In this document: in pieces, positions 1 to 64,000 of the stretch
Layout of the letters: every line of letters starts with the position of its first letter
Numbering within the stretch: position 1 is the first letter of the stretch
From: an uncultured Candidatus Saccharibacteria bacterium
GTDB lineage: Bacteria > Patescibacteriota > Minisyncoccia > Phycocordibacterales > UBA6899
Assembly: GCA_964469335.1 (NCBI GenBank)
Contig: CAYXYK010000003.1
Span: 132,674-196,673, forward strand
Direction: 5' to 3'
Length of the DNA stretch: 64,000 bases
The notes under the pieces: model-generated
Told to the model about the DNA's origin: nothing
The model's database searches: none
Seen by the model: only the letters and a program-made list of their open reading frames with translations
Position numbers and translations under genes: made by a program

Positions 1-581
1 CGGGTCGAACGACCCCTTGAGGTAAGGCGGCCGAGGAGGGGCCGCACGCTTTGTAGGCATAGCAGCACTCCAAGAAAACATGTGAATGAACGAATTCCAC
101 TGTAGGCAGCCGGGAAGCATCACACTATCAGGTAACTCCAACCGCCGAAACGGAGGAGACATTAACACCCACAGTGAATGCGGGGGATTCGCCTTCGTGG
201 CCAGGTGTTGACACCGACTCGAGCGAAGCGCTGGTCCGAGCTCGCGCAGGGCGCCAGCGGAGGCACCGCAGTCACCGCGGACCACTCTGTCCCGAAGGAC
301 GAGCAGACCGACGCATAGCTTGCGCTATGAGGGAGACAGATTTCTCCCTACCTACCACCATACCTACCGAAGTAGGCTTACTATGATAGGACTTTTCATC
401 GACGAAAAAGGATCGTGACAATATGACGTGCATTCAAGCAGCTTCCCGGCTACCTTTGATCCGTGCTTACCCTAACAAATAGTGCGAAAAAAGGAAACAG
501 CACCACGATCCTCGACTTTTGTGTAGTCCCATAGTAGTTTCAGGTACGGAACAAGGGTCCTTTGATCGAAAGGAAAGTGAC

Positions 582-1106
582 ATGACAGGAATCGAAACGG
601 CAATCAAGCAGATGGGGGTGCCGATGTTCATCGCACAAGCGAAGAACGCATTCTTCGACGCGATGCTGGCGGGGTATGCGAGGAAAGGGGTCAAGGCGCG
701 ACCGATCGCACGACTTCCGGGCTCGCATGTGATCGAGTTCAAGAACGGCCCGTGGAAGGTCGTGGACGTTTACCACACCACGGTCGGCGAGATGAGCTAC
801 GGTACTACCCATCTCTCGTTCGAGGACACGCCGGTCTGGATGATGCAGTACTGGGGTGAATATCCGGAAGAGATGATCGCGACGCTGAAGCGCGCACTCT
901 CGCAGTCATACGTGAACGGCTTCTGGAACGGTGGCCGCGGTCCTGAGTGGTTCAAGGACGATGAGTTCGAATATCACAACGTCGTGGAGCGTGGCAGTTG
1001 CTTCGAAGTGAGCTCCACCGGCAAGGAGACCATCGTGCGGCGCGGAGAAGAACGCAGCGCCGACGGCTGGCACCGATACAACTCGCTCTGGCTGCTTCAG
1101 CTCTAG
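582..1106 (+). CDS. hypothetical protein
   Basis: Long ORF in frame with table ORF 519..1106. ATG at 582 sits 5 nt after AGGAAAG. No domain recognised. Confidence 0.45.
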   Translation: MTGIETAIKQMGVPMFIAQAKNAFFDAMLAGYARKGVKARPIARLPGSHVIEFKNGPWKVVDVYHTTVGEMSYGTTHLSFEDTPVWMMQYWGEYPEEMIATLKRALSQSYVNGFWNGGRGPEWFKDDEFEYHNVVERGSCFEVSSTGKETIVRRGEERSADGWHRYNSLWLLQL

Positions 1107-1189
1107 CGGTCACATCACGTTTTATTGACAGAAGGTCTCGCGACATATCGCGGGCCTTTTCTTTTTCTATGCCATGCTATACTTTTTTC

Positions 1190-1852
1190 ATGAAATTCCT
1201 CCTTACCTCATCCGGGCTCAAGAACGAGCGCCTCGCCAAGGCACTCGAAGAACTCGTCGGGAAACCACTCACCGAGACCTCACTTCTGTTCATTCCGACC
1301 GCAGGGAACACCTCGGTCGACGATCAGAACTGGCTGATCACCAACATCCTCGAGTTCCGCAAACATAACTTCAAGAATATCTCGATCATCGACATCGCAA
1401 TCCCGAAGGAGATGTGGGCACCACACTTCAAGAATGTCGACGTGATCTGCTTCGGCGGGGGCAATGAGAAGTACCTCGCGCGCATCATGGAGGAGCAGGG
1501 ATTCAAGGAGTACATCCTGCCGCACCTCGAGCACAAGGTATATATGGGTATCAGCGCAGGGAGCATGGTCGCCGGACATTTCCTCGAAGGTGGACTCACC
1601 AACGAACTGTTCCCGGAGGAAGATTTTGGGAGTGAGAACGGCAACCCGATGGGCATTCTCGACCTCATCTTCATTCCGCATATGAACTCGCAATTCTTCG
1701 AGAACGTACGGATCGACTTCCTCGAGAGCATCAAAGTGAAATTCAACAAACCGACCTATGCGACCGACGACGAGACCGCACTTTCGATCGATGGAACTTC
1801 CGTCACGATCGTCGGAGGGGGAGCGAGCTGGGTATATAAATCGGGCGAGTGA
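1190..1852 (+). CDS. peptidase S51 family protein (dipeptidase E / cyanophycinase-like)
   Basis: Motifs LLFIPTAG, ICFGGGNE and GISAGSMV are typical of S51 serine peptidases. ATG at 1190 is in frame with table ORF 998..1852. Confidence 0.55.
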   Translation: MKFLLTSSGLKNERLAKALEELVGKPLTETSLLFIPTAGNTSVDDQNWLITNILEFRKHNFKNISIIDIAIPKEMWAPHFKNVDVICFGGGNEKYLARIMEEQGFKEYILPHLEHKVYMGISAGSMVAGHFLEGGLTNELFPEEDFGSENGNPMGILDLIFIPHMNSQFFENVRIDFLESIKVKFNKPTYATDDETALSIDGTSVTIVGGGASWVYKSGE

Positions 1853-1872
1853 TCGGGGTAAACGGGAAAATG

Positions 1873-1900
1873 AAAAACCGCGATGGTGTCGCGGTCTTTT
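1873..1900. terminator. intrinsic terminator hairpin ACCGCGA-tggtg-TCGCGGT flanked by an A-run and a T-run (bidirectional)
   Basis: Perfect 7-bp stem with 5-nt loop between convergent genes. T-run follows on + strand and A-run precedes. Confidence 0.55.
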
Positions 1901-1917
1901 CGAACGGTCGAAGCCGG

Positions 1918-2298
1918 TCAAAGCGGAAGCAGGATGTCCACGCTCGCAGCGTGTAGTGCTTCACGAACCAGGTGTTCGATCTCGGCGGGAGTCTCATCTT
2001 CGCGGAGGATGATGACGTACTCCTCTCGTGCACCGATCCCGATCAGTGCCGAGCGAAGGTTTGCGGCGCGGGTCGCGCGGTCTTCGCCGCGATCGGCACC
2101 GGTCGAAGCGTAGCCACCGATGAGGATCATCACGTCGCGGTTGTTCTGTCTGACGTAGCGCCCGACGAGCTTGTCGCTCATCTGGAACAGGAGTCCTGAA
2201 ACGCCCCAGTACTCCGCGGACTCGGAGAGGAGTGCGAAGCGTTCGTGATTGGCCGGGTTCTCCTCGAGCACGACGATGTCAGTGATGGGGTAGTCCAT
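1918..2298 (-). CDS. hypothetical small protein, paralog A of a tandem pair
   Basis: 126-aa ORF. C-terminus (...VDILLPL) is similar to the downstream paralog (...VDVPLPL). Confidence 0.5.
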   Translation of the reverse strand: MDYPITDIVVLEENPANHERFALLSESAEYWGVSGLLFQMSDKLVGRYVRQNNRDVMILIGGYASTGADRGEDRATRAANLRSALIGIGAREEYVIILREDETPAEIEHLVREALHAASVDILLPL

Positions 2299-2394
2299 TG
2301 CAGTTTCCTTTTGGGTTGTGGGGGAATGAAAGAGCGGGTGTTTCCGCTAGTACTTATAACATTGTTTCTTGTTAAGTCAATCTCCATGAAAAAC

Positions 2395-2420
2395 GAAAAC
2401 CGCGATGGTGTCGCGGTTTC
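2395..2420. terminator. second copy of the hairpin AAAACCGCGATGGTGTCGCGGT
   Basis: Identical 22-nt core to the hairpin at 1873-1895, immediately downstream of paralog B. Confidence 0.5.
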
Positions 2421-2435
2421 GGGCGGGCGGGTCGA

Positions 2436-2810
2436 CTAGAGCGGAAGGGGCACGTCGACTTCGAGTGGGGTGCCGGTGTGGGCACAGATCTTGTGGCGCA
2501 TCAGCGCGGTGACCTCGTCCGGGCTTTCGTCGCCGGAGAGAGTGAGCACCTGGTGCGGCGACATCTTCCATGCGCCGGTGAGGAGTTGTTCGAACTCCCT
2601 GACGGCTTCCGGTCTGCCGGTACATGCGATGACGGCGAATGCCTGTTCGTGCCCGATGCGGCGGATGTCTTCGAGGCCGTCGCTCCGAGATGGGGCAAGC
2701 AGGAATCCGAGCTCGAAGGAGTTCGCGGCCCTGATGACCGAAGCCACCAGAGAGGAGTTCACCGGGCGGGAGTCGAAGTAGATGACGGAGAGCAGTCGGT
2801 AATTGGACAT
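2436..2810 (-). CDS. hypothetical small protein, paralog B of a tandem pair
   Basis: 124-aa ORF with the same length and C-terminal LPL ending as paralog A. Confidence 0.5.
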   Translation of the reverse strand: MSNYRLLSVIYFDSRPVNSSLVASVIRAANSFELGFLLAPSRSDGLEDIRRIGHEQAFAVIACTGRPEAVREFEQLLTGAWKMSPHQVLTLSGDESPDEVTALMRHKICAHTGTPLEVDVPLPL

Positions 2811-2862
2811 GGGTCGACCTTCCTTTCTTGGAGCGAGTTATTCAGAACAGAGACCTGACGAA

Positions 2863-2890
2863 ACTCTACAGTGGTATTTTGGTTCGTCAA
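2863..2890 (-). promoter_or_regulatory. putative sigma70-type promoter for paralog B
   Basis: Read on the minus strand: -35 TTGACG (2885-2890), 16-nt spacer, -10 TAGAGT (2863-2868). Confidence 0.3.
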
Positions 2891-2901
2891 GGTTATGAAA
2901 A

Positions 2902-2925
2902 GCCGCCACGAAGGTTCGTGGCGGC
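2902..2925 (-). terminator. intrinsic terminator for gene 2930..3520
   Basis: Hairpin GCCGCCACGAA-gg-TTCGTGGCGGC followed by a T-run on the minus strand. Confidence 0.5.
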
Positions 2926-2929
2926 GATG

Positions 2930-3520
2930 CTACTTGGTTTTGAAGTAGCGGTCGATACAAAAGGTCGTTCCGTCCGAGGTCGGCGTGAGCGCATAGCCCT
3001 CTTCGTGGCCGATCTCTTCCGAGAGCATCATCGGTGCACCGGGCACCATCGGGCGGAGCCAGAGCCTGTGTCTCCTGCACATCGACTCGAGTTCGTCGAC
3101 GAACGCGGTGACACTCAGGGCGGCGCTGTCGCGCCAGGGAAGTTCCGGCCACAGTACTTCGGCGATCTTGCGCGCCGCACGGATCATGTAGAAGATGCGC
3201 TCTTCCGGTTCTTCGTCGCGGATGAGGTCGAAGTCGCGCACCTCACGGGTCACCGCGGGAAGCGGCAGTCCGAAGGTCTTGCACACCTCCTCGGCCGTGG
3301 TCGCACCGCAGACATCGCGGAGGAGTCCGCCGGGTTCGCGCACGAGTGCATGGCGGATCACGTCGCCTTCCATCAGCCCGATGAGCGGCCAGCCGAGTCC
3401 TTCGTGGAGGGCGCGTGCGAATGCGTAGCACTCGCCGTCGAGATACCGCGCAACAGCGATATGGTGCAGGCATTCCCAGGCCTCCGTGTCTTCTTTGAGT
3501 GGGTGGATCTTTGTCGGCAT
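2930..3520 (-). CDS. hypothetical protein
   Basis: 196-aa ORF, probably co-transcribed with 3537..3809. No domain recognised. Confidence 0.5.
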   Translation of the reverse strand: MPTKIHPLKEDTEAWECLHHIAVARYLDGECYAFARALHEGLGWPLIGLMEGDVIRHALVREPGGLLRDVCGATTAEEVCKTFGLPLPAVTREVRDFDLIRDEEPEERIFYMIRAARKIAEVLWPELPWRDSAALSVTAFVDELESMCRRHRLWLRPMVPGAPMMLSEEIGHEEGYALTPTSDGTTFCIDRYFKTK

Positions 3521-3536
3521 CTTGCCTCCCTGTTGT

Positions 3537-3809
3537 TCAGGTCTCGATCAGTTCGCAGTCGGTCTTCTTGAAGCTCGCGATGCGGCCGAAGTGCTTCTTC
3601 CAGTAATCGGCGGCGCTTTGCCGGTCGGCTTTCGCCATCGCGATCACCACGTCGAGCGGCATCACGTAGTAGCGGCCGTCGTCGGGAACTTTGCCAAGCT
3701 CGCGTCGCACTGCTGCTTCATCGATCGGGACGGTGATCCCGACGAACGCTCTGCGCTTGTCCTCTGGGTGATCGCTTTCGGGGAGTCGGATGATGTGGAT
3801 GTTGTACAT
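3537..3809 (-). CDS. hypothetical small protein
   Basis: 90-aa ORF upstream of 2930..3520 on the same strand. Confidence 0.45.
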   Translation of the reverse strand: MYNIHIIRLPESDHPEDKRRAFVGITVPIDEAAVRRELGKVPDDGRYYVMPLDVVIAMAKADRQSAADYWKKHFGRIASFKKTDCELIET

Positions 3810-3854
3810 CGCAATCCTTTCTTTTGCAGTTGATTAGAACAGTATGCTGCTCGA

Positions 3855-3883
3855 AAACTACCACACATTTATGGTCCGTCAAT
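3855..3883 (-). promoter_or_regulatory. putative sigma70-type promoter for 3537..3809
   Basis: Minus strand: -35 TTGACG (3878-3883), 17-nt spacer, -10 TAGTTT (3855-3860). The flank CCGTCAATCT recurs at 5996 and 8216. Confidence 0.3.
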
Positions 3884-3917
3884 CTGCGGGATGCGGCGGA
3901 GCGTGTAGGATGGGGGA

Positions 3918-4334
3918 ATGAATGTCGAAGTAACTAAGGTTCCGCTCGTCGACTCGCTCGCATCCGGGAATGATTTCCTCGAAGCGGAGCATACCCTCGC
4001 GATGATACCGATACCGTCGAAGATGCTGAAGCACGGCGAGAAGTATTTCCTCGTGCGCGCCGAAGACCACTCGCTCAACCTTGCCGAAGTCGGTGGCACC
4101 AAAGTGAAGATCTTCACCTATGCGCTCGTGCGTCGTACCCGCACCGCAGAGCATGGAGACATAGTAGTGGCATGCCATAAAGGTGCGCTTACGATACGTG
4201 TGTACGAGAACGCGCACGGCATCGAGATCCTCCGTCCACGCTCGAGTGATGAAACGTTCGTCACCACCGTCCTCACCGAGCTGTGCGATGTGAAGGGTGT
4301 GGTCGTTGCCATTCTCCCTTCAAACCTCTATTAA
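3918..4334 (+). CDS. hypothetical protein
   Basis: 138-aa ORF. A -10-like TGTAGGAT box (3904-3911) lies 6 nt before the ATG, suggesting a leaderless mRNA. Confidence 0.5.
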   Translation: MNVEVTKVPLVDSLASGNDFLEAEHTLAMIPIPSKMLKHGEKYFLVRAEDHSLNLAEVGGTKVKIFTYALVRRTRTAEHGDIVVACHKGALTIRVYENAHGIEILRPRSSDETFVTTVLTELCDVKGVVVAILPSNLY

Positions 4335-4512
4335 GGACCTTTGTGCATGGCGAACTCCTTTGTTATAAGACGAAACACTTATGCCTCTGCCTCCTTACAG
4401 GAGCTGTACACCTTTTGGATTTCTCAGAAGAAATCTCATAAGGTCTTGAGGAATGGGTCCCAGCCCATTCCCTCACTCCGTGCCTCGGATTTCACTCATT
4501 TACAAAGGTCCT
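4333..4512. repeat. MITE-like element with 11-bp terminal inverted repeats AGGACCTTTGT ... ACAAAGGTCCT
   Basis: Inverted repeats at 4334-4344 and 4502-4512 flank 155 bp that contain two internal hairpins (GATTTCT/AGAAATC and GAATGGG/CCCATTC). Lies between a stop codon and the next promoter. Confidence 0.4.
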
Positions 4513-4570
4513 GCAGATAATAAACAAAAACCTTCGCGACGAGTGCTACGTGTTTCGCTATAATTAACTT

Positions 4571-5335
4571 ATGAAAAATTCTTTTGCAAAGGTCATTCCG
4601 ATGTTGGTAGCATTCTTTGCGGTAGTTGTGCTTGGAGTGTACGTCTATCTCTCGCAGCATCCAGAGCTCACTAATCCTCCGGTCATTATTTCGACAATGC
4701 CGCCCAGCGAAGAACCGGTCGCAAATGATCCGTCGACTTCGACTCCTCCCGTTACAGTGCGACCACCGACACCGCCGACACAGACGCCGTTCCTTCCGTA
4801 TGGCGATGTCACGCTCAAGCTCGGGCAGCTTGCGGTGTTCAAAGATATCACTGTGCGCGCAGTTGAAGTTGTAGAAGACAGTCGCTGCCCGAAGGACGTG
4901 CAGTGTATTCAAGCGGGGACCGTGCGCCTCAAGGTTGATATTGCTGCAGCTCTGGGGACTGCTCCGAGCATTATCACGCTCGGCAGAGTCTTTACCACCG
5001 AAGGAGAAGCAATCACGCTCTCGGCAGTGACGCCCGAAAAGAATTCGAAGGTCACGATTGGGAATTCCGATTATCGCTTCACTCTCCATGTCGTCAAACA
5101 GTCTGTTGTGGTGACTCCAACTCCCGATCAGAAAGGGAAGTGCTATGTCGGTGGCTGCTCAGCGCAACTGTGTACCGACCAGCCTGATATGGTATCGAAC
5201 TGTATGTATACCGCCGCCTATGCCTGCTACAAAACTGCTTCTTGTGAGCGCCAGCCAAGCGGCCAATGCGGATGGACTCCATCGAAAGAACTCTCCGCCT
5301 GCCTCCTCGAAGCTGACGGAAAGGCAACGATGTAA
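4571..5335 (+). CDS. membrane-anchored secreted protein with Pro/Thr-rich linker and Cys-rich C-terminal domain
   Basis: N-terminal hydrophobic segment followed by a PT-rich stretch and 9 Cys in the last 60 aa. TATAAT (4559-4564) lies 6 nt before the ATG. Confidence 0.55.
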   Translation: MKNSFAKVIPMLVAFFAVVVLGVYVYLSQHPELTNPPVIISTMPPSEEPVANDPSTSTPPVTVRPPTPPTQTPFLPYGDVTLKLGQLAVFKDITVRAVEVVEDSRCPKDVQCIQAGTVRLKVDIAAALGTAPSIITLGRVFTTEGEAITLSAVTPEKNSKVTIGNSDYRFTLHVVKQSVVVTPTPDQKGKCYVGGCSAQLCTDQPDMVSNCMYTAAYACYKTASCERQPSGQCGWTPSKELSACLLEADGKATM

Positions 5336-5413
5336 ATCTGTTTTTTGCAGCAACTCTTCGCCCCAAACTCTGCATCCAAAACTGCCAACGACAAGTTCGC
5401 TAGGGAAAAGAGC

Positions 5414-5436
5414 AACCCGCCGTTGTGGGGCGGGTT
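5414..5436 (-). terminator. intrinsic terminator for 5443..5919
   Basis: Hairpin AACCCGCC-gttgtgg-GGCGGGTT with a T-rich tract on the minus strand. Confidence 0.45.
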
Positions 5437-5442
5437 GTGAAA

Positions 5443-5919
5443 TCATGCAAGACGTTCGAGGAATCCCTGAACGATGCGATCGTATGCAGGACGGAACGGA
5501 GCGAAGAACGGGTCGTCGGGCGTCGAAGTGACAAAGATGCCGAAACCGAACTCATCGGCGGGTCGCTCATGATGAACGCTGATCTTCACCTCTGTGACGG
5601 TCGCCAGAGGCGAGATGGCGTGCAGTTTGACCTGCGTCAGGAACTTCTCTGCCATGCCTCCGCGCGTTTCCCACTTGCCGAGCTTGGGCCCGCGCAGGAA
5701 ACGTGCGATGCGTCCCTGTTCACGGAAGTAGACAGGGGTTGCGATCACGCCTTGATCGGGGACGTACGTGTCGCCTTCGTGCGCTGTCCCTCGCGCGGTG
5801 TTGTAGCTTTGTGCCTGCCACTTGGTGCTGTAGTCGACACTGAACGTGGCAGAATTGCGGAATGCGTCGAGGATCTCGCGCCCGAGAAATGGGCGGGGGA
5901 GTCGGATGATGACGGCCAT
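5443..5919 (-). CDS. hypothetical protein
   Basis: Table ORF 5443..5961. Internal Met (MAVIIRL) at 5919 is the preferred start. Confidence 0.4.
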   Translation of the reverse strand: MAVIIRLPRPFLGREILDAFRNSATFSVDYSTKWQAQSYNTARGTAHEGDTYVPDQGVIATPVYFREQGRIARFLRGPKLGKWETRGGMAEKFLTQVKLHAISPLATVTEVKISVHHERPADEFGFGIFVTSTPDDPFFAPFRPAYDRIVQGFLERLA

Positions 5920-5974
5920 GGAAAGATCTCCTATTGTTGTTGTATGCATGTGTGGGTGCATACTCCCGATTTCA

Positions 5975-6002
5975 TAATAACACTAAAATATAGACCCGTC
6001 AA
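5975..6002 (-). promoter_or_regulatory. putative sigma70-type promoter for 5443..5919
   Basis: Minus strand: -35 TTGACG (5997-6002), 16-nt spacer, -10 TATTTT (5975-5980). Confidence 0.3.
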
Positions 6003-6032
6003 TCTCAACGAGTCCAATTCTGAGGTGAATTA

Positions 6033-6061
6033 TTGACGAAAGCGGTAGAATATGATATAAA
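6033..6061 (+). promoter_or_regulatory. sigma70-type promoter TTGACG-N17-TATAAA for 6088..6363
   Basis: Near-consensus boxes. AGGAGG lies 2 nt before the ATG at 6088. Confidence 0.4.
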
Positions 6062-6087
6062 ACTATCAGTCTACACCACAGGAGGCC

Positions 6088-6363
6088 ATGATGGCACGTC
6101 AGACGATCGAAACCCGCGCCCTCGAACGGTACTACCAGTTCCTGCGGCGCCTCGAGGCGGAAGACCTCGCGAACGACGACCTCGACGCTCCGTGCGATCG
6201 GGCCGAGCGGCGCACGCGCGCGCTGAAGCACTCGAACCAGCTCAGGCTCGCCTGGCACGTGCGCGACCGACACGGACGCGACGCACTCGAGGAGTTCTCG
6301 TTCTGGATGGAAGCGATGGCCGGAATGGCGGTCATGCTCGAAGTCTCGCTCATGGCAGCGTGA
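6088..6363 (+). CDS. hypothetical small Arg-rich protein
   Basis: 91-aa ORF with its own promoter, SD and strong terminator. Confidence 0.45.
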   Translation: MMARQTIETRALERYYQFLRRLEAEDLANDDLDAPCDRAERRTRALKHSNQLRLAWHVRDRHGRDALEEFSFWMEAMAGMAVMLEVSLMAA

Positions 6364-6367
6364 CAAC

Positions 6368-6403
6368 GGGGTAGGTCAGACGACCTACCCCGATTCTTTT
6401 TTT
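6368..6403 (+). terminator. intrinsic terminator
   Basis: Hairpin GGGGTAGGTC-agac-GACCTACCCC followed by T8. Confidence 0.6.
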
Positions 6404-6465
6404 ATATCGCCAACCCAAACACGAACCCACCCCAATAACCCCAACCCAACCGCCTTCGCAACTTC
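6404..6465. repeat. C/A-rich low-complexity tract with AACCC/CCCAA-type repeats
   Basis: Sequence caacccaaacacgaacccaccccaataaccccaacccaacc lies between terminator and promoter. Confidence 0.3.
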
Positions 6466-6503
6466 GATTCGGGGGTGTAGGATTGGGTGAAATAATACTG
6501 TAT

Positions 6504-7016
6504 ATGAAATTCATCCAGATCAACGGGCCATCGTGTGTGGGAAAAAGCACCATCGTGAAGCATATCCTCGATGAGAAGCCGCATTACTACAAAGTCTCGT
6601 ATGATGCGCTCAAGTGGGGGTTCTCTCAGTACAAAGCGGACGAACACTTTGACGATGTGCGTGCATTGGTCCGCGGTCTCGCCGAAGCAGTTTGCAAGAT
6701 CGAGTACAATATCGTCTGTGACTCCGGCATGCATCTCGCGACTCGCGAACAACTATTCGAAATCGCACGACGCTACAACTACGAGATCATCGAAATAAAC
6801 CTCGAAGCGGAGTATGATGTACTTCGCCAACGCTTTGAGGCGCGAATGGAGAGCGCAGCGGCAGATCCCGCGAGAAAGATCTCGAACAAGAATCCTGAGC
6901 GCCACCGCGAACTCTTCGATATCTATCAGGCTGAGAAGAATCCGAATGCGATCACACTGCGCACCGACCTTCTGAGCGAAGACGAGATCGCCAAACAAGT
7001 CCTCGCCCTCGCATAA
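6504..7016 (+). CDS. P-loop NTPase / small-molecule kinase-like protein (AAA_33 / zeta-toxin-like fold)
   Basis: Walker A motif INGPSCVGKST near the N-terminus. ATG at 6504 is preferred over TTG at 6483. Confidence 0.5.
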   Translation: MKFIQINGPSCVGKSTIVKHILDEKPHYYKVSYDALKWGFSQYKADEHFDDVRALVRGLAEAVCKIEYNIVCDSGMHLATREQLFEIARRYNYEIIEINLEAEYDVLRQRFEARMESAAADPARKISNKNPERHRELFDIYQAEKNPNAITLRTDLLSEDEIAKQVLALA

Positions 7017-7021
7017 AAGAA

Positions 7022-7043
7022 CTGCCCCGCGGGTGCGGGGCAG
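7022..7043. terminator. hairpin CTGCCCCGC-gggt-GCGGGGCAG (family copy 1)
   Basis: Functions as a terminator for minus-strand gene 7057..7335 (a T-rich tract follows on the minus strand). A near-identical copy lies at 7727-7748. Confidence 0.5.
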
Positions 7044-7056
7044 TGGGGGGGGCGGG

Positions 7057-7335
7057 TCAGGAGAACAAGCTGGTGAACCAGTTCCGGAAGGAGAACGCAA
7101 AGCGCTCTTCCGCGATGCGGGGCCGGAATTCACTCTCGGCGCGAGCAACGATGTCGGCAACGTCTTCCATCAGCGCGTTGCGGTCGGCTTCGCTCATGGC
7201 CGAGATGACGGCTTCGAAGCGCGGATCACGGGCGAGTTTCCCGTACAGCGTGAACGATGCCGATTCAGCGGCGGTCTGCGGCTGGAACTTGGCTTCGCCG
7301 CAGCTGCGCATGAGGTAGCGGTTGAACAGATTCAT
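7057..7335 (-). CDS. hypothetical small protein
   Basis: 92-aa ORF. Confidence 0.4.
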   Translation of the reverse strand: MNLFNRYLMRSCGEAKFQPQTAAESASFTLYGKLARDPRFEAVISAMSEADRNALMEDVADIVARAESEFRPRIAEERFAFSFRNWFTSLFS

Positions 7336-7354
7336 CGAACTCTCCTTCGGTAGG

Positions 7355-7588
7355 TCAGCGGTGGATCTTGGCAGGCACGAGCTTCTTGGCGCGGCTGCGT
7401 GCGCGGCAGATCATCTCGGTCGAGAGCGAGAGCGCGCCGGGCAGGATCGCGAGCGACAGGAATGGCGCAGCGGCGGCCGAGTTCGCCGTGACGAAGTAGT
7501 AGCCGGCGATGAGGCCGAGCACAGCGAAGCAGGCGAAGAAGATGACCGAGATGCGATTGAAGCCGTAGATCGTCGGGTAGTGGTCCAT
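7355..7588 (-). CDS. small membrane protein (2 predicted TM helices)
   Basis: 77-aa hydrophobic ORF directly upstream of 7057..7335. Confidence 0.4.
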   Translation of the reverse strand: MDHYPTIYGFNRISVIFFACFAVLGLIAGYYFVTANSAAAAPFLSLAILPGALSLSTEMICRARSRAKKLVPAKIHR

Positions 7589-7726
7589 GGAGTCTCCTTG
7601 GAAAGAGCATTCATTGGCGACATGCCGATGAGTCAGCTCGGTTGATGACGTATGAATAATAACACTTTATTATCCATACGTCAATTGTCTCACTTCGCTC
7701 ATGTCCCAACCTTATATATAAAAGAA

Positions 7727-7748
7727 CTGCCCCGCGGATGCGGGGCAG
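7727..7748. terminator. hairpin CTGCCCCGC-ggat-GCGGGGCAG (family copy 2)
   Basis: About 35 nt (ataaaagaactgccccgcgg.tgcggggcag) match the copy at 7014-7048. Overlaps the end of 7762..8148. Confidence 0.5.
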
Positions 7749-7761
7749 GGGGTGAATGTGG

Positions 7762-8148
7762 TCAGTGCCAGTAGAGAATGATGGTGGTCTGTGGCGGAAG
7801 TGCATCGAGGTACGCTTTGACGGCGCGGTGCTGCGGGTCGTCGTCGACCTTGAAGCGTTCGCCTTGGAGCTGCAGTGCGGTCACGAACGTGAGCGGCTCA
7901 CCGAATGTGCCGTCGACCTTGGTGTCTCTGCCGCCTTCTTCGTGGTCGACCCACAGACGGACACGGTCCGGCAGGAGCCAGGTGTCGACAGTAGGTGCCG
8001 GACAATCCTCGAAACGGCGCAACTGCGAAAAGATGCTGTAGGTGCCGGAGCTCCAGCCGAGGATGGTGCGCGGAACGATGCGGCCGCTCGTCTTGACGAG
8101 GCTTCTCATTCCTTCATCGATCGGGATCATGTTGAGGTCGATGGTCAT
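7762..8148 (-). CDS. hypothetical protein
   Basis: 128-aa ORF. Start, stop and frame were verified. Confidence 0.45.
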   Translation of the reverse strand: MTIDLNMIPIDEGMRSLVKTSGRIVPRTILGWSSGTYSIFSQLRRFEDCPAPTVDTWLLPDRVRLWVDHEEGGRDTKVDGTFGEPLTFVTALQLQGERFKVDDDPQHRAVKAYLDALPPQTTIILYWH

Positions 8149-8193
8149 TGGCTGCCTTTCAAAAGAGGTGAGAGGTCGAAACTTCTGCCCAAA

Positions 8194-8222
8194 ACTCTAC
8201 ATTTCAAACCCCCACCCGTCAA
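8194..8222 (-). promoter_or_regulatory. putative sigma70-type promoter for 7762..8148
   Basis: Minus strand: -35 TTGACG (8217-8222), 17-nt spacer, -10 TAGAGT (8194-8199). Confidence 0.3.
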
Positions 8223-8261
8223 CCTCCGCTTCTTCCATTCCGCGGTGTAGGATGATGAATC

Positions 8262-8960
8262 ATGGAGCATGAAATTGAAATCGAATTTATATATCGCAAA
8301 AGAAAATTATTAAATTTTTGGAAGGGAGATTTAATTCAAACTAAGCCTTTTGAAATTGGTTTCTTACTTAGAAATCGTGGGAATACTCCGCTGTTGGGCG
8401 CAACATTAAGTGGAATAAGATGGTCATCAGCAGCAGGTCAGCAAATGTTTTCTAGTATCGATAAAAGTTTTCATATTGACAGCCTGAACCCTGGAGAAGA
8501 AAGAAAGATATGGATAGAGAAAGCTGGAACATATGTCTACGGTCTCTGCCACATTGATCTCAACATTAGCTCTGACACGGTTGGACAGACAATTAAAACT
8601 TACCAAGTAAACCCATTTACAAAAGAAGTTACATTTTTTGGCACAAATGTTTGGTCAGATTTCTTTTTTATTCGGAACATAAATGAATATCAACAAGGCA
8701 TAACAAATTCATTTCTGTTTTATTTTTCAGTTATTACTGTCGTGCTTTCTATTCAGACTTGGAAACTAACTCAACTGCAAACGTACTACTCTGAAGTTCA
8801 AAGCAGAGCTGAGCGCATCCACCAGGCTCAAGCAGAAAGTAATGCAATCGAGTTATGCAAGCAAAATCCTGATCTAAATGACTCTGGGCTGAGCAATCTA
8901 CAAAGTGGTGCTTCAGTTTCATGTGCACAGGTGCGAGAAGTATATAAAGATAGATTCTGA
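8262..8960 (+). CDS. hypothetical protein encoded by a strongly AT-rich gene (compositional island)
   Basis: 232-aa ORF. The first 60 nt are about 23% GC against roughly 58% in the flanks. TGTAGGAT -10 box lies 8 nt before the ATG. One hydrophobic segment. Confidence 0.5.
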   Translation: MEHEIEIEFIYRKRKLLNFWKGDLIQTKPFEIGFLLRNRGNTPLLGATLSGIRWSSAAGQQMFSSIDKSFHIDSLNPGEERKIWIEKAGTYVYGLCHIDLNISSDTVGQTIKTYQVNPFTKEVTFFGTNVWSDFFFIRNINEYQQGITNSFLFYFSVITVVLSIQTWKLTQLQTYYSEVQSRAERIHQAQAESNAIELCKQNPDLNDSGLSNLQSGASVSCAQVREVYKDRF

Positions 8961-9112
8961 AATTTTTTAGTATACGTCAGCCTCGCGGGATTTGAGATGA
9001 GATGCGAGGAGCGGGCGAGTACGCGCCCGAGGCGTACGTGCTGGTACGGTGAGGGCGGGGCGGAGCCCGCGACAATGCAGGTCGCTCAAATCACGTGAGG
9101 TGTGAACAGGCG

Positions 9113-12100
9113 TTATTCTAACGCCTTCACTTTCTCCGCGATAACAGAGGGCGAATCATTCCGTCTCGAAAACTTCCCCTTAATCGCCACCATCTTATCC
9201 ACCACCAAAAACTCCTTCACCTCGGTGAAGGTGCGCGGGAACACCACAACTTCGATCGAGCCGGTGAAATCGGCCACCCGAAGGAACGCCATATGCTCGT
9301 TCTTTTTGGTGATCACCAGTTTGTGTTCTTCGATGATGCCGGCAAGGATCGTTGCCATGCCGTCACGGGTCTCTTCGTTCAGTTTCTTTATCGAACTACC
9401 ACTCTTCTCGATCTTCTCGCGGTGCTTCTCCAAGGGGTGCCCGGAAATATAGAGGCCGAGGAGTTCCTTCTCCCAGGCGAGCTTCGATTCTTGTGAGATC
9501 TCAGGAGCAGGGCGCATGCGTAGCGTCGGCATCGCGTGGGTGGTGCTCATCACGGAGAACAGCGACTCCTGATTGGAGGCTTTCTCGCGCGCATGTGCCT
9601 TGTGATACTCGAGTGCATCGTCGACATTGTGGAGGAGCACTCCGCGCTCTTCGCCCAAAGTATCGAAGCAGCCGGCGCGAATGAGCGACTCGAGTGACTT
9701 CTTGTTGAGGTCCTTGTGAGTGACACGCTCGAGGAATTCGGTGTAGCTCTTGTACGGACCATTCATATCTCGTTCCGCAATAATGGCATCACTTATCGCC
9801 TCACCCAAATTTTTAATTGTGTGTAGTCCAAAACGAATCTCATCTTTATTTACTGCTACGTCAGATTTGGATGAAGAGTGAGGCGCGGAGGAGGCGTCTT
9901 CGGGAGCTGTACGGGATGGTACTGCGACCGATGCGCCGACGCTTAGAGCGCAGCTATTCGCCAAATCTGGCTTAGCTTTGATGACGGTGAAGTCGGCTTG
10001 TGACTGATTGATGTCCGGAGGAAGCACATTAATCTTCATCCGCTTACACTCGGCGATCATCACCGCGATGGTGTCAGTGTCGCCACTTTCAGCCGTGAGG
10101 ACGGCGGTCATGTATTCGGCGGGGAAGTTGGCCTTCATGTATGCGGTCTGATAGGCGACGCGCCCATAGCAGGCGGCGTGCGCTTTGTTGAAACCGTACC
10201 CTTGGAACGGCTCGAAGAGTGCCCAAATAGCTTCAGCTTCTTCTTTCTTCATGCCGCTATGCGACTGACAGCCGTCGACGAAGATGACATGCTGCTTTGC
10301 CATTTCGGCGGGAATCTTCTTGCCGACCGCTTTGCGGAACTTGTCGACACCTTCCCAGTTGTATCCTGCGAGTTCGAGTGCGGTATAGAGGAGGTCGTCC
10401 TGATAGACGAGCACGCCGTAGCTCTTCGCGAGGAACGACTCTGCCTTGGGGTGGAAGTATTCGATCTTGCTGCGACCCTGCTTGCGCGCAATGTACTCGG
10501 GGATGTTGTTCATCGGACCCGGGCGATAGAGTGCGACCATCGCGTTGATGTCGTGGATGGTGGTCGGCTTGAGGTCGATCAAGTGTTTGGTCATGCCGGT
10601 ACCGTTCAATTGGAAGAGTCCTTCGGTCGCGCCGACGGCGAGCATCGCGAAGGTCTTCTTGTCGTCGAACGGAATCTTCTCGATCTCGATATCGATATTG
10701 CGATGCTCTTTCACCAGGCGTACCGCGTCACCGAGGATCGCGAGGTTTCGGATACCGAGGAAGTCGAGCTTGGTGAGGCCGACACCGTCTTCACCGACGG
10801 TGTACATGTCGTACTGGGTGATGAGCTTGCCACCCTTGGGGTCGAACTGGGTCGGCACGTATTCGATGAGGGGTTTCGGTGCGATCACCACACCCGCGGC
10901 ATGCACCGAGACATGGCGGACACATCCTTCGAGCTTCTTGGCGAGGTCGAGGATCTCGCGCGCCTCGGGGTCGGTGCCGTACATCTTCTTGAGGTCGGGT
11001 TCGAGGTCGAGCGCATGCTCGATGGTCATCGGGAATCCTTGCGAACCCATCGGGATGAGTTTCGAGATCTTGTCGCCGACGTCGTAGGGTTTGCCGAGCG
11101 CACGTGCGACGTCGCGCACCGAGCCGCGCGCCATCATGGTTCCGAAGGTACCGATCTGTGCGACCTTGTCTGCGCCGTACTTTCTTTTCGCGTACTCGAT
11201 CACTTCTTCGCGGCGGTTATCGGCGAAGTCCATATCGATATCGGGAGCGGACGGGCGGAACGGATTGAGGAAGCGCTCGAACGGCAGCTGGAATTCGATC
11301 GGGTCGACGTTGGTGATCCCCGAGAGGTACGCGACGTGCGAACCTGCCGCCGAACCACGCACGGTGGTGTAGATGCCGGCTTCGCGGGCAAAGCGCAAGA
11401 GGTCAGCGACCACGAGGAAGTACGGCGCGTAGTTCTTGTTCTTGATCACCTCGAGTTCGTACTTGCGGCGCTCCTCGGAGACCGTGTCGTTCGAGAGGCC
11501 GCGCTCCTTGGCGCCCTTCTGAGTGAGTTCGTCCAGCATCTGGTCCGCGGTCTTGCCGGGTTCGAGCGCGAAGTCAGGGAAGATGAATTTGCCGAGCGTG
11601 AGTTCGACGTTGCACTCTGCGGCGATCTTCGCGGTGTTGTATACCGCGTCAGGAGTCTTGGGGAAGAGGGCGAGCGCCTCTTTGGTCGAGATGAAGCTCG
11701 CGTCGAATTCGAACTTCATACCGTCGTCGACTCCGCCCACGCCGCCGGTCTGGATGCCAAGGAGGGTCTCGTGTGCTTTCTTGTCTTCCTTGTGGAGGTA
11801 GTGCGAGTCGTGGGTCGCGACGAGGGGAATATCGAGTTCGCGCGCGAGTGCGACCAGTGCGTCTTCGACCTCGTCATGTCCCTCGATCTCGGGCTTGTGC
11901 ATGATCTCGATGTAGTAGTTCTCCTTGCCGAAGATCTCCTGATACTCGAGTGCGATCGCGACCGCGCGGTCGTGGTCGCGACTACGCAGCGCTCGCGACA
12001 GCTCTCCGCCGAAACAGCCCGAGAGTGCGATCACGCCTTCCGAATACATCCGTAGCAAGTCTTTGTCGACGCGCGGTTTGTAGTAGTAGCCCTCGAGGTG

Positions 12101-12439
12101 CGCTTTGGTCACCAGCGAGATGAGGTTCTGGTAGCCTTTATTGTTCTTCGCGAGGAGGGTGAGGTGGTAGATCTTGTTGTCGATACCCGGCTCTTTGTCG
12201 TGGCGGGTGCGGAAGGCGACATAGGTCTCGACCCCGAGAATGGGCTTCACTCCGGCCTTCACCGCGGTCTGATAGAAGTCGATCGCGCCGTACATCGCGC
12301 CGTGGTCGGTGAGTGCGACCGCGGGCATATTGTGCTCCTTCGCGAGCGCGATCATCTTGTCGACTTTCGAGAGTCCGTCGAGGAGGGAATAGTGCGAGTG
12401 GGTGTGCAGGTGTACGAAGTGGACGGGTTCCTTTTCCAT
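9113..12439 (-). CDS. dnaE: DNA polymerase III alpha subunit
   Basis: PHP-domain N-terminus (HLHTHSHYSLLDG) and polymerase core motifs. Met at 12439 (MEKEPVHFVHLHTHS) is the likely start. Confidence 0.9.
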   Translation of the reverse strand: MEKEPVHFVHLHTHSHYSLLDGLSKVDKMIALAKEHNMPAVALTDHGAMYGAIDFYQTAVKAGVKPILGVETYVAFRTRHDKEPGIDNKIYHLTLLAKNNKGYQNLISLVTKAHLEGYYYKPRVDKDLLRMYSEGVIALSGCFGGELSRALRSRDHDRAVAIALEYQEIFGKENYYIEIMHKPEIEGHDEVEDALVALARELDIPLVATHDSHYLHKEDKKAHETLLGIQTGGVGGVDDGMKFEFDASFISTKEALALFPKTPDAVYNTAKIAAECNVELTLGKFIFPDFALEPGKTADQMLDELTQKGAKERGLSNDTVSEERRKYELEVIKNKNYAPYFLVVADLLRFAREAGIYTTVRGSAAGSHVAYLSGITNVDPIEFQLPFERFLNPFRPSAPDIDMDFADNRREEVIEYAKRKYGADKVAQIGTFGTMMARGSVRDVARALGKPYDVGDKISKLIPMGSQGFPMTIEHALDLEPDLKKMYGTDPEAREILDLAKKLEGCVRHVSVHAAGVVIAPKPLIEYVPTQFDPKGGKLITQYDMYTVGEDGVGLTKLDFLGIRNLAILGDAVRLVKEHRNIDIEIEKIPFDDKKTFAMLAVGATEGLFQLNGTGMTKHLIDLKPTTIHDINAMVALYRPGPMNNIPEYIARKQGRSKIEYFHPKAESFLAKSYGVLVYQDDLLYTALELAGYNWEGVDKFRKAVGKKIPAEMAKQHVIFVDGCQSHSGMKKEEAEAIWALFEPFQGYGFNKAHAACYGRVAYQTAYMKANFPAEYMTAVLTAESGDTDTIAVMIAECKRMKINVLPPDINQSQADFTVIKAKPDLANSCALSVGASVAVPSRTAPEDASSAPHSSSKSDVAVNKDEIRFGLHTIKNLGEAISDAIIAERDMNGPYKSYTEFLERVTHKDLNKKSLESLIRAGCFDTLGEERGVLLHNVDDALEYHKAHAREKASNQESLFSVMSTTHAMPTLRMRPAPEISQESKLAWEKELLGLYISGHPLEKHREKIEKSGSSIKKLNEETRDGMATILAGIIEEHKLVITKKNEHMAFLRVADFTGSIEVVVFPRTFTEVKEFLVVDKMVAIKGKFSRRNDSPSVIAEKVKALE

Positions 12440-12445
12440 GCGCCA

Positions 12446-12451
12446 ATTATA
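12446..12451 (-). promoter_or_regulatory. -10 box TATAAT 6 nt upstream of the dnaE ATG (leaderless)
   Basis: Minus strand reads gctATAATtggcgcATG. Confidence 0.3.
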
Positions 12452-12463
12452 GCCTAGATAGAT

Positions 12464-12472
12464 TATCCACAC
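12464..12472. promoter_or_regulatory. perfect DnaA-box 9-mer TTATCCACA upstream of the dnaE promoter
   Basis: Exact consensus match. A 6-2-6 palindrome ATTGTGccCACAAT (12495-12508) lies nearby. Confidence 0.3.
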
Positions 12473-12529
12473 GTATTGCCGAGGGGTGGTATCTATTGTG
12501 CCCACAATCTCGCATCATAGATACAAAAA

Positions 12530-12552
12530 ACCCGCCGGTGGGCGGGTTTTCT
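12530..12552. terminator. intrinsic terminator (bidirectional) for 12579..13160
   Basis: Hairpin ACCCGCC-ggtg-GGCGGGT flanked by an A-run and a T-run. Confidence 0.5.
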
Positions 12553-12578
12553 CTCATACGAATGACTCGAATGATGGA

Positions 12579-13160
12579 TCAGGTGACGCGCACAACAATC
12601 GACATGACGATGAGTGCGCCGCCGAATTCGACGGCACGCTTGATGTCCGAGAACGGGCTGTCGATGTATTCCGGGCCTTCTGTTTTCTGTTGTCGTAACA
12701 CTGACACAACTCCCTCGATGACGAGATATAGAAAGAAGAAAGCGAGGAGGGCCCCTTGAGGCTTCACCAGGTCGGGGAACAGCCCGCCGAGGAGTCCAAG
12801 TGTGAAGCCGAACTGCGCTTCACTCCGAAGTTTTTCCATGCTCGGGAGCGTGAGATGCATGACCCGAGGCTGACCGCGTTGAGTTGGGTAGTAGGAGAGC
12901 CGCGAGCGATTCTCCGACTGCGCGAGTGCCGGACAGCGCGCGAGCAGGAACGGGCCGATCAGGCGCTGCCAGGTTTGCCCTGCGATGATGGGGAAGCTGA
13001 ACGACAGGATCGCCGACCATGCGACGCACATCCATGAGTTCAGAATGGCGATCGCAATCACCGCAATCGGGTCGACGAGTGCGCTCGCCGCTGCGGGTGA
13101 CGCGACGGGTGCGAGTAGGGCATTGTCCACGTGTGACTCCTCGATAGTGTTGATGAACAA
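12579..13160 (-). CDS. integral membrane protein, function unknown
   Basis: 193-aa ORF with several hydrophobic helices. Confidence 0.5.
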   Translation of the reverse strand: MFINTIEESHVDNALLAPVASPAAASALVDPIAVIAIAILNSWMCVAWSAILSFSFPIIAGQTWQRLIGPFLLARCPALAQSENRSRLSYYPTQRGQPRVMHLTLPSMEKLRSEAQFGFTLGLLGGLFPDLVKPQGALLAFFFLYLVIEGVVSVLRQQKTEGPEYIDSPFSDIKRAVEFGGALIVMSIVVRVT

Positions 13161-13355
13161 GTGAAACCGCTTTTTTCAAACTACTATACGAATGAAAAAT
13201 GTCTACAGTGTTCGTATTTAACTGCTCAGTAAAGCCACCGAAGGGGGATTGACGGATATCATTTTTCATGATAGAGTATTCACAGCTGAGCCGTCAAAAA
13301 CCAAGCTCATGCTCCTCGTCATTGTTTCTGCAACAACCCCCTGAAGGAGTTCTCC

Positions 13356-14279
13356 ATGGCCAAGACCCAATCGCAACGCCAACCCCTCGCCCTCCTGCTC
13401 GCGGTCATCCCGCCGCTGCCGGAGCCGATGTCCATCAACTTCCGCGAGTACTACGACCCGGCCGCCGACTGCCTGTCGTTCATCACCATGACCCGGCCGC
13501 AGCGCGCGCACGAGAACGCGGGACACAACCCGCTCGCGGTCTGGGTGACCGACAACGGCCGCCCCATCACCGTGTGGGAACGCGAGTGGAACGGCGGCAT
13601 CCCGTACCTGTGCGAGATCCCCGCCGGCGTCGAACGCGAACTCGTGATCGCCGTCATGGGCGAGGACAACGACCTGATCGACGTCATCGCCATCCGTGAC
13701 CGCCTCCTCGACAAGGAGCGCGACACCGGTGCGATGCTCGCCACCAAGGCCGCCACCCAGAAGGCGATGGGCGCCACGCGCTTCTGGCGCAACCGGCATG
13801 AAGAGCAGTTCGAGGCACACGCCGTCGATCTGCTGGCCGCGAAGTCCACCGCCTCGGCGGCACACGCCACCGAGTCGGTCATCGAGGTCCTGACCCCGAC
13901 TGCCGCCGCGGCACCCGTGAGGGCCCCGCAACCGGCACCCGCCGCCAAGAAGGAAGTCGCCGCTCCGTCCACGCCGAAGCCGGTCGACCCCGCCGCCCTT
14001 GCCCGCCGCGCCGCGCTCACCGAGCGTCCGGCCAGCACGGTCTACGACATCAAGTCGGGCGCCGAGCTGGTCGGCATCCCGGTCCGCACGAAGGAGTTCA
14101 ACTTCCTCACCGTCGGCACGGCGTACGTCGAGCTGTCCAACAAGGGGCGTCCGAAGGCCCACTTCGTCTGCGTGCGTACCGAAGGCTGCCCGTACGACGA
14201 GCACACCGAGGTGACCGACATCGCGCCGGCCCGCGCCGCCGCCGAAGGCACCGGCGCCCAGCCCGGCATGTTGCACTGA
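13356..14279 (+). CDS. hypothetical protein encoded by a very GC-rich gene (compositional island)
   Basis: 307-aa ORF. SD AAGGAG lies 8 nt before the ATG and a TTGACG/TAGAGT promoter lies upstream. The region is about 70% GC and has long antisense ORFs typical of a GC-rich coding region. Confidence 0.5.
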   Translation: MAKTQSQRQPLALLLAVIPPLPEPMSINFREYYDPAADCLSFITMTRPQRAHENAGHNPLAVWVTDNGRPITVWEREWNGGIPYLCEIPAGVERELVIAVMGEDNDLIDVIAIRDRLLDKERDTGAMLATKAATQKAMGATRFWRNRHEEQFEAHAVDLLAAKSTASAAHATESVIEVLTPTAAAAPVRAPQPAPAAKKEVAAPSTPKPVDPAALARRAALTERPASTVYDIKSGAELVGIPVRTKEFNFLTVGTAYVELSNKGRPKAHFVCVRTEGCPYDEHTEVTDIAPARAAAEGTGAQPGMLH

Positions 14280-14305
14280 TCTTTCCACCCAGGCCTTTTG
14301 GCCGA

Positions 14306-14328
14306 CCGCCCCTCGGGGCGGTTTTTTC
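14306..14328 (+). terminator. intrinsic terminator
   Basis: Hairpin CCGCCCC-tc-GGGGCGG followed by T6. Confidence 0.6.
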
Positions 14329-14357
14329 TTGTTGGTAATTCCATAAATGACAAACTT

Positions 14358-14425
14358 TTTCGTTGTGGGTCCCTGTCGCCTCATCACCATACTCCGAGTA
14401 TGGCTCTTTCGGCGACCACCCACGC
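14358..14425 (+). repeat. extended palindromic intergenic element (copy R1 of the recurrent family)
   Basis: Inner hairpin CCATAC-tccga-GTATGG is nested in outer stems GTGGGT..GTCGCC / GGCGAC..ACCCAC. Its 5' flank resembles copy R6. Confidence 0.4.
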
Positions 14426-14478
14426 CTCAAATTTTGTACATTTCTGAAATTCCACAGCAGGAACTGTGACAGAGAAAA

Positions 14479-14507
14479 TTGACAAACACAGATTTATTAA
14501 GCAATAT
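14479..14507 (+). promoter_or_regulatory. sigma70-type promoter TTGACA-N17-CAATAT
   Basis: Consensus -35 box. AGGAGG lies 6 nt before the ATG at 14552. Confidence 0.35.
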
Positions 14508-14551
14508 GCGAAATAGAAGCTTTTTTCTGGAACAACAATAGGAGGCGCCAC

Positions 14552-15157
14552 ATGGGCCAACTTTTCACTTTCACCGGCTACGCCGAATCAGGGGTGATGA
14601 CCGTCATCCGGCGTTTCTGCAAGGTGCACCCCGAAGCGGTGATCATCAAGAGTACGACCACCAAGGCGCCGACCAGTTCGGATATCCCTGGCATGTACGA
14701 ATATGTCACCGAGCTGGCGTTCACCACCCTCGAATGGCTGGGCAAACTCTCGTGGGGGATCCTCTATCGTGGTTGGCGTGACGATTCGGCTCGCTATGGC
14801 ACCACTCGCAAAGCGCTCGCCGACATCGACAAGGTCATCGCGACAGAGGGTGCCATCGGCATCATGCATCTTTCGCCCGAAGGCGTTGAGAAACTGCGCG
14901 AGTATCTCGTCGCAAAGAAATGTGAGGATGCGCACGTGCCGATCTTCCTTTCACCACCACCTGAGCACATCCACCGCACCCGACTCATGAGCCGCGGTGC
15001 AAGCCCTCTCGCCATCACCCGCGCGCTCCACAAGGGCGCCGAGTGGAAAGACCTCGCCGAGAAGGCAAAAAATGAGGGGAAGGTGCCGTATCACTTCATC
15101 CCCAATTCCAGTTCAGTCAAACGCACAATAAGAGCGGTGCGTCAGTTCCTTGTTTGA
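14552..15157 (+). CDS. guanylate kinase-like protein with degenerate P-loop (probable pseudoenzyme)
   Basis: Segments align to the guanylate kinase (Gmk) regions TTR.P...YhF and PPS..L..RL.GRG, but Walker A GPSGVGKST is replaced by [10 protein letters not shown]. Confidence 0.5.
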   Translation: [201 protein letters not shown]

Positions 15158-15168
15158 TCAATTCAATG

Positions 15169-15200
15169 GCGGCCTGCATTTGCAGGCCGTTTTCTTTTTA
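15169..15200 (+). terminator. intrinsic terminator
   Basis: Hairpin GGCCTGCA/TGCAGGCC followed by a T-rich tract. Confidence 0.5.
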
Positions 15201-15223
15201 TCAAAGTCCTACATAATGAAGGA

Positions 15224-15811
15224 ATGAAACGTGCGCGATACATCATTGGAATAGACGAAGTCGGTCGTGGGCCCTTAGCCGGTCCCGTCGCAGTCGGTGC
15301 GGTCGCTGCAACCCCAAGGGTGCTGAAAAAATTTCGCACCATCAAAGAGTCCAAGCAACTCAGCGAAGCGAAGAGAGAAGAGTGGAATAAAAGAATGCAT
15401 GATCTCGCATCGCCCGACCTGCGTCTTGCCGTGTCGATGGTATCGGCGAAAGAGATCGACCGCATCGGTATCGCCCCCGCGATCCGGAAAGCGCTTGCCG
15501 CTTCACTCAAGAAACTTTCGATCGACCCGGATGCATGCGAGGTGCTACTCGACGGGGGACTCAAGGCTCCTCCCGAGTACATGAAGCAAAAGACCATCAT
15601 CCGTGGTGACGCATCCGAGACTGTTATCGCGATGGCGTCGGTGATCGCCAAGGTCAAGCGTGACCGATTGATGGTTGCACTCGATAAATCCCATCCGCTC
15701 TACGGTTTCGCCCGCCACAAAGGCTACGGCACTCGCACACATATGGCGGCACTCCGGAAACACGGCTTCACCGAGCTCCACCGAACGTCGTTCTGCTCCT
15801 TTCTCTCATAG
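15224..15811 (+). CDS. rnhB: ribonuclease HII
   Basis: Motif GIDEVGRGPLAGPVV and the RNase HII fold pattern. Confidence 0.8.
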   Translation: MKRARYIIGIDEVGRGPLAGPVAVGAVAATPRVLKKFRTIKESKQLSEAKREEWNKRMHDLASPDLRLAVSMVSAKEIDRIGIAPAIRKALAASLKKLSIDPDACEVLLDGGLKAPPEYMKQKTIIRGDASETVIAMASVIAKVKRDRLMVALDKSHPLYGFARHKGYGTRTHMAALRKHGFTELHRTSFCSFLS

Positions 15812-15870
15812 CTTGACCTTGTGTTCGGGAAGCGTAATGTAAGAACAGAACTATTAGGAGGTACGTTACT

Positions 15871-23431: not shown

Positions 23432-25209
23432 TGCCCATGATGTCGAGGAAGAGACTGATCGTATGTAGTGTCGCTCTCGCGGCAGTACTCGGGATATCAT
23501 GGTTCGTGCGTGCTTATCCTTTCCCGGGGCAGACTTCTACGCAGTCGCACGGGCGAGTGCATTATTCCTACTACGCAGATAAGGAAGATTATCGCTTCGT
23601 GGAGCGACCGGAATACACCAAGAAGATCGACGAGCATATCTTCGGCGGCATCGTTTCGCATCATCTCTTGGATGAGTCTGATATCAGCGACTTCTTTGCT
23701 GAGCTGAGACCGCAGTCACCACGCACGATCGTCATTATCGGACCGAATCATTTCGGAATCGGTGCGAGTGATGTCCTTGTTTCGAAGCTTCCATACGAGA
23801 CTCCGTGGGGGAACGTATACCCCGACATCGGGATCATCGACGCGCTTGTCGACACCTCGGCGCTCACCGTCGACGAATTACCGTTCACCAAAGAGCATGC
23901 CGTCTCCGCACTTGTCGCGCAAATAGCATATAACTTCCCGAAAGCAAGACTTGTGCCGATCATCATTCGCCATGGAACGGACGAATCGGAACTTCGACTG
24001 CTGACGCGACGATTGGACGAAATCCTCCCCGAAGACGCTGTTGTTATCGCAAGTGTGGATTTCTCGCATCATCTCGATCATCGGAGTGCCGAATTCCACG
24101 ATCGTCTCGCGCTCTCGGCGATCCGGGACTTCGACCTGGAGCGAGTGTCTCGGGCCGAGATAGACAGTCCCGAATCGATCAAGATCCTGCTCGGGTACCT
24201 CACGGCTCGCGATGCAAAGAAGATGACATACAAGAGGACTGATGCCGCGGAGGTCATCGGTGACCTTTCCAATCTAGATGTCACCAGCTATGTTTTCGCA
24301 CATTTCACCAAGGGGGAACAAGAGCATCCGCGCGTCGTGACCACGCTCCATTTCGGAGACATGATGTTCGATCGCGGAGTGAAGACATTCATCGACCGGG
24401 GAGGAGATCCGTTCGCACGGATCCGCGGCGTCGAGTCACATTTCCTCAAAGGGGTCGATATCATCACCGCGAACCTCGAAGGTCCGATCAGTGACTCGCA
24501 CCGATGTAAAGCAAAGGAGTACCTTTTTCGGTTCGCACCGAACATCGCGCGCCTGCTTGCGAAAGAAGGATTCCATGCGCTTAATATCGCGAATAACCAC
24601 AGTGCGGATTGTTATGGTGACGGGGTAGATGATACCCGCAAGCATCTCAGTGCTTCAGGGTTAGGCACATTCGGCGGCGATACAGCCACATCGAGCTATC
24701 TCATCAAGAAGGAGGGCGGAGCGAGTGTCGTGTTGATGGGGATAGACGAAACATCTTCGACTGACGAGCAACTCGAAGAGTACTATGCGACCATCACTGA
24801 ACTCAAAAGAACCAATGACCATGTCATCGTGCACATCCACTGGGGGACTGAATACGATACCAAGCCAGGGAATCGACAACGGTCGATCGGGCACAGACTC
24901 ATCGATAGCGGTGCCGATGTGGTGATCGGTCATCACCCGCATGTGATCCAGCCGGTCGAAGTATACAAAGGCGGTGCGATCTTCTATTCACTCGGGAATT
25001 TCGTTTTTGACCAGACCCTCGCATCGACCAGGCGGGGACTCGGTGTCGGTGTGGTGTGGAGTGAGCAGGAGCTTGAGTTCACCTTGTTCCCACATGCTGA
25101 CGACGGACATGGTCCCGCGCTGTTGCCATATGGTGAGACAAAGGATTTTTGTGCCTCGTTCCTCTTGGGGATCGAGACGATCGATGACTGTCGTTTTCGC
25201 ACCAGATGA
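23431..25209 (+). CDS. fusion protein: MEMO1-like (AmmeMemoRadiSam system protein B-like) N-domain + CapA/PgsA-type metallophosphatase C-domain
   Basis: N-terminal half has IIGPNHFG, LPFTKEHAVSALVAQIAY and VVIASVDFSHHL. C-terminal half has NNHSADCYG, HWGTEY and DSGADVVIGHHPHVIQPVEVYKGGAIFYSLGNFVFDQ. N-terminal signal anchor. Confidence 0.5.
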   Translation: MPMMSRKRLIVCSVALAAVLGISWFVRAYPFPGQTSTQSHGRVHYSYYADKEDYRFVERPEYTKKIDEHIFGGIVSHHLLDESDISDFFAELRPQSPRTIVIIGPNHFGIGASDVLVSKLPYETPWGNVYPDIGIIDALVDTSALTVDELPFTKEHAVSALVAQIAYNFPKARLVPIIIRHGTDESELRLLTRRLDEILPEDAVVIASVDFSHHLDHRSAEFHDRLALSAIRDFDLERVSRAEIDSPESIKILLGYLTARDAKKMTYKRTDAAEVIGDLSNLDVTSYVFAHFTKGEQEHPRVVTTLHFGDMMFDRGVKTFIDRGGDPFARIRGVESHFLKGVDIITANLEGPISDSHRCKAKEYLFRFAPNIARLLAKEGFHALNIANNHSADCYGDGVDDTRKHLSASGLGTFGGDTATSSYLIKKEGGASVVLMGIDETSSTDEQLEEYYATITELKRTNDHVIVHIHWGTEYDTKPGNRQRSIGHRLIDSGADVVIGHHPHVIQPVEVYKGGAIFYSLGNFVFDQTLASTRRGLGVGVVWSEQELEFTLFPHADDGHGPALLPYGETKDFCASFLLGIETIDDCRFRTR

Positions 25210-25304
25210 TACCGCCCTCGCGGTGTGTCGGCTGGGGACAATCACTTCGGCCTTTGTGGTATCATGGGCGCATCAGCGCGCTTCGCGCGCTCGTGTACAT
25301 CGAT

Positions 25305-26474
25305 ATGGGAGAGCACGTCGTCGTTATTAACGGAGGTTCGTCGAGCATCAAGTTCGCGCTCTTTGCTCGTGACGGCATGGCGAGGCTCTGGGGCGGAAAG
25401 ATCGATCGCATCGGGCTACCTGGTGCAACGCTCACACTCACGGACGGCGAGGGGAAGGAAGACGTGCTCACGATAGAGATACCCGATGTCCGCACCGCGG
25501 TCGAGGTCCTCATCGCGGTGCTCACCGATCGCGTCGACGTAGCAAAGGTGGAGGCGATCGGACACCGTTTCGTGCACGGTATGGATATTGCCGAACACGC
25601 TCCCATCACGAATCAGCTCCTCGCACGTATCCGCTCGTATGCAGACATCGATCCCGAACATCTCCCGATGCAACTCGCCATCGTCGACGCATGCAAAGCG
25701 GCATTTCCCGCACTCATGCAGGTCGCGTGTTTCGATACGGTGTTCCATCATGACATGCCGCGCGTCGCACAACTCTTGCCGCTCCCGCGTCGCTACGAGG
25801 CGAAAGGAGTGCGTCGGTACGGTTTCCACGGACTCTCGTGCGCATATCTCATCGAAGAGCTTCGCCGTATCGACCCAAAGCATGCGGACGGGAAGGTCAT
25901 TATCCTCCATCTCGGTAGTGGCGCAAGCGTCACCGCGGTAAGTGGGGGAAAGAGTATCGATACCTCGATGGGCTTCACTCCCGCAGGCGGCATTCCGATG
26001 AGTTCACGCGCAGGCGACCTCGATCCAGGCGCACTCAGCTATATCATGCGAGAGGACGATCTCACTCCGCTCGCACTCGAACACCTCATCAACTACGGTT
26101 CGGGGCTTCTTGGTGTCTCCGAGACCACCGCCGACATGTACGACTTGCTGCAGATAGAAGCGACCGACATCCGCGCAAAGGAAGCCATCGACCTCTTCTG
26201 TTATGAAGCAAAGAAACGCATCGGCGCGTACACGGCGGCGCTCGGCGGAGTGGACACGATCATCTTCTCGGGCGGAATCGGTGCGGTCGCTCCCGGTATC
26301 CGTGCGCGGATATGTGGAGGACTGGAAGCCTTTGGTGTTATAATCGAAGAGTCAAAGAATCAGGCGAACGAGAGTCTGATTTCGAGTACCTTAGCGCCGG
26401 TGTATGTACGAGTGATGCATACTGACGAAGAGCGCATGATAGCTCAACTTACTGGAGCAATTAATCGTTCATAA
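25305..26474 (+). CDS. ackA: acetate kinase
   Basis: N-terminus [16 protein letters not shown] and ASKHGT-type fold motifs. Adjacent to phosphoketolase. Confidence 0.8.
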
Positions 26475-26481
26475 TTTCGTC

Positions 26482-28854
26482 ATGCAAAAAAATGAAAGAC
26501 CGCTGTCTCCCGACCTCCTCGCGAGAATGAATGCGTATTGGCGCGCAGCCAACTATCTCTCCGTCGGGCAGATCTATCTGTACGACAACCCGCTCTTGAA
26601 GCGTCCGCTCGAACTGTCCCATATCAAACCGACGCTCCTCGGTCACTGGGGGACTACACCCGGGCAGAATTTCATCTACGTCCACCTCAACCGCGTGATC
26701 AAGAATCATGACCTCAATATGATCTACGTCTCCGGTCCTGGACACGGCGGGCCTGCGCTTGTCGCCAACACCTACCTCGAAGGCACCTACAGCGAGATCT
26801 ATCCCAACATCAGTCAGAGCGAAGAGGGTATGAAGAAACTCTTCACCCAGTTCTCGTTCCCGGGCGGTATCCCGAGCCATGTCTCTCCCGAGTGTCCCGG
26901 TTCCATCCATGAGGGCGGCGAGCTCGGCTATTCGCTCAGTCACTCGTTCGGTGCGGTGTTCGACAACCCGTCACTCGTCGTTGCATGTGTCGTCGGTGAC
27001 GGTGAAGCCGAGACCGGACCGCTCGCGACCGCATGGCATTCCAATAAATTCCTCAATCCGATCTCGGACGGCGCAGTACTCCCGATCTTCCATTTGAACG
27101 GGTACAAGATCGCGAACCCGACCATCTTCGCCCGCATGGAGCGCGAAGAGCTCGAGCAGCTGTTCCGCGGCTATGGCTGGGATCCGCACTTCGTCGAAGG
27201 GGACGATCCCGAAGAGATGCATCAGTTGATGGCATTCGCGCTCGACAAATCGATCAGCGAGATCAAGCGCATCCAGACCCATGCCCGGAACGCAAAGGAT
27301 CCGTCGCGCCCGCGCTGGCCGATGATCGTCCTGCGCTCGCCGAAAGGTTGGACCGGACCGAAGATCGTCGACGGACTCCCGAACGAAGACTCGTTCCGCT
27401 CGCACCAAGTGCCGCTTTCTGTCGACAAGGATCATCCCGAGCATCTCACACTGCTTGAAGCATGGATGAAGAGCTACAAGCCCGAAGAGTTGTTCGACGA
27501 CAGCGGCAAGCTCAAAGAAGAGATCGCCTCGCTCGCTCCGAGCGGAGAGCAGCGCATGGGCGCGAACCCGAACGCCAACGGCGGACTCCTCTTGAAGGAT
27601 CTCCTCATGCCGGACTTCCGTAACTATGCGGTGCAGGTCTCGAAACCCGGTGCGGTGATGGCGGCAGACACTCAGGAGCTCGGCAAATTCTTCCGCGACA
27701 TCATCACGATGAACAAGGACGCGCGCAACTTCCGCATCTTCGGCCCCGACGAGACCCAGTCGAACAGACTCGGCTCAGTCTTCGAAGTAACCAACCGCCA
27801 ATGGAACGCGCGCAAATACCAAAGCGACGAATTCCTTGAGACCGACGGACGAGTGATGGAGATGCTCAGTGAACATCAGTGCGAAGGCTGGCTCGAAGGA
27901 TACCTCCTCACCGGTCGCCATGGCGTGTTCAACAGCTACGAAGCGTTCATCCATATCGTCGACTCGATGTTCAATCAGCATGCCAAGTGGCTCAAGGTGA
28001 CGCTCAAGCTCCCATGGCGCCGCAAGATCGCATCGCTCAACTACCTCCTTGCGTCACACGTGTGGCAGCAGGCGCACAACGGCTTCACTCATCAGGACCC
28101 GGGCTTCCTCGATACTGTCGTGAACAAGAAAGCCGAGATCGTGCGCGTCTACCTTCCACCCGATGCCAACTGCCTCCTTTCCGTCTATGATCACTGTCTC
28201 AAGAGTCGCCACTATGTGAACGTCGTCGTCGCTGGGAAATACATGGCGCCACAATGGCTCACCATGGACGAAGCGATCGCACATACCACCAAGGGCATCA
28301 GTATCTGGCCGTGGGCAAGTAGCGATCAGGGGTCCGAGCCCGACGTCGTGATGGTCGCCTGTGGTGACGTGCCGACCCGCGAGATACTCGCTGCGATCAT
28401 GATCCTGCGCGAGCATTTGCCGGAGATCAAGATCCGCATGATCAACGTCGTCGACCTGATGAAGCTCGTCCCGAGCACCGAACATCCGCACGGTCTCTCC
28501 GACATTGATTTCGAATCGCTGTTCACGAAGGACAAGCAGGTGATGTTCGCATTCCACGGCTACCCATGGCTCATTCACCGCCTGACCTACCGCAGAAAGG
28601 GTCACACCAACATCCATGTCCGCGGCTACAAGGAAGAGGGGACCATCACCACCAATTTCGACATGACGGTCTTGAACGAAATGGACCGCTTCCACCTCGT
28701 CATCGATGTCATCGACCGCCTACCGCAGCTCGGTTCGCGTGGCGCATACGTGAAACAGATGGCAGAGAATAAATTGGTTGAGCATCGACACTATATCGAT
28801 ACGCATGGCGAGGATCTCCCCGAGATCCGCGACTGGAAATGGAACGCCCTATAA
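26482..28854 (+). CDS. xfp: xylulose-5-phosphate/fructose-6-phosphate phosphoketolase
   Basis: 790 aa. Hallmark N-terminus ...[12 protein letters not shown]...GHWGTTPG and TPP-binding motifs. Confidence 0.85.
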
Positions 28855-28855
28855 G

Positions 28856-29030
28856 TTCAGCAAATAAACCCTGTCTGCGGCGTTGCGGAGCCTCAGCGAT
28901 TTCAGTCGCCGTACTGTGAGTACGACTTCTTCATCGCTACTCCGCGCCTTGCATCCAAGGTCTCTTTGCAGAACTTATGCTTCTCAGCCTAGACGAAATC
29001 AGTTCTCGCTGATCGATACTTCAAAAATGC
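28856..29030 (+). repeat. intergenic element, family copy R4
   Basis: Begins right after the xfp stop. Central hairpin CGTACT-gtg-AGTACG (28910-28924). Boxes gttcagcaaat and cgccttgcatccaa are shared with R2, R5 and R9. Confidence 0.4.
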
Positions 29031-29039
29031 ATAAGGAAA

Positions 29040-29063
29040 GGCGCACCGTGGGGTGCGCCTTTT
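29040..29063. terminator. bidirectional terminator hairpin GGCGCACC-gtgg-GGTGCGCC
   Basis: Same stem as at 20870. A-run and T-run flank it. Confidence 0.55.
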
Positions 29064-29064
29064 G

Positions 29065-29514
29065 TCACTTCGCTCGTCGTGCAGAGAAGCTGATGGTGAA
29101 CGAATGTTCCTCGTCCTTAAGTGTGCCGGCGGTGCGAACGACCCGACGCGCCTTCCATGCCTCTTCCATCCACGGGGCGGCTTTCCTGACCCACATCATC
29201 ACTTCGCGTGTGGTGATGAGCACGTCCACTTGGCTCGACCCCTCCGGCTGCGGGATGAAGGCGAATCTGAGCGTCACCCGCTCGGCGTTTTCCGACGCGA
29301 CTTCGGTTGCATACAGCGTGCACTCTTCGCACTCGGGAAGCATCTTCGGTCTGCCTTCCAGTGGAATGGTGACTTCGAGGAAGAACGGATACAATCCCGT
29401 CCTCCTGTTCTTGCGCTCTCGAACGAACTTGAGGGTAACAGGGACTTGGTCCATTGTGACTCCGGTTGTGACAGAACGATGACGTGAAATTACCACAAAT
29501 AGCTGCTTCGTCAA
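29065..29514 (-). CDS. hypothetical protein
   Basis: 149-aa ORF. Start uncertain (an internal Met at 29454 is also possible). Confidence 0.4.
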   Translation of the reverse strand: MTKQLFVVISRHRSVTTGVTMDQVPVTLKFVRERKNRRTGLYPFFLEVTIPLEGRPKMLPECEECTLYATEVASENAERVTLRFAFIPQPEGSSQVDVLITTREVMMWVRKAAPWMEEAWKARRVVRTAGTLKDEEHSFTISFSARRAK

Positions 29515-29584
29515 GACATCGAACGCGAGAAAAGTGGGATAAGCCCTGATTTTACCTGATTTCGCATGCTACAATGTGAGGGTA

Positions 29585-31855
29585 ATGAGGTTGAAACGGT
29601 TGGAAATCTTTGGATTCAAATCCTTCGGCAAGAAGGCTGTTCTCGAGTTCTCCTCACAGATCACCTCGGTCGTCGGTCCGAATGGTTCCGGCAAATCCAA
29701 TGTCGCAGAAGGTATCCGTTTCGTACTCGGTGAACAGTCGATGAAATCGATGCGCGGTAAACGCGGAGAGGACCTCATCTTCAACGGCTCACAGTCGACC
29801 GGCCGCGCCAACCGTGCGAGTGTTGCGATCGTGTTCGACAACTCGAAGCGCGAATTTCCACTCGACTTCGACGAAGTCTCCGTCTCGCGTGAAGTCTATC
29901 GCGACGGCTCCAATCAGTATTTCATCAACGGCTCACAGGTCCGCCTCAAGGACGTGTTCGAGCTCCTCGCTTCAGTCCACATCGGCGCCTCGGGCCATCA
30001 CATGATCTCACAAGGTGAAGCAGACCGTATCTTGAATGCAAACCCGAAGGAGCGCCGCGAGATGCTCGAAGACGCGCTCGGTCTCAAGGTCTACCAATAC
30101 AAGCGCGCCGAGAGTGAACGCCGACTCGAGAAGACCGAAGAGAACCTGAAGGAGGCAGAGGCACTTCGCCGCGAGATCGCTCCGCACCTGCGCTTCCTCA
30201 AGAAGCAGGTAGAGAAGGTCAACGAAGGCAAAGCCCTGCGCGAGCGCCTGATCGGACTCTATCGTGAATATCTGAAGCGTGAAGAGATCTATATCACCCG
30301 AAAGAAAGAAGAGATCGCCGGGAAGCGTGCGGATCCCGCAGCTGAACTCGCCGACCTCATGATCAAAATAGCGCATGCGCGCGAACTCCTCGCAGGCGAG
30401 AATGCCGGCGACGAAAAGAGCCAGCGCCTCCTCGCGGTGGACGCCAAACTGCGCGAAGTGCGCCAGCGCCACGACGAACATTCCCGCACCGCAGGCCGTA
30501 TCGACGGTATGATCGAGTTCGAGGAGAAGCAGCTCAAGAAAAAGCAGGAAGCCCTCGAACACAAAGAAGATATTCCCATTCGCCTCGGCGACGTCGAAGG
30601 GCTCGAGAGTACAATCGCACAGGAAATAGCCATCGCTGAGAATTCCGACGACCTCCATGTCATCCGCGGTGTGTTCGGTCGTGTTCGCGCAGCGGTTCGC
30701 GACTTCATCAATCATCACAAGGTACAGGCAGGCGAAAAGACCCTCACCCAAGAAGACTATCGCGAGCTCGAGGAGCTAAAGGCGGAGCGTGCCCGCGCAG
30801 AGGATTCGCTCCGTGCGGTTTCCGAGGAGTCGGCACAAATGGAACGCGAGTATCAGGCAGTGAAGGCAGAGATCGACGCCGAGAAGCAGCACTCACGCGA
30901 GACCGAGCGTGCACTCTTCGAGATGATGAACCGCCGCGGTGAGCTGCAGTCTGTGCTCGACCGGATCAAGAACGAAGAGGACAACATTCTGCGCGAAGGG
31001 CGCCGCCTCGAAGAAGAACTCGGCGAAGCCGGCATCCTGCTTGGCCGTGCGGTGCTCGACTATTCCAATATTGAGCTTTCGATCGAAGAGGTCATGGGTG
31101 AACCGCGTGATTCCCAGGAGCAGCGTCGCCGTGAGATCGAACGCGGCAAGATCCGTCTCGAGGACATCGGTGCCCAGGGTGGGGAAGATGTCGAGAAGGA
31201 ATTCGCCGAGACGACCGAACGCGACAAATACCTCGAGAATGAGATCGCCGATCTGGTGAAGACCCAAGAGTCCCTCTACTCACTCATCGCCGAACTCAAT
31301 GAGAAGCTCAACAACGAATTCCGCGACGGCGTGAAGAAGATCAACAAGCAGTTCAGCGACTTCTTTACCTTGATGTTCGGTGGCGGTGTCGCAGAGCTGT
31401 TCGTGGTGAAGATCGAGAAACGCGGCAAGAAGAAGGACACCGAACTCGATCTCTCTGATCTTCCGGGAGAAGCAGTGGACGGAGAAGAGGAAGAGGACGA
31501 AGAGGGTATCGACATTGCCGTCTCACTTCCGCACAAGAAGACCAAGGGGCTCGTCATGCTCTCCGGCGGTGAGCGCGCACTCACATCAATTGCACTTCTC
31601 TTTGCAATCTCTCAGGTTAACCCGCCGCCGTTCATGGTGCTCGATGAGACCGATGCTGCCCTCGACGAAGCAAACTCACGCAAGTATGGCGACATGATCG
31701 AGAATCTCGCCAAACTCTCGCAGCTGATGGTGATTACCCACAACCGCGAGACCATGTCACGCGCTGGCACTATTTATGGGATCACGATGGGGGCGGATGC
31801 GGTGTCGAAGGTGCTTTCGATCTCCTTTGACGACGCCTCAGCTGTCGCGAAGTAA
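29585..31855 (+). CDS. smc: SMC-like chromosome segregation ATPase, short (about 756 aa) and lacking a recognisable hinge
   Basis: N-terminus MRLKRLEIFGFKSFGK..GPNGSGKSN. C-terminal signature LSGGERALTSIALLFAI and D-loop MVLDETDAALDE. TACAAT box lies 9 nt before ATG 29585, with an in-frame GTG at 29576. Confidence 0.7.
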   Translation: MRLKRLEIFGFKSFGKKAVLEFSSQITSVVGPNGSGKSNVAEGIRFVLGEQSMKSMRGKRGEDLIFNGSQSTGRANRASVAIVFDNSKREFPLDFDEVSVSREVYRDGSNQYFINGSQVRLKDVFELLASVHIGASGHHMISQGEADRILNANPKERREMLEDALGLKVYQYKRAESERRLEKTEENLKEAEALRREIAPHLRFLKKQVEKVNEGKALRERLIGLYREYLKREEIYITRKKEEIAGKRADPAAELADLMIKIAHARELLAGENAGDEKSQRLLAVDAKLREVRQRHDEHSRTAGRIDGMIEFEEKQLKKKQEALEHKEDIPIRLGDVEGLESTIAQEIAIAENSDDLHVIRGVFGRVRAAVRDFINHHKVQAGEKTLTQEDYRELEELKAERARAEDSLRAVSEESAQMEREYQAVKAEIDAEKQHSRETERALFEMMNRRGELQSVLDRIKNEEDNILREGRRLEEELGEAGILLGRAVLDYSNIELSIEEVMGEPRDSQEQRRREIERGKIRLEDIGAQGGEDVEKEFAETTERDKYLENEIADLVKTQESLYSLIAELNEKLNNEFRDGVKKINKQFSDFFTLMFGGGVAELFVVKIEKRGKKKDTELDLSDLPGEAVDGEEEEDEEGIDIAVSLPHKKTKGLVMLSGGERALTSIALLFAISQVNPPPFMVLDETDAALDEANSRKYGDMIENLAKLSQLMVITHNRETMSRAGTIYGITMGADAVSKVLSISFDDASAVAK

Positions 31856-31960
31856 TTTTGGCGCCCTCCTCGTCCTTCCTTCGGCGAACTTCGTCACCGT
31901 ACACCGCGTACGGCTCCGAAGTATCACCTCAGTCCAGGACTTCGGATTGCATCCAAAATT
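31854..31960 (+). repeat. MITE-like intergenic element, family copy R5
   Basis: Terminal inverted repeats AATTTTGG/CCAAAATT. Central hairpin CCGTAC-accgc-GTACGG (31897-31913) covaries with the R2 hairpin. Confidence 0.5.
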
Positions 31961-32441
31961 CCTTCGCTCCAGGGGACGGGGGATAAGTGTGGTGGAGAGA
32001 GCACAGAAGCGGAACGTCCTCTGAAAGAAACTCATGGAGCAAAATCTCATACTTTGACAATCCGTGGACGGTGGAGTAGTTTTCTCTTCGGAGAGGTAAC
32101 AGACGGATAGTGGCATTTGCCCCAAGAAGTGAAGGTGACTCTTGGTCCAGAGATCGCTGACTCCTGCGGGGGAAGGCGTGAGGCAAGGAGGTTCGACCCC
32201 TCCCCGTTGCGAACGTACTAGGATGTACTGTGTAGGATAGGTCTGAGGCTTTGAAGTGGTGTCGCCAGGCATCATGGAGCCACCGTTGAAATAAGACCCT
32301 GTATGTCTGAAGAGCGAAAGTTCTGAGCATTGCAATCCGACGTCGATGGCACTCTCGACAACACCCAGCACCGTTAGGTGTGCGGTAGTGATGCGTTGAC
32401 CGAATGATCGCGTACATAGTAGCCCTCTCCACCCCATACCA
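31961..32441 (+). other. unassigned noncoding region (candidate structured RNA or decayed element) ending at a + strand terminator
   Basis: No credible ORF on either strand. Contains a UUCG-loop hairpin (tTCTCttcgGAGAg) and a tRNA-like T-arm. A + strand terminator lies at 32442-32467. Confidence 0.25.
32166..32214 (+). other. fragment resembling a tRNA 3' end (T-arm GGAGG-TTCGACC-CCTCC + acceptor strand CCGTTGC + G) with a possible 7-nt partner GCGGGGG
   Basis: Canonical T-loop TTCGACC. Position 70 of the acceptor strand is U. No D or anticodon arm could be folded upstream. Confidence 0.3.
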
Positions 32442-32467
32442 CCGCCGTGCTCAGCACGGCGGTTTTT
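32442..32467 (+). terminator. intrinsic terminator
   Basis: Hairpin CCGCCGTGC-tca-GCACGGCGG followed by T5. Confidence 0.55.
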
Positions 32468-32481
32468 CATTTTTCGGTATA

Positions 32482-32509
32482 GAAAAAAGCGGCCGAGGGT
32501 TCGGCCGCT
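32482..32509 (-). terminator. intrinsic terminator for 32533..32727
   Basis: Hairpin AGCGGCCGA-gggt-TCGGCCGCT with T6 on the minus strand. Confidence 0.5.
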
Positions 32510-32532
32510 TTGCGTGCGGGGGGGCTGGGTGC

Positions 32533-32727
32533 TCAGCGCCGCCGGTGCGGATGTCCGTAGTACGGCCCGTAGTAGTACGGGTAGTAGCACGAATAGCAGT
32601 AGAGCGGCAGGTAGATCACCGGGGCGTCCACCGCCACTTGTCGCGGATCGTGCACCGGGACCGGCGTGAAGGCGCAGCCGCCGAGGGCGAGGAAGACGAG
32701 GAGCGAAGCGATGGATCGGACGAGCAT
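32533..32727 (-). CDS. small putative lipoprotein with Tyr-rich C-terminus
   Basis: Signal peptide with lipobox-like LGGC. Tail YCYSCYYPYYYGPYYG. Confidence 0.45.
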   Translation of the reverse strand: MLVRSIASLLVFLALGGCAFTPVPVHDPRQVAVDAPVIYLPLYCYSCYYPYYYGPYYGHPHRRR

Positions 32728-32819
32728 GGCAGTCTCCGGAAGTTGAACAGCTACAATAATTGTACATATTTATATCATTTTGTCAAAGTCTACCTAGAGC
32801 ACGACCAAACGGCGGTAAA

Positions 32820-32848
32820 TTGACTTAGCATGCTAACTTTGCTATATT
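32820..32848 (+). promoter_or_regulatory. promoter TTGACT-N17-TATATT
   Basis: Near-consensus boxes upstream of 32898. Confidence 0.35.
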
Positions 32849-32897
32849 GCACAGGCACGTATTTGTGTACGCATCGAACAATCCAAAGGAGTCTCAC

Positions 32898-33104
32898 TTG
32901 AGTGCCATTCACGAACTACTCGTCCTTGGTCGAGCGCGGGGGATCATCGGCATCACTGCCGGTATGTCCTCAGAAGTCGAACCCACACCGGAGCCCGTCT
33001 CGGGTACTGGTCATGTCCGACGAGAACCGCAACAACAACAGCAGGGTACCCGTTACTCCGCCGAGCACATCCGCCAGCAGCAGGCGCAGCAGCAAGGCCA
33101 GTAG
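32898..33104 (+). CDS. small protein with Gln-rich C-terminus
   Basis: TTG start 6 nt after AAGGAG. 68 aa. Followed by a terminator. Confidence 0.4.
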   Translation: MSAIHELLVLGRARGIIGITAGMSSEVEPTPEPVSGTGHVRREPQQQQQGTRYSAEHIRQQQAQQQGQ

Positions 33105-33136
33105 TCTTCTATTCGTGCGCATCACGTGCACCCACG

Positions 33137-33164
33137 CTCCCGGAACTCCCGGGGCGTTTTTTTT
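33137..33164 (+). terminator. intrinsic terminator
   Basis: Hairpin CCCGG-aactc-CCGGG followed by T8. Confidence 0.45.
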
Positions 33165-33240
33165 GCGCCTTTGACTAAATCATTTTTCATATGTAGTTTA
33201 CAGGACGGAGTATCAGTCGTTTCCACAACAAGGAGTGTTC

Positions 33241-33567
33241 ATGCAGAAATACCGTTACCGCGTCGACGAGAACGAAGGCAAGCTTCCCGAGGGCAATGTC
33301 CCTGTGGTCCAGGCATCAGACCCGATCACCGTCGGCGTTCGTTCCGTCTACACCCTTCGCGTCTTGCATGTCTTCATGCGCGATCCGTTCGGCGTCGCTC
33401 GGCGTGGCTTCATTCCGAGCATCAAGGCGAACTGCCTTCCGGAAGAACGCGGCGAAGTCCATTTCGGCGAAGATGGCGTCGCCTATGGCATGGCGGTGGG
33501 CAGCGGCCTCCTCATGATCGACAAGAAGTCGCAGGAAGTCAGTGGCCTCGCTGTGGTCGCCAACTAG
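33241..33567 (+). CDS. hypothetical protein
   Basis: AGGAG lies 5 nt before ATG 33241. 108 aa. Confidence 0.5.
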   Translation: MQKYRYRVDENEGKLPEGNVPVVQASDPITVGVRSVYTLRVLHVFMRDPFGVARRGFIPSIKANCLPEERGEVHFGEDGVAYGMAVGSGLLMIDKKSQEVSGLAVVAN

Positions 33568-33585
33568 TTTCCGGTACTCGTAGAA

Positions 33586-33610
33586 AGGCCTGCCTCGCGC
33601 AGGCCTTTTC
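33586..33610 (+). terminator. intrinsic terminator
   Basis: Hairpin AGGCCTGC-ctcgc-GCAGGCCT followed by TTTT. Confidence 0.55.
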
Positions 33611-33701
33611 CTTTGTACCTGCGCGAAGAACTTGAGCAAAAATAGAACGATGCTATCATGAAAATAGCTGCTCATCCCACTAACCCCGAAGGAGGAATGC
33701 C

Positions 33702-33860
33702 ATGCGTTTGAACCCGCGACACAGTGGAGAAAGACTCTCGCGATCGGCCCTCAATCAAGAACTGCGCGCTCAGCTGTCCGAACTGCGCGCACTCCTCCTC
33801 TACTTCGGTTCCGCCGAGATCGTGGTGCTTCACTACTACGACTTCGTGCGGTATGCATGA
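33702..33860 (+). CDS. unlisted 52-aa small ORF
   Basis: GAAGGAGG lies 6 nt before the ATG. Promoter TTGAGC-N16-TATCAT upstream. Hairpin GGAGCC/GGCTCC downstream. Product MRLNPRHSGERLS... Confidence 0.3.
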   Translation: MRLNPRHSGERLSRSALNQELRAQLSELRALLLYFGSAEIVVLHYYDFVRYA

Positions 33861-33882
33861 CCCCACACCCACCAGCACAAGC

Positions 33883-33913
33883 GGAGCCCCATGGCTCCGC
33901 TTCGCTCGTTTTC
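33883..33913 (+). terminator. putative terminator for the small ORF
   Basis: Hairpin GGAGCC-ccat-GGCTCC followed by a T-rich tract. Confidence 0.35.
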
Positions 33914-33918
33914 TGTAA

Positions 33919-33950
33919 TAAAAAAGCAGGGCCCGGGGGCCCGCTTCAGT
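33919..33950 (-). terminator. intrinsic terminator for 33960..34256
   Basis: GC-rich hairpin (GCGGGCCC/GGGCCC..GC) with T6 on the minus strand. Confidence 0.4.
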
Positions 33951-33959
33951 ACGGTGTGT

Positions 33960-34256
33960 TCAGCCTTGTTGCTGCTGCACACGGTTCGGTTGGAGTGAGG
34001 TCGCTTCGACGACGAGCGGAGTCCGTCTCCGGAACTGGATCAGGATTTCGCGGTACGCTGCGGGCGTGGGAGTGCCTTCCGGGGTTGCGAGTTGTGCTTC
34101 GCAGGACTGCTGATCGTAGTGGACCAGCCGCACCGTTCCCGAGAGATGTGCGACGCTCGCATCGACCCGATCGACGACCTGTGCTGCGGTCGTTTCATTT
34201 GTTCCGGGTGCGAATGCGACCCGGATCGGCAGCGAAGGATCTTCAGCTTGGTACAT
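33960..34256 (-). CDS. hypothetical small protein
   Basis: 98-aa ORF. Confidence 0.45.
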   Translation of the reverse strand: MYQAEDPSLPIRVAFAPGTNETTAAQVVDRVDASVAHLSGTVRLVHYDQQSCEAQLATPEGTPTPAAYREILIQFRRRTPLVVEATSLQPNRVQQQQG

Positions 34257-34407
34257 GGCGAACTCCTTTCAGTAGTGAACGCCTGTTATCGTTATATTCC
34301 TATTGGGAAAAACGTCAATGAGCTTTCAATGAAAAAGGTGCATATCGCTCCTCTTCTTTGTCGAGAAAGGAGTACAATGGGGAGATAATAACTAATCTCA
34401 ACGATCT

Positions 34408-34677
34408 ATGACCGTAGTCATGAAAGAGCAGGGATGTGTGGCATCGACCATCGGCTATTACTTGGTCATCATCGGTGCGATCAATTGGGGCCTCGTCGGG
34501 CTCAGTGATTTCACAATGATGAATCTCAATGTCGTGAACCTTCTCGTCGGGGGAATGCCGACGCTCGAGTCACTCGTCTATATTGCCGTCGGAGTCGCCG
34601 GAGTGATGACACTCATCGGGTGCAGATGCTCTACCTGCAAGGCCTGCCGCGTCGAAGGGGGAAACCCACAAAAATAG
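34408..34677 (+). CDS. DUF378-family small membrane protein
   Basis: Motif IIGAINWGLVGL and a 2-TM layout typical of the YuiB/DUF378 family. Confidence 0.55.
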   Translation: MTVVMKEQGCVASTIGYYLVIIGAINWGLVGLSDFTMMNLNVVNLLVGGMPTLESLVYIAVGVAGVMTLIGCRCSTCKACRVEGGNPQK

Positions 34678-34679
34678 CG

Positions 34680-34790
34680 AGCTTCTTCGTTGCGGGTCCC
34701 AACCTACTCAGTCAACATAGGAAGACTACGTCTTCTTCGCAGGTATTCCCGCGTCTCGAATCTCATCAATTTTTGCGAGTTTCAAGATAA
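34680..34790 (+). repeat. intergenic element, family copy R6
   Basis: Hairpin ACATAG-gaaga-CTACGT (34715-34731, one mismatch) enclosed by GCGGG/CCCGC. Flanks resemble R1 and R8. Confidence 0.45.
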
Positions 34791-34806
34791 GTAATTGTTT
34801 GCAAAC

Positions 34807-34834
34807 AAAAACTCCCGCAGTTAGCGGGAGTTTT
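34807..34834. terminator. bidirectional terminator hairpin CTCCCGC-agtta-GCGGGAG
   Basis: A-run before and T-run after. Serves the convergent rnr gene. Confidence 0.55.
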
Positions 34835-34840
34835 CTGTAT

Positions 34841-36913
34841 TTAGAGCAATTGCATTGCGATAAGTTTGCGATTCATATCCACCGCGCTTACCTTTGCACG
34901 AAGTTTGTCGCCGAGGCGATAGATCTTTCCATGGGTTTTGCCGACGATGCGATAGTTCTTCTCTTCGAAGAAATAGAAATCGTTCGGGATATCCTTCACA
35001 TGGATCATGCCTTCCGCCTTGGTGACCTCGTCCTCGACATAGATGCCCCATTCGGTCACTCCCGAGATGGTGCCGTTTATCTCCGTGCCGATACGGTCAT
35101 AGAAGTACTCGCACTGCTTGTATTTGATCGACGAACGCTCCGCGTCCGCAGCCTGCACTTCCATCTGCGAGCAGTAGCGCGCGAGCCGTTCTTGTTCCTC
35201 GAGCGATTTCTTCGGAACCGGTTTGCCTTCGAGGTAGTGCTGGAGGAGTCGATGGACCATCAGGTCGGGGTAGCGTCGGATAGGGGAAGTGAAGTGGGTA
35301 TAGTGCTCGAACCCGAGTCCGTAGTGACCGATGTTCTTGGTGGTATAAACGGCCTTCGCCATCGCGCGTACGGTCGCCATCTGGATCATCGACTCTTCCG
35401 CCTTCCCGCGGATATCCTCGAGCATCTGATTGATCGCGGTCGATGTGACCTGCATATGTTTATCGAGTTTGAGGTCGACTCCGACGCCGTGAAGGAAGTC
35501 TCGTAGGTCTCGGATCTTGTCTTCGTTCGGTGCATCGTGGACGCGGTAGACGAACACGCTCTCTGCCCGCTTGTCCTTCGTGGCGATCAGTCGCGCGACG
35601 TGTTTGTTCGCGAGCAGCATGAATTCCTCGATCAGTTTGTTGGTATCTTGGATCTGTTTCTTGTAGACACGGATCGGCTTGCCTTTCTCGTCGAGCTCGA
35701 ATCGCACCTCTTCCGCTTCGAATGCGATCGCTCCATTCTGGAGTCGTGCTTTGCGCAGTTCTTTTGCTGTCCGGTCGAGCGAGATGAGTGAGTCAGTGAG
35801 TGCTTTCTCGTATTTGTGTCCGAGGATCGGACTCTTCTTCGATTTGTCCGTCACTGCATCGAGCACCGCCTGTGCCTCTTCATAGTAGAAACGTTTCGCT
35901 GAGTGGATGATGGTACGTCCGAACCATTCATTTATCACATCGCCCTTCTCGTTCATTTCGAACACCGCGCCGAAGGTGAGTCGGTCTTCGTTCGGCACGA
36001 GTGAGCAGATGCCGTTCGAAAGGCGCTCAGGGAGCATCGGGATGGTGCGGTCGACGAGGTAGACACTCGTTGCACGCTCGACCGCTTCTTTGTCGATGGT
36101 CGAGTGGGGGGTGACATAGTAGGAGACATCGGCGATATGTACGCCGACCTCGATATTGCCGTTCGGGAGTTTCTGCCACGAGAGTGCGTCATCGAAGTCT
36201 TTCGCGTCCTTCGGGTCGATGGTATGTGTGAGGATGTCGCGGAAGTCTCTGCGTTTCTTGATCTCATCTTCGGGGATCTGAAGCGGGATCGCTTCGGCTG
36301 CCGCCTCGACTTCGGGAGGGAACGAGGTCTCGAATCCGCGCTCCAAGACGATCGCTTCCATCTCCGCATTGTGCTCATCCGGTGTGCCGAGCACTTTGAG
36401 CACTTCGCCGATCGGCTCTTTCGCAGGGTCGTCCCATTTCGTCATCGCGACGAACACTTTATCTCCGAGTTTCGCGCCATGGAGCATGTGCTTCGGGATC
36501 AGCATGCTGCGGTATACGCGATGGTCGTCCGCTTCGAAGAAGAAGCTACCTTCCTGCTGTTCGATCCGTCCCGCGAAACGAGTCTTGTTTCGGACGAGGA
36601 CCTTGGTCACTTCGCCTCCTTGTTTCGCGCCGGCGCGTTTGCTGTACAGAGTCACTTCGACGCGGTCACGGTCGAGCGCGCAGTTGAGCCCGCGAGGATC
36701 GATCTCGACATCTTCTTTCATGCCTTCTACTTCGACATAGCCGACACCCTTCGCAGTGATGCGGATGGTACCCTCGACCTGATGCTGTGGAGGGAATTTC
36801 GGATGGGAGTGCTGTCCGGATTGTGGCCGTGCGGATTGCTTCGCACGCCGGTCATCCTTCTCTTTCTTCGCTTCTTCTTTTGGTCGATACTGTTTCTTGA
36901 TGAATTTGGTCAT
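34841..36913 (-). CDS. rnr: ribonuclease R (RNase II family 3'-5' exoribonuclease)
   Basis: 690 aa with cold-shock, RNB and S1 domain motifs and a basic N-terminal tail. Confidence 0.85.
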   Translation of the reverse strand: MTKFIKKQYRPKEEAKKEKDDRRAKQSARPQSGQHSHPKFPPQHQVEGTIRITAKGVGYVEVEGMKEDVEIDPRGLNCALDRDRVEVTLYSKRAGAKQGGEVTKVLVRNKTRFAGRIEQQEGSFFFEADDHRVYRSMLIPKHMLHGAKLGDKVFVAMTKWDDPAKEPIGEVLKVLGTPDEHNAEMEAIVLERGFETSFPPEVEAAAEAIPLQIPEDEIKKRRDFRDILTHTIDPKDAKDFDDALSWQKLPNGNIEVGVHIADVSYYVTPHSTIDKEAVERATSVYLVDRTIPMLPERLSNGICSLVPNEDRLTFGAVFEMNEKGDVINEWFGRTIIHSAKRFYYEEAQAVLDAVTDKSKKSPILGHKYEKALTDSLISLDRTAKELRKARLQNGAIAFEAEEVRFELDEKGKPIRVYKKQIQDTNKLIEEFMLLANKHVARLIATKDKRAESVFVYRVHDAPNEDKIRDLRDFLHGVGVDLKLDKHMQVTSTAINQMLEDIRGKAEESMIQMATVRAMAKAVYTTKNIGHYGLGFEHYTHFTSPIRRYPDLMVHRLLQHYLEGKPVPKKSLEEQERLARYCSQMEVQAADAERSSIKYKQCEYFYDRIGTEINGTISGVTEWGIYVEDEVTKAEGMIHVKDIPNDFYFFEEKNYRIVGKTHGKIYRLGDKLRAKVSAVDMNRKLIAMQLL

Positions 36914-36971
36914 TCTGGATGTATTCGTTTTTTTTTGCTTATCGTTTATATCTTACTTCTACTTTCCGTCT

Positions 36972-37601
36972 TTACATCCCTTTATCGACGAAGCTTCCGA
37001 GCGGTGTCCCAGATCCCGCGCGCTCATCTCGAGATGGCGGAACGATGCGATCGAGCGTGGAGGGATGGAGGTGTACTTCCTGCGAGCGGAGCATCTCACC
37101 GTCCTGCATGTCATCGATCAGTTTTTTGATGTCATTGGGTCTCGCGATGTATGCGGCGATGAGGTTGATGTTCTCTCCGGCGGTCTCGAAATGTACGGTC
37201 CCGAAATTGAGCAGCGTCTGGATCACACCGGACTGGGTCACTGACACGTTCTGGATATGATCGATACGGAACGACGAGGACTTCCGTCGGAAGAATCCCT
37301 TCTGCTCGATATCGAAGATGCGGATATCGGTGATCAGAAGCACATTGAGGAAGTAGTTCGTCCAGATGTTCCATCCCATGATCCAGACGATGATCAGCCA
37401 TGCGACCAAGAAGAAGGTGCTTGCCGCCGCGTTACTACCTTCGAGGATGATAAATTTGCCAACCGGGATGATATTGAGGAGGAATATCCCGACCACAGGT
37501 ATCGCGACCGCAAAGATGAGCATGAAGATCTTCCCGAGCAGCACGAACCAGTGGTCCCACACCACCTTCACTACTTGCTCGTGGTCATCGATCTCGATCA
37601 T
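36972..37601 (-). CDS. YdbT-like membrane protein with bacterial PH (bPH_2) domain
   Basis: Two TM helices followed by a PH-like domain. Overlaps the upstream gene (ATGA). Confidence 0.5.
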   Translation of the reverse strand: MIEIDDHEQVVKVVWDHWFVLLGKIFMLIFAVAIPVVGIFLLNIIPVGKFIILEGSNAAASTFFLVAWLIIVWIMGWNIWTNYFLNVLLITDIRIFDIEQKGFFRRKSSSFRIDHIQNVSVTQSGVIQTLLNFGTVHFETAGENINLIAAYIARPNDIKKLIDDMQDGEMLRSQEVHLHPSTLDRIVPPSRDERAGSGTPLGSFVDKGM

Positions 37602-37852
37602 ACGCTCACGGTTGAAGTCGAATAAGCGATCAAGGAGAGTGCAAGCGCGCCGAACAGGATCGCGGACCCGATGAAATAGTAGATATTCATCCGCACCACC
37701 TTGAGCTTGTCGTTGCCGTAATGTTTCCAGTGATAGCGCACCACGATCATATGGATGAGCCAGATGACGAGCAGGAAGACGAATACCCCGACAAGGAAGT
37801 TTCCTGAGAGCGGGATGTGCACGGTAAGGTCGCTGGAAAGCAGTGATTCCAC
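37598..37852 (-). CDS. YdbS-like small membrane protein (start uncertain; GTG at 37852 or ORF-table start 37999)
   Basis: Hydrophobic 2-TM ORF in operon with 36972..37601. The upstream part of table ORF 37598..37999 overlaps the rpsP promoter. Confidence 0.3.
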   Translation of the reverse strand: MESLLSSDLTVHIPLSGNFLVGVFVFLLVIWLIHMIVVRYHWKHYGNDKLKVVRMNIYYFIGSAILFGALALSLIAYSTSTVSV

Positions 37853-37953
37853 ACCCTTAGTATAGCGGAAAACGGCGATTTTGGAACCAAACGGCTTTGT
37901 TGAGAGATTTTTGAGTAAAAGTGGGGATAATCGGAAGGATTCGTGCGAAAAGT

Positions 37954-37981
37954 TGACCAAATACAGCGCCTCTGCTAATAT
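37954..37981 (+). promoter_or_regulatory. promoter TTGACC-N16-TAATAT for rpsP
   Basis: The -10 box ends 8 nt before ATG 37990, giving a leaderless or very short leader. Confidence 0.4.
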
Positions 37982-37989
37982 CCTCCTAC

Positions 37990-38394
37990 ATGTTAGCAAT
38001 CAGATTAAAGCGCGTCGGCCGCACCAATGACCCTTCATTCCGCATCATCGTGCAGGATCATCGCCGTTCACCAAAGAAGACCCGCGGCGTCGCAGAGTAC
38101 GTCGGTTCGTATGACGCACGCAAAGGCAAGCCGCAGATCGATGCAGAGCGCGTGAAGTACTGGATCAGTATGGGCGCTCAGCCTTCGGACACCGTGCACA
38201 ATCTCCTTGTCGGAGCAAAGATCATCGAAGGCAAGAAGGTCAACGCAATGAACAAGAAGACAAAGCCGGTCAAGGAAGTTCCGAAGGAAGAAGCAAAGAA
38301 AGCAGCCCCCGCAGCACCCGCCGCAGAAGCCGCTCCCGCTCCAGTGGAGGAAGCTCCCGCAGAAGCAGCAGCAGAGGCCACTCCCGCCGCATAA
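37990..38394 (+). CDS. rpsP: ribosomal protein S16 (bS16) with Ala/Pro/Glu-rich C-terminal extension
   Basis: N-terminus MLAIRLKRVGRTNDPSFRIIV. The tail is KKAAPAAPAAEAAPAPVEEAP.... Confidence 0.8.
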   Translation: MLAIRLKRVGRTNDPSFRIIVQDHRRSPKKTRGVAEYVGSYDARKGKPQIDAERVKYWISMGAQPSDTVHNLLVGAKIIEGKKVNAMNKKTKPVKEVPKEEAKKAAPAAPAAEAAPAPVEEAPAEAAAEATPAA

Positions 38395-38413
38395 CTTACG
38401 AAATGAAAACAAA

Positions 38414-38441
38414 ACACCCCCTGCGTGGGGTGTTTTGTTTT
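38414..38441 (+). terminator. intrinsic terminator
   Basis: Hairpin ACACCCC-ctgcgt-GGGGTGT followed by a T-run. Confidence 0.55.
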
Positions 38442-38560
38442 GTCTCGGGGTGCACATGGTTATTATTTCCGTTATCGGCTGGGGCTAACCCCTCTCGCTT
38501 GTGGGTGTGCATTCTCTCTGCCTCACATATAATAGTGAAATTACGATTCAATTTAATTCC

Positions 38561-41500
38561 ATGAGATCATCTCGCCTGTTCGTGCTGCTTCTTCTTTCGA
38601 TCATGCCACTCCTGGCATCGACTCCGTTCGTCTTTGCGCAGTCTGAGACGGTGACAATGGGGGAGACCGCACTCGTCAGTGACGATGATTCTGGAAATGG
38701 AGGGCTTCTGCTTGCGCAGCAGGCGACACTCGCCCAATCAGGCACACTCCAGTCACTCTCGTTCTATGTAGCAGGGGCGAGCGGCAAGCTTAGGCTCGGA
38801 GTCTATGATGCGACAGGACCGGGCGGCGGACCGGGAGCTAAGCTCGCGGAAGCCGCAGAGATCACTCCGGTAGTCGGGTGGAACACCGCACCAGTCGTGA
38901 CTCCTGTCGCGCTCGCCGCAGGGACATATTGGCTCGCGTATGCACCCGAGAGCAGCAGTCTTCATTTTCGGCTTGTACAAGGGGTAGGCACACTTCGCTA
39001 CTACACGAAGGCGTACGGAGTGATGCCAACAACATTTTCAACTTCCCCGACTTCGTATAGTGGGCACTGGTCTTTCTACGCGACACTTGCAACTTCCGGC
39101 ACCCCGACACCTCCTCCCGCACCAACCCCTGTGAACGGCTCATGTGGAACTGCCAACAATGTCTCGGTCACTTCGATCCCCACGAGCAATCTCTGCAGCG
39201 TCGGCACTGCGTCAAGTGTCTCAGGAACAGGACCATGGAGTTGGACCTGTGCAGGAACGAATGGGGGAACCACAGCGAGTTGTGTTGCACCACTTACGGT
39301 CGTGACTCCTCCTGCTCCGACACCGACACCCAGCCCGTCTCCGTCCCCGGCACCTACTCCCGCTCCCTCCGGTAGCAACCCCCTCTCGACGCTCGCGGCG
39401 AGCATGACCCCCGGCACTTGGGCGCAACTTCCCGTGTCGAATCAAAATAGTGTTCTCGGCGTAGGTAGTGTTTCGGGAAGTATGATCCACTTTGTGAATT
39501 CCATGCCGTGGAATCCGATCAATAAACAGATCGAGATCATCGGGCAGGATCACGGTTACCCCGGCATGCGGCATGTGCGTTACGACTCTATTGCGAATCA
39601 GTTCGTGCTCGTTGCAGACAACGCGGGTATTCCTAATTCCGGTCACGGCTATGATCATATGTCGGTGAATCCGAACACGGGCGATCTCTATGTGCGACTT
39701 TACGGTGCCTTTAGTGGTGTGATCTCGTCCGTGAAGAAAACTTACGGAACATCAAACTTTGTGAGTATTCCTGATGTGCCCGCGTCAGCACAGGTGGCGA
39801 TCGGCACCGTGTGGTGGTCGGGGCCATTTATCGGTGGGGGAAGTCAGGGCTCATTCATGGTGTTCAACAGTGGCAATGCAGATATTTACAATGCAGGTGG
39901 ACTTGCATCTGATGGGCAGATCGTCGCATACAATCCGCTTACGAACTCTTGGTTCTACAATCAAACAGGGAGGTCACCATTTTATAGCAACGGGGGCAGT
40001 TATACGTATCACAGCATTATGGAATATAGTCCCATAAAGAATGTTGCTGTATATGGTGGCGGAAATGAGGCAAACAATAAACTCTGGCGGATGGATTCAA
40101 CCGGCGCAGTACAAGCAATGCCCAATGTCCCCACAGGTACCGCTGTTGGTATTCAGCAGGGCAATCTTGTGAACGACCCGGTTACTGGCAATTTCCTCCT
40201 TCTTTCTGGCGGACAACTTTGGGAGCTAAATCCTGATGGCGCTGGGACTTGGACGAAGAAAACCTCGCCCCCAAGCGGAGTCGGTGATCCGAAGGCACCA
40301 GCGGGAGTTGTTTCATCATCGATCACTGATTACGGTGTGGTGGCATACATATCGCAAACAAGTGGAACTGGTGGAACCTTCTTTCTCTATAAGCCGGCAA
40401 CATCAGGCGGCACTCCAACTCCCACCCCGCCACCACCCCCTCCTCCCGCCCCAACTCCGACACCTACGCCAACACCAACTCCACCCCCGCCGCCTCCACC
40501 ATCACCAACTCCCGCACCATCGACCAAGTTCACTATTGGTGCCCGTGTGCAGGTCTCGTCGGGTCCACTTAACGTACGCAGCACTGCGAACACCGTAGGC
40601 GCATTGCTCGGTACTCAGCAAACAGGGGCACTCGGTACGGTCACGTCCGGACCAACTGCACAAGGAGGATACAACTGGTGGAACGTGAACTTCGATAGTG
40701 GAGTTGATGGTTGGAGTGTTGAAGATTTTATGGTGACCTACGTGCCTCCACCAACACCACCGCCAGCCCAAACACCCTCTCCCACGCCGCCAGTCAGTAG
40801 CGCAGATTTCACAACGCGTTGTAGCGCTGCGGGGGTCGTGAAGTGTGTCGGATTTGATTCAGCATCCGACTTCAATACGGGCACCGGTGGGACAAATGGT
40901 GCATACGGACAAAACTACGGCATCTTTCCTCCTTCGGGAACTTCAGACTATACACGTGCCACTCAAGACACCGCACTCAAAGCCTCAGGCAATGGGTCAC
41001 TGAAATTTACCATCCCTTCAAATTCGGGTTCAGACACATCGGGTTCTTGGTTCACCAATTTTTCGAGTGACCTCAATACCCAATTTGATGGTGGCGAAGA
41101 ATTTTATGTGCAGTGGCGCCAGCGCTTTAGTCCGGAGTATTTGACGACAAGTTATGCAGGTAGTGGTGGCTGGAAGCAGGTCATTATCGGTACTGGTGAC
41201 AAACCGGGACAGCCTTACTCTTCCTGTTCTTCGCTCGAACTCCCTGTGCAGAATACGTACCTCCGAGGTTTTCCAGTTATGTACAACTCGTGCAGCGGCT
41301 CCACCTCACACGGCCCTTATAATCCTTTTGAAGAGCCATTTGGGAATTATGATTTTAAACTCCAGAATGCACGACCTGCACCGTACTGTCTCTACTCACA
41401 AAGCAGTACCGGATACTTTCCTCCTAACGGAAATTGTTTCGGTTACGTCGCGAACGAATGGATGACATTCCAAGTACATGTGAAGCTCGGTGCCCGCATT

Positions 41501-43936
41501 GGAGACGAATTCAAGAATAGTTATGTTGAGCTTTGGCTCGCACGTGAAGGTCAGCCTTCCCAGCAGTTGTTCAATTGGGGTCCATACAATTTGACCGCAG
41601 GCTCGTTAACTGAAAATCAAAAATTTGGAAAGGTGTGGTTGCTTCCGTATCAAACAGGGAAGTCCTCAGCGCAGTCGCACCCCACCGCATACACGTGGTA
41701 CGACGAACTCATCATCTCGCGCAACAAGATCGCTGATCCGACTGTTACAGGCGGCACCCCAACTCCAACCCCTCCACCACCACCCCCTCCTGCACCAACC
41801 CCAACTCCAACTCCCACACCTCCGCCAAGCCTCACCCCCGCACCATCAACAAAGTTCGCACTGAACGATCGCATTCAAATGACCGAGAATGTGAATGTAC
41901 GCGCAACGGCAAACACTGCCGGCACACTCTTGGGTACACAAACAACAGGCACTCTTGGCACCATCATTGGTGGTCCTATCGCACAAGGAGGATACAACTG
42001 GTGGAACGTGAACTTCGATAGTGGAGCCGACGGTTATGCAGCGGAAGACTTTATGTTAAAGTATGTCGTACCCGTTACTCCGCCGACAGCACCTTCCTCA
42101 GGCGCGACAGCGCTCTCAACGCTTGCTGCAGGAATGACCCCCGGCACTTGGGCGCAGCTCACTCCTTCGAATCAGAACTTCGTACTCGGCGTTGGCAACA
42201 TCTCCGGATCGATGATCCACTACATGAACTCTGCCGCCTGGAATCCGATCACGAAGAAGCTCGAGATCATCGGGATGGATCACAATTGGGGAAGCGAGCG
42301 CTACGCGCAGTATGACGCGATGACCAATGCATTCGTACTCGTCTCGAACGACGTCGGTTTCGGAAGCAGTGTCCGTCACGGCTACGACCACAATGCGGTG
42401 AACCCGTACACCGGCGTCGTGTATAACCGACTCTCGAACATCGCTTCCGGGGTTCTTTCTATCCGCTATACCAACTCCGGTTCGGCGAGTTTTGCCTCAA
42501 CTCCCGACATCGCAACCGGCTATGATCAGATCGCCGTAGGCTCCGCATGGTGGTCGGGCTCGTTCACCGGAGCGGGAAGTCAGGGTGCGTTCTTCATCTA
42601 CAATAGCGGTGACTCGAACGGCTCCGCCACGGACGGACATATGGTCGCGTACGACCCGGTGAAGAATTCATGGATATTGAACAAACACGGTGTCTCGCCG
42701 AACTACTCCGTTACTGGCAGCACCTATCACAGTGTGATGGAATACAGCCCAGTGAAGAATGTTGCGGTCTACGGCGGCGGCAACGATGCAACGACGAGAC
42801 TCTGGAAGATGGATTCGACCGGTACGGTCACTGCGATGCCGAATGTCCCGACAGGGAAGGGCGTCGGCATTCAGCAAGGCAATCTTGTGAATGATCCGGT
42901 CACCGGCAACTTCCTGCTGCTCTCGGCGGGGGAGCTCTGGCAGCTCAACCCCGACGGCGCGGGCACTTGGACGAAGCTTGCGAATCCTCCCTCGGGAGTC
43001 GGAATTCCCGGACCTTCAGTCACCGACGGCGTCATCTCTTCCGCGATATCGGAATACGGAGTCATCGTCTACGTGAAACAGACTTCTTCGACCGGTGGAA
43101 CGTTCTATCTCTACAAACCCGCAAGCGGAGGCACTGTCACCCCGTCACCAACTCCTTCTCCAACCCCGACTCCCACTCCGACTCCGTCCCCATCACCAAC
43201 TCCAACCCCCGCACCCTCCACCAAATTCACACTGAGCACACGCATCCAAGTCTCCTCAGGACCTCTCAACGTCCGCAGTACGGCCAATACCTCGGGCACC
43301 CTCCTTGGTACACAAGCCACCAATGCACTCGGTACCATCTCGGGAGGACCCACCGCACAAGGAGGATATAGCTGGTGGAATGTGAACTTCGATAGTGGTG
43401 TCGACGGCTACGTGGCAGAAGACTTCCTGGTGACATACACTGCACCGACACCTGCACCAGTTACACCTCCAACTCCCGCACCAGTCTCCCCACCCGCAGC
43501 AACACCACCAACGCCAACTCCTCCCGCATCCGGCGGAGGCGGCGGGGGAGGTGGCAGTACGCCAACCCCACCACCCACTCCTCCTTCCTCTGGAGGTGGG
43601 GGAGTCGGATCATACGGAGGCGGCGGCAGTGTCTATACTCCTCCTGCTCCCGTCACTCCGGTCGCTACTTCCACCAAAGCAACCACCACTCCGAAGCTCA
43701 CCCTCACCAAGAACCTCTACCGCGGTCTCAAACACGCAGAGGTACTCAAGCTTCAGAACTTCCTCATCACACTCGGCTACCTTGCCAAAGACTCTGCCAC
43801 CGGGTACTACGGACCACTCACGCAGAAGGCAGTACAAACGTACCAGTGTGCAAGCCTGAAGCTGTGTTCCGGTACTCCTCAATCGAACGGCTATGGCAAT
43901 GTCGGACCCAAGACCAGGAAGCAGATGGCTGGGTAG
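38561..43936 (+). CDS. giant secreted modular cell-surface protein (1791 aa from Met 38561)
   Basis: Signal peptide MRSSRLFVLLLLSIMPLLASTPFVFA. Modules in order: a Cys-containing small module, beta-propeller-like domain A (about 39370-40390), Pro/Thr linkers, SH3b-like module 1 (about 40514-40740), ConA-like lectin/lyase-like domain (about 40800-41740), SH3b 2 (about 41845-42064), duplicate domain A' (about 42101-43120), SH3b 3 (about 43213-43440), poly-Gly/PT region, and a C-terminal PG_binding_1-like domain. Confidence 0.7.
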   Translation: MRSSRLFVLLLLSIMPLLASTPFVFAQSETVTMGETALVSDDDSGNGGLLLAQQATLAQSGTLQSLSFYVAGASGKLRLGVYDATGPGGGPGAKLAEAAEITPVVGWNTAPVVTPVALAAGTYWLAYAPESSSLHFRLVQGVGTLRYYTKAYGVMPTTFSTSPTSYSGHWSFYATLATSGTPTPPPAPTPVNGSCGTANNVSVTSIPTSNLCSVGTASSVSGTGPWSWTCAGTNGGTTASCVAPLTVVTPPAPTPTPSPSPSPAPTPAPSGSNPLSTLAASMTPGTWAQLPVSNQNSVLGVGSVSGSMIHFVNSMPWNPINKQIEIIGQDHGYPGMRHVRYDSIANQFVLVADNAGIPNSGHGYDHMSVNPNTGDLYVRLYGAFSGVISSVKKTYGTSNFVSIPDVPASAQVAIGTVWWSGPFIGGGSQGSFMVFNSGNADIYNAGGLASDGQIVAYNPLTNSWFYNQTGRSPFYSNGGSYTYHSIMEYSPIKNVAVYGGGNEANNKLWRMDSTGAVQAMPNVPTGTAVGIQQGNLVNDPVTGNFLLLSGGQLWELNPDGAGTWTKKTSPPSGVGDPKAPAGVVSSSITDYGVVAYISQTSGTGGTFFLYKPATSGGTPTPTPPPPPPPAPTPTPTPTPTPPPPPPPSPTPAPSTKFTIGARVQVSSGPLNVRSTANTVGALLGTQQTGALGTVTSGPTAQGGYNWWNVNFDSGVDGWSVEDFMVTYVPPPTPPPAQTPSPTPPVSSADFTTRCSAAGVVKCVGFDSASDFNTGTGGTNGAYGQNYGIFPPSGTSDYTRATQDTALKASGNGSLKFTIPSNSGSDTSGSWFTNFSSDLNTQFDGGEEFYVQWRQRFSPEYLTTSYAGSGGWKQVIIGTGDKPGQPYSSCSSLELPVQNTYLRGFPVMYNSCSGSTSHGPYNPFEEPFGNYDFKLQNARPAPYCLYSQSSTGYFPPNGNCFGYVANEWMTFQVHVKLGARIGDEFKNSYVELWLAREGQPSQQLFNWGPYNLTAGSLTENQKFGKVWLLPYQTGKSSAQSHPTAYTWYDELIISRNKIADPTVTGGTPTPTPPPPPPPAPTPTPTPTPPPSLTPAPSTKFALNDRIQMTENVNVRATANTAGTLLGTQTTGTLGTIIGGPIAQGGYNWWNVNFDSGADGYAAEDFMLKYVVPVTPPTAPSSGATALSTLAAGMTPGTWAQLTPSNQNFVLGVGNISGSMIHYMNSAAWNPITKKLEIIGMDHNWGSERYAQYDAMTNAFVLVSNDVGFGSSVRHGYDHNAVNPYTGVVYNRLSNIASGVLSIRYTNSGSASFASTPDIATGYDQIAVGSAWWSGSFTGAGSQGAFFIYNSGDSNGSATDGHMVAYDPVKNSWILNKHGVSPNYSVTGSTYHSVMEYSPVKNVAVYGGGNDATTRLWKMDSTGTVTAMPNVPTGKGVGIQQGNLVNDPVTGNFLLLSAGELWQLNPDGAGTWTKLANPPSGVGIPGPSVTDGVISSAISEYGVIVYVKQTSSTGGTFYLYKPASGGTVTPSPTPSPTPTPTPTPSPSPTPTPAPSTKFTLSTRIQVSSGPLNVRSTANTSGTLLGTQATNALGTISGGPTAQGGYSWWNVNFDSGVDGYVAEDFLVTYTAPTPAPVTPPTPAPVSPPAATPPTPTPPASGGGGGGGGSTPTPPPTPPSSGGGGVGSYGGGGSVYTPPAPVTPVATSTKATTTPKLTLTKNLYRGLKHAEVLKLQNFLITLGYLAKDSATGYYGPLTQKAVQTYQCASLKLCSGTPQSNGYGNVGPKTRKQMAG

Positions 43937-44032
43937 CTGAATTCGTTGACCAAAACGCCTCAATAGCCCATAATTGGACTTGCAATGGAGCGATCCAGAG
44001 CAGCGCACATTTAACAGGTAGCAAGTAAAGAT

Positions 44033-44359
44033 ATGGCTGAAACATTCAGTGACAAGGAGTTCCTCGAATTCGTGGTGAAGAACCTTGTCGATAAACCGGA
44101 CGCAGTCAAAGTGACTCGTGTGGTAGACGAAATGGGAGTATTACTGACACTCGATATCGATCCTGAAGACATGGGCAAGGTGATCGGACGCATGGGCAAC
44201 ACTGCCAAGGCGGTCCGCACTCTGCTTCGCGTCGTCGGAATGAAGAACAATGCGCGTGTGAACCTGAAGATCAACGAGCCTGAGGGCGGCAAGCGTGCCG
44301 GACAGGTGGCATCGGATTCGTCGGACGTATCTGACATCATCGCCGATCTCAAAGCTTAA
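44033..44359 (+). CDS. KH-domain RNA-binding protein (UPF0109 family)
   Basis: Motif VIGRMGNTAKAVRTLL. Normally lies between rpsP and rimM/trmD. Confidence 0.7.
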   Translation: MAETFSDKEFLEFVVKNLVDKPDAVKVTRVVDEMGVLLTLDIDPEDMGKVIGRMGNTAKAVRTLLRVVGMKNNARVNLKINEPEGGKRAGQVASDSSDVSDIIADLKA

Positions 44360-44552
44360 ATTTCCAAATCGAGCTTCTCGCTCGAGTTTCTCAAAACAGA
44401 CCCAGTCGTCGTACTCCGAGTACGCCTTCCGGGTCTGTTTTGCTATTACTCTCGAGATGTATCTCGATTAGGTATCTTCACAATGAGTCAACTCAAGGAT
44501 TCGCTTTTGATCTAAAATTTCTTCGAGTCTTCAAGTGATGGAATTTGGAAAT
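44360..44552 (+). repeat. composite MITE-like element, family copy R7, with 10-bp terminal inverted repeats ATTTCCAAAT/ATTTGGAAAT
   Basis: Terminal inverted repeats at 44360-44369 and 44543-44552. Nested hairpin: outer AACAGACCC/GGGTCTGTT, inner CGTAC-tccga-GTACG (44395-44441), followed by a T-run. Second hairpin CTCGAGAT/ATCTCGA. Confidence 0.45.
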
Positions 44553-44771
44553 GCCCTGGTGGTGCATTCAAAATATCGCTCCTGGTATATCAACGCAAAC
44601 AGGGAATTTTGAATGAAAGACTCACTTCATGAAGCGTGTTTTTCGCTCGATTCGAAATTGTTGGATCCCTCTGTCCCCACATGGCAAGAAGTTCGTGAAC
44701 TTTCCCAGTAAAAAATTTGCTACACTGAGGAAGTAAAATATTGTTCATAAAGTCTCCATTTCCCAACTTCG

Positions 44772-47492
44772 ATGTTACGATCACTCCGTACAAGGGTCAT
44801 CTTGCTCATAGTCGCTGCTGTCACAGTATGTCTCTTTTTTTTCTTTTTTCTAGAGATTAGCATTAATACGAAGCTGTATAGTGCGCAGATGGAAAAAGAA
44901 ATTCTCGTGTCAGTGAAAATGAGCATAGAGAAAGTGGACCACTACACTCATGTAATGGAACAAAAATCGACCGACCTTGCGCGTACGGGTGAATTTTTCT
45001 ACACACTTCGCAAAGATTCTCCAAAAAAGAACCTTGATGCTGAGATGGAAAAATATCTTACTGAGAATTTTTCCACGTTCCGCGAAGCGATCGGCGGCGG
45101 AATATGGTACGAACCATATAAATTTTCTGCAGATAAGCAATATTATGGTCCCTATGCATTCTGGAATAAAGAGAAGGTGATATTCACCTGGGACCTCACC
45201 GCGCCGGAATATGATTATCTTACACAAGACTGGTACACCATCGCGCTTCCGCCAGATTGGAGTAGGTCAAAGAAGCGTGCACAAGATCATTATTGGACAG
45301 CACCATATTATGACGAAGCTGGGACATTCCAACTTATGATCACCGTCGATGCTTTTATGTATGACGAAAAAGGGATGATCATCGGAATCACCACAGCAGA
45401 TTGGTCAATAGAAAAAATGGTCAACTTCCTTCGAGAATCGAAAATCACCGAGGATAGTGGGATTTTTCTTGTAGAAGGTGGTTCAAATATGGTCATGACC
45501 AACACACTCGCGCCAGAATCAGTGATGAAAGATGCGAACACCGTTCCGTGGATGAAGCTTCTCGTTTCACCCGAGAAAGGCAACATCAAAGAAACAGCAG
45601 TGAGCATTGGTGGAACGTCATACTATGCGTACTACGCCTTAACAGATGCGGGAATGCTGTATGGCACATTGGTCCCACATCACGTATTGTCTGACCCTGC
45701 GAATAAACTACTCACGATAAGTATCGGTATGAGTATATTTTTTGGAGTACTCCTGATCATTGTTTTGTATTTTATCTTATCAACGGTGACCAATCCCATC
45801 ATTGCGTTAACAAAAGTAGTGACGCGAGTTGCCGGTGGAGATCTCTCCTCACAAATAAAAATATCCTCAGAAGATGAGATCGGCCAACTCGCAACATCAT
45901 TCAACTCTATGACTCAGAAATTGGCCGAAATGTACGCAAATTTAGACGAGAAGGTGAAAGAAAAGACCTCCCAACTCACTCAGCAGATACATGAAACGAA
46001 AATGCACGCTGAGGAGCTCAGGAAATTCCAACTAGCAGTAGAAAATACTTCCCAACATATTATTATAACCGACAGAGATGGCACCGTTCTCTATGCAAAT
46101 CCGGCGGTCGCCTCCACAACCGGATTTGCTCGGGAAGAAGTGATTGGCAACAATCCTTCGTTGTGGGGGAAACAAATGTCTAAAGAGTTTTATGAACAAT
46201 TATGGCATACGATTCTTGTCGAGAAAAAGACATTTACAGGTGAGGTACAAAACAAGCGCAAGAATGGTGAGCACTATATTGCCTTAGCGATTATTTCTCC
46301 GATCGTCGACAATACTGGCGAAGTAAAATTCTTCATCGGAATTGAGACGGATATCACCAGACAGAAAGAGTTTGAAAAAATGCTTGCAGATGAAAAAGAC
46401 CATGTCGACAAACTGGTCATCGAGAGGACAAGAGAGCTCAAGCAAGAACATGCACGCCTACTTTCTTCGATCAACAGTCTCTCATTTGGGTTCATTGTTG
46501 CCGACACGGAAGACCGGATAATCCTCAAGAACAAAGCTATGAGTCAACTTTTCGAGTTTCGTGAGGGTGATGTGCTGAGCATTGAGCGTATTTCTTCACT
46601 GCTTGGTGAACATTTTGATCTGAGAATGAGGGTTGAACAATGCTTCAGAGATAAGGCGGCGTGCGAGATAAAAGAAATTGTTTTTGGTAAGCGTTTCTTG
46701 CGCGGGATTATTGCGCCGGTCATGACCGAAGATAATATGGAGAAACTCGGCTACGTCCTTCTTCTCGAAGATATTACCGAGGCAAAGGTGATGGAGCGCA
46801 GCCGTGACGAATTCTTTGCAGTTGCGTCGCATGAGCTTCGCACGCCGCTTACTGCCATTCGGGGGAATGCAGACATGTTGCTGGACTTGCCCGCTGATCA
46901 AAAAATAGATGCGGACATGAGAGGTATGCTCAGTGATATCAATGCGTCGAGTATCCGACTCATCGAGATAGTTAATGATTTTCTTGAAGTATCACGCCTT
47001 GAGCAGGGAAAATTCAATATGAAGAAAGAGTGTTTCCCCGCAGTACTTGTGGTCGAAAAGGTGGTCAGAGATTTGGGGGAGATGATCGGCAAAAAAGGTA
47101 TCTCACTCCGATTTGCTCCACCAAGCTCGCCACTGCCGGATGTATTAGCGGATAAAGATCGTTTCGAACAGGTGTTGCTCAACTTGGTCGGGAATTCCGC
47201 AAAATTCACAAAAGAAGGCAGTGTGACTATAGAGCTGGAACAACAGGACAAATTCATTAAAGTTCGCGTCACTGACACGGGGATTGGCATATCGCAACAG
47301 AATCAGACCTTACTGTTCCGCAAGTTCCAACAGGCCGGTGAGAGTGTACTCGCAAGGGATATTGCACAGGGCACAGGTCTGGGTTTGTATATATGCAAGA
47401 TTATTGTCAATGCTATGGGTGGAGAGATTGGTATCGAGCGTAGCGAGCTCGATAAAGGGAGCACCTTTTTCTTTACGCTTCCGATATCATAG
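44772..47492 (+). CDS. sensor histidine kinase (TM - double-Cache-like periplasmic domain - TM - HAMP - PAS x2 - HisKA - HATPase_c)
   Basis: HisKA H-box AVASHELRTPLTAIRGNADML and GxGxG HATPase motifs. PAS-like NTSQHIIITDRDGTVLYAN. No response regulator gene nearby. The gene is distinctly lower in GC than its neighbours. Confidence 0.75.
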   Translation: MLRSLRTRVILLIVAAVTVCLFFFFFLEISINTKLYSAQMEKEILVSVKMSIEKVDHYTHVMEQKSTDLARTGEFFYTLRKDSPKKNLDAEMEKYLTENFSTFREAIGGGIWYEPYKFSADKQYYGPYAFWNKEKVIFTWDLTAPEYDYLTQDWYTIALPPDWSRSKKRAQDHYWTAPYYDEAGTFQLMITVDAFMYDEKGMIIGITTADWSIEKMVNFLRESKITEDSGIFLVEGGSNMVMTNTLAPESVMKDANTVPWMKLLVSPEKGNIKETAVSIGGTSYYAYYALTDAGMLYGTLVPHHVLSDPANKLLTISIGMSIFFGVLLIIVLYFILSTVTNPIIALTKVVTRVAGGDLSSQIKISSEDEIGQLATSFNSMTQKLAEMYANLDEKVKEKTSQLTQQIHETKMHAEELRKFQLAVENTSQHIIITDRDGTVLYANPAVASTTGFAREEVIGNNPSLWGKQMSKEFYEQLWHTILVEKKTFTGEVQNKRKNGEHYIALAIISPIVDNTGEVKFFIGIETDITRQKEFEKMLADEKDHVDKLVIERTRELKQEHARLLSSINSLSFGFIVADTEDRIILKNKAMSQLFEFREGDVLSIERISSLLGEHFDLRMRVEQCFRDKAACEIKEIVFGKRFLRGIIAPVMTEDNMEKLGYVLLLEDITEAKVMERSRDEFFAVASHELRTPLTAIRGNADMLLDLPADQKIDADMRGMLSDINASSIRLIEIVNDFLEVSRLEQGKFNMKKECFPAVLVVEKVVRDLGEMIGKKGISLRFAPPSSPLPDVLADKDRFEQVLLNLVGNSAKFTKEGSVTIELEQQDKFIKVRVTDTGIGISQQNQTLLFRKFQQAGESVLARDIAQGTGLGLYICKIIVNAMGGEIGIERSELDKGSTFFFTLPIS

Positions 47493-47556
47493 CTATTCGG
47501 GCTATGGAGCATCGAAATGACATCGGGGAAACGGGCATCGGATTTCATTCAAAGAA

Positions 47557-47586
47557 CCCCCGCTCGAAAGGCGGGTATTCTTTTTG
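47557..47586 (+). terminator. intrinsic terminator
   Basis: Hairpin CCCGC-tcgaaag-GCGGG followed by a T-rich tract. Confidence 0.5.
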
Positions 47587-47587
47587 C

Positions 47588-47615
47588 TTGACCTCAGAAC
47601 GGATGTGAGTATTCT
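47588..47615 (+). promoter_or_regulatory. putative promoter TTGACC-N16-TATTCT
   Basis: Upstream of 47654. AAGGAG lies 6 nt before the ATG. Confidence 0.3.
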
Positions 47616-47653
47616 CAATGCTAGCGTTCTGTTCTATCGAGAAGGAGACACTC

Positions 47654-47941
47654 ATGAAGAATATCACCAACGCCCTGAAGGAATTTTTCGCATACTGCAT
47701 GTGGCCGGCGATACTGCTCTTCGAGATCGGTAACTTCCCACCGCGCTATCGGACCGAAGCGCGCTGGTGCGTGTTCTGGGTCGTCGTCGCCACCGCACTC
47801 CTCTTTGCCCTCGTCTGCTATCTGGATTCGTGGTGGGTCAAGGTCCCGCTCGCGATCGTCTCGATCATCCTCTACTTCGTTGCCGGACTTTTCCTCGCGA
47901 TCGGCCTCATTGCTGCCGTGACACCTGAGGAGGAATATTGA
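47654..47941 (+). CDS. small membrane protein
   Basis: 95 aa with 2-3 TM helices. Confidence 0.5.
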   Translation: MKNITNALKEFFAYCMWPAILLFEIGNFPPRYRTEARWCVFWVVVATALLFALVCYLDSWWVKVPLAIVSIILYFVAGLFLAIGLIAAVTPEEEY

Positions 47942-47946
47942 ATCGA

Positions 47947-47976
47947 CCGCAGCTTCGGCTGCGGTTTCTCTTTTTC
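47947..47976 (+). terminator. intrinsic terminator
   Basis: Hairpin CCGCAGC-ttcg-GCTGCGG followed by a T-rich tract. Confidence 0.5.
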
Positions 47977-47999
47977 ATAAATTACGCTAGTCTGTATGC

Positions 48000-48683
48000 A
48001 TGATCCGTTTTCATGTCGTTTCACTCTTCCCGGAGACCGTCGAGCCCTACGTCACGAGCTCGATTTTGGGGCGTGCGATCGAGGACAAGAAGATGTCCGT
48101 GAAGTATTACAATCCGCGCGATTTCACCCGCGATAAATGGCGCCGCATCGATCGCCGTCCGTATGCGGGCGGACCCGGTATGGTGATCGAAGCCGAACCG
48201 TTCTTGAAGGCGGTCGCAAAAGCGAAAGGAAAAAAAGAGAAGCGGGTGAAGACCGTGTTCTTCGCCACCGACGGGAAACAATTCACCAACACGCTCGCAC
48301 GTAAATGGGCAAAGGACTACGACGATATCATTTTCATCTGCGGTCGCTACGAGGGTATCGATGCACGTGTGCAAAAGATCACGAAGGCAGAGAAGATCTC
48401 GATCGGTCCGGTCGTGTTAACCGGGGGAGAGATCCCCGCGATGCTCGTGATCGATGCAGTCGCGCGTCAGGTGCCCGGCATTCTCGGTTCATTTGAGTCG
48501 GTCGAGGAGGAGCGCACTGCTTCTCCCGACGTCTATACTCGCCCCGAAGTCTTTGTGTGGAAGAAAAAAAAGTATGCTGTGCCCAAGGTGTTACTGGGAG
48601 GAAACCATAAGGAAATTGAACTTTGGAAGAAAAAACAGCTCGACCGCAAGAAGCCGAAACCAAGCGTAGAAACAATCTCCTAA
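48000..48683 (+). CDS. trmD: tRNA (guanine37-N1)-methyltransferase
   Basis: TrmD motifs FHVVSLFPE and GRYEGIDARV. Has a Lys-rich C-terminal tail. Confidence 0.85.
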   Translation: MIRFHVVSLFPETVEPYVTSSILGRAIEDKKMSVKYYNPRDFTRDKWRRIDRRPYAGGPGMVIEAEPFLKAVAKAKGKKEKRVKTVFFATDGKQFTNTLARKWAKDYDDIIFICGRYEGIDARVQKITKAEKISIGPVVLTGGEIPAMLVIDAVARQVPGILGSFESVEEERTASPDVYTRPEVFVWKKKKYAVPKVLLGGNHKEIELWKKKQLDRKKPKPSVETIS

Positions 48684-48685
48684 CT

Positions 48686-49984
48686 ATGTCCGAGGAACTC
48701 CGTCACGAAAATGTCGAAGAGACTCCGGTCGAAGCGGAAGTTGTCGACCCGTACCTTGCGTTCCGCGATGAGCGAATGAGGTCATGGCGTGAGGGTGATG
48801 CGCCTATCGTCGAACGAGCGGAATTCGAGCGCCAGTCGTATCAGAACAGCCTCGAGAATATGCAGCACTTCAGTGAGCAATTCGAAAAGCGCGCAGAGTC
48901 ATTACGAGGTGATATTGATGAGAAAAAATCCGGTCTGCTCTCACGCATCCTCCATTTCAGGCAGATCCGTGACCTCGAGTCCGAGCTTGGTATCACCGAG
49001 CACCAGGCACGTCGCTCGCGAGAGATGGCAGATGAACGTGCACAGCTCATCGCTCAGTATGACCGTATCATCGCCGAAGAGAACGAACTCGGTGCGCTGA
49101 TGGAAGAGGCGCAAAAGGAGAATGAAGCCTGGGACGAGGAGAAACGCCATGACTACCTTGAGAGTGAACGGAGACGTGATCTCACACAGCTCTCTCGCGA
49201 ACACAAGACATTTTTCGTGCATGACATCGTGACTGCGGCATGGAAACCATCCGAGAACAACGAGGCAGTGAATACCAAACAAATGGACTGGGGTGATCAG
49301 TTCGACGTCTTGCTCGGACTGGAGCCGACGATTGCCGCATCGACACTCGATCATGCACATGGAGGGGAACAACGGACCTTTGGTCAACAGAGTTGGGGTG
49401 TGTTTCTTTCGGGGGGACGTGTGCTCGGCGGCAATGTTGTCGATGCGGGCACACGCGCATACGGTCTCTATGATCGCGTGGTGCCGAAAGGGAAGGATGA
49501 CCCCGATGCGATCGAGCACGCGATCACCGGCCGCGGAGAAGGACACAATGAACTTATCATCGAGAAGCCAGAGATCGCCGGAGTGTATGCGAAATGGTTC
49601 CCAGATATCCCGCTTCTCCCGGAAATGTCACTCCAGAACACCAAGTCGGTTGGCTATGACGGATGGTGGAAGAACATGCGAAAGGTGATGGATCGCAATG
49701 TCCCTGTTTTTGTACTTACACAGGACGGCAGGACCAAGATGCTTTACGACATCGACCCCGAATCCCGCACCTTCAAGGTCACTGATGCGGAGTTCGAGCC
49801 CGAGCACCTGAGCGACCTCCCTGGCATCTATAAACAGCATCTTGGGGAAGAGGAGCGAAAGAAAGCGGTCATGCGTGTGTTCGACAAGGTCTCGGGTGCG
49901 CTCACCGAGGACCAGAGGGAACAGTTCGCTCCGGACAGCAGCGAGCATACTCCTGACGATTCGCCATACCGACTCCATCAGTGA
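48686..49984 (+). CDS. hypothetical acidic protein
   Basis: 432 aa. Starts 2 nt after the trmD stop. Confidence 0.5.
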   Translation: MSEELRHENVEETPVEAEVVDPYLAFRDERMRSWREGDAPIVERAEFERQSYQNSLENMQHFSEQFEKRAESLRGDIDEKKSGLLSRILHFRQIRDLESELGITEHQARRSREMADERAQLIAQYDRIIAEENELGALMEEAQKENEAWDEEKRHDYLESERRRDLTQLSREHKTFFVHDIVTAAWKPSENNEAVNTKQMDWGDQFDVLLGLEPTIAASTLDHAHGGEQRTFGQQSWGVFLSGGRVLGGNVVDAGTRAYGLYDRVVPKGKDDPDAIEHAITGRGEGHNELIIEKPEIAGVYAKWFPDIPLLPEMSLQNTKSVGYDGWWKNMRKVMDRNVPVFVLTQDGRTKMLYDIDPESRTFKVTDAEFEPEHLSDLPGIYKQHLGEEERKKAVMRVFDKVSGALTEDQREQFAPDSSEHTPDDSPYRLHQ

Positions 49985-50074
49985 CCACTGTAGCGGTGCA
50001 TTCGCCATTTCTCCGAAACCGCGATATAAATCTCTTAACGACTGACCGTCGTGGTCTTACTGCAACGAACCATC

Positions 50075-51151
50075 ATGTCAAAGAAGCACAAACACAAGCA
50101 CAAGAAAAAACATCACCAAGAACAAGTGGAGCAAGCGAGCACCACCGCACTTACTCTTCCGGAATCAACACAGCTCGTTGTCACCTCCACACCCAAAGAA
50201 GGGAAGCAGTCGGGAGCACTGCTTCCGCTCCTCGTCTTTCTCCTCGGCATCTTTCTGGGAGTTATTGGCACGCTTGCGGTACTCCATGATCCGTCACCTT
50301 GGGCGATGATCGAACAGGTGCTCGCGGCCGACGAGACCGAAGTCGACGCACTCGAGCGCGGTATCACTGTCGAAGGTGTGGGCATGGCGCACTCCGGGGC
50401 AACGACAACGCTCGCTTTCATCTACAGCAGTTCCACCCGTGCTAGCGCTACCTCATCTGCATTCTCGATCAAGGTTCCGGTGATGATCTATCACAGCGTT
50501 CGACCGTACAAAGAAGGGGAGTCAGAGTACCAGGATCTCTATGACGTCACCCCCGAACTTCTCGACCAGGAACTCAGCTACATCAAGGAGAACGGTTATC
50601 ATCCGATCCTGATGCGCGATGTCGACGCTTATTGGCGCGGGGCCACCTCCTCGCTCCCCGAGAAGCCGGTCATTCTTTCGTTCGACGATGGATGGAAGAA
50701 TCAATTCGAATATGCATACCCGCTCCTCAAGAAACACGACATGAAAGCCGTGTTCTATATCTTCACCAATCCGATGGACACCAATAACCCTCGCTGGATG
50801 AGCTGGGAAAATATCATCGAGCTCGATCGTGCCGGCATGGAGATCGGCGGACACACCCGCACCCATCCGTACCTCACACAGATCTCCCATGACGACAAGA
50901 AGCTCGATAGTGAGATCACCGAATCCAAGCGGATCATCGAACAGAGGATCGGACACCCGATCGTCTCGTTCGCTTATCCGTTCGGACTTACCAACGAGGC
51001 GGTCTCTGTTGCGGTCGCCCGAGCGGGGTATCAAACAGCCCGTACCACTGTTTCCGGTGTGTGGAATGACCCGCAGCACCGCCTCGAGTTCCACGGCACA
51101 CTTTCCTCTGATAAACTGAAACAGTTCGAAGCCTTGCTTCACAGGAATTGA
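50075..51151 (+). CDS. polysaccharide deacetylase (NodB-homology domain) with N-terminal basic tail and TM anchor
   Basis: Motifs ILSFDDGW, GHTRTHP and FAYPFG of the NodB/CE4 family. Confidence 0.7.
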   Translation: MSKKHKHKHKKKHHQEQVEQASTTALTLPESTQLVVTSTPKEGKQSGALLPLLVFLLGIFLGVIGTLAVLHDPSPWAMIEQVLAADETEVDALERGITVEGVGMAHSGATTTLAFIYSSSTRASATSSAFSIKVPVMIYHSVRPYKEGESEYQDLYDVTPELLDQELSYIKENGYHPILMRDVDAYWRGATSSLPEKPVILSFDDGWKNQFEYAYPLLKKHDMKAVFYIFTNPMDTNNPRWMSWENIIELDRAGMEIGGHTRTHPYLTQISHDDKKLDSEITESKRIIEQRIGHPIVSFAYPFGLTNEAVSVAVARAGYQTARTTVSGVWNDPQHRLEFHGTLSSDKLKQFEALLHRN

Positions 51152-51154
51152 TCC

Positions 51155-51367
51155 ATGACAGAATACGTCGCAAACGAAATAAACAAACTCCGTATCGCGA
51201 GCGGTGTCACCCAAGAGGAGCTCGCCGATGCGGTTGGAGTCTCGCGCCAGACCATCATTGCGATCGAACGCGGCAAATATACGCCGTCGGTCCTTCTTGC
51301 ACTCAAGCTCGGGAAATACTTCGCTACTCCTGTTGAAAAACTATTCACCATTCGTCATGAAAAATAA
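51155..51367 (+). CDS. XRE-family helix-turn-helix transcriptional regulator
   Basis: 70 aa. Motif [29 protein letters not shown] (Cro/C1-type HTH). Confidence 0.7.
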
Positions 51368-51815
51368 TCAACAAATCACAAAGGAGTCTCTTGCTCCGTC
51401 GTCACTCGGCCGAAATGAGAAAGAAGACTCTCTCACTCCAGGCCTCGCTAGCCGGAGTAATCTCATCATCGAAACACTCGTCGGTTCCATCCTGATCGCC
51501 ATCGTCATCCTGATCCTCAACCCGATGGACTTCTGGATGCCGGATATGGCACACGTCACCGCACTCACGATGCTTCTGGTCGTTTTCGTACTCTATGCCT
51601 CGTTCATTCTGCGCGAGAAAGCGCGCGACGAGCGTGACGTACTGCACCGCATGTTCGCCGCCCGCGCCGCGTTCTTCACCGGCACCGCACTTCTCACGCT
51701 TGGGGTATTCTTCGGCGCCCTAAAGGGTGATATCGACATGTGGCTGGTCATTTCTCTTGTCGGAATGATACTCGCGAAGCTTGTTGCCCGCTTCTACTCA
51801 GACAAAAACCTTTAG
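51357..51815 (+). CDS. membrane protein partner of the XRE regulator
   Basis: 152 aa with 4 TM helices. Its start overlaps the XRE gene by 11 nt. Confidence 0.5.
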
Positions 51816-51819
51816 AACG

Positions 51820-51960
51820 GGCGGATTTCTTTGTTGTAAGGCGAAGCACTTATCCCCAGCTAATTCAATCAACGTAGGAGGACTACGTCTTTTTCGTGAA
51901 CTATCCCGCGCCGCGAACTCCATCCCGTTCTATGGGTTTTAGAGATAGGTATTCTATGTA
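51820..51960 (+). repeat. intergenic element, family copy R8
   Basis: Hairpin ACGTAG-gagga-CTACGT (51872-51888). 5' box gggcggatttctttgttg resembles R3 and R1. Confidence 0.4.
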
Positions 51961-51968
51961 AAGTAGGC

Positions 51969-51996
51969 TTTACATTATTTTGGAAAGGTATATACT
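51969..51996 (+). promoter_or_regulatory. promoter TTTACA-N16-TATACT, leaderless
   Basis: The -10 box ends 6 nt before ATG 52003. Confidence 0.4.
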
Positions 51997-52002
51997 GTCT
52001 GC

Positions 52003-53889
52003 ATGTCTTTATTGATCATTGCATTCATTGCGGGAATACTCACCGTTTTAGCGCCGTGCATCTTGCCGCTCCTACCTGTCGTAGTTGGCGGTTCTTTAGA
52101 CAATAAGGGTGGGGGAGTTTCGCTCAAGCGCGCCTTTGTTGTGATCGTTTCGCTTTCACTCTCGCTCATCGTCTTCACGCTCCTCCTCAAGGTGTCGACG
52201 CTCTTTATCAATATTCCTCCGGATACGTGGAAGTGGGTTTCGGGTTCAATCATCATTTTCTTCGGGCTCATCTCGATCTTCCCGAAGTTGTGGGAGAGTC
52301 TGCCGTTCGTCGCGCGCTGGAGCCAGGAGTCGAATATGGCACTCGGCAAAGGCTATCAGAAGAAGAATGTCTGGGGCGATATCATCATCGGGGCATCACT
52401 TGGTCCGGTGTTCTCAACCTGCTCACCGACATACTTCGTCATTCTTGCGACCGTCCTCCCGGTCTCGTTCGCACTCGGTCTTGTGTACCTAGCCGCGTAT
52501 GTCGTCGGCCTCTCGCTTTCACTGCTTGCGATCGCATTCGTCGGACAGAAGCTGATGGGCAAGCTTGGTGTCGTTGCTGATCCGCACGGCAAGTTTAAAC
52601 GTGGGCTCGGCGTGCTGTTCCTCTTGGTAGGTATCGCGATCCTCACCGGCTATGACAAACAGCTGCAGCTCAATATCTTGAACTCCGGATTTTACGATGT
52701 CACCCAAGTCGAACAAAAACTACTCGAGCAAAATGACATGCAGGTTGCGCCAATCACTCAGCCGCTCGGACCGAGCGAGGACATGCCGGTGGATGTTGGC
52801 AGCGCATCATCGACTAGCGTGGTTCCCGGTTCGTCTCTCGGGGAAACAGCGACGAAGAAGCCCGCGGTACGTTATCTTTCAGAGACCGAAAAGGCAGTGC
52901 TCTACAAAAAAACTGCCGAACTCACCGGTATCGACGGTTACATCAATACGAACGGCCAGCCGATCAAGATCGCAGACTACAAAGGCAAGGCGGTCGTCCT
53001 GATCGATATCTGGACTTACAGCTGCATCAACTGCCAGCGTACGCTTCCATATGTGACGAGTTGGTACGGCAAGTACAAAGACAAAGGTCTCGTCATCATC
53101 GGTGTGCATACTCCCGAATTCGCATTCGAACAGGTACAGAAGAACGTCGAAGCAGCGATGAAGAAAGACGGCATCCTGTATCCGGTCGTGCTCGACAACA
53201 AATACGCGACCTGGAACGCATTCGGCAATCGTTACTGGCCGAGGAAGTACCTCATCGATATCGACGGCTACATCGTCTACGATCATGCGGGTGAGGGTGC
53301 GTATGAGGAGGCAGAGATGGCGATCCAAAAAGCATTGATGGAACGCAACGACAGACTTGGTCTCGATGAAAGCGGTATCGCGGTAGCAACGACCAAGATC
53401 GACGCGGCGTCGACGAACGCAGGCAGCCCCGAGACGTACTTCGGTGCCGCGCGCAACGAATACTTCAGCAACGGCAAACAGGGGAGGACCGGAGAGCAGA
53501 CACTGATGGAGCCGCTCTCGGTCGCTCCGAACATGCTCTATCTCATCGGTAAATGGAATATCCAAGATGAGTTCGCGGAGACGAGCGCGGATGTCGGTTC
53601 GGGTAGTGTTGGCAGTGATCGAGTAGACTATCTCTACAACGCCAAAGGTGTCTACTTCGTTGCTGGTGCGAAGTCTGGTTCCGTGACGATGGAGGTCGCT
53701 GTCGACAGTAAGCCGATAGACACTGCTATGCGCGGCGCGGATGTATTCGAAAAAGACGGCCGCACCTATGTCACTGTTACGGAGAATCGCCTCTACCGCA
53801 TCATCGACGCGAAAACCGCAGAGAAACATTTGCTCGAGTTCATCATCAGTTCGCCAGGACTACAAGCCTACACCTTCACCTTCGGTTAA
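52003..53889 (+). CDS. CcdA/DsbD-like transmembrane electron transporter fused to a TlpA/ResA-like thioredoxin domain and a C-terminal extracytoplasmic domain
   Basis: CcdA motif LAPCILPLLP. Thioredoxin CxxC site WTYSCINCQ. 628 aa. Confidence 0.65.
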   Translation: MSLLIIAFIAGILTVLAPCILPLLPVVVGGSLDNKGGGVSLKRAFVVIVSLSLSLIVFTLLLKVSTLFINIPPDTWKWVSGSIIIFFGLISIFPKLWESLPFVARWSQESNMALGKGYQKKNVWGDIIIGASLGPVFSTCSPTYFVILATVLPVSFALGLVYLAAYVVGLSLSLLAIAFVGQKLMGKLGVVADPHGKFKRGLGVLFLLVGIAILTGYDKQLQLNILNSGFYDVTQVEQKLLEQNDMQVAPITQPLGPSEDMPVDVGSASSTSVVPGSSLGETATKKPAVRYLSETEKAVLYKKTAELTGIDGYINTNGQPIKIADYKGKAVVLIDIWTYSCINCQRTLPYVTSWYGKYKDKGLVIIGVHTPEFAFEQVQKNVEAAMKKDGILYPVVLDNKYATWNAFGNRYWPRKYLIDIDGYIVYDHAGEGAYEEAEMAIQKALMERNDRLGLDESGIAVATTKIDAASTNAGSPETYFGAARNEYFSNGKQGRTGEQTLMEPLSVAPNMLYLIGKWNIQDEFAETSADVGSGSVGSDRVDYLYNAKGVYFVAGAKSGSVTMEVAVDSKPIDTAMRGADVFEKDGRTYVTVTENRLYRIIDAKTAEKHLLEFIISSPGLQAYTFTFG

Positions 53890-54010
53890 AACTTTTGATT
53901 TTGGCAGTCTACTGCGTTGGCTGCGTCGCGAATCTGTTAACGTACAATGAGTACGTCTCACAGGGCTCGCTTCCCTGGCGCCTTGTATCCAATCCAAAAT
54001 CAAAAGTTTT
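53888..54010 (+). repeat. MITE-like element, family copy R9, with perfect 17-bp terminal inverted repeats AAAACTTTTGATTTTGG / CCAAAATCAAAAGTTTT
   Basis: Terminal inverted repeats at 53888-53904 and 53994-54010 (verified as exact reverse complements). Central hairpin ACGTAC-aatga-GTACGT (53940-53956). Internal boxes align with R2. Confidence 0.55.
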
Positions 54011-54061
54011 CGAGGCGGCAAATACGAAATTCTCATCAAGTGATAAACTAATATTAATCTC

Positions 54062-54625
54062 ATGAAAAACGAAATTGCCATTTTTGGAGGAGGATGCTTC
54101 TGGTGCACCGAAGCAGTGTTTCAGATGATGAAGGGCGTCAGCGCCGTAAAGCCAGGCTATGCCGGCGGCGAGAAAGCGAACCCTACCTATCAAGAAGTTT
54201 CTTCTGGTATGACCGGCCACGCCGAAGTCATTCATATCACCTATGACCCAAGCGTGGTGAAGTACACCGACCTCCTCACGGTATTCTTTGGTTCACATGA
54301 TCCGACCACCAAGAATAGACAAGGTGCCGATGTCGGTACCCAGTATCGCTCGATCATCCTCACCACGAGCGATGAACAAGCAACAGAAGCCAAGAAGTTC
54401 ATCGAAGAACTCAACACCTCGAGCGAATTCGGTGACCCGATCGTCACTGAAGTGGAGCCGCTCAAAGAGTTCTACGGCGCCGAGGACTATCACAAGAATT
54501 ATTTCCGTGACAATCCGAACCAAGGCTACTGCCAGATTGTCATCAATCCGAAACTCGAAAAAGTGAAAAAGAATTTTGCAGCGTTGTTGGACAGCACGTA
54601 CGCAAATAGCGCACTTCAGCGTTGA
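54062..54625 (+). CDS. msrA: peptide methionine sulfoxide reductase A
   Basis: Active-site motif GGGCFWCTE. Confidence 0.85.
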   Translation: MKNEIAIFGGGCFWCTEAVFQMMKGVSAVKPGYAGGEKANPTYQEVSSGMTGHAEVIHITYDPSVVKYTDLLTVFFGSHDPTTKNRQGADVGTQYRSIILTTSDEQATEAKKFIEELNTSSEFGDPIVTEVEPLKEFYGAEDYHKNYFRDNPNQGYCQIVINPKLEKVKKNFAALLDSTYANSALQR

Positions 54626-54746
54626 CCGCGCCGTCGAGTCCCCTCAACGTACCAATGTGTACGCCTCGCGGACATCTCGGCTTGTCGCCTCGAATTGCAT
54701 CTATTTGCTTAAGTGCTCAATGATTTAACAAATAAACAAAACTAAT

Positions 54747-55124
54747 ATGGATGAAAATGAGATCAAGGCGAAATTAACCCCCGAGGAGTACCACGTGCTG
54801 CGCGAGAAAGGCACCGAAGCACCAGGAACAGGGAAGTATCTTCACGAGAAAGCAGAGGGGACATATAAATGCAAAGTCTGCGGCAATCCGCTCTTCGCTT
54901 CGGACGCGAAGTTCGAGTCCGGCACCGGCTGGCCGTCGTTCGATCAGGCACTCGAGGGCGCAGTGAAGTATGAGCACGACAACAAGTATGGCATGGAGCG
55001 TACTGAAGTCTTGTGCGCCAAATGCGAGTCGCATCTCGGTCACGTCTTCGACGACGGCCCTGAGACGACAGGCAAGCGCTACTGTATGAACTCGGTCTGT
55101 CTCGATCTTGAGGCGAAGAAATAG
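54747..55124 (+). CDS. msrB: peptide methionine sulfoxide reductase B
   Basis: SelR/MsrB motifs CKVCGNPLF, CAKCESHLGHVF and RYCMNS. Confidence 0.85.
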   Translation: MDENEIKAKLTPEEYHVLREKGTEAPGTGKYLHEKAEGTYKCKVCGNPLFASDAKFESGTGWPSFDQALEGAVKYEHDNKYGMERTEVLCAKCESHLGHVFDDGPETTGKRYCMNSVCLDLEAKK

Positions 55125-55156
55125 AAAAAGACCACGCACCGAGCGTGGTCTTTTTC
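55125..55156. terminator. bidirectional terminator hairpin GACCACGC-accga-GCGTGGTC
   Basis: A5 before and T5 after. Sits between the convergent msrB and 55162..55902. Confidence 0.55.
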
Positions 55157-55161
55157 TGCTG

Positions 55162-55902
55162 CTACTGACTGACTGTTCCTGAGATGGTCGTACTTGCGAG
55201 TACTCCACACTTCTCAGGGTGCCAACCGCAGCGATTGTCACGCGGCATCATGGTGCCGTCCGGGCACATCCGAGCTTCCATGGTGCAGTGAATCGGAAGT
55301 CTGTCATCCGGGTTCCACGTTGTCGTTCCCATTGGTGGGATAGGTTTTCCGCCGCACGGTAGACATTCAGTGCCTTCCTTGCATGCCATCATCGGACAAG
55401 GATAAGGCTTACTAGAGGTGCTTGTCCCACCACCGTTACCTATGCCGAGTCCTCCTCCGCAGCCTTTCTCGTGCTGTTTGCGCGAGAGTTCACCGAAATA
55501 TCCAGTGGGAGTGATCCCTCCCTCCTTCTGGAACCTCATTACTGCGGCCTTGGTCATCGGGCCGAAGTATCCAGTCGATGAGGCGGCGAGGAAACCCTTC
55601 TCACGGAGCATCTCTTGTAATTCTTTCACGTCGTCACCGCGGAGTCCGAGTGCGAGTCCGCGAGAGAACTTCTTGCACATAGGAGTGCCTGAGCCCATCA
55701 TCGGCATCGAAGTGCTCGAGAAGATGATGTGATCGGGCTTCCCGAACATCGGCGGAATGCCGCTCCCCATTGGAGTGGCAGTTCCCATCACTCCTGGTCC
55801 TCCGCGCATCCAGGTCGGATCGATCCGCTCCTCTGCGTGTGCGATGCTTGCGACGAATAAACTGGCAATGAATGCGGTAAAGAATATGTTTCTCATAGAC
55901 AA
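55162..55902 (-). CDS. secreted Met-rich protein with peptidoglycan-binding (PG_binding_1-like) domain and Cys-rich C-terminus
   Basis: Signal peptide. About 20 Met in the mature protein (PMGSGIPPMFG, MPMMGSG). PG_binding_1-like LRGDDVKELQEMLREKGF..GYFGPMTKAAVMRFQ. 12 Cys C-terminally. Confidence 0.5.
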   Translation of the reverse strand: MSMRNIFFTAFIASLFVASIAHAEERIDPTWMRGGPGVMGTATPMGSGIPPMFGKPDHIIFSSTSMPMMGSGTPMCKKFSRGLALGLRGDDVKELQEMLREKGFLAASSTGYFGPMTKAAVMRFQKEGGITPTGYFGELSRKQHEKGCGGGLGIGNGGGTSTSSKPYPCPMMACKEGTECLPCGGKPIPPMGTTTWNPDDRLPIHCTMEARMCPDGTMMPRDNRCGWHPEKCGVLASTTISGTVSQ

Positions 55903-55928
55903 CCAGTATATGCCAACTCTCGAGTTGC

Positions 55929-55957
55929 TTGAAGTGTCTCGTGATTTCCCGCATACT
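55929..55957 (+). promoter_or_regulatory. promoter TTGAAG-N17-CATACT, leaderless
   Basis: The -10 box ends 7 nt before ATG 55965. Confidence 0.35.
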
Positions 55958-55964
55958 GAGTGGG

Positions 55965-56357
55965 ATGTCAGTTGATACCCCCATCGATCCGAAGATACAG
56001 ATACTACTGCAATTCGCGGATGAAGCGGTGCTCACGCGTACCGTCTGGTCGCTTACCGCAGAACAGAAGGCATCGCACATCTTCAAGCAGCTCGGCGAAC
56101 AGCGTTATCTCTCGTCACTGCGCGCAGGGAACATCGACAACGCCGAACTCACTAAGGTCGCATTTACCATGGACCCGTATTTCCTCAAGTCGAAGGTCGT
56201 CATCGATGCCGCAAAAGCAGGAGTAATGATGCAGCACGATCTCGGACGACCCGCCGTTGCGAAGAAGATCTGCGACATCATGGGTATTCCCGACGAGCAC
56301 CTCGGCGGCGAGATCGGCGGCCTTCCTCCTCCCGCGACCACTTCGACCGCGTTGTAG
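55965..56357 (+). CDS. hypothetical protein
   Basis: 130 aa from the first ATG of table ORF 55929..56357. Confidence 0.45.
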   Translation: MSVDTPIDPKIQILLQFADEAVLTRTVWSLTAEQKASHIFKQLGEQRYLSSLRAGNIDNAELTKVAFTMDPYFLKSKVVIDAAKAGVMMQHDLGRPAVAKKICDIMGIPDEHLGGEIGGLPPPATTSTAL

Positions 56358-56416
56358 TTGCAAAAAAATTCTCACTTGCTAGCCTGAGCGTAGGTTCAAC
56401 CGCACAGGAGACTTTG

Positions 56417-56848
56417 ATGCAAACCCATCGTTCCTTGGAAAGCCCGCTCGCGAAACCGACGTTCGCACATGTCTCGCGTCACATGGACGTGGCCACGATC
56501 ACCATGATCACCGCGTCCCGTTCGCTCCCCGATGCCTGCGTCGGCTTCACGCATCTCACGCTCGCACACACCCTCTACTGGGCCGAACGCGACCAGGAAG
56601 ACGCCATCAACTGCGCAATCCGCGAAGAGCCGCTCGCTCAGCACCGCTCCGGCTACATTCCGCCGAGTGCCGCCTATCTCGATGCCGTCCGCCACTTCTC
56701 GCAAGAGACCATCGTGATGATCGAGAACTTCCCGGAGCTCCCCGCCGAGTACCTCACTCCGGACCATGCCAAGATCCAGCTCGCGCACCAGCTCTACTGG
56801 GAAGGTCGCCCGCACGTGCGGCCTTCTGTCCTCGAGCATTCGGTCTGA
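56417..56848 (+). CDS. hypothetical protein
   Basis: ACAGGAG lies 8 nt before ATG 56417. 143 aa. Confidence 0.45.
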   Translation: MQTHRSLESPLAKPTFAHVSRHMDVATITMITASRSLPDACVGFTHLTLAHTLYWAERDQEDAINCAIREEPLAQHRSGYIPPSAAYLDAVRHFSQETIVMIENFPELPAEYLTPDHAKIQLAHQLYWEGRPHVRPSVLEHSV

Positions 56849-56855
56849 GCCCGTC

Positions 56856-56890
56856 CCGCCCCGCTTCATGCGGGGCGTTCTTTTTTCTAC
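56856..56890 (+). terminator. intrinsic terminator
   Basis: Hairpin GCCCCGC-ttcat-GCGGGGC followed by T6. Confidence 0.55.
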
Positions 56891-56939
56891 GCAGTGGAGT
56901 CTATCGCCCGTGCCACTTGAGAGGAGTACAATTATTTGT

Positions 56940-57509
56940 ATGAGCGCCGTGGTCAGAAATGCCGTGCCGCGCGATACAAAGGCCATCCGAGAGGTCTATC
57001 ATACGAATTGGTTGGCTACGTATCCGAATGAGGAGCATAAGATCCTTCTCAGTGATATTGAAGCGTGCTGGAGTGGCGCATTCACTCCCGAAAGCATCAA
57101 GAAGGGCGAGCAGCGGATCGCATTCCTCCCACCGCACCAGCAGATGTTCGTCGCAGAAGTGGACGGTGCCGTTGTCGGCGTCGTTGACGCGACAAAAGAC
57201 GACGAGGTGAATATCATCGCCACGCTTTATGTCCTACCCGAGCATCATCGAACGGGGATCGGCACCCGACTCTTCGACGAAGCACTGCGTTTTCTTGGCA
57301 AAGAGCATGATATCGTCGCAGATGTCGCGGTCTACAATATCGGTGCGATCAAGTTCTTCGAGTCACTCGGTTTCATCGTCACGCCGGACATTTTACAAAA
57401 AGAAGTCTTTCGCATGCCCTCGGGCAGTGTCATCACCGAACAGCGCATGCGCAGGGAAGCGAAATATTTCCAACCAAAGAAAACGCCGCCCAAACAGGGC
57501 GGCGCGTGA
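56940..57509 (+). CDS. GNAT-family N-acetyltransferase
   Basis: Acetyl-CoA-binding pattern VGVVDA...RTGIGTRLFDEA. Internal ATG of table ORF 56766..57509. Confidence 0.65.
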   Translation: MSAVVRNAVPRDTKAIREVYHTNWLATYPNEEHKILLSDIEACWSGAFTPESIKKGEQRIAFLPPHQQMFVAEVDGAVVGVVDATKDDEVNIIATLYVLPEHHRTGIGTRLFDEALRFLGKEHDIVADVAVYNIGAIKFFESLGFIVTPDILQKEVFRMPSGSVITEQRMRREAKYFQPKKTPPKQGGA

Positions 57510-57520
57510 AGGCAGGGAGC

Positions 57521-57910
57521 TCAGTCGTGTTCGCCGGGTAGTCCGACCACCAGATAGGCGCGGGGAAGGTGGTAGAAGGGGTAGTCGTGATCGATCGCGA
57601 TGCCGGACACTTTGAAGTTCGCTCCTGCTGCGACCGCACCGGCACACATGAGGGCGACACCGGAAAGCCACATCAGGAGACTCAGCCAACTCAGCGAGAG
57701 CAGTGCCTCGTCGGAGTGGAGTTTCCACGCGATGTCGGCCACCAGGACCAGTAGCGCGAGCAGCGCACAGTTCGTCGCCAGTGCGCGCAGACGCAGATGC
57801 GGCCCGGCCTCCTTGAGGAAGGCATCGTTGCGTTCTGCCCACACGGGGTTCTCCGGGCCGGGGAGCAGCTTTCTTGCGAATTCAGGCAGTTCGAGGCGGG
57901 ACTCGTTCAT
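57521..57910 (-). CDS. membrane protein, function unknown
   Basis: 129 aa with hydrophobic helices. Confidence 0.45.
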   Translation of the reverse strand: MNESRLELPEFARKLLPGPENPVWAERNDAFLKEAGPHLRLRALATNCALLALLVLVADIAWKLHSDEALLSLSWLSLLMWLSGVALMCAGAVAAGANFKVSGIAIDHDYPFYHLPRAYLVVGLPGEHD

Positions 57911-58051
57911 GGCAGCTCCTTGAGGCGAAGTGACAGGGAAGTTCTGGTCTGATTATGCAGTAGTATCTATGGTTGTCAATTGGATAGCTGAGCATGCTAA
58001 GTATTATCCCCAAATTATCCCCAGGTTTATCAACAAGACTTTTTCGGTGAA

Positions 58052-58080
58052 TTGACAGTGAAGAAGGGAAGGAATATACT
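58052..58080 (+). promoter_or_regulatory. consensus promoter TTGACA-N17-TATACT about 280 nt upstream of rpoB
   Basis: Both boxes are perfect or near-perfect. Implies a long AT-rich rpoB leader. Confidence 0.4.
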
Positions 58081-58361
58081 CATTCCACTACGTACTGATT
58101 GAGTTTCTGGAGAACGCGTATAAGTTGTTGGCAGAAGCAAATTTTGCAAAACGTCAATTAACAAGCTTAGGAGAAGAATAAGGCACAACCTTCACAAGGT
58201 GTGTTTTTGCGCGTTATGGGAAAAAATATTTTCTCATACACCATAAAGTTTGCTGGAGGCATTTCCCGGAGACTCAGTTTTGTACCCTACTTGTGAGATC
58301 CAAAACTGAATAGCTGGGGAGTACTTTGTTCGTTGTTCTCAATTAATAGTGTGGAGGATTA

Positions 58362-61300
58362 ATGTTAATTACTCATATTATGGAGGCAATCAATAAGAAG
58401 TATTTCGGTCTGTACAAGGAGCCCTTGGCAGACATCCCGAATCTCGTCGAGATGCAGAAGAAGTCGTACGACTGGCTCGTGAAGTACGGACTCGCGGAAG
58501 TGTTCAAGGAGTTCTCTCCGATCCGCGACTATTCCGGCAAGAAGTTCGAACTCGAGTTCGCGGGCTTCGAGCTCGCCGAGCCGCGCTTCGACGAACATTT
58601 CGCACGCGAGAACAAGCTCTCGTACGAAACCACTCTTCGCGCACGCGTGAAGCTCGTTAACAAGACACTCGGTGTCGAGAAGGAGCAGGAGATCTTCATG
58701 GCGGAATTCCCGGTCGCGACCGACCGCGGTACGTTCATCGTCAACGGCGTCGAGCGCGTCGTCGTCCCTCAGCTCGCTCGCTCATTCGGTATCTTCTTCA
58801 CCGCTCAGGAACTCAAGGCCGGCCGCTTCTTCGGAGCGAAGGTCATCCCGAGCCGTGGTGCATGGATCGAGATCGAGACCGACTCGGACGAGGTCGTCTG
58901 GGTCAAGATCGACCGCAAGCGCAAGTTCCCGGTCACCTCACTCCTGCGCATCTTCGGACAGTGTTCAGACGCTGAGATCCTGAAGGCATACGCCGGAGAT
59001 CCCGAGGCAAAGCGCTACATCGAGAAGACACTTGCGAAGGATCCCGCAAAGAGCCTCGAAGAGTCCTACGTCGAGACCTATCGCCGCCTCCGCGACGGTG
59101 ACGTCACCACCACACAGAACGCACGCGAACTCATCGATGCGATGTTCGCTCGCGAACGCTATGACCTCTCCTCAGTAGGTCGTTTTCGCTTCAACAAACG
59201 CTTCGGGAAGCCGATGACCGACAAGGCGCTCGAAGGCCGCGTTCTCACCTTCGATGACCTCATCACCACCGTCGGACACGTCGCGAAACTCAACCACATG
59301 AAGGGTGCTCAGGAAGATGATATCGATCACCTCGGTTCTCGCCGCGTCCGCTACGTCGGAGAGATGCTCCAGGCAAAGCTCCGCGTCGGTATGACTCAGA
59401 TGAAGCGCAACATCCAGGACCGCATGTCGACCGTTGAGACCGACACCGTCCTCCCGATCAACTTCGTTTCCCCACGACCGCTGCAGGCACGCCTCAAGGA
59501 ATTCTTCACCACCAACCAGCTCTCGCAGCTGATGAGTCAGAAGAACGTCCTCGATGAGGTCGAGCACCTCCGCACCTGTTCTGCGATGGGTCCCGGCGGA
59601 CTCACCAAGGAGCGTGCAGGCCTCGAGGTCCGCGACGTGCATCCGTCACACTACGGACGCCTCTGCCCGATCCACACTCCGGAAGGTCCGAACATCGGTC
59701 TCGTCCTCCGTCTTTCCGCATACGCCCGCGTCAACGACTTCGGTGTCATCGAGACTCCGTACGTCCGCGTCGAGAAGGGACAGATCACCGGCAAGATCGA
59801 ATACTTGAATGCGCTCGAAGAAGAGCAATACACCATCGCACACGCAGCGACTCCGTATGATGACAAGAAGTTCATCATTTCCCCTCGTGTCGAAGCACGT
59901 GTCGCAGGTTCTCCGGGTATGGTCGACCGCGACAAGGTCGATTTCATCGACGTCGCGACCAACCAGGCATTCTCGACCGCAACTTCGTCGATTCCGTTCC
60001 TCGAACACAACGACGCCAACCGCGCACTCATGGGTTCCAACATGCAGAAGCAAGCGACCCCGGTCATCATCCCGCAGGCTCCGATCGTCGCGACCGGTAT
60101 GGAGGCACGCATCGCGCGTGACTCAGGCCGCGTCATCCTCGCAGAGAGTGACGGTACCATCAAAGAAGTCGACGCGAAGCACATCGTCTTCAAGGCGAAC
60201 AACGGCAACGAAAAGGAGTACAAGCTCATCAATTTCGTGATGACCAACGACGCCACCGTCTTCCATCAGCGCCCGATCGTCTCGGTCGGCGACAAGGTGA
60301 AGAAGGGCGACGTCCTCGCAGACACCTCCACTTCGGATCGCGGAGAGATGGCACTCGGACAGAACCTCCTCGTCGCATTCATGTCATGGGGCGGTGCGAA
60401 CTACGAAGACGCCATCATCCTTTCAGAGCGTCTCGTTCGTGAGTCGATCCTCACTTCCATTCATATAGAGAAATTCGTCGTCAATGTGCGCGACACCAAG
60501 CTTGGACCCGAAATCACCACTCCTGATATCCCCAATGTCGGTGAAGCAAAGCTCAAGGATCTCGATCACGAAGGTATCGTGCGCATCGGTGCAGAAGTGC
60601 GCCCGGGCGACATCCTCGTCGGTAAGATCACTCCGAAGGGTGAAGCACAGCTCACTCCTGAAGAGCGCCTTCTTCGCTCCATCTTCGGAGAGAAGGCACG
60701 CGACGTGAAGGACACCTCACTCCGCATGGAGCACGGCAAGCGCGGTCGCGTCATCGGCGTGAAGGTTTTCACTCGCGAGAAGGGTGACAACCTCGAGTCC
60801 GGCATCATCAAGCGTATCTACATCGAAGTCGCACAGCTCCGCAACATCTCGGTCGGTGACAAGCTCGCAGGTCGCCACGGTAACAAGGGTGTGATCTCAA
60901 AGAGCCTCCCGATCGAAGAGATGCCGTACATGGCAGACGGTACTCCTGTCGACGTGATCCTCACGCCGCTCGGTGTTCCTTCCCGTATGAACCTCGGACA
61001 GATCTTCGAGCTTCACCTCGGACTCGCAGCAGCAAAGCACGGCTACCAGGCGATCACTCCTTCATTCCTCGGTGTTACCGAAGAGGAGATCCGCGCTGAG
61101 CTCAAATCGGCCGGTTACCGCGAGGACGGCAAGATGAAACTCTTCGATGGCCGCACCGGCGAAGCGTTCGAACAGGACATTTCAGTCGGCTACATGTATA
61201 TCTTGAAACTGCACCACATGGTGGAGGACAAGATCCACATGCGCTCGATCGGCCCGTACTCACTCATCACGCAGCAGCCGCTCGGTGGTAAAGCACAAGG

Positions 61301-61553
61301 CGGAGGCCAGCGTTTCGGTGAAATGGAAGTGTGGGCGCTCCAGGGCTATGGTGCCGCTCATATTCTCCGCGAAATGCTCACCGTTAAATCGGATGATATT
61401 CTCGGTCGCTCCGCAGCCTTCGACGCGATAGTCAAAGGCCGTAATATCCGCGAACCGAACCTTCCGGCAACATTCCACGTATTACTCAACTCACTTCGCG
61501 GGCTCGCGCTCGATGTCGACCTGGTGAAAGAAGATAGAGACGAAGTCGTCTAA
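58362..61553 (+). CDS. rpoB: DNA-directed RNA polymerase subunit beta (compact, 1063 aa)
   Basis: Rif-cluster region and conserved blocks GMEVWALQGYGAAHILREMLTVKSDD and NLLVAFM.WGGANYEDAI. GGAGG lies 4 nt before the ATG. Confidence 0.9.
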   Translation: MLITHIMEAINKKYFGLYKEPLADIPNLVEMQKKSYDWLVKYGLAEVFKEFSPIRDYSGKKFELEFAGFELAEPRFDEHFARENKLSYETTLRARVKLVNKTLGVEKEQEIFMAEFPVATDRGTFIVNGVERVVVPQLARSFGIFFTAQELKAGRFFGAKVIPSRGAWIEIETDSDEVVWVKIDRKRKFPVTSLLRIFGQCSDAEILKAYAGDPEAKRYIEKTLAKDPAKSLEESYVETYRRLRDGDVTTTQNARELIDAMFARERYDLSSVGRFRFNKRFGKPMTDKALEGRVLTFDDLITTVGHVAKLNHMKGAQEDDIDHLGSRRVRYVGEMLQAKLRVGMTQMKRNIQDRMSTVETDTVLPINFVSPRPLQARLKEFFTTNQLSQLMSQKNVLDEVEHLRTCSAMGPGGLTKERAGLEVRDVHPSHYGRLCPIHTPEGPNIGLVLRLSAYARVNDFGVIETPYVRVEKGQITGKIEYLNALEEEQYTIAHAATPYDDKKFIISPRVEARVAGSPGMVDRDKVDFIDVATNQAFSTATSSIPFLEHNDANRALMGSNMQKQATPVIIPQAPIVATGMEARIARDSGRVILAESDGTIKEVDAKHIVFKANNGNEKEYKLINFVMTNDATVFHQRPIVSVGDKVKKGDVLADTSTSDRGEMALGQNLLVAFMSWGGANYEDAIILSERLVRESILTSIHIEKFVVNVRDTKLGPEITTPDIPNVGEAKLKDLDHEGIVRIGAEVRPGDILVGKITPKGEAQLTPEERLLRSIFGEKARDVKDTSLRMEHGKRGRVIGVKVFTREKGDNLESGIIKRIYIEVAQLRNISVGDKLAGRHGNKGVISKSLPIEEMPYMADGTPVDVILTPLGVPSRMNLGQIFELHLGLAAAKHGYQAITPSFLGVTEEEIRAELKSAGYREDGKMKLFDGRTGEAFEQDISVGYMYILKLHHMVEDKIHMRSIGPYSLITQQPLGGKAQGGGQRFGEMEVWALQGYGAAHILREMLTVKSDDILGRSAAFDAIVKGRNIREPNLPATFHVLLNSLRGLALDVDLVKEDRDEVV

Positions 61554-61579
61554 AAGTTATTCATTAAATCAACATCCAT

Positions 61580-64000
61580 ATGAAAAACCCAATCACAGAC
61601 TTCAACGCAATCTCCATTCGCCTCGCATCGCCGGAGCGCATGAAAGAATGGTCGTACGGTGAGATCACCAAGCCGGAGACCATCAACTACCGCACCCAGC
61701 GCTCAGAGCGCGGAGGCCTCTTCGACGAGAGAATATTCGGACCTGAAAAGGATTTCGAATGCTACTGCGGTAAGTATCGCGGTATCCGCTTCAAGGGCAT
61801 CATTTGTGAGAAGTGTGGTGTCGAGATCACTCGCGCCATCGTTCGCCGTGAGCGCATGGGCCACATCGAGCTCGCAGCTCCGGTCTCACACATCTGGTTC
61901 CTGCGCGGTATTCCGTCACGTATCGGACTCCTCCTCAATCTTCCGGTCGCTGAACTCGAGAAGGTCATCTACTTCGCTGCCTACGTCATCACCAACGTGA
62001 ACGAGACAGAGAAGGCGAACCTCCTCAAGGAACTCGACAGCGAGTACAAGTCGAAGGTGAAGTCACTCGAAGCAAAGGGCGCAAAGGACAAGATGAAGGA
62101 GCTCCTCACTGCAGCAAAGAAAGAGATCGAGTCGATCAAGGTCGGACTTATCCTCGACGAGATGACCTACCACAAGTACTCACTCAAGTATTCGTCCGCA
62201 TTCGAAGCTGGCATCGGCGCAGAAGCGGTCTTCCAGATGTTCAAGCGCATCGACCTCAAGAAGCTCGAAGCAGCACTCGAGACATCACTCGAGAAGGCTG
62301 GTGCAGTCGAGCGTGCAAAGCTGTACAAGCGCCTCGCGCTCGTCCGTGCAATGCTTCGCTCAGGTGTTCGCCCAGAGTGGATGTTCCTCTCCGTCATTCC
62401 GGTCATCCCTCCAGGACTTCGCCCGATGGTCGCTCTCGAAGGAGGCCGCCATGCAACTTCTGACGTGAACGATCTTTATCGCCGCGTCATCAACCGCAAC
62501 AACCGCTTGAAGAAACTCCTCGAGATCGACGCACCTGAAGTCATTCTCCGCAACGAGAAGCGTATCCTCCAGGAAGCAGTCGATGCCCTGATCGACAACT
62601 CGATCCGCCACGGCTCGACCTCGGCAGCTATGTCGCAGACCCAGCGCCGCCAGCTCAAGTCCCTCGCAGATACGCTTAAGGGTAAGTCGGGTCTCTTCCG
62701 CCAGAACCTCTTGGGTAAGCGTGTCGACTACTCAGGCCGCTCCGTCATCGTCGTCGGTCCTGACCTCAAGCTCAATCAGTGTGGTCTTCCGAAGCACATG
62801 GCACTCGAACTCTTCCGTCCGTTCGTGATCGCCAAGCTCCTCGAGCAAGGTCTCGCATTCAACATCCGTGGTGCCAACCGTCTCATCGACGAAGGTATCC
62901 CTGAAGTGTGGGCGAACCTCGAGACCGTCATCAAGGGTAAGTATGTCCTCCTCAACCGCGCACCGACACTGCACCGCCTCGGTATCCAGGCATTCAACCC
63001 GACGCTGATCGAAGGCAACGCGATCCAGGTCCATCCGCTCGTCTGTTCCGCGTTCAACGCAGACTTCGACGGAGACCAGATGGCCGTTCACGTTCCGCTC
63101 TCGGATCAAGCACAGGCAGAGGCACGCGAACTCATGGCCGCCAACAAGAACCTCCTCAAACCAGGTTCCGGCGACCCTGTGGTGAACCCAGGCCTCGACA
63201 TCGTGCTCGGCTGCTACTGGATGACCAAGGAAGTCACAGGTGAGAAGGGAGAAGGCAAGATCTTCCCGACACCGAACTCGGCGATCACCGCATATGATTT
63301 CGGTGTGGTCGGATTCCGCGCCAAGATCAAGGTGCTTGGTACCGATTCTCCGAAGTATGGCGCATTCGAAGGAAAGCCGTTCGACACCACCGTCGGTCGC
63401 CTCCTCTTCAACTCTGTCCTTCCGAAGGATTTCCCGTTCGTGAACAAAGAGGTGACCAAGAAGGATCTCGCCAACATGGTGGACGATCTCATCACCCGCT
63501 ATGGTATCGACGGCACTCCTGACGCACTCGACAAGATCAAGGCGTTCGGATACAAGTACGTCACCAAATCCGGTATCACCTGGTCACTCTCGGACGTGAA
63601 GGTCCCGGAAGAGAAGAAAGGCATCGTCGCTGCAGCCCGCAAGGCAGAGCAGGAGATCGTCGCCAACTGGTCTGAAGGTTTGCTTTCCAACGACGAGCGC
63701 TACGATCGCATCATCGAGATCTGGAAGAAGGTCGAGATCGATATCGAGAAGTTCGTTCCGAACGGTCTTCCGGTCAACGGTCCGGTCATGGACATGCTCT
63801 CCTCAGGTGCCCGCGGTAACATCAAGCAGGTGACCAAGATGGTCGGTATCAAGGGTCTTACCCAGGGTCCGTCCGGTCGTGTCATCGACTTCCCGATGGT
63901 GCCGTCACTCAAGGAAGGTCTCTCACCGCTCGAGTACTTCATCTCGACCCACGGTTCTCGTAAGGGTCTCACCGACACCGCGCTCAACACTGCGAAAGCA
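61580..64000 (+). CDS. rpoC: DNA-directed RNA polymerase subunit beta' (5' partial, continues past the window end)
   Basis: Starts 27 nt after rpoB. Zinc-binding CYCGKYRGIRFKGIICEKCGV and the catalytic NADFDGDQMAVH motif. Confidence 0.9.
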   Translation, partial: MKNPITDFNAISIRLASPERMKEWSYGEITKPETINYRTQRSERGGLFDERIFGPEKDFECYCGKYRGIRFKGIICEKCGVEITRAIVRRERMGHIELAAPVSHIWFLRGIPSRIGLLLNLPVAELEKVIYFAAYVITNVNETEKANLLKELDSEYKSKVKSLEAKGAKDKMKELLTAAKKEIESIKVGLILDEMTYHKYSLKYSSAFEAGIGAEAVFQMFKRIDLKKLEAALETSLEKAGAVERAKLYKRLALVRAMLRSGVRPEWMFLSVIPVIPPGLRPMVALEGGRHATSDVNDLYRRVINRNNRLKKLLEIDAPEVILRNEKRILQEAVDALIDNSIRHGSTSAAMSQTQRRQLKSLADTLKGKSGLFRQNLLGKRVDYSGRSVIVVGPDLKLNQCGLPKHMALELFRPFVIAKLLEQGLAFNIRGANRLIDEGIPEVWANLETVIKGKYVLLNRAPTLHRLGIQAFNPTLIEGNAIQVHPLVCSAFNADFDGDQMAVHVPLSDQAQAEARELMAANKNLLKPGSGDPVVNPGLDIVLGCYWMTKEVTGEKGEGKIFPTPNSAITAYDFGVVGFRAKIKVLGTDSPKYGAFEGKPFDTTVGRLLFNSVLPKDFPFVNKEVTKKDLANMVDDLITRYGIDGTPDALDKIKAFGYKYVTKSGITWSLSDVKVPEEKKGIVAAARKAEQEIVANWSEGLLSNDERYDRIIEIWKKVEIDIEKFVPNGLPVNGPVMDMLSSGARGNIKQVTKMVGIKGLTQGPSGRVIDFPMVPSLKEGLSPLEYFISTHGSRKGLTDTALNTAKA

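What the first reader, a model, noticed from the sequence alone, without database searches (positions are those of the whole stretch)
8262..8960. Strongly AT-rich ORF embedded in GC-rich chromosome: probable recent horizontal acquisition
The 699-nt gene is about 30-35% GC (the first 60 nt about 23%) while the flanks are about 58% GC. Its codon usage is A/T-ending, unlike every other gene in the window. The 232-aa product has one hydrophobic segment and no recognisable domain. Upstream it has the local leaderless -10 signal TGTAGGAT, so it is probably expressed. Downstream (8961-9112) lies a GC-rich structured spacer with GTACGC/GCGTAC and CCTCGC/GCGAGG hairpins before the convergent dnaE.
Basis: seen in the sequence. 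Interest (0 to 1): 0.55.

Follow-up and report, generated by a model that had tools for sequence, protein, structure and literature searches.

The report
Foreign AT-rich membrane-protein gene in CPR bacterium
A single 232-codon gene with far lower GC content than its surroundings sits beside dnaE in a GC-rich candidate-phyla-radiation bacterium; it is almost certainly a recent import from the low-GC Patescibacteria and phage gene pool, and it encodes an uncharacterised single-pass membrane protein, which makes it a clean but ordinary case of gene transfer.

Summary
ORF 8262-8960 (+) is 36.6% GC with GC3 of 0.30, in a 54.7% GC window whose 51 other long ORFs average GC3 of 0.65 (z = -4.5). It is the lowest-GC 699-nt stretch in the 64 kb. 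The composition switches within about 15 nt of the start and stop codons.

The host is a Paceibacterota (CPR) bacterium. None of the 80 dnaE loci fetched from relatives carries the gene. Close homologues are very rare: 5 by word search, and 232 cluster representatives by exhaustive HMMER.

Homologues that sit in 31-38% GC contigs match their surroundings. A 56%-identical copy lies between the terminase and recombinase genes of a phage-like contig. A 51%-identical copy in a 58% GC Kaiserbacteria contig is again a one-gene AT-rich island with unrelated flanks. A simple tree suggests that copy was acquired separately.

A high-confidence model (pLDDT 96.6) shows an N-terminal CARDB-like beta-sandwich, one continuous 62-residue helix that includes the membrane span, and a small C-terminal module with two invariant cysteines. 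No annotated family matches. The function is unknown. My guess of a moron-like envelope or exclusion factor is inference only.

Verdict: horizontal acquisition is supported. This is a new member of a known kind and of modest interest.

The parts
8245..8253 (+). GTGTAGGAT motif, 8 nt upstream of the ATG. It may be a -10-like promoter element (TAGGAT) or an AGGA ribosome-binding site. Its composition is host-like.
   Evidence: The 9-mer occurs 4 times in the window against 0.26 expected. Three copies lie just upstream of + strand start codons. Other genes in the window show TAnnnT 6-8 nt before the ATG, at 21419, 48000 and 52003. Function not tested.
8262..8960 (+). AT-rich ORF of 232 aa plus stop codon, the horizontally acquired gene. 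It encodes a bitopic membrane protein of an unannotated family.
   Evidence: GC 36.6% and GC3 0.30. All homologues start with MEHxIEIEF. There are 232 family representatives. The AF2 model has pLDDT 96.6.
8262..8678 (+). Codons 1-139: N-terminal beta-sandwich domain of Ig/CARDB type. There is no signal peptide, so it is inferred to be cytoplasmic.
   Evidence: AF2 predicts strands E2-13 through E130-138. Foldseek's best matches are beta-sandwiches: transglutaminase barrels, the PF1109 CARDB domain and TRAP subunits, at E about 1e-4. Invariant residues include Q26, F30, N38, P77, G89, T90, T113, F119, N129 and W131.
8679..8864 (+). Codons 140-201: one continuous 62-residue helix. It contains the membrane span (about residues 146-170) and a roughly 30-residue extension.
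   Evidence: AF2 helix H140-201. Hydrophobic window at residues 146-164.
8856..8957 (+). Codons 199-232: C-terminal small module carrying the two invariant cysteines (C199 at 8856-8858, C221 at 8922-8924). It is inferred to lie outside the cytoplasm and to be disulfide-stapled.
   Evidence: C199 and C221 are invariant in 16 full-length members. Together with the TM segment (profile positions about 140-231), this module also occurs fused to unrelated N-termini.
8974..9112 (.). GC-rich (65%) long imperfect hairpin between the convergent AT-rich ORF and dnaE. It is host-like in composition. Its role is unknown; it may be a terminator or insulator.
   Evidence: MFE -76 kcal/mol with z = -5.1 on the + strand and z = -3.8 on the - strand. 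Arms at 8981-8996 and 9085-9100. It is unique in the window and absent from the fetched loci. No Rfam match. Not conserved after dnaE in relatives.
9113..12505 (-). dnaE (DNA polymerase III alpha), convergent with the AT-rich ORF. It is a host core gene, used as the anchor for taxonomy and synteny.
   Evidence: 89% identical to the dnaE of a Candidatus Paceibacterota MAG, and 53-75% identical to 79 other Patescibacteria loci. GC3 is 0.76. The 1108-aa version starting at 12439 is the form on record.
7762..8148 (-). Divergent upstream neighbour, a 128-aa ORF of host-like composition. It marks the left edge of the insertion.
   Evidence: GC3 0.78. No family hit. No homologue next to any other family member.

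Best explanation
**What it is.** The window comes from a GC-rich Paceibacterota (CPR/Patescibacteria) bacterium. ORF 8262-8960 is an ORF-sized piece of foreign DNA of about 720 bp (roughly 8254-8975). It was recently inserted between a host gene and the 3' end of dnaE, in a variable, non-syntenic stretch of the chromosome.

**Where it came from.** The source is the low-GC Patescibacteria and phage gene pool. The family is compositionally at home in 31-38% GC contigs. One member sits in a moron-like position in a phage-like contig, so phages are a plausible vehicle. The route into this particular genome is not shown.

**How it is set up.** The gene is intact. It lies directly behind a host-type motif (GTGTAGGAT) that also precedes two other local genes, so it is probably transcribed from a resident promoter (inferred).

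**The product.**
- An N-terminal beta-sandwich of about 140 aa, CARDB/Ig-like, with no signal peptide and therefore inferred to be cytoplasmic.
- One long helix that crosses the membrane once.
- A tail of about 30 aa with two invariant cysteines, inferred to be extracytoplasmic and disulfide-bonded.
- No catalytic motif or known domain.

**Most likely role (inference only).** I think it is a dispensable accessory envelope protein of the kind that temperate phages carry as morons, for example a superinfection-exclusion or surface-modulating factor that acts alone.

**Shown versus inferred.** Shown: the composition, the family, the fold prediction, the genomic contexts and the absence from relatives. 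Inferred: the topology, the disulfide, expression and function.
For: **Composition.**
- GC 36.6% against a 54.7% window. GC3 is 0.30 against 0.65 ± 0.09 (z = -4.5). It has the lowest CAI-like score in the window.
- The boundaries are sharp and coincide with the ORF ends.

**Host identity and absence from relatives.**
- dnaE is 89% identical to that of a Paceibacterota MAG.
- No homologue occurs in the 80 related loci.
- No close homologue occurs in the GTDB representative genomes.

**Family rarity and origin.**
- 5 close homologues among 5.8 billion proteins, and 232 representatives at E <= 0.001 among 1.84 billion.
- The family's amino-acid composition is of the low-GC type.
- The only source-named members are from Kaiserbacteria and the Patescibacteria group.
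- L092 (36% GC) shares 56-61% identical proteins with Paceibacterota loci.

**Genomic contexts.**
- Native-like composition in L003 (31% GC), L092 (36%) and L086 (38%).
- AT-rich relative to the flanks in L001, L004 and L088.
- L001 is phage-like. It carries TerL (E = 6e-69), TerS, a ParB-methyltransferase, a serine recombinase and a tyrosine integrase. The homologue lies in a small opposite-strand cluster between the terminase and recombinase genes.
- The L004/L005 copy is frameshifted, which fits a dispensable gene.

**Independent acquisitions.**
- P0001 groups with P0002, which sits in a 38% GC context.
- The Kaiserbacteria copy P0155 groups with the phage-contig copy and the 31% GC copy.
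- The flanks of the window copy and the Kaiserbacteria copy are unrelated.

**Structure.** pLDDT 96.6. The only structural matches are beta-sandwiches.

**Literature.** Single-gene transfers are frequent in Patescibacteria and occur mostly between Patescibacteria (PMC12455944).
Against: - No mobility gene, repeat or target-site duplication flanks the gene in the window, so the insertion mechanism is unknown.
- The whole 9 kb downstream of dnaE is non-syntenic with relatives. 'Absent at the orthologous site' therefore could not be shown strictly.
- The genome-wide scans used only two N-terminal peptide patterns, so they would miss divergent homologues.
- All four copies found in mid- or high-GC contexts are still AT-rich, and none is ameliorated. 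This could also mean the AT-richness is maintained by selection.
- The window's copy is known from a single contig, and its junctions could not be checked against reads.
- The functional guess rests on one phage-like context and on the domain architecture. The positive-inside rule does not settle the topology: 1.9 versus 1.6 K+R residues in the two flanks.
Confidence: 0.72

Rival explanations
1. The gene is a long-resident or repeatedly retained gene whose AT-richness is kept by selection. Possible reasons include low or conditional expression through rare codons, a silencing or regulatory role of AT-rich DNA, or a property of the DNA or RNA itself. On this view the composition would not indicate recent arrival.
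For: All four copies in mid- or high-GC contexts stay at 34-40% GC, although they are only 50-64% identical to one another. These are the window, L088 (58% GC), L001 (about 48%) and L004 (about 47%). No ameliorated close homologue was seen.
Against: Distant family members with GC-type amino-acid composition do exist: P0141, P0064 and P0126 have ratios of 0.63-0.71, so the fold tolerates GC-rich coding. The gene is absent from all sampled relatives of the window genome. The two high-GC copies are not sisters, and their flanks are unrelated. One copy is a pseudogene, which fits rapid gain and loss better than long retention.
Confidence: 0.1
2. It is an assembly or binning artefact, with a low-GC fragment from another organism spliced into a GC-rich MAG contig.
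For: The source is evidently a metagenome-assembled CPR genome, and this exact protein is on record from one contig only. Reads could not be inspected.
Against: An artefact would need two chimeric junctions about 720 bp apart that happen to frame an intact ORF exactly, behind a local motif and in front of a hairpin. The analogous Kaiserbacteria island has identical junctions in four assemblies held by NCBI, ENA, JGI and Logan, and one of them differs at 10 of 3600 bases. The 260-kb contig is host-like on both sides.
Confidence: 0.04
3. It is a mobile gene cassette of integron type or an unknown CPR equivalent: a promoterless ORF followed by a structured recombination site (the 8974-9112 hairpin), captured behind a resident promoter.
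For: The insert is ORF-sized. It is followed immediately by a hairpin of about 140 nt with z = -5.1. It sits directly behind a motif shared with two other local gene starts.
Against: The hairpin is GC-rich like the host, not AT-rich like the insert. It is unique in the window and absent beside every other family member. Neither RYYYAAC nor GTTRRRY core sites are visible at its ends (read). No integrase or recombinase was found among the ORFs of 1-9112.
Confidence: 0.04
4. It is the last remnant of a decayed prophage, a moron left behind after the phage genes were deleted, rather than an ORF-only insertion.
For: The homologue P0003 lies in a phage-like contig between the terminase and recombinase genes. 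ORF 7057-7335 has faint hits to a small terminase subunit, Pfam E = 0.051 and PHROG E = 0.0067. A UmuD/S24-like gene and a polynucleotide-kinase-like gene lie nearby.
Against: All neighbouring ORFs have host-like GC3 of 0.56-0.91. None gives a significant phage hit. No att repeats or integrase are present.
Confidence: 0.1

Closest known systems
Phage 'morons' and lysogenic-conversion genes, such as the HK97 gp15 type of membrane-protein superinfection-exclusion factor (from my own knowledge of the literature, not tested here)
   Same: It is a single, self-contained gene whose GC differs from its surroundings. It encodes a small membrane protein and is sporadically distributed. One family member (P0003) lies between the terminase and recombinase genes of a phage-like contig, on the opposite strand and AT-richer than the rest of the contig.
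   Different: In the window the gene is not inside a recognisable prophage. There is no sequence or fold similarity to any characterised exclusion protein. The exclusion function is pure inference.
Compositionally atypical single-gene transfers and genomic islands in Patescibacteria (PMC12455944)
   Same: The host is a CPR bacterium. The donor pool appears to be other Patescibacteria. The gene is detectable because GC and codon usage have not ameliorated. The paper reports hundreds of islands and individually transferred genes, mostly exchanged between Patescibacteria.
   Different: This insert is exactly ORF-sized, with host-like promoter and terminator regions. The same family forms a second, apparently independent one-gene island in another GC-rich CPR lineage.
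CARDB (PF07705) and related Ig-like beta-sandwich domains, such as the PF1109 CARDB domain (3idu, 2kl6) and the transglutaminase beta-barrels
   Same: The predicted N-terminal domain superposes on these folds, with Foldseek E about 1e-4 to 2e-3 and TM-score up to 0.55-0.58 normalised to the target. One of 149 family members has a weak CARDB hit at E = 0.0016.
   Different: The query has no Pfam hit. Sequence identity is 9-18%. CARDB domains are normally secreted, whereas this domain has no signal peptide and precedes the membrane span.
Beta-sandwich-plus-single-TM architectures, such as the TRAP beta and delta subunits of the eukaryotic translocon (8b5l, 8btk)
   Same: The overall architecture is shared: a beta-sandwich followed by one transmembrane helix, aligned over about 185 columns.
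   Different: TM-scores are only 0.3-0.46 with rmsd of 9-12 Å. TRAP domains are lumenal and have signal peptides. There is no evolutionary link, so this is an analogy of shape only.

Membership tests
Horizontally acquired gene (compositional island) | Base composition and codon usage significantly different from the host genome | tested here: met
   GC 36.6% against 54.7%. GC3 z = -4.5. Lowest CAI-like score in the window. Lowest-GC 699-nt stretch in the 64 kb.
Horizontally acquired gene (compositional island) | Patchy distribution: absent from close relatives and present in distant lineages | tested here: met
   Absent from the 80 related dnaE loci and, for close homologues, from the GTDB representative genomes. 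Present in a Kaiserbacteria contig, a phage-like contig and low-GC contigs. Caveat: the scans were pattern-limited and the flank is non-syntenic.
Horizontally acquired gene (compositional island) | Gene phylogeny incongruent with the organism phylogeny | tested here: inconclusive
   In an NJ tree of 10 members, the window copy groups with a copy from a 38% GC contig, and the Kaiserbacteria copy groups with the phage-contig copy and the 31% GC copy. There is no bootstrap support, and most contigs have no taxonomy.
Horizontally acquired gene (compositional island) | Adjacent mobility functions (integrase, transposase, tRNA or att sites, direct repeats) | tested here: not met
   None found in window 1-9112 or around the ORF. 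This feature is met only for the homologue in L001.
Phage moron | Located within a prophage or phage genome, between conserved phage genes | tested here: not met
   The window neighbours are host-like and give no significant phage hits. The feature is met for homologue P0003 in L001.
Phage moron | An autonomous unit with its own promoter and terminator, and GC different from the flanks | tested here: inconclusive
   GC differs. However, the putative promoter motif and the downstream hairpin have host-like composition. No consensus sigma-70-type promoter or intrinsic terminator was found for the + strand gene.
Integron gene cassette | An attC site with inverted core sites (RYYYAAC ... GTTRRRY) downstream of the ORF, repeated along an array | tested here: not met
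   The hairpin is unique in the window and no core sites are seen at its ends.
Integron gene cassette | An IntI integrase with attI nearby | tested here: not met
   No recombinase domain was found in the ORFs of 1-9112. The rest of the window was not scanned protein by protein.
CARDB domain (PF07705) | Match to the Pfam HMM above the gathering threshold | tested here: not met
   The query has no Pfam hit even at E <= 1. One of 149 relatives hits at E = 0.0016.
CARDB domain (PF07705) | Seven-stranded Ig-like beta-sandwich fold | tested here: met
   The AF2 model has pLDDT 96.6. Foldseek matches the PF1109 CARDB domain at E about 7e-4 to 2e-3, with TM-score 0.50-0.58 normalised to the target.
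Superinfection-exclusion or abortive-infection membrane proteins | Blocks phage DNA entry or aborts infection when expressed | not testable with these tools
   No PADLOC or PHROG functional hit. The host is uncultured.

The most novel reading that the evidence does not exclude
The family may be a specialised, self-sufficient ORF-sized module that repeatedly invades GC-rich CPR genomes and is kept AT-rich. The reason could be that copies turn over too fast to ameliorate, or that AT-richness is itself selected, for example for silencing or conditional expression, or as a recombination substrate. Its two-module protein would be a previously unrecognised CPR or phage envelope system, possibly governing phage exclusion or episymbiont-host contact. 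The protein combines a cytoplasmic CARDB-like sandwich with a TM segment and cysteine-stapled ectodomain that also occurs on other N-termini.
Probability: 0.1. Interest if true: 0.6.

Novelty: new member of a known kind. Interest (0 to 1): 0.3.

Why it matters
This is a very clean, gene-precise example of recent gene transfer into a streamlined CPR genome. It links a low-GC Patescibacteria and phage gene pool to GC-rich CPR lineages.

It also defines an unannotated protein family that appears to be Patescibacteria-associated. The family has about 232 cluster representatives, and its structure can be predicted with high confidence.

If the protein proves to be an exclusion or surface factor, it would add to the very small set of known accessory envelope functions in CPR bacteria. 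As it stands, it illustrates a well-known process and is not a new one.

Tried and rejected
**Annotation searches of the product.**
- Pfam, PHROGs, PADLOC, NCBIfam and PDB sequence searches gave nothing.
- A Pfam scan of 149 relatives gave nothing consistent.

**First structure model.** The model built from 5 sequences was poor (pLDDT 62.6) and its fold matches were not used. It was replaced by the 149-sequence model.

**Fold searches.** The PDB and BFVD searches with the good model returned only generic beta-sandwiches.

**Searches for further copies.**
- Pattern scans of GTDB genomes and IMG/VR, and tblastn of phage and plasmid records, found no copies.
- The JGI metagenome scan re-found only a known contig.

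**Synteny.** Comparison with the closest relative L006 failed downstream of dnaE, because that flank shares nothing with the window. An empty-site test was therefore impossible.

**The spacer hairpin.** It has no Rfam match, no second copy and no attC-like features. The integron idea was rejected.

**Flanking repeats.** No direct repeats or target-site duplication flank the ORF. The 12-nt inverted repeat at 8268-8279 and 8912-8923 lies inside conserved coding sequence and was judged a chance match.

**Topology.** The positive-inside rule did not resolve it.

**Taxonomy of homologue contigs.** The cluster look-up for organism names returned no names.

Full report
**1. Observation**

The ORF at 8262-8960 (+) is real and intact: 699 nt, 232 codons plus a TGA stop.

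The first 60 nt are 23.3% GC. GC at codon positions 1, 2 and 3 is 0.44, 0.36 and 0.30.

For comparison, the window is 54.7% GC, the left kilobase 58.0% and the right kilobase 54.2%.

Of all 699-nt windows in the 64 kb, this one has the lowest GC (z = -4.2). I compared it with 51 other non-overlapping ORFs of at least 120 aa. Against those, its GC3 has z = -4.5 and its CAI-like score is the lowest in the window (z = -2.7).

Every neighbouring ORF in 1-12505 has GC3 of 0.56-0.91. The composition flips within about 10-20 nt of the start and stop codons. The upstream intergenic region 8149-8261 is 50% GC, and the spacer 8961-9112 is 60.5%.

The only other clearly low-GC gene is a 906-aa histidine kinase at 44772-47492 (44% GC, GC3 0.48).

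**2. Flanking signals**

TGTAGGAT lies at 8246-8253, 8 nt before the ATG.
- The 9-mer GTGTAGGAT occurs four times in the window against 0.26 expected. None of 100 shuffles reaches four.
- Three copies lie 6-20 nt upstream of + strand start codons, at 3918, 6504 and 8262. All three are in the variable region next to dnaE.
- The fourth copy lies inside a 23S-rRNA-like fragment.
- Several other genes in the window have a TAnnnT 6-8 nt before their ATG and no Shine-Dalgarno sequence, while others have clear GGAGG sites. The genome therefore seems to use both modes.
- For this gene, TAGGAT plus 8 nt fits a leaderless start, and AGGA plus 9 nt fits a ribosome-binding site. Neither reading can be proven here.

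The downstream spacer folds into one long imperfect hairpin.
- Energy is -76 kcal/mol with z = -5.1 on the + strand, and z = -3.8 on the - strand.
- It is GC-rich like the host and unique in the window and in all fetched loci.
- It has no Rfam match.
- It is not conserved after dnaE in relatives.
- I read it as a host-side terminator or insulator between convergent genes, with low confidence.

**3. Host and relatives**

dnaE (9113-12505, -) is 89% identical to the dnaE of a Candidatus Paceibacterota MAG. It is 53-75% identical to 79 other Patescibacteria loci, including Lloydbacteria, Yanofskybacteria and Nomurabacteria. The window is therefore a GC-rich CPR bacterium.

Synteny with the nearest relatives holds on the upstream side of dnaE and stops exactly at its stop codon.

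Window 1-9112 shares almost nothing with any of the 80 loci. It consists of small genes of host-like composition, including an S51 peptidase, a UmuD/S24-like protein and an AAA_33 kinase.

None of the 80 loci encodes a homologue of the AT-rich gene. A pattern scan of 185,579 species-representative genomes found no close homologue. That scan used only two N-terminal peptide patterns, so divergent homologues would escape it.

**4. The family**

Word-indexed search of 5.8 billion proteins found only four close homologues, 55-64% identical, besides the query itself.

Exhaustive HMMER over 1.84 billion representatives found 232 proteins at E <= 0.001. These show that the protein has two modules.
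- Positions 1-170 are a beta-rich domain plus a hydrophobic helix. This part occurs alone in many proteins of 170-215 aa.
- Positions about 140-231 are the TM segment, a helix and two cysteines. This part occurs fused to unrelated N-termini.

C199 and C221 are invariant in 16 full-length members.

No member has a meaningful Pfam domain. The only members named by a source are from Candidatus Kaiserbacteria and the 'Patescibacteria group'.

The family's amino-acid composition is of the low-GC type. The median GARP/(GARP+FYMINK) ratio is 0.32 and the query's is 0.35, against about 0.5 for the window's other proteins. A few distant members are of the GC type, at 0.63-0.71.

**5. Genomic contexts of homologues**

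| Locus | Contig GC | Gene GC | Notes |
|---|---|---|---|
| L003 | 31% | 32% | Composition native to the contig |
| L092 | 36% | 32% | Native; encodes proteins 56-61% identical to proteins of Paceibacterota loci |
| L086 | 38% | 36% | Native |
| L001 | about 48% | 37% | Phage-like contig |
| L004/L005 | about 47% | 34% | Frameshifted copy, identical in two samples |
| L088 | 58% | 39.5% | Candidatus Kaiserbacteria; one-gene AT-rich island |

L001 is phage-like. It carries a large terminase (E = 6e-69), a small terminase, a ParB-methyltransferase, a large serine recombinase and a tyrosine integrase. The homologue lies in a three-gene, opposite-strand cluster between the terminase and recombinase genes, which is a moron-like position.

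In L088 the gene has GC3 of 0.38 while its neighbours have 0.56-0.83. Its flanks are unrelated to those of the window. The junctions are identical in four public assemblies.

In a simple NJ tree, the window's protein groups with the copy from the 38% GC contig. The Kaiserbacteria copy groups with the phage-contig copy and the 31% GC copy. This suggests two separate acquisitions, but the tree has no bootstrap support.

No gene neighbour is conserved among the contexts, so the gene appears to act alone.

**6. Structure**

With 149 aligned relatives, AlphaFold2 gives pLDDT 96.6 and pTM 0.76.
- Residues 2-138 form a beta-sandwich.
- Residues 140-201 form a single 62-residue helix that includes the membrane span at about 146-170.
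- After a short hairpin comes a final helix at 221-227.

Foldseek finds only generic Ig-like sandwiches: transglutaminase barrels, the PF1109 CARDB domain, macroglobulin domains and TRAP subunits. E-values are about 1e-4 to 1e-3 and identity is 9-18%. Matches in the viral library are uncharacterised proteins.

The domain has no signal peptide, because the first strand starts at residue 2. I therefore infer an N-in, C-out topology with a disulfide between C199 and C221. The positive-inside rule is not decisive.

**7. Interpretation**

The evidence best supports recent horizontal acquisition of an ORF-sized segment from the low-GC Patescibacteria and phage gene pool. The segment landed in a variable region next to dnaE, behind a resident promoter-like motif.

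This agrees with published evidence that single-gene transfers are common in Patescibacteria and occur mostly within the phylum (PMC12455944).

How the DNA was inserted is unknown. There are no repeats, no recombinase and no att site.

Function is unknown. The architecture, the stand-alone distribution, the pseudogenised copy and the phage context make an accessory envelope role the most likely guess. A moron-like superinfection-exclusion or surface factor is my best single idea, at roughly 25-30%.

**8. Rival explanations**

- *AT-richness maintained by selection in a resident gene, about 0.1.* This is supported only by the absence of ameliorated close homologues.
- *Remnant of a decayed prophage, about 0.1.*
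- *Assembly chimera, about 0.04.*
- *Integron-like cassette, about 0.04.* The hairpin is host-like and unique, and it lacks attC features.

**9. Verdict**

This is a textbook-clean example of a known process, involving an unannotated family.

Two points are mildly interesting. The same family forms a one-gene AT-rich island in two apparently independent GC-rich CPR lineages. It also has a confidently predicted two-module membrane architecture.

Interest is 0.3. Novelty: new member of a known kind.

Noticed in passing
window 31860-34840 (hit at 32221-32308, +): About 3 kb between an SMC-like gene and an RNase R-like gene has no convincing ORF. The ORFs there have GC3 of 0.41-0.55 and R/S/P-rich translations. 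The region contains the window's only Rfam hit, an isolated 88-nt match to the L1-stalk region of bacterial 23S rRNA (61 bits). A sensitive Rfam search of the region found nothing else, and the 88-nt hit was not listed again in that search. It could be a large unknown ncRNA or an rRNA remnant.
   Followed up: partly
window 3903-3911, 6475-6483, 8245-8253, 32230-32238: GTGTAGGAT occurs 4 times against 0.26 expected. Three copies sit 6-20 nt upstream of + strand starts: a UmuD/S24-like gene, an AAA_33 kinase and the AT-rich ORF. This may be a shared promoter or operator for accessory genes of the dnaE-proximal variable region.
   Followed up: partly
window 44772-47492 (+): A 906-aa sensor histidine kinase is the second low-GC gene of the window (about 44% GC, GC3 0.48). 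It may be an older or partly ameliorated acquisition.
   Followed up: no
window 49374-49468 (+): tRNA-Arg(TCG) is called at 95 nt, unusually long for a bacterial tRNA. It may contain an insertion or intron, or the call may be loose.
   Followed up: no
window 4406-4448 (+) and L025 6207-6249: A 43-nt hairpin-forming element (GTACACCTTTTGGATTTCTCAGAAGAAATCTCATAAGGTCTTG) is 84% identical to a sequence just downstream of dnaE in a Lloydbacteria MAG, with changes that look compatible with the stem. It has no Rfam hit at the gathering threshold. It could be a small conserved RNA or a terminator.
   Followed up: partly
window 7646-7683: A near-perfect 17-nt-arm palindrome (TGACGTATGAATAATAA / TTATTATCCATACGTCA) lies in an AT-rich intergenic region and overlaps two promoter-like sites on opposite strands. 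It is probably an operator.
   Followed up: no
L004 4713-5343 and L005 129-759: The homologue in these two contigs, from different samples, carries the same frameshift after codon about 141 (FFFIRSK). The C-terminal half continues in another frame. It is a pseudogene or a recoding site.
   Followed up: partly
L001 about 4180-4290 and about 5040-5100: In the phage-like contig, the family member and the next small gene are each preceded by a similar element of about 40 nt (GTGAYACACCC..CATTCCTGTGTSACTTTT followed by TGATAT-type -10 boxes). This may be a repeated promoter or operator for the moron-like cluster.
   Followed up: no
window 1-9112: The whole flank downstream of dnaE has host-like composition but is non-syntenic with all 80 related loci. 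It is a mosaic of small genes, most with no family hit. The annotated ones include an S51 peptidase, DUF5680, two paralogous ORFs of about 125 aa, a UmuD-like protein, an eight-cysteine-domain protein and an AAA_33 kinase. This looks like a hypervariable accessory region.
   Followed up: partly

What the first reader, a model, noticed from the sequence alone, without database searches (positions are those of the whole stretch)
31854..31960. Compensatory base changes in the central hairpin between repeat copies R2, R5 and R9
R5 and R2 align base-for-base over about 107 nt at roughly 75% identity. Both begin TAAttttggc immediately after a stop codon. Their central stems differ at both ends in a strictly compensating way: R2 ACGTAG/CTACGT, R5 CCGTAC/GTACGG, R9 ACGTAC/GTACGT. 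Other copies show related stems: R8 ACGTAG/CTACGT, R4 CGTACT/AGTACG, R3 CCTTAC/GTAAGG. The loops differ freely (aaaac, accgc, aatga). Pairing is maintained despite sequence change. This argues for selection on RNA or DNA secondary structure, not just shared ancestry.
Basis: seen in the sequence. Interest (0 to 1): 0.8.

Follow-up and report, generated by a model that had tools for sequence, protein, structure and literature searches.

The report
Palindromic repeat family in CPR bacteria
The hairpin is the tip of a roughly 108-base rod-shaped repeat scattered through the genomes of tiny uncultured bacteria (Candidatus Lloydbacteria and relatives); it usually sits right at gene stop codons, is sometimes inserted in frame inside genes, and keeps its fold through many compensating base changes.

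Summary
The central hairpin at 31897-31913 is the apex of a ~108-nt imperfect palindrome (31853-31962).

- **Copies.** The window holds 12 copies. About 99 were found in 2.4 Mb of related Paceibacterota and metagenome DNA.
- **Covariation.** All 30 modelled base pairs show double compensatory changes. 87% of cells pair, against 30-41% when partners are slid by 1-3 columns. Internal loops stay conserved.
- **Rfam.** No family matches.
- **Position.** The 5' end lies -3 to +13 nt from the stop codon of a co-oriented gene in most copies. This recurs after SMC, khpA, rnc, nusB-nudix and dnaE.
- **Flanks.** Locus-specific flanks extend the stem over the stop codon.
- **Behaviour as selfish DNA.** The element sits in frame inside dnaE in sense, antisense or double form, while other relatives have the site empty. 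It is also in frame in a glycosyltransferase-like ORF. It is present or absent among close relatives. Pairing is Watson-Crick only.

Best reading: an undescribed palindromic element that works like the Rickettsia palindromic elements (RPE), ERIC and Correia repeats. Its folded single-stranded form is under constraint, and it is co-transcribed into 3' UTRs. A host-level RNA role is not excluded.

The parts
31853..31962 (+). Copy R5, the finding: full 108-position match to the repeat model. TAA 31853-31855 is the SMC stop codon.
   Evidence: 82.5 bits, E 8e-18. ORF 29576-31855. SMC_N.
31847..31967 (+). Whole hairpin of R5 including locus-specific flank pairing. GCGAAG (the last two SMC codons, 31847-31852) pairs with CTTCGC (31962-31967). 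AATTTTGG (31854-31861) pairs with CCAAAATT (31953-31960).
   Evidence: fold (z -4.5 as DNA; both strands fold). (RNA, -37.5 kcal/mol, z -5.1).
31888..31922 (+). Apical module of R5. Helix ACTTCG/CGAAGT (31888-93 / 31917-22), 3x3 internal loop TCA/CTC, apical stem CCGTAC/GTACGG (31897-902 / 31908-13), loop ACCGC.
   Evidence: Conserved TCA/CTC loop and covarying stems.
17532..17641 (+). Copy R2. TAA 17532-17534 is the stop codon of the NusB-NUDIX ORF.
   Evidence: 76.9 bits..
20353..20460 (+). Copy R3, 8 nt after the RNase III stop codon (ORF 19643-20344).
   Evidence: 79.6 bits..
20466..20512 (+). Probable partial 3' arm of a second copy of the R2/R5 subtype (tcagtccaagacttcg), in tandem with R3.
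   Evidence: nhmmer hit 20416-20511; sequence similarity to the 3' arms of R2 and R5.
28866..28964 (+). Copy R4, degenerate, 11 nt after the phosphoketolase stop codon. A canonical terminator-like hairpin follows near 29040.
   Evidence: 27.8 bits, E 1.5e-4..
34669..34776 (+). Copy R6, overlapping the DUF378 ORF stop codon. A canonical terminator lies at 34808-34834, just downstream.
   Evidence: 47.4 bits..
44365..44472 (+). Copy R7, 5 nt after the khpA stop codon (ORF 44033-44359). khpA is also followed by a copy in L005, L070 and L025.
   Evidence: 33.5 bits..
51813..51933 (+). Copy R8, with TAG 51813-51815 as the stop codon of ORF 51204-51815.
   Evidence: 37.4 bits..
53896..54003 (+). Copy R9, 6 nt after the DsbD/thioredoxin ORF stop codon. 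It has a 17-bp perfect basal stem, aaaacttttgattttgg/ccaaaatcaaaagtttt.
   Evidence: 78.2 bits..
54601..54710 (+). Copy R10. The MsrA (PMSR) ORF ends inside its 5' arm at 54625.
   Evidence: 83.2 bits..
14342..14447 (+). Copy R1, directly after a canonical terminator-like hairpin at 14304-14323.
   Evidence: 38.8 bits..
8987..9093 (-). Minus-strand copy, 19 nt after the stop codon of the minus-strand dnaE gene.
   Evidence: 75.4 bits..
9861..9969 (-). Copy inserted in frame inside dnaE (9113-12505, minus strand). It encodes a ~39-aa insertion in the HHH_6 domain.
   Evidence: 74.8 bits..

Best explanation
This is a previously undescribed family of about 108-nt imperfect-palindrome repeats in Candidatus Lloydbacteria and other Paceibacterota (candidate phyla radiation). 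It works like the Rickettsia palindromic elements (RPE), ERIC and Correia repeats.

**Shown**
- Each copy folds into one long rod.
- Copies are dispersed, sometimes tandem or partial. They are gained and lost between close relatives.
- Copies can sit in frame inside essential genes in either orientation.
- Most lie with their 5' end at the stop codon of a gene on the same strand.

**Inferred**
- The element spreads, or is homogenised, at the DNA level through its folded single-stranded form. An unidentified protein would recognise the conserved loops and bulges. This is why stems may change only in complementary, Watson-Crick fashion.
- Survivors accumulate just 3' of stop codons in the sense orientation, because that position and orientation are tolerated or targeted.
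- Snap-back (template-switch) synthesis at the palindrome gradually copies the upstream flank in inverted form. This draws the stop codon and the last codons into the stem.
- Because the element is transcribed with the upstream gene, it puts a stable hairpin starting at the stop codon into the mRNA. This probably affects 3'-end stability, processing or termination of translation as a side effect, as shown for REP, ERIC and Correia repeats.
For: **Repeat family and structure**
- 12 window copies.
- about 99 copies in 2.4 Mb.
- covariation in 30 of 30 pairs.
- loops are conserved above 80% while stems vary.

**Mobility at the DNA level**
- The same dnaE loop carries the element in sense orientation (window, L086), in antisense (L082), as a head-to-head pair (L083), or is empty (L085, L036, P0011, P0039).
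- L104 has an in-frame copy in a glycosyltransferase-like ORF.
- L002 (88% SMC identity) lacks the copy after the phosphoketolase gene and has only a remnant after nudix.
- L085 has no copy in 23 kb.
- Copies at different loci of one genome are often closer to each other (75-76%) than copies at the same locus in different genomes (60-64%).
- Tandem clusters occur.
- Cores are depleted in stop codons: 2.9 of 6 frames are open, against 1.6 in shuffles.
- Pairing is Watson-Crick only. Apart from one conserved U.G pair, there are 49 G.U cells against 75 A.C cells.
- Copies in ORFs or in antisense orientation score as well as post-stop copies.

**Position and orientation**
- An ORF of at least 100 aa ends at the element's 5' end on the same strand in 41 of 75 copies. 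The mirror-image arrangement occurs in 6 of 75.
- In L086 and L082, using independent gene calls, minus-strand genes carry minus-strand copies and plus-strand genes carry plus-strand copies within a few kb. Orientation therefore follows transcription, not the replichore.

**Flank pairing**
- Mean score 5.3 against 1.3 for mismatched flanks, p = 3e-35.
- After SMC, the 3' flank co-varies with the last codons in six genomes.

**Not a terminator**
- Canonical terminators follow or precede several copies.
Against: - No transposase or autonomous parent element with matching ends was found.
- The only Y1 transposase seen (L082) has unrelated end hairpins.
- No clear target-site duplication was found.
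- The tight spacing to stop codons, the transcription-linked orientation and the recurrence after the same genes (SMC in 6 genomes, khpA in 4, nusB-nudix in at least 4) would also fit a host-selected RNA function.
- No expression or mobility data exist.
- The alignments behind searches were fitted to the model's structure. About a third of the pooled copies were retrieved with a sequence pattern that fixes part of helix 1.
Confidence: 0.6

Rival explanations
1. Host-functional cis-acting RNA. The rod is a 3'-UTR or intercistronic module selected by the host. It could be an RNase III processing site, a 3'-exonuclease barrier that defines mRNA ends right at the stop codon, or a stall signal for terminating ribosomes, as described for REP hairpins within 15 nt of a stop codon. 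Under this reading the copies inside genes are occasional by-products.
For: - The 5' end lies -3 to +13 nt from stop codons, and orientation follows the local gene strand.
- The same genes carry it across relatives whose SMC is only 52-60% identical.
- The basal stem is extended over the stop codon at each locus.
- Asymmetric loops and a U.G pair are conserved and would be C.A on the other strand.
- Stem mismatches are pyrimidine-rich on the sense strand.
- The element lies upstream of canonical terminators, so it would be transcribed.
Against: - There is no excess of G.U over A.C.
- Intact, high-scoring copies occur in antisense orientation inside dnaE and upstream of start codons.
- Close relatives do without it at the same loci, and one related contig (L085) has no copy in 23 kb and its neighbouring stretch L003 only one weak match.
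- Copies do not cluster by locus.
Confidence: 0.25
2. There is no constraint on structure. The 'compensatory' changes would be a mutational by-product. In a long DNA palindrome, intrastrand template switching (quasi-palindrome correction) copies a change from one arm to the other and extends the palindrome outward. Pairing would then persist without selection.
For: - Pairing is Watson-Crick only.
- The palindrome extends into locus-specific flanks, including 16-18 bp inside the dnaE reading frame in L082.
- Both strands fold equally well.
Against: - This process would erase bulges and internal loops. Instead the C/AT bulge, the 6x6 loop, the TCA/CTC loop, an A.A mismatch subtype and a U.G pair are the most conserved parts across about 75 copies that are 50-75% identical.
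- It does not explain strand orientation relative to genes.
Confidence: 0.1
3. It is a variant intrinsic transcription terminator or an integron attC-like recombination site at gene 3' ends.
For: It is a hairpin immediately after stop codons. The fold is conserved while the sequence is variable, as in attC sites.
Against: - No U-tract follows the rod, and canonical GC-rich terminators with T-runs occur separately next to copies.
- There are no attC core sites (RYYYAAC/GTTRRRY) by inspection of the consensus, and no cassette array.
- It follows conserved housekeeping genes at syntenic positions.
- Copies occur inside ORFs.
Confidence: 0.03

Closest known systems
Rickettsia palindromic elements (RPE)
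   Same: - Palindromic repeats of roughly 100-150 bp in a reduced genome.
- Dispersed copies, both intergenic and inserted in frame into unrelated protein-coding genes without destroying them (review PMC10969869). Here that applies to dnaE and a glycosyltransferase-like ORF.
- No known transposase.
- Stop-poor sequence.
   Different: - Different phylum, and no sequence relationship was tested.
- Most copies here are not in genes but abut stop codons in the sense orientation.
- The same dnaE site is occupied in both orientations.
- Copies are much more diverged, with stem covariation.
ERIC (enterobacterial repetitive intergenic consensus) and Correia/nemis repeats
   Same: - Imperfect palindromes of about 100-150 bp, co-transcribed with neighbouring genes.
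- They fold into long RNA hairpins that RNase III (Correia) or RNase E (ERIC at 3' ends of Yersinia genes) can process.
- Correia elements can invert (PMC10969869).
   Different: - Correia has 26-bp terminal inverted repeats with a TA duplication and promoters. No target duplication was detected here.
- Positioning at the stop codon and orientation bias are far stronger here.
REP/BIME elements with RAYT (Y1) transposases
   Same: - Extragenic palindromes downstream of genes, often clustered.
- Recognised as folded single strands by a Y1 HUH enzyme.
- From my own knowledge (Liang, Rudd and Deutscher 2015, Mol Cell): REP hairpins within 15 nt of a stop codon stall terminating ribosomes.
   Different: - REPs are 20-40 nt single hairpins with a GTAG-type foot, and RAYT genes are flanked by them.
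- Here the unit is a 108-nt multi-helix rod.
- The one Y1 transposase seen nearby (L082) is an IS200-like element with unrelated end hairpins.
Integron attC sites
   Same: An imperfect palindrome right after an ORF, in a fixed orientation. Structure and extrahelical bases are conserved while sequence is not. It acts as folded single-stranded DNA.
   Different: No attC core sites, no cassette arrays and no integrase context. It follows syntenic housekeeping genes and occurs inside ORFs.

Membership tests
Prokaryotic MITE | Small (under about 300 bp), non-autonomous, many dispersed copies | tested here: met
   About 108 nt. 12 copies in 64 kb. About 99 copies in 2.4 Mb of relatives and metagenome contigs.
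Prokaryotic MITE | Terminal inverted repeats | tested here: met
   The whole unit is an imperfect palindrome, and the basal helix ATTTTGG/CCAAAAT covaries. The ends are not sharply defined, because pairing continues into the flanks.
Prokaryotic MITE | Target-site duplication (direct repeats) at the flanks | tested here: inconclusive
   only a slight excess of shared words of 5 nt or more (23% against 9%). The flanks are inverted complements, not direct repeats.
Prokaryotic MITE | Cognate autonomous IS with the same ends | tested here: inconclusive
   No split 5'/3' arms enclosing an ORF were found in 2.4 Mb of held loci. Whole genomes could not be scanned.
Rickettsia palindromic elements | Palindromic repeat inserted in frame in protein-coding genes | tested here: met
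   A 39-aa insertion in the dnaE HHH_6 domain. Sense, antisense, double and empty alleles exist. L104 has a copy in a glycosyltransferase-like ORF.
Rickettsia palindromic elements | Sequence homology to the RPE families of Rickettsia | not tested
   No RPE sequences were available in the tools. The host is a different phylum, so membership is not claimed.
REP/RAYT | 20-40 nt hairpin with a conserved GTAG-type foot, and a RAYT gene flanked by the repeats | tested here: not met
   The unit is a 108-nt rod. The flanks of the L082 Y1_Tnp gene do not match the model (best 6.9 bits) and carry different hairpins.
Intrinsic terminator | GC-rich hairpin followed by a U-tract | tested here: not met
   The terminator scan reports canonical sites beside the copies (14304, 34808) but not the rods themselves. 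Only two apical hairpins pass weakly.
Any Rfam family | Match to a curated covariance model | tested here: not met
   Gathering-threshold scan of the window and E-value scans of two strong copies gave no relevant match.
Integron attC | R''/R' core sites and a cassette array next to an integrase | tested here: not met
   The consensus lacks RYYYAAC/GTTRRRY. The neighbours are syntenic housekeeping genes.

The most novel reading that the evidence does not exclude
The rod is not merely selfish DNA. It would be a lineage-wide, host-exploited module of Paceibacterota that embeds the stop codon in a protein-recognised RNA (or single-stranded DNA) structure. This would mark gene 3' ends for mRNA processing or stabilisation, or for control of translation termination, in organisms with reduced ribosomes and RNA-decay machinery. 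Mobility would serve to distribute the module.
Probability: 0.15. Interest if true: 0.8.

Novelty: new variant of a known kind. Interest (0 to 1): 0.55.

Why it matters
Genomes of the candidate phyla radiation are regarded as streamlined, yet here about 2% of a 64-kb stretch is one structured repeat family.

- It is a rare case of a repeat with near-complete stem covariation and conserved loops. This implies a specific protein partner that is still unknown.
- It remodels essential proteins: the same DnaE loop has at least four allelic states.
- It places a stable hairpin on the stop codon of many housekeeping genes.
- It gives a testable handle on mobile-DNA mechanisms and on 3'-end biology of mRNAs in uncultured bacteria.
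- It provides a marker for strain typing.
- It warns genome annotators that these regions create spurious ORF extensions and protein insertions.

Tried and rejected
- **Rfam.** Scans at gathering and E-value thresholds found nothing for the repeat.
- **Terminator idea.** Rejected, because canonical terminators lie beside the copies and no U-tract follows the rod.
- **Y1 (IS200-like) transposase next to dnaE in L082.** Examined as a possible mobiliser. Its ends carry unrelated direct-repeat hairpins, the model does not match them, and the window has no homologue.
- **Autonomous parent.** A search for separated 5' and 3' arms in held loci found none. L174 was inspected with no result.
- **Viral contigs.** 23 pattern matches, none confirmed by the model, so all are chance.
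- **Target-site duplication.** No convincing signal.
- **Wobble-pair test for RNA against DNA.** No G.U excess, so the strand or molecule could not be assigned that way.
- **Context and intactness.** No difference in bit score between post-stop copies and copies in other contexts.
- **Greedy ORF calling.** It mislabelled several neighbours (antisense shadow ORFs of khpA). This was corrected by translation, which shows khpA-like KH proteins, and by Pfam for the window copy.
- **Literature.** Searches for a described Parcubacteria or Patescibacteria repeat or MITE found nothing relevant.
- **Source contig.** The look-up of encoding contigs for the window's phosphoketolase returned only a 6.5-kb contig. 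The rest of the source genome could not be scanned.
Full report
**1. The observation**

- R2 (17532-17641) and R5 (31853-31962) align without gaps at 76% identity over 108 nt (family D7).
- The apical stems are ACGTAG/CTACGT (R2), CCGTAC/GTACGG (R5, 31897-31913) and ACGTAC/GTACGT (R9, 53940). Their loops are unrelated.
A covariance-model alignment puts all of them in the same columns.
- One correction: the TAA that opens R2 and R5 is the stop codon of the upstream ORF, not a triplet after it.

**2. What the hairpin belongs to**

Folding shows that the 6-bp stem is the tip of a long imperfect hairpin of about 108 nt. Energies are -28 to -43 kcal/mol, with z = -4.6 to -6.0.

I collected copies by iterative nhmmer search and then with a covariance model, R1. 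The model was built from a MAFFT alignment of 22 copies and its RNAalifold consensus.
- With filters off, R1 finds 12 copies in the window: 8987-9093(-), 9861-9969(-), 14342-14447, 17532-17641, 20353-20460, 28866-28964, 31853-31962, 34669-34776, 44365-44472, 51813-51933, 53896-54003 and 54601-54710.
- A partial 3' arm lies near 20466-20512.
- Together these make up about 2% of the window.

**3. Host organism and wider distribution**

The SMC protein upstream of R5 retrieves Candidatus Lloydbacteria and other Paceibacterota (candidate phyla radiation) genomes.
- The model finds 37 copies in those 1.4 Mb.
- It finds 11 more around dnaE homologues.
- After a pattern scan of metagenome contigs, it finds 59 more.
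- No copy was confirmed on viral contigs.

**4. Covariation**

- On the sequence-only alignment, 22 of 25 predicted pairs keep pairing through changes on both sides.
- On 75 pooled copies, 30 of 30 pairs do so. 87.4% of cells form standard pairs, against 29.6-41.5% when partners are slid by 1-3 columns. None of 500 shuffles reaches any observed measure (37-copy version).
- The stems are the variable part. The conserved parts are bulges and loops: GGCG and the C/AT bulge near the base, the internal loop yTCGTTG/CGCCTCG with a U.G pair present in 57 of 75 copies, the 3x3 loop TCA/CTC under the apical stem, and CATCC.
- Copies are 50-76% identical, so they are not recent duplicates.
- Caveats: the pooled alignments are fitted to the model, and the metagenome copies were selected with a pattern that fixes part of helix 1.

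**5. RNA or DNA?**

- Apart from the single conserved U.G pair, G.U cells (49) are no more frequent than A.C cells (75) (29 against 43 in the first set). Pairing is therefore essentially Watson-Crick, both strands fold, and the wobble signature expected of a sense-strand RNA is absent.
- The element is nevertheless strand-asymmetric. The conserved bulges and the U.G pair exist on one strand only. Stem mismatches are pyrimidine-rich on that strand.

**6. Genomic context**

- In most copies the model's first base lies -3 to +13 nt from the stop codon of a gene on the same strand (corrected).
- A test that needs no gene calls gives the same result. An ORF of at least 100 aa ends at the element's 5' end on the same strand in 41 of 75 copies, against 6 of 75 for the mirror arrangement.
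- With independent gene calls, L086 has minus-strand copies 0-6 nt after the minus-strand SMC, rnc, nusB-nudix and gyrB genes, on both sides of a plus-strand block. L082 has a plus-strand copy after the plus-strand dnaE gene and a minus-strand copy after the minus-strand nudix gene. Orientation therefore tracks local transcription, not the replichore.
- The same genes recur: SMC in six genomes, khpA in four, nusB-nudix in at least four, rnc in three, and dnaE.
- Canonical GC-rich terminators with T-runs lie just after or just before several copies (14304-14323, 34808-34834). The rod is therefore a 3'-UTR or intercistronic passenger, not the terminator.

**7. Flank pairing**

- Sequence outside the model pairs too. 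The mean score is 5.3, against 1.3 when 5' and 3' flanks of different copies are combined. 57% reach a score of 5 or more, against 4% of controls (p = 3e-35).
- For R5, the last two SMC codons GCGAAG pair with CTTCGC at 31962-31967. The stop codon therefore sits inside a 15-bp basal helix.
- After SMC, the 3' flank changes along with the last codons of the gene in the other genomes: caaaataac/gttattttg in L010, gcgaaatagc/gttatttcgc in L005 and aataactt/aagttatt in L004.
- No convincing direct target duplication is seen.

**8. Evidence that it is mobile DNA**

- The copy at 9861-9969 lies in frame inside dnaE (9113-12505, minus strand). It adds 39 residues within the HHH_6 domain relative to the L036 orthologue.
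- Among DnaE homologues, the same loop carries the element in four states:
  - in sense orientation (window, L086, P0005, P0007);
  - in antisense (L082, confirmed by the model at 79 bits; P0010 and P0041 by their peptides);
  - as a head-to-head pair (L083/L084, two independent assemblies);
  - not at all (L085, L036, P0011, P0039).
- A further in-frame copy sits in a glycosyltransferase-like ORF in L104.
- L002 (SMC 88% identical) lacks the copy after the phosphoketolase gene and keeps only a 30-nt remnant after nudix.
- L085 has no copy in 23 kb.
- Copies at different loci of one genome are often more alike than copies at the same locus in different genomes.
- Tandem and partial copies occur.
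- Cores are depleted in stop codons.
- Copies in ORFs or in antisense orientation score as high as post-stop copies.

**9. Mechanism**

Shown: a family of rod-forming palindromes whose stems covary and whose loops are conserved; insertion polymorphism, including in-frame insertions in both orientations; and a strong bias to sit at stop codons in the sense orientation.

Inferred:
- The element propagates, or is homogenised, through a folded single-stranded form that an unknown protein recognises.
- The post-stop, sense-oriented position is either targeted or the only well-tolerated one.
- Snap-back synthesis at the palindrome copies the upstream flank in inverted form and so extends the stem over the stop codon. 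This also explains the 16-18-bp extensions inside the dnaE frame in L082.
- Co-transcription places a stable hairpin at the stop codon, with likely effects on mRNA stability, processing or termination. Such effects are documented for Correia, ERIC and REP repeats (review PMC10969869; the REP/stop-codon effect is from my own knowledge).

The main rival is a host-selected RNA module. It is favoured by position, orientation and recurrence. It is disfavoured by the lack of wobble tolerance, by intact antisense and in-ORF copies, and by dispensability in close relatives. Template switching alone cannot explain the conserved asymmetric loops.

**10. Comparison and novelty**

- The element works like RPE (in-frame palindromic insertions) and like ERIC and Correia repeats (long co-transcribed palindromes).
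- It fails the REP/RAYT, terminator, attC and Rfam membership tests.
- The MITE criteria of a target duplication and an autonomous parent remain unmet or untested.
- Literature searches found no description of such a repeat in Parcubacteria or Patescibacteria.
- I rate it a new variant of a known kind, of moderate interest. It is an undescribed, strongly structured repeat family in candidate phyla radiation genomes, with unusual stop-codon embedding and a multi-allelic DnaE insertion site.

Noticed in passing
window 32221-32308 (+): An isolated 88-nt match to bacterial 23S rRNA positions 2127-2214 (the L1 stalk, helices 76-78), at 61 bits and E = 1e-15. No rRNA gene is nearby. It lies in an ORF-poor stretch between R5 and ORF 32404-32823, which has no Pfam match. 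It could be an L1-binding mimic or an rRNA fragment. It is absent from the syntenic loci L002-L005, L017 and L086.
   Followed up: partly
DnaE homologues P0017, P0034, P0035, P0048, P0027, P0032 (same loop as window 9861-9969): The same DnaE HHH-loop site carries other, unrelated insertions in other Lloydbacteria. Examples are 'SPLQGEGG...PHPNPLLNKERG' and 'ADLTPVAE..SLRGTAQT'. The loop appears to be a general hotspot, possibly for further repeat families.
   Followed up: no
L082 5860-6440: An IS200-like element lies between the RNase HII gene and dnaE. It has a 146-aa Y1_Tnp gene (E = 4.5e-32) flanked on both sides by the hairpin motif CCCnnGnGCTGACGCnnnGGGGTATyTG. A 28%-identical homologue is in L006 at 6685-7068.
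   Followed up: partly
window 38501-43936 (+): An 1811-aa ORF with long internal Pro/Thr-rich repeats and three ~1.3-kb tandem segments (repeat families D1-D6).
   Followed up: no
window 49374-49468 (+): tRNA-Arg(TCG) is predicted at 95 nt, which is unusually long for a bacterial tRNA. It may have an insertion or an intron.
   Followed up: no
window 16866-17534; L009 4378-5310; L021 3306-4217: NusB is fused to a NUDIX hydrolase domain in this lineage.
   Followed up: no
window 7013-7060 and 7718-7765: A repeated terminator-like hairpin, AAAAGAACTGCCCCGCGG(G/A)TGCGGGGCAG, occurs 705 nt apart (family D10).
   Followed up: no
window 28965-29575: The phosphoketolase-SMC spacer is 720 nt here but about 80 nt in L002. 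Besides copy R4, it holds a canonical terminator-like hairpin near 29040 and a possible minus-strand 149-aa ORF (29065-29514).
   Followed up: no

Follow-up and report, generated by a model that had tools for sequence, protein, structure and literature searches.

What is a canonical tRNA T-arm doing in DNA that seems to encode neither a protein nor a tRNA? The question is raised by the interval 31961-32467, downstream of smc, in the window (the whole 64,000-nt stretch of DNA analysed here). The sequence-only reading of this interval offered three possibilities: the remnant of a tRNA 3' end, left at an att site or island boundary; a piece of some structured RNA not yet recognised; or a degraded tmRNA or other gene. 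The second proposal is the one supported, by a family of covarying homologues with their own promoter and terminator. Judged from its sequence, the segment at about 32090-32468 on the + strand (the strand of all features given below) very probably forms a gene of its own, whose product is a structured non-coding RNA some 380 nt long. The RNA belongs to a previously uncatalogued family found in the Parcubacteria/Paceibacteria of the candidate phyla radiation. It is very probable that the family is a genuine, selected one, with a modular anatomy in which a tRNA-like part is combined with a part resembling the L1 stalk of 23S rRNA.

The limits of the RNA gene

Homology with every relative begins at a candidate sigma-70-type promoter at 32054-32082 (-35 box TTGACA at 32054-32059, a 17-nt spacer and -10 box TAGTTT at 32077-32082). 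The transcript is therefore likely to start near 32090, probably at 32089-32091, rather than at 31961, the left edge first proposed, and 31961-32053 is non-conserved spacer. In locus L086, homology to the window (98%) begins at 32053 and the sequence 5' of that point is unrelated. A generic promoter scan did not call the candidate, because its -10 box fits the consensus at only three of six positions. The pattern TTGAC(A/G/T)-N16-17-TA(A/G)NNT is found at an equal distance 5' of the closing stem in 17 of the 20 members of the family.

The two ends of the RNA are predicted to pair in a closing stem, P1, formed by GGAGAGG (32090-32096) and CCUCUCC (32424-32430), the latter lying inside GUAGCCCUCUCCACC (32419-32433). 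The closing stems of the family differ in sequence and keep their complementarity, and in a closing-stem duplex test a member's own 3' end was its best or second-best partner in 13 cases out of 20. A UUCG hairpin that had been taken for a stable element loses its standing here, since at 32083-32095 it spans the -10 box and the start site; its supposed 3' half (GGAGAG) is the 5' strand of the closing stem. Minimum free energy folding of 31961-32467, for which the z-score is an unremarkable -0.74, gave another closing stem, 31988-32002 with 32422-32436, which was rejected because L086 is unrelated 5' of 32053 yet carries an identical RNA.

A terminator scan confirmed the + strand terminator that had been seen at the end of the region, at 32441-32463 with a U-run following; the whole intrinsic terminator (32441-32468) has a 10-bp stem and a 3-nt loop. 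A terminator lies 3' of the closing stem in all members read through, its stem shows compensating changes in L082 and L006, and the positions of promoter and terminator are conserved among members. The expectation that the interval holds no plausible ORF was also borne out, its ORFs having no Pfam matches.

The tRNA-like module

The closing stem leads into a 5' junction (32096-32115) composed of GUAACAG, GACGG, which is a possible acceptor-like 5' strand, and AUAG-UGG, with a D-loop-like GG. The order G-R-A-A-C-R, 3-5 nt and then UGG recurs in most members. The L082 sequence at this position is GAUACUGGAUUC, which we take to resemble the D-loop analogue of E. coli tmRNA, GAUUCUGGAUUC.

It had been thought that no D arm, anticodon arm or 5' acceptor strand could be folded upstream of the T-arm. 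At a relaxed threshold, ARAGORN does draw an 83-nt cloverleaf, at 32129-32211, which defines the tRNA-like module. Its acceptor-like helix is GUGAAGG/CCGUUGC (3' strand 32204-32210), with a G3.U70 pair, present also in the L082 copy, and one A.G mismatch. This is accompanied by a D-arm-like CUCU-UGGUCC-AGAG (32139-32152), an irregular 'anticodon' arm (32155-32178) and the canonical T-arm GGAGG-UUCGACC-CCUCC (32187-32203), followed by CCGUUGC (32204-32210) and G32211. The T-arm with its 3' strand (GGAGG-TTCGACC-CCTCC-CCGTTGC-G) is present at 32187-32211 exactly as originally described, occurs once in the window and is not a chance expectation. The relatives L006 and L082 have a deletion in place of the minihelix partner suggested for it, GCGGGGG at 32166-32172.

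With -ps80 or -ps85, ARAGORN names 32129-32211 'tRNA-Ala(tgc)', and with default settings it calls the homologous stretch of L082 a tRNA. At the 85% threshold, a cloverleaf ends just 3' of the T-arm in 12 of the 20 members. The anticodon differs between homologues and is not conserved among members. Common to the modules are a T-arm whose T-loop is UUCRA, a D-loop-like strand that contains GG, an acceptor-like helix and one or more variable arms. The T-arm covaries over the 20 sequences, four of its five pairs changing on both sides with 92% of cells paired. For the acceptor-like helix, the window offers two alternative 5' strands, GACGG or GUGAAGG. An own-versus-others duplex test cannot discriminate between acceptor partners because the acceptor-like strands are themselves conserved (CAGC/GCUG) among members; in the most compact member, L112, an obvious acceptor partner was not found.

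The most conserved element is the linker CCGUUGCGAACGUACUAG (32204-32222), which joins the T-arm to the next domain and in which the positions CC.GUUGCGAA.GU.CUAG are invariant in the window, L082 and L006 copies.

The L1-stalk-like domain and the 3' domain

The strongest signal in the region, absent from the sequence-only reading, is a match to helices 76-78 of 23S rRNA, the L1 stalk, over the 88 nt at 32221-32308. Positions 2127-2214 of the Rfam LSU_rRNA_bacteria model align here with 61.3 bits and an E-value of 1.1e-15, above the gathering threshold, and by blastn the segment is about 81-82% identical to Salmonella and E. coli 23S rRNA. With the full Salmonella 23S rRNA as the nhmmer query, the L1-stalk segment gave the only confident alignment across 17 loci. 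The three-way arrangement consists of H76 (32221-32230 with 32299-32308), the first T-loop strand UGUAGGAUA (32231-32239), H77 (32240-32244 with 32294-32298), H78 (base 32247-32249 with 32279-32281; hairpin 32256-32275) and the second T-loop strand GUUGAAAUA (32285-32293). H76, H77 and H78 all covary over the 20 sequences, and the base of H78 does so as in rRNA, GAC/GUC alternating with GGC/GCC. The domain sits 10-35 nt 3' of the tRNA-like module among the members.

The LSU match returned by the whole-window gathering scan was missing from an Rfam scan of 31800-32560 by E-value; for L112 an E-value scan did list the equivalent match, and the discrepancy is read as filter or truncation behaviour of the tool.

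In L113 and L098, similarity to 23S rRNA seemed to continue into the domain V central loop (GAAAGACC.CGUG). This extension was put down to chance and rejected, because the posterior probability of the longer alignments in these two sequences is low and the sister sequence L116 has a deletion there.

The remainder of the RNA is a 3' domain (32309-32418) with the strand GAAGAGCGAAAG, hairpins such as 32343-32358, the conserved block CCCAGCACCGUUAGG (32364-32378) and a hairpin at 32390-32413. Its blocks are conserved in the window, L082 and L006 copies; over the wider family its length and sequence are variable.

Members of the family and their distribution

Twenty distinct members were assembled, from Lloydbacteria-like and Giovannonibacteria contigs, another Parcubacterium and metagenomes. 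Homologues of the window RNA were found in L006, L082 and L086-L090, and a distant member, L047, comes from a Parcubacterium whose SMC is only 52% identical. Sixteen more distinct members from metagenomes were confirmed by a covariance model, at 44-96 bits. These were retrieved with a pattern that demanded a canonical T-loop, TAGGATAGG and TTGAAA, so the conservation of these three motifs is partly built in and diverged members such as L006 are under-sampled. Strict patterns from the window, L006 and L082 copies gave no match in viral or metagenome collections. The viral collection gave none with the successful pattern either, and all that blastn found among phage records was 23S sequence, contaminating or genuine. 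Most or all of the members appear, with the counts given in each case, to carry the promoter, closing stem, tRNA-like module, L1-stalk-like three-way domain and terminator. The RNAs range from 215 to 460 nt; the compact members have 215-245 nt, L112 (215 nt) and L108 (244 nt) among them.

Over the 20 sequences, 87.5% of cells in the T-arm and the three L1 helices are paired, against 63.2% in shuffled alignments, with none of 500 shuffles reaching the observed value; both sides have changed in 28 of the 31 pairs. Sliding the partners by 1-3 columns lowers the pairing to 39-46%. The window and L086 copies of the RNA show 100% identity, whereas the adjacent end of the SMC gene reaches only 89-91% and the 5' flank is unrelated.

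The presence of the gene is patchy. It was seen in only four lineages among 80 SMC-homologue loci and 10 loci from exact-protein look-ups, and most syntenic loci in close relatives lack it, which is hard to square with an essential housekeeping function. It is polymorphic at two unrelated loci: downstream of smc in Lloydbacteria-like genomes, and between uvrC and the next promoter in Giovannonibacteria, where the uvrC loci retrieved in two look-ups did not have it. No neighbouring gene is conserved among member loci, and none of SMC, RNase R and DUF378 is found near the metagenome members. The genes in L094, L106 and L122 adjoin tRNA genes or a presumed RNase P RNA.

Relation to known RNA classes

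Neither ARAGORN at default settings nor Rfam at gathering thresholds finds a tRNA, tmRNA or RNase P RNA in 31961-32467. A confident full-length model, which would make this simply a known RNA, was not returned; only the 88 nt resembling 23S rRNA were matched. With gathering scans of the window and 15 loci and E-value scans of the region and six members, Rfam 15 (ROOL, GOLLD, OLE, raiA, HEARO, Y RNA and 6S included) gave only LSU-fragment, T-arm or chance matches. A literature search on L1-stalk mimics, tRNA-like non-coding RNAs and structured RNAs of CPR/Patescibacteria found nothing relevant.

As in a tRNA gene, there is a canonical T-arm at 32187-32203; the segment 32090-32468 has no RF00005 or default-ARAGORN match and gives a cloverleaf only at the relaxed threshold. 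ARAGORN calls a tmRNA neither in the window nor in any of the 20 members, and the only Rfam tmRNA match is to the 17-nt T-arm of L111, at 14.1 bits against a gathering score of 47. A tmRNA was rejected on anatomy too, the tRNA-like helix being internal, the closing stem not being an acceptor and the compact members being too short for a tag and pseudoknots; the suggestion of a degraded tmRNA or other known gene goes with it. For a permuted tmRNA, no 5' acceptor strand could be seen by eye 3' of the T-arm. A 23S rRNA gene, or a fragmented piece of one, was likewise rejected: model positions 2127-2214 alone match, and each member has its own promoter and terminator. The Rfam RNaseP_bact_a/b models have no match even at E-values up to 10. 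A T-box riboswitch has no Rfam match, and the neighbouring genes are unrelated and not conserved. As for a uL1 operator, tblastn found no L1, L11 or L10 gene in the window or in any member locus (2-13 kb each), and the RNA is ended by its terminator, contrary to a cis-acting ribosomal-protein leader.

Possible docking on a tRNA elbow

In the ribosome, the head of the L1 stalk stacks on the elbow of the E-site tRNA, the corner made by its T-loop and D-loop. By analogy, the L1-like head of the family RNA may dock on the elbow of the tRNA-like module in the same molecule, giving a compact mimic of an 'L1 stalk closed on tRNA'. Alternatively its partner may be a separate molecule, the elbow belonging to a cellular tRNA or to another copy of the RNA. 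In this scheme the family RNA would be a clamp or decoy for tRNA elbows rather than a message or an antisense regulator. Folding back of the head onto the elbow could be accommodated, with some 10-12 bp in the acceptor-like helix plus T-stem and some 10 bp in H76. L006 departs from consensus both in the T-loop and in the first T-loop strand of its L1-like domain; such joint drift, in this one sequence, would be consistent with the two working together. Docking, whether in cis or in trans, is a tentative proposal that may well prove wrong; our overall confidence, a blend of that in a genuine RNA family and that in elbow docking, is about 0.55.

The family RNA shares with the 23S L1 stalk the three-way architecture, both T-loop strands (GUAGGAUAGG and UUGAAAUACC) and the base pairs of H77 and the H78 base. 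It differs in standing alone in an RNA of 215-460 nt, with its own promoter and terminator and no other 23S segment; H77 in the window lineage is GGUCU/AGACC rather than GGUGG/CCACC, and the tip of H78 is variable. With tRNA and the tRNA-like domain of tmRNA it shares a T-arm with a 5-bp stem and UUCRA T-loop, an acceptor-like helix that continues the T-stem and, in the window and L082 copies, the G3.U70 pair; as in tmRNA, a GG strand follows a few nucleotides past the 5' strand, like the D-loop analogue. Unlike these RNAs, it has its helix inside the molecule and so no free 3' end, no encoded CCA and no conserved anticodon, and in contrast to tmRNA it lacks a tag reading frame and pseudoknots.

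The bacterial Y RNA YrlA is a stand-alone non-coding RNA with paired 5' and 3' ends and a tRNA-mimicking interior that includes a T-arm. Paired ends thus close a molecule with a tRNA-mimicking interior in both cases, but YrlA has no rRNA-like domain, and the family RNA has no Rfam Y-RNA match. Neither rsr (Ro60) nor rtcB was found by Pfam on eight ORFs of the window, the metagenome flanks being judged by eye only.

In the distal platform of T-box Stem I and the specificity domain of RNase P, interdigitated T-loops stack on the tRNA elbow (PMC4810234, PMC4919913). This interdigitated T-loop principle, which is also that of the L1 stalk, is the mechanism proposed here for the family RNA. These receptors resemble the L1 stalk in three-dimensional structure only, whereas the family RNA resembles it at the level of sequence. 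The family RNA also differs from T-boxes in having no specifier loop, T-box sequence or antiterminator and in not being the leader of an aminoacyl-tRNA synthetase gene, and from RNase P in having no P4 or CR-I to CR-V elements.

Alternative explanations

The tRNA-like module could instead serve as a processing site in a precursor, cut by RNase P or RNase Z in the manner of MALAT1/mascRNA or tRNA-punctuated transcripts. The products would be a small tRNA-like RNA and a separate RNA containing the L1 stalk, and in the window lineage the tRNA-like piece might, given G3.U70, be chargeable with alanine. This explanation is unlikely, though several features agree with it: cloverleaf-like folds end one nucleotide past a discriminator-like G in 12 of the 20 members, G3.U70 is found in the acceptor-like helices of the window and L082, and the gene often adjoins tRNA genes or RNase P RNA, as noted above. 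It has to contend with the fact that CCA is not encoded, that the acceptor-like helix, only 4-8 bp long, is ill defined in several members, that the 5' side of the acceptor is bound up with the junction motif and P1, and that both the anticodon arm and G3.U70 vary across the family.

That the RNA is a uL1-binding decoy or regulator, its stalk replica titrating or sensing free uL1 and its tRNA-like part being structural, seems decidedly unlikely. H77 and the base of H78 form the uL1-binding region of 23S rRNA, and it is there that the family keeps sequence at the level of rRNA (GGGAG(A/G)C ... GGAG(U/C)C ... UUGAAAUACC), with the rRNA-like covariation in the H78 base. Like the known uL1 operators (the leader of the L11 operon and archaeal sites in L1 mRNAs), it would be a non-ribosomal imitation of the uL1 site of 23S rRNA. 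Those operators are short, partial mimics inside ribosomal-protein mRNAs and need only a small part of the stalk, whereas the family RNA has retained the whole stalk, combines it with a tRNA-like module and is an independent transcript with a terminator, unlinked to rplKA. The RNA is not upstream of rplK/rplA and has no conserved neighbour gene. The identified hosts, all of them Parcubacteria, may also, we presume, belong to a group that lacks uL1. The large Parcubacteria group OD1-L1 has been reported to be without this protein (PMC5220378, PMC9297842).

A mobile RNA-gene cassette, made up of promoter, RNA and terminator and spreading between loci and lineages, is improbable. Spread would occur, for example, by recombination at the 3' end or by reverse transcription, and the tRNA- and rRNA-like parts would serve propagation. 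Such a cassette would account for the clean presence or absence of the gene at two unrelated loci, for homology that runs exactly from the -35 box to the terminator, and for a second, 5'-truncated copy in L086, which repeats the final 76 nt of the gene, with the 3' end intact, some 500 bp further downstream. But the uvrC insertion has no target-site duplication, no gene for a transposase, integrase or reverse transcriptase is a consistent neighbour, there is a single copy per locus and per 64-kb window, and the large sequence divergence among members is what vertical divergence would give, not recent spread.

The same duplication in L086, the presence or absence of the gene among close relatives and the character of the SMC-to-RNase R interval, a hot spot whose cargo changes from one relative to the next (DUF2726 gene, type ISP restriction enzyme, IS200), could be taken to favour the tRNA 3' remnant of the sequence-only reading, lying at an att site or island boundary beside a stray rRNA fragment as non-functional debris of recombination. 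As a primary explanation this has already been largely refuted and is very improbable. The T-arm belongs to a covarying family, with compensatory changes in every helix over 20 sequences, whose loci in distant Parcubacteria are unrelated; the family conserves its promoter, closing stem and terminator, and the RNA is identical between strains with different flanks. Neither the T-arm segment nor the RNA 3' end recurs within the 64 kb, no integrase domain is found by Pfam among the neighbouring ORFs of the window, and none lies between the two 3'-end copies of L086.

Least credible, and scarcely so at all, is a tmRNA or RNase P RNA that has diverged strongly in these reduced genomes. The presumed tmRNA-like D-loop sequence of L082, the weak match to the L111 T-arm, RNase R 2.4 kb away in the window and smpB 1 kb away in L096 would suit the former, and a terminal closing stem and T-loop modules are common to RNase P RNA as well. 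But the ARAGORN and Rfam results, the internal position of the tRNA-like helix and the existence of members of 215-245 nt, which have no room for a tag ORF and pseudoknots, oppose the one, and the other lacks any Rfam match, while L122 has 'gagaggaaagtccgggcacc' some 200 nt from its family member, which by eye we take to be the CR-I/P4 motif of a separate RNase P RNA.

Implications

If the hosts do belong to the Parcubacteria reported to lack uL1, the union of a stalk and a tRNA-like elbow in one RNA also allows the thought, a speculative one of low probability, that this RNA has a direct part in translation. As a surrogate or adaptor acting in trans, it might help to handle E-site tRNA; it might imitate the 'L1 stalk closed on deacylated tRNA' state for an E-site factor to read; or it might assemble head to tail through contacts between L1 heads and elbows into an RNA-only complex.

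Besides the short uL1 operators, we know of no free-standing RNA that copies an rRNA domain at the level of sequence, nor of any in which a copy of this kind is joined to a tRNA mimic. Should the proposed elbow docking be true, it would be the fourth natural use of an elbow receptor, after the ribosome, RNase P and T-boxes, and the first in which the receptor evidently derives from rRNA itself. The genes of the family would be skipped or misannotated by rRNA and tRNA finders, and the covariance model built here could map the family over the Patescibacteria. The hosts are candidate-phyla-radiation bacteria with reduced ribosomes, and uL1 is reported to be missing from a large group of Parcubacteria; the family may therefore be a handle on E-site tRNA traffic in these organisms, or on whatever took over the functions of uL1.

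A family of promoter-driven structured RNAs

The interval downstream of smc (31961-32467), for which the sequence-only reading had listed an unrecognised structured RNA among its options, does contain one, and it belongs to a covarying family whose members have a promoter, a closing stem and a terminator. Homology among the copies in the window and its relatives (L006, L082 and L086-L090) starts in every case at the promoter, which in the window is TTGACA (32054-32059), 17 nt and TAGTTT (32077-32082) on the + strand. The transcript start is therefore likely to lie near 32090 rather than at 31961, the left boundary first proposed, giving an RNA gene of about 380 nt (~32090-32468, +). In L086 the match extends from 32053 to 32536 at 98%, with unrelated sequence upstream, and the RNA proper is 100% identical to that of the window, against 89-91% for the last ~470 nt of smc.

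Comparison of copies identified a closing stem, P1, that pairs GGAGAGG (32090-32096) with CCUCUCC (32424-32430) on the + strand. A long-range stem in the minimum-energy fold (31988-32002/32422-32436) is excluded from the conserved RNA, and what had been taken for a UUCG hairpin is the -10/start region overlapping the 5' strand of P1. The sequence of P1 varies by member (GAGAUGUGGAA/UUCCACGUCUC, GCGCAGAA/UUCUGCGC, GGAUUUGAAA/UUUCAAAUCC); when the duplex energy of each 5' end was compared with all twenty 3' ends, its own partner ranked first or second in 13 of 20. A promoter of the form TTGAC(A/G/T)-N16-17-TA(A/G)NNT, placed for a start at the closing stem, is present in 17 of the 20 members, and in the members read through a hairpin and U-run follow P1. 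In the window the terminator scan puts the previously noted + strand terminator at 32441-32463, with a U-run after it; the impression that the interval has no plausible ORF agrees with the lack of Pfam matches for its ORFs.

The relatives of the adjacent SMC protein (one genome per species) were all Patescibacteria/Parcubacteria, the closest being labelled Candidatus Lloydbacteria or Paceibacterota. Few of their loci carry a homologue of the interval: L086-L090, with the same SMC protein as the window; L082 (SMC 94% identical); and L006 (SMC 79% identical), where the RNA is ~61% identical over its 3' 280 nt. A weak nhmmer match led to L047, from Parcubacteria GW2011_GWA1_40_21 (SMC 52% identical), where promoter (TTGACA-17-ATACTT), T-arm (GGCGG-UUCGAUU-CCGUC), L1-stalk-like domain (GCGUAGGAUAGGUGGGAGAAAAUGAAG ... 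CCUUGAAAUACCACCCUC) and terminator all lie within a 370-nt gap. Searching metagenomes for what the window and L047 share (T-loop, 20-50 nt, TAGGATAGG, 35-65 nt, TTGAAA) gave 32 matching loci. Sixteen of these were distinct new members, scoring 44-96 bits with a covariance model built from four sequences; the rest were ordinary tRNA genes with chance matches downstream of them. With the window, L082, L006 and L047, the family set comprises 20 distinct sequences of ~215 to 460 nt.

Covariation was measured on the T-arm and the three L1-like helices, in a 20-sequence alignment fitted to the covariance model. Paired cells made up 87.5%, compared with 63.2% after shuffling (none of 500 shuffles reached the observed value), and the covariation score was 0.63 versus 0.20. 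Changes on both sides were seen in 28 of 31 pairs: 4/5 in the T-arm, 10/10 in H76, 4/5 in H77, 2/3 at the base of H78 and 8/8 in its hairpin. Fitting an alignment to a model favours the scored structure. A genuine signal is nevertheless indicated by the slide control, in which moving the 3' partners by 1-3 columns reduced pairing to 39-46%, and by how many types of pair occur. The RNA is an independent, selected one that combines P1, a tRNA-like module and a replica of the L1 stalk.

The tRNA-like module

The T-arm of the sequence-only reading, GGAGG-TTCGACC-CCTCC-CCGTTGC-G, lies exactly at 32187-32211; this 25-mer occurs once in the 64-kb window, where a chance occurrence is not expected. P1 leads into a junction motif, G-R-A-A-C-R, and then into a short strand able to pair with nucleotides just past the T-arm. 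The pairing is CAGC/GCUG in L106, L094 and L114, CAGC/GUUG in L124, CGAC/GUCG in L122, CGAC/GUUG in L123, CGGCUGU/ACAGCUG in L113, CAACG/CGUUG in L116 (all metagenome members) and GACGG(G)/(C)CCGUU in the window and L082. An acceptor-like helix is probable from these sequences; a test of each strand's own duplex against those of others did not discriminate. UGG lies 3-5 nt past the acceptor-like 5' strand, so that the order of strand, UGG and T-arm is that of the acceptor stem, D-loop GG and T-arm of a tRNA. The module resembles the tRNA-like domain of tmRNA, which likewise has no D-stem.

The window lineage also has an alternative acceptor-like 5' strand, GUGAAGG (32129-32135), whose pairing would exclude that of the first. 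ARAGORN at its default setting calls neither a tRNA nor a tmRNA in the interval; with the threshold relaxed, 32129-32211 is drawn as a cloverleaf that has G3.U70, CUCU-UGGUCC-AGAG as a D-arm-like element and UGC in its anticodon loop. In L082 positions 4283-4361 are called a tRNA by default. At 85% of threshold, 12 of 20 members give cloverleaf-like folds that end just past the T-arm and whose 'anticodons' are unrelated. These predicted folds support a general tRNA-likeness and, with the acceptor-like pairings, show that, contrary to what was stated earlier, a D arm and a 5' acceptor strand can be folded. The minihelix partner then proposed, GCGGGGG, is deleted in L006 and L082. The sole default tRNA call in the window is a far-off tRNA-Arg(tcg) at 49374-49468. 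At 95 nt it is unusually long for a tRNA-Arg and may contain an intron or insertion; introns in CPR RNA genes have been reported, and the long tRNA would fit.

The L1-stalk-like domain

A gathering-threshold Rfam scan of the whole window gave one match inside the interval: 32221-32308 (+) corresponds to positions 2127-2214 of the LSU_rRNA_bacteria model (61.3 bits, E 1.1e-15), the L1 stalk formed by helices 76-78. This near-copy begins 18 nt past the T-arm. By blastn, in a collection that happened to include such records, the same 82 nt are ~81-82% identical to enterobacterial 23S rRNA, and with a complete Salmonella 23S query the segment was the sole nhmmer match. An E-value-mode scan of the 761-nt region 31800-32560 did not list the 61-bit match, unlike its analogue in L112, which was listed.

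An rRNA gene or fragment is rejected, as no other part of these RNAs aligns credibly with 23S; longer alignments in L098 and L113 are of low confidence and absent from sister sequences.

Genomic context and recombination

All hosts identified so far are Parcubacteria/Paceibacteria, and they may belong to the OD1-L1 group. SMC marks the window and its near relatives as Lloydbacteria-like; L047 comes from a named Parcubacterium; in L098 and L118 the RNA adjoins a UvrC with Candidatus Giovannonibacteria as its named relatives, and in L112 an MnmA with named relatives among Paceibacterota/Parcubacteria. The genes around the RNA in the window encode a phosphoketolase, an SMC-like ATPase of 759 aa (ending at 31855), a DUF378 protein and, on the opposite strand, RNase R. 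Across the member loci no neighbouring gene is conserved; the surroundings are ordinary housekeeping ones, among them uvrC, dnaX, mnmA, tRNA genes, a comF-like gene and a probable RNase P RNA. The family RNA itself is not taken for an RNase P RNA: beside the L122 member lies a separate sequence that, by eye, contains the putative RNase P CR-I/P4 motif. smpB is near the RNA in L096 only.

Presence is patchy, some lineages having the gene and close relatives (and most SMC loci) lacking it, as scored per locus, which does not equate with absence from the genome. Where L098 and L118 carry the RNA, Giovannonibacteria whose UvrC is 62-70% identical have secG alone. The gene after the RNA in these two (L098 ~4300-4500, minus strand) resembles, by eye, a HicB-like antitoxin (MKYSVIIRKSKYGYDVHAPALPGCHSQGET...); at the RNA-less loci of related Giovannonibacteria secG takes its place, preceded by the same promoter-like sequence (TTGAC..CCCTTGCCCCATGCTAACCTTA).

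The smc-RNase R interval is a recombination hot spot (window 31856-34800; L002-L016, L082-L085, L092) whose cargo differs per relative: a DUF2726 gene in L006 and L082, a type ISP restriction-modification enzyme in L085, an IS200/IS605-type transposase in L006, small lipoproteins in others and nothing in L008. Between the window and L086, smc is 99-100% identical except over its last ~470 nt, where the divergence alters almost no amino acids; the drop marks a recombination breakpoint. Past a small lipoprotein gene (32533-32727, minus strand), the ~1.6 kb at 32800-34400 holds only short overlapping ORFs, of which the one examined (33126-33635) has no Pfam match; these may be degraded genes or further non-coding elements.

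In L047 (6448-7487) the RNA lies directly downstream of a pair of small toxin-antitoxin-like ORFs and a GNAT-acetyltransferase-like ORF, read by eye, its promoter beginning 9 nt past the stop codon of the last of these. Some GNAT toxins acetylate charged tRNAs; the adjacency, at a single locus, may or may not be meaningful. Proteins of ~200 aa beside the RNA in L096 (1879-2508, -) and L111 (530-1123, +) share a motif, WD..W..V.FDIPE...R..LR..L..LG, that is PaaX-like or Cas2-like by eye; the members are unrelated and coincidence is possible.

Known classes and a possible mechanism

Rfam scans in both modes (window, region, 15 relatives, L047 and six metagenome members) gave no known family beyond the LSU fragment, a 17-nt match to the tmRNA T-arm (14 bits) and chance matches. 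A degraded tmRNA, suggested earlier, does not fit: ARAGORN found none in the window or members, the tRNA-like helix is internal, and members of 215-245 nt are too short for a tag frame and pseudoknots. The suggestion of a tRNA remnant at an att site fares no better, since the window has no second copy, the neighbouring ORFs show no integrase domain, and covariation rules out non-functional debris. The window has no duplicate of the gene's 3' end. L086 does: 7518-7593, 100% identical to window 32396-32471, repeats the last 76 nt (P1 3' strand and terminator) ~500 bp downstream of the full gene, beyond a minus-strand 114-aa membrane-protein ORF, and may represent a 5'-truncated copy or else a repeat of att type.

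The ribosomal L1 stalk has interdigitated T-loops, which it stacks against the corner where the T-loop and D-loop of E-site tRNA meet, a principle also used by Stem I of T-boxes and by the specificity domain of RNase P. Because stalk sequence is kept at the level of rRNA and a canonical T-arm and D-loop-like GG lie a few nucleotides upstream, the L1-like head would most plausibly bind a tRNA-type elbow, by analogy with these systems. The acceptor-like helix and T-stem together span ~10-12 bp and H76 ~10 bp, with a short linker between, so the head could fold back onto the elbow of its own RNA, with a cellular tRNA or a second copy of the RNA as equally possible docking partners. In L006 departures from consensus affect both the T-loop (AUUCUAAU) and, in the L1-like domain, the first T-loop strand (GUAGUGCAGA), one case that hints at coupling between them. 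The rivals to elbow binding are that the RNA is a decoy for uL1, a precursor processed by RNase P/Z, or a mobile cassette.

No description of such an RNA was found in the searchable literature, and as far as this and Rfam 15 show, it is a new class of structured non-coding RNA. A large group of Parcubacteria, OD1-L1, is reported to lack ribosomal protein uL1 (PMC5220378; PMC9297842). Judged against the same sources, the combination of a tRNA mimic and a replica of an rRNA domain in one RNA is unprecedented, and it occurs in hosts whose ribosomes are themselves unusual.

Follow-up and report, generated by a model that had tools for sequence, protein, structure and literature searches.

A secreted mosaic protein of a Candidatus Saccharibacteria bacterium combines putative wall-binding modules with Kelch-type propellers and a polysaccharide-lyase-like jelly roll

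In Gram-positive wall proteins and hydrolases, such as those of Clostridium perfringens (2kyb, 2kt8), SH3b and PG_binding_1 modules flank the functional domains. A related plan is shared by several mosaic proteins of CPR bacteria (a 2632-aa ORF of Giovannonibacteria, P0256, P0292 and L057 of Vogelbacteria), in which a signal peptide is followed by PT-linked modules, with SH3b spacers around a propeller and a jelly-roll domain, here called B (or a GH16 domain), and with a C-terminal PG_binding_1. Processing enzymes such as AlgL, PslG and ExoK are usual occupants of exopolysaccharide loci. The window analysed here, a 64-kb stretch of DNA from an uncultured Candidatus Saccharibacteria bacterium, encodes a 1791-aa protein of this general plan. 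Compared with the Gram-positive wall hydrolases, it has no muralytic domain, its cargo being a unit of Kelch-type propeller and polysaccharide lyase (PL)-like jelly roll. Compared with the CPR mosaics, of which none is orthologous to it, the modules are different in choice, order and copy number each time, and only the 1791-aa protein has two propellers around the jelly roll (A-B-A') and a gene located in the spacer between rpsP and a KH-domain gene.

An earlier note, made from the DNA alone, had described a 5.4-kb gene for a modular surface protein inserted in the rpsP-KH-trmD locus. The ORF was confirmed at 38561 (ATG) to 43936 of the window and encodes 1791 aa; the gene, its modules, rpsP, the KH gene and the signals described below are all on the + strand. 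The flanking genes named in the note were each identified with Pfam, namely rpsP for ribosomal protein S16 upstream (37990-38394; Ribosomal_S16, E 1.7e-13), a KhpA-type KH-domain gene downstream (44033-44359; KH_KhpA-B, E 3e-21) and trmD (48000-48683). Every module that the note had listed is present in the protein, and the coordinates of each could be mapped; the list missed one domain, N0, which is described below. An identical sequence forms a singleton cluster among public proteins. Searches of the protein collections gave no full-length orthologue, and a metagenome scan for close full-length relatives gave only five partial loci at 62-64% identity.

Comparison with related genomes confirms the insertion. 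In relatives with flanks 97-98% identical to the window (L085-L090), rpsP and the KH gene are separated by 151 bp where the window has 5624 bp, and in more distant relatives (L092-L099) rpsP, KH and trmD are contiguous, which is the ancestral order. The strain-specific segment of 5.6 kb (38380-44003) thus replaces a spacer of ~151 bp. The left breakpoint lies at ~38379/38380, since blastn alignments to L085 and L086 stop at 38379, and the junction alignment showed that the last few codons of rpsP differ from those of strains without the insert. Downstream of rpsP, a terminator-like 15-bp hairpin with a trailing T-run (38406-38441; fold -24.8 kcal/mol, z = -4.7) belongs to the insert, and alignment to L085 revealed a different hairpin at the same place in the empty-site strains. 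The right edge is marked by a promoter-like site of the KH gene (TTGACC-17-CATAAT, 43946-43974), which is kept in the empty-site strains. Looked for as marks of a transposon or IS element, direct or inverted repeats of at least 8 nt were absent from the junctions, and no transposase was found in the insert. In an independent short-read assembly of the same strain, L104 corresponds to 32796-40452 and L091 to 43538-52879 of the window, and both insert junctions were reproduced at 99.9-100% identity; the middle (40453-43537) comes from one assembly. The sole polymorphism observed was that some strains have the entire gene and others lack it, which lends no support to the suggestion that its repeats make it prone to recombination and length variation. 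Strains that are 97-98% identical and differ by one 5.6-kb surface-protein gene provide a clean natural experiment, and surface-gene variation of this kind would be expected to determine which hosts or substrates are used.

To the eye, the n-, h- and c-regions of a Sec-type signal peptide are present at residues 1-26 (MRSSRLFVLLLLSIMPLLASTPFVFA, followed by QS; 38561-38638), and this is the sole hydrophobic segment of the whole protein. The C-terminus consists of a PG_binding_1 domain with a short Cys-containing tail (43691-43933; Pfam PF01471, E 3.5e-10), preceded by a Pro/Thr/Gly-rich linker (43439-43690) in which the short-read assembly breaks (L091 starts at 43538). For PG_binding_1, at residues 1725-1762, the whole protein scored 32 bits and the isolated C-terminus 40.3 bits, both above the gathering cut-off of 23. 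A search of the 1791-aa protein for a sortase anchor revealed neither an LP.[TSA]G motif nor a hydrophobic or transmembrane segment at the C-terminus. The NCBIfam MSCRAMM matches were low-complexity noise (16.8 bits; cut-off 999) and place the protein outside that family. The protein has 12 Cys residues, with an even number in each module. The single N-terminal hydrophobic segment, the lack of an LPXTG motif and the even Cys numbers fit an extracytoplasmic, non-covalently attached protein. Judged from its sequence, the C-terminal PG_binding_1 is a putative non-covalent wall anchor.

Three SH3b-like modules are spaced along the protein at residues 654-727 (40520-40741), 1096-1169 (41846-42067) and 1553-1626 (43217-43438), the last including the best stretch for Pfam SH3_3 (PF08239; residues 1569-1623). 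Against a gathering cut-off of 27, the whole protein scored 28.3 bits and the single modules 22, 20.2 and 11.7 bits. A profile built from 16 related modules matched the SH3b structures of cell-wall hydrolases, 2kyb (E 2.8e-5) and 2kt8 (E 1.9e-4), and 9 of the 16 relatives matched SH3_3 (best E 6.6e-7). SH3b homology of the three modules is therefore likely, with formal family membership marginal for each copy. The identical DNA stretch that had been reported for these modules does exist as an exact 41-mer, located at 40661-40701 and 41984-42024 rather than at about 40668 and 41988. Exact identity between modules 1 and 2 reaches 46 nt (40658-40703 and 41981-42026), and a third copy of the 41-mer with three mismatches is found at 43358, where the chance expectation is 0.

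The ~150-aa N0 domain (residues 27-178; 38639-39094) follows the signal peptide and precedes the Cys module. N0 matched DUF4082 (PF13313) at 16.9-17.2 bits (E ~0.005-0.0065), which is under the gathering cut-off of 28.4 and outside formal membership, and 5 of 13 N0 relatives matched DUF4082 with a best E of 1.9e-5, suggesting that N0 is a distant relative of DUF4082 at best. It occurs at 50-69% identity in more than 100 multidomain proteins together with glycoside-hydrolase-like, FG-GAP, beta-helix and PKD domains. N0 is a promiscuous accessory module, probably of β-sandwich, carbohydrate-binding-like character. The following 4-Cys module of ~55 aa (residues 192-243; 39134-39289) has no Pfam model; elsewhere, in P0252, P0255, OmpA-family and CPR proteins, it is repeated in tandem as many as 21 times.

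The two propeller domains, A (residues 271-613; 39371-40399) and A' (residues 1182-1521; 42104-43123), are 61% identical in protein (BLASTP 2e-150) and 65% identical in DNA, matching the earlier estimate of roughly 60%. The 23-mers said to be shared by them came down to one exact 23-mer, at 39404 and 42134. Structure prediction supports the proposed β-propeller fold of A, with six four-stranded blades and Kelch propellers as the closest structures; A' is a second, diverged Kelch-type propeller. Known six-bladed Kelch propellers (muskelin, 8ttq; KLHL kelch domains; NanM/YjhT, 2uvk) are 7-15% identical to A. Direct searches of Pfam, NCBIfam and PDB sequences returned nothing significant for A, B or the Cys module. 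In domain A the Pfam Kelch signature was limited to Kelch_6 at E 0.49, and the Kelch matches of its relatives were under the cut-offs. Domain A belongs to a strongly conserved family of its own with an invariant HGYDH motif. Of 120 external homologues, 85 are more similar to A than A' is, and a recent internal duplication as the source of the two propellers was therefore rejected.

Domain B (residues 746-1062; 40796-41746) contains six conserved Cys and had been described as a lectin- or polysaccharide-lyase-like domain. The predicted structure is a β-jelly roll with a substrate cleft, as in the PL20, PL14 and PL36 lyases, and two independent methods agree that its nearest solved structures are mostly lyases, of families PL20, PL14, PL36, PL13 and PL28, together with X122, Cip1 and GH131. 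At the sequence level, neither sequence nor profile searches against Pfam, NCBIfam and PDB gave a match for B, which does not group with PL20, PL14 or PL36 in CAZy terms. A profile search of 1.84 billion representatives returned only family members among the best 150 matches, with no bridge to a known PL family. TrGL of PL20 (2zzj), AkAly30 (5gmt) and vAL-1 (3a0n/3gne) of PL14, and Aly36B of PL36 (6kcv) are 11-14% identical to B, which differs from these lyases in being ~80 residues longer, in its six conserved Cys, in a low-confidence 30-residue loop and in its obligatory pairing with a Kelch propeller. Invariant positions across phyla include QWRQR, WKQ, H172, K279 to Y285 and YTWYD (domain numbering), and many Arg, Lys, Gln, Tyr, His and Glu positions are very strongly conserved. 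X122 (TtX122A, 8q28) and Cip1 (3zyp) have folds near that of B with no detectable sequence relationship to it, and their domain partners are redox domains, unlike those of B. X122 and Cip1 showed no demonstrable activity or ligand binding (PMC10916295).

The pairing of propeller and B extends well beyond this genome. This strongly conserved, horizontally mobile pair of secreted domains comprises at least 1430 clusters at 50% identity in more than ten phyla and is without a Pfam or NCBIfam model. Of 78 loci in named genomes, about half have a propeller beside B, and in many phyla the two are encoded in one ORF with a signal peptide. Among the 50%-identity cluster representatives, the order was propeller then B, B then propeller, or multiple propellers then B, with the partner regions giving weak Kelch Pfam matches. 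At 68 of 79 informative B-family loci, the frame upstream reaches a signal peptide, in most cases with a PA/PS/PT linker behind it, and the products are secreted proteins or lipoproteins. This ruled out leaderless proteobacterial homologues of B and A that would be cytoplasmic or use an unconventional route. The short public gene calls are artefacts, because upstream translation restores signal peptide and linker at these 68 loci; public gene calls thus systematically drop both from stand-alone homologues. No publication describing the propeller/B pair was found in the literature.

All four Burkholderiales-type contexts examined have B, alone or together with A, encoded inside an exopolysaccharide biosynthesis locus. 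Three of these carry a Pfam gene set that matches XrtA systems, and the fourth is an exopolysaccharide locus without the markers; all are loci of proteobacterial homologues and not of the window. XrtA markers near the homologues passed the NCBIfam cut-offs (given in brackets): TIGR03100 at 287.5 (168.5), TIGR03101 at 230 (202.8) and TIGR03098 at 780 (592). The B/propeller genes in XrtA-type loci occupy the position that AlgL, PslG and ExoK hold in theirs, that of a secreted polysaccharide-cleaving enzyme within a biosynthetic cluster. The folds and families are unrelated, and a corresponding role of the pair is one that we infer. The pair is a candidate for the missing processing enzyme of the little-understood exosortase-type polymers, with relevance to flocs and biofilms.

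Several observations point to a mosaic origin. Modules are combined differently elsewhere, as A-N0-B in P0251 and as LamG-N0-SH3-propeller-SH3-B-FN3-PGB in the 2632-aa Giovannonibacteria protein (L032, 6167-14065). GC3 is 0.49-0.56 from N0 through the second SH3b module and 0.70 in A' and the PG-binding domain; core genes have 0.60-0.76, a range that A' resembles. In a neighbour-joining tree of B, which carries no support values, the window copy pairs with one from Kaiserbacteria in a clade of Burkholderiales, Bdellovibrionales and Myxococcaceae, and other CPR copies are scattered. N0, the Cys module, SH3b and the PT linkers illustrate how such proteins get built by reshuffling of cassettes.

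Our preferred reading, with a probability of roughly 0.55, is that the gene encodes a secreted mosaic protein, held non-covalently on the wall, whose glycan-directed A-B-A' heads recognise and probably cleave an acidic exopolysaccharide. PG_binding_1 would anchor it on the cell's own peptidoglycan, the three SH3b modules probably helping, and long Pro/Thr linkers would push the heads outward from the wall. The heads would consist of the DUF4082-like module, the 4-Cys module and the conserved unit of Kelch-type propeller and PL-like jelly roll, and it is this unit that most likely recognises, and probably cleaves, the polymer. Its target would be polysaccharide of a host or neighbouring cell, the own envelope being less likely. 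The gene would be a mosaic of horizontally mobile cassettes. It entered the rpsP-KH spacer of a single strain together with a terminator upstream of it, and this strain belongs to a small-genome, probably CPR/Patescibacteria (Kaiserbacteria-like) bacterium, to judge by its gene content and by the closest relatives of the modules. The earlier note had offered "adhesin or glycan-degrading" as the role, and both halves of that suggestion stand as something we infer from modelled fold and gene context. The jelly-roll fold also serves lectins, and propellers of A's type are often pure binding modules. In a purely adhesive lectin-type fibre, the propellers, jelly roll, N0 and Cys module would only bind glycans and tether the cell to a host, partner or polymer. 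We regard this as unlikely, since the folds ranked best by both methods are lyases and not lectins, the Arg, Lys, Gln, Tyr, His and Glu positions of B are conserved across phyla, and stand-alone B/propeller genes lie inside exopolysaccharide biosynthesis loci. This location, together with the fold and conservation of B, fits an enzyme better than a pure adhesin.

The Burkholderiales pair is encoded in the producer's own exopolysaccharide locus, where it presumably has a housekeeping role, and the window genome has PGA_cap/Memo and polysaccharide-deacetylase genes, so that the protein might remodel the envelope polysaccharide or capsule of its own producer. This is improbable, as strains that are 97-98% identical do without the gene, which is therefore not needed for the envelope, no XrtA-type exopolysaccharide cluster was seen within the 64-kb window, and the gene, a mosaic of recent origin, has a foreign-like GC3. 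Very improbable, in our estimation, is a lytic or predatory weapon in which SH3b and PG_binding_1 aim at the wall of another cell and the remaining domains degrade it. These modules are typical for targeting in lysins and autolysins, the PDB matches are cell-wall hydrolases, and giant CPR and Omnitrophota proteins have reportedly been linked to cell-wall degradation in one study; against this, Pfam and NCBIfam searches detected no amidase, muramidase, glucosaminidase or peptidase domain, and homologues of B and A go with exopolysaccharide loci and not with wall-lysis genes. An assembly artefact or chimeric ORF arising from repeat-driven misassembly is barely credible. The PT linkers and SH3 repeats did break the short-read assembly at 40452 and 43538, the central 3.1 kb was seen in one assembly and the protein is a singleton. 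However, the 5.4-kb frame is unbroken from signal peptide to wall anchor, the junctions with core genes on both sides recur at 99.9-100% identity in the independent assembly, exact repeats do not exceed 46 nt, which is below typical read length, and comparable architectures exist in other CPR genomes.

A bolder proposal, which we hold as doubtful, is that propeller and jelly roll form an unrecognised glycan-cleaving family, possibly a new PL family, for XrtA/PEP-CTERM exopolysaccharides. On this view, the pair was taken up more than once by CPR episymbionts from hosts resembling Burkholderiales and placed on wall-anchored scaffolds spaced by SH3b, with which the cells would bore through or feed on the slime layer of the host. 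If true, the fact that near-identical strains differ in having the gene would amount to host-range variation.

Elsewhere in the window, an Rfam LSU-fragment match at 32221-32308 had been guessed to be an L1-leader mimic; this was rejected, as ribosomal protein genes are not nearby and a focused scan gave no match. The genome lacks rimM and encodes a short RpoB, phosphoketolase and acetate kinase.

The giant surface protein is encoded by an uninterrupted 1791-aa ORF on the forward strand, from an ATG at 38561 to a stop codon at 43936. A Sec signal peptide (residues 1-26), the sole hydrophobic segment, is followed by the N0 module (27-178), a 4-Cys module (192-243), domain A (271-613), SH3b-1 (654-727), domain B (746-1062), SH3b-2 (1096-1169), domain A' (1182-1521), SH3b-3 (1553-1626), a Pro/Thr/Gly linker (1627-1710) and a PG_binding_1 domain (1725-1762). 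The modules are spaced by Pro/Thr-rich (PT) linkers, for which a degenerate coding repeat occurs in 22 copies. The protein has 12 Cys, with an even number in each module, and contains no LPXTG motif and no membrane or sortase anchor. These results confirm the modular surface protein described in an earlier note, with small coordinate corrections. All the modules listed there were found and one, N0, had been overlooked; its sequence marks it as a probable distant DUF4082-like module.

The Pfam and structure check proposed for these domains gave a solid match for PG_binding_1 (40.3 bits, cut-off 23) and marginal matches for the single SH3b copies (22, 20.2 and 11.7 bits, cut-off 27 for SH3_3). 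SH3_3 was matched by 9 of 16 relatives of the SH3b module, and a profile built from the 16 matched the solved SH3b structures 2kyb (E 2.8e-5) and 2kt8 (E 1.9e-4). Domains A and B and the 4-Cys module had no sequence match in Pfam, NCBIfam or the PDB. By fold, A is a Kelch-type propeller that lacks the Pfam Kelch signature. B shares the fold of the PL20, PL14 and PL36 families but not their sequence, so that it may work like them but cannot be assigned to them. The domain reading made from the sequence alone was largely right. The 4-Cys module (39134-39289; 55 aa; motif GxCG...LC...GPWxWxCxGxNGG...C) is without a Pfam model and represents an undescribed repeat family. Proteins from the Candidate Phyla Radiation (CPR), Alphaproteobacteria and Bdellovibrionales (P0252, P0255, P0258, P0271-P0288) carry it in tandem, with as many as 21 copies per array; the arrays often precede the OmpA domain in OmpA-family proteins.

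A full-length orthologue was not found among 5.8 billion protein clusters or JGI metagenome contigs, and the exact sequence is a singleton cluster in the public protein collection, where it derives from an NCBI contig of 260,761 bp. Singly, each module is common. N0 occurs at 50-69% identity in more than 100 multidomain proteins, together with glycoside-hydrolase-like, FG-GAP/VCBS, beta-helix and PKD domains. For A there are 272 homologues (55-70% identity), and for B more than 1100 (66-76% identity), with 1430 clusters at 50% identity. The nearest architecture, in protein P0251, runs from A through N0 to B. Similarly built scaffolds occur in CPR genomes, among them a 2632-aa Giovannonibacteria ORF (signal peptide, LamG, N0, an unassigned domain, SH3b, propeller, SH3b, B, several FN3 and two PG_binding_1) and SH3b-flanked propeller and B modules on Vogelbacteria and Saccharibacteria contigs. 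The protein would thus be a mosaic of mobile cassettes, and its particular architecture is unique. GC3 is 0.49-0.56 from N0 through SH3b-2, 0.70 in A' and 0.69 in the PG-binding domain, compared with 0.60-0.76 in core genes, which suggests parts of different age. The 3' third of the gene looks native and the 5' two-thirds more foreign.

At the protein level A and A' share 61% identity, close to the 60% estimated previously, and at the DNA level 65%; they have one 23-mer in common rather than several. A recent duplication was ruled out, since, of 120 external homologues, 85 are closer to A than A' is. The exact 41-mer shared by SH3b modules does exist, at 40661 and 41984 rather than at about 40668 and 41988, with a further copy at 43358 carrying 3 mismatches. 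SH3b-1 and SH3b-2 are identical over 46 nt (40658-40703, 41981-42026) against just 65% overall, a pattern suggestive of local gene conversion. The proposal that the gene is prone to recombination and length variation was not supported.

To compare strains, we used contigs from several metagenomes whose TrmD falls in the 90%-identity cluster of the window TrmD (L085-L090). Their DNA is 97-98% identical to the window on either side of the giant gene, and the KH gene follows rpsP after about 150 bp; window 38380-44003 (5.6 kb) stands in place of 151 bp. More distant relatives (L092-L099) also have a compact rpsP-KH-trmD order, the two spacers measuring 135 bp and 73 bp; this arrangement is the ancestral one. 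The giant gene is therefore a strain-specific insertion, as the earlier note had proposed for this locus. The left breakpoint lies in the final codons of rpsP. The insert carries a 15-bp hairpin terminator (38406-41; -24.8 kcal/mol, z = -4.7), its right edge is bordered by a conserved KH promoter-like site (43946-74), and its junctions showed no repeats and no transposase. A Logan assembly of run SRR12404947, made independently, recovered both junctions, which shows the insertion to be real and makes an assembly artefact extremely improbable. Contig L104 of that assembly matches window 32796-40452 at 99.9% and stops inside the first long PT linker, and L091 matches 43538-52879 at 100% and begins inside the Gly/PT linker. 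The short-read assembly breaks at the repeats of the gene, and the middle 3.1 kb lies outside the independently confirmed stretches. A second strain-specific insertion was observed in the same operon (44359-47556; ORF 44772-47492). It encodes a 906-aa PDC/HAMP/PAS histidine kinase with a GC of 0.44 against about 0.55 for the genome, and stands where the 97-98% identical strains have 508 bp that include a 114-aa ORF; in distant relatives the KH-trmD gap at this site is only 73 bp. The spacers between rpsP, KH and trmD seem to be a hot spot for insertions.

Scanning one genome per species with a B profile yielded 78 loci, in Burkholderiales, Bdellovibrionales, Myxococcota, Acidobacteriota, Nitrospirales, Binatia, Anaerolineae, Rokubacteria, several CPR phyla and Nitrososphaera MAGs. 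In about half of them B directly adjoins a propeller, which is either of type A or a paralogue (27-32% identity). In many phyla the two form a single ORF behind a signal peptide, and both orders occur among cluster representatives. The pair is a widespread, unannotated family. Of 79 informative loci, 68 showed on upstream translation an in-frame Sec or lipoprotein signal and then a PA/PS/PT linker, so the family is extracytoplasmic and a leaderless, cytoplasmic one was rejected. Public calls of stand-alone B, and many of A, begin at an internal Met and lose signal and linker (L001 9790-10942; L082; many of L004-L081); their leaderless look is a systematic annotation artefact. Four Burkholderiales-type contexts were examined, and each places B, with or without A, within an exopolysaccharide biosynthesis locus; the exosortase-A markers TIGR03100, TIGR03101 and TIGR03098 scored above their cut-offs in this setting. 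In a neighbour-joining tree without support values, the window B pairs with a Kaiserbacteria copy inside a clade of Burkholderiales, Bdellovibrionales and Myxococcaceae. Other CPR copies are scattered, which indicates probable repeated horizontal transfer. The archaeal Nitrososphaera sp. MAG SMAG_U13258 holds a propeller-like gene and B with signal peptides (L025 2901-3848, L028 1632-2585); its B is 64-66% identical to that of the window. The presence of these genes there reflects either inter-domain transfer or binning contamination.

The giant protein combines a Sec signal, a C-terminal PG_binding_1, three SH3b modules, long PT linkers and glycan-type heads, a design that recalls multimodular carbohydrate-active surface proteins as well as wall-bound proteins of Gram-positive bacteria. 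Once exported, it would attach non-covalently to the peptidoglycan of its producer, with the heads pushed outward by the PT linkers. The A-B-A' unit would recognise, and probably cleave, an acidic exopolysaccharide, and N0 and the 4-Cys module may contribute binding or spacing. The producer is probably a CPR bacterium: its RpoB is short (1063 aa), it has phosphoketolase and acetate kinase and lacks rimM, and the closest module relatives are in Kaiserbacteria. An attractive target would then be the slime of a polymer-making host or neighbour; published work describes associations between CPR bacteria and Zoogloea in flocs, and carbohydrate-active enzymes of CPR bacteria (PMC11393006, PMC10031880).

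We give this overall picture, an inserted mosaic tethered to the wall with a glycan-directed A-B-A' unit, a probability of about 0.55. That the protein is secreted, wall-tethered, glycan-directed and horizontally inserted is much more probable than that, and a catalytic lyase acting on host exopolysaccharide is only a tentative proposal. The same heads could serve a non-catalytic adhesin, which we consider rather unlikely. That the protein remodels an envelope polysaccharide of its producer is improbable, as near-identical strains lack the gene, and a peptidoglycan-directed lytic weapon is very improbable, as the searches revealed no muralytic domain. Taken alone, this is an accessory surface gene of a fairly ordinary sort, but it brings to light a candidate family of new exopolysaccharide-processing enzymes that can be tested, and a clean polymorphism between strains with a CPR-like genome.

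Nearby, a 628-aa DsbD/CcdA-thioredoxin fusion (52003-53889, forward strand), adjoined by MsrA and MsrB genes in relatives, provides thiol-redox chemistry outside the cytoplasm. It could serve secreted proteins that are rich in Cys, the giant protein among them. A hit to part of bacterial 23S rRNA, 88 nt long (32221-32308, forward strand; model 2127-2214, 61 bits), passed the Rfam gathering threshold; it was not recovered in a focused E-value scan of 31900-32700, and no ribosomal protein genes adjoin it. The 95-nt tRNA-Arg(TCG) called by ARAGORN (49374-49468, forward strand) lies inside a 453-aa ORF (48623-49984), whose conserved counterpart in relatives has 432 aa, and is probably spurious. 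A second, small PG_binding_1 protein (55528-55668, reverse strand, in ORF 55162-55902) is 42% identical to the anchor domain of the giant protein and belongs to the conserved core, being a 225-aa gene in distant relatives (L092-L095).
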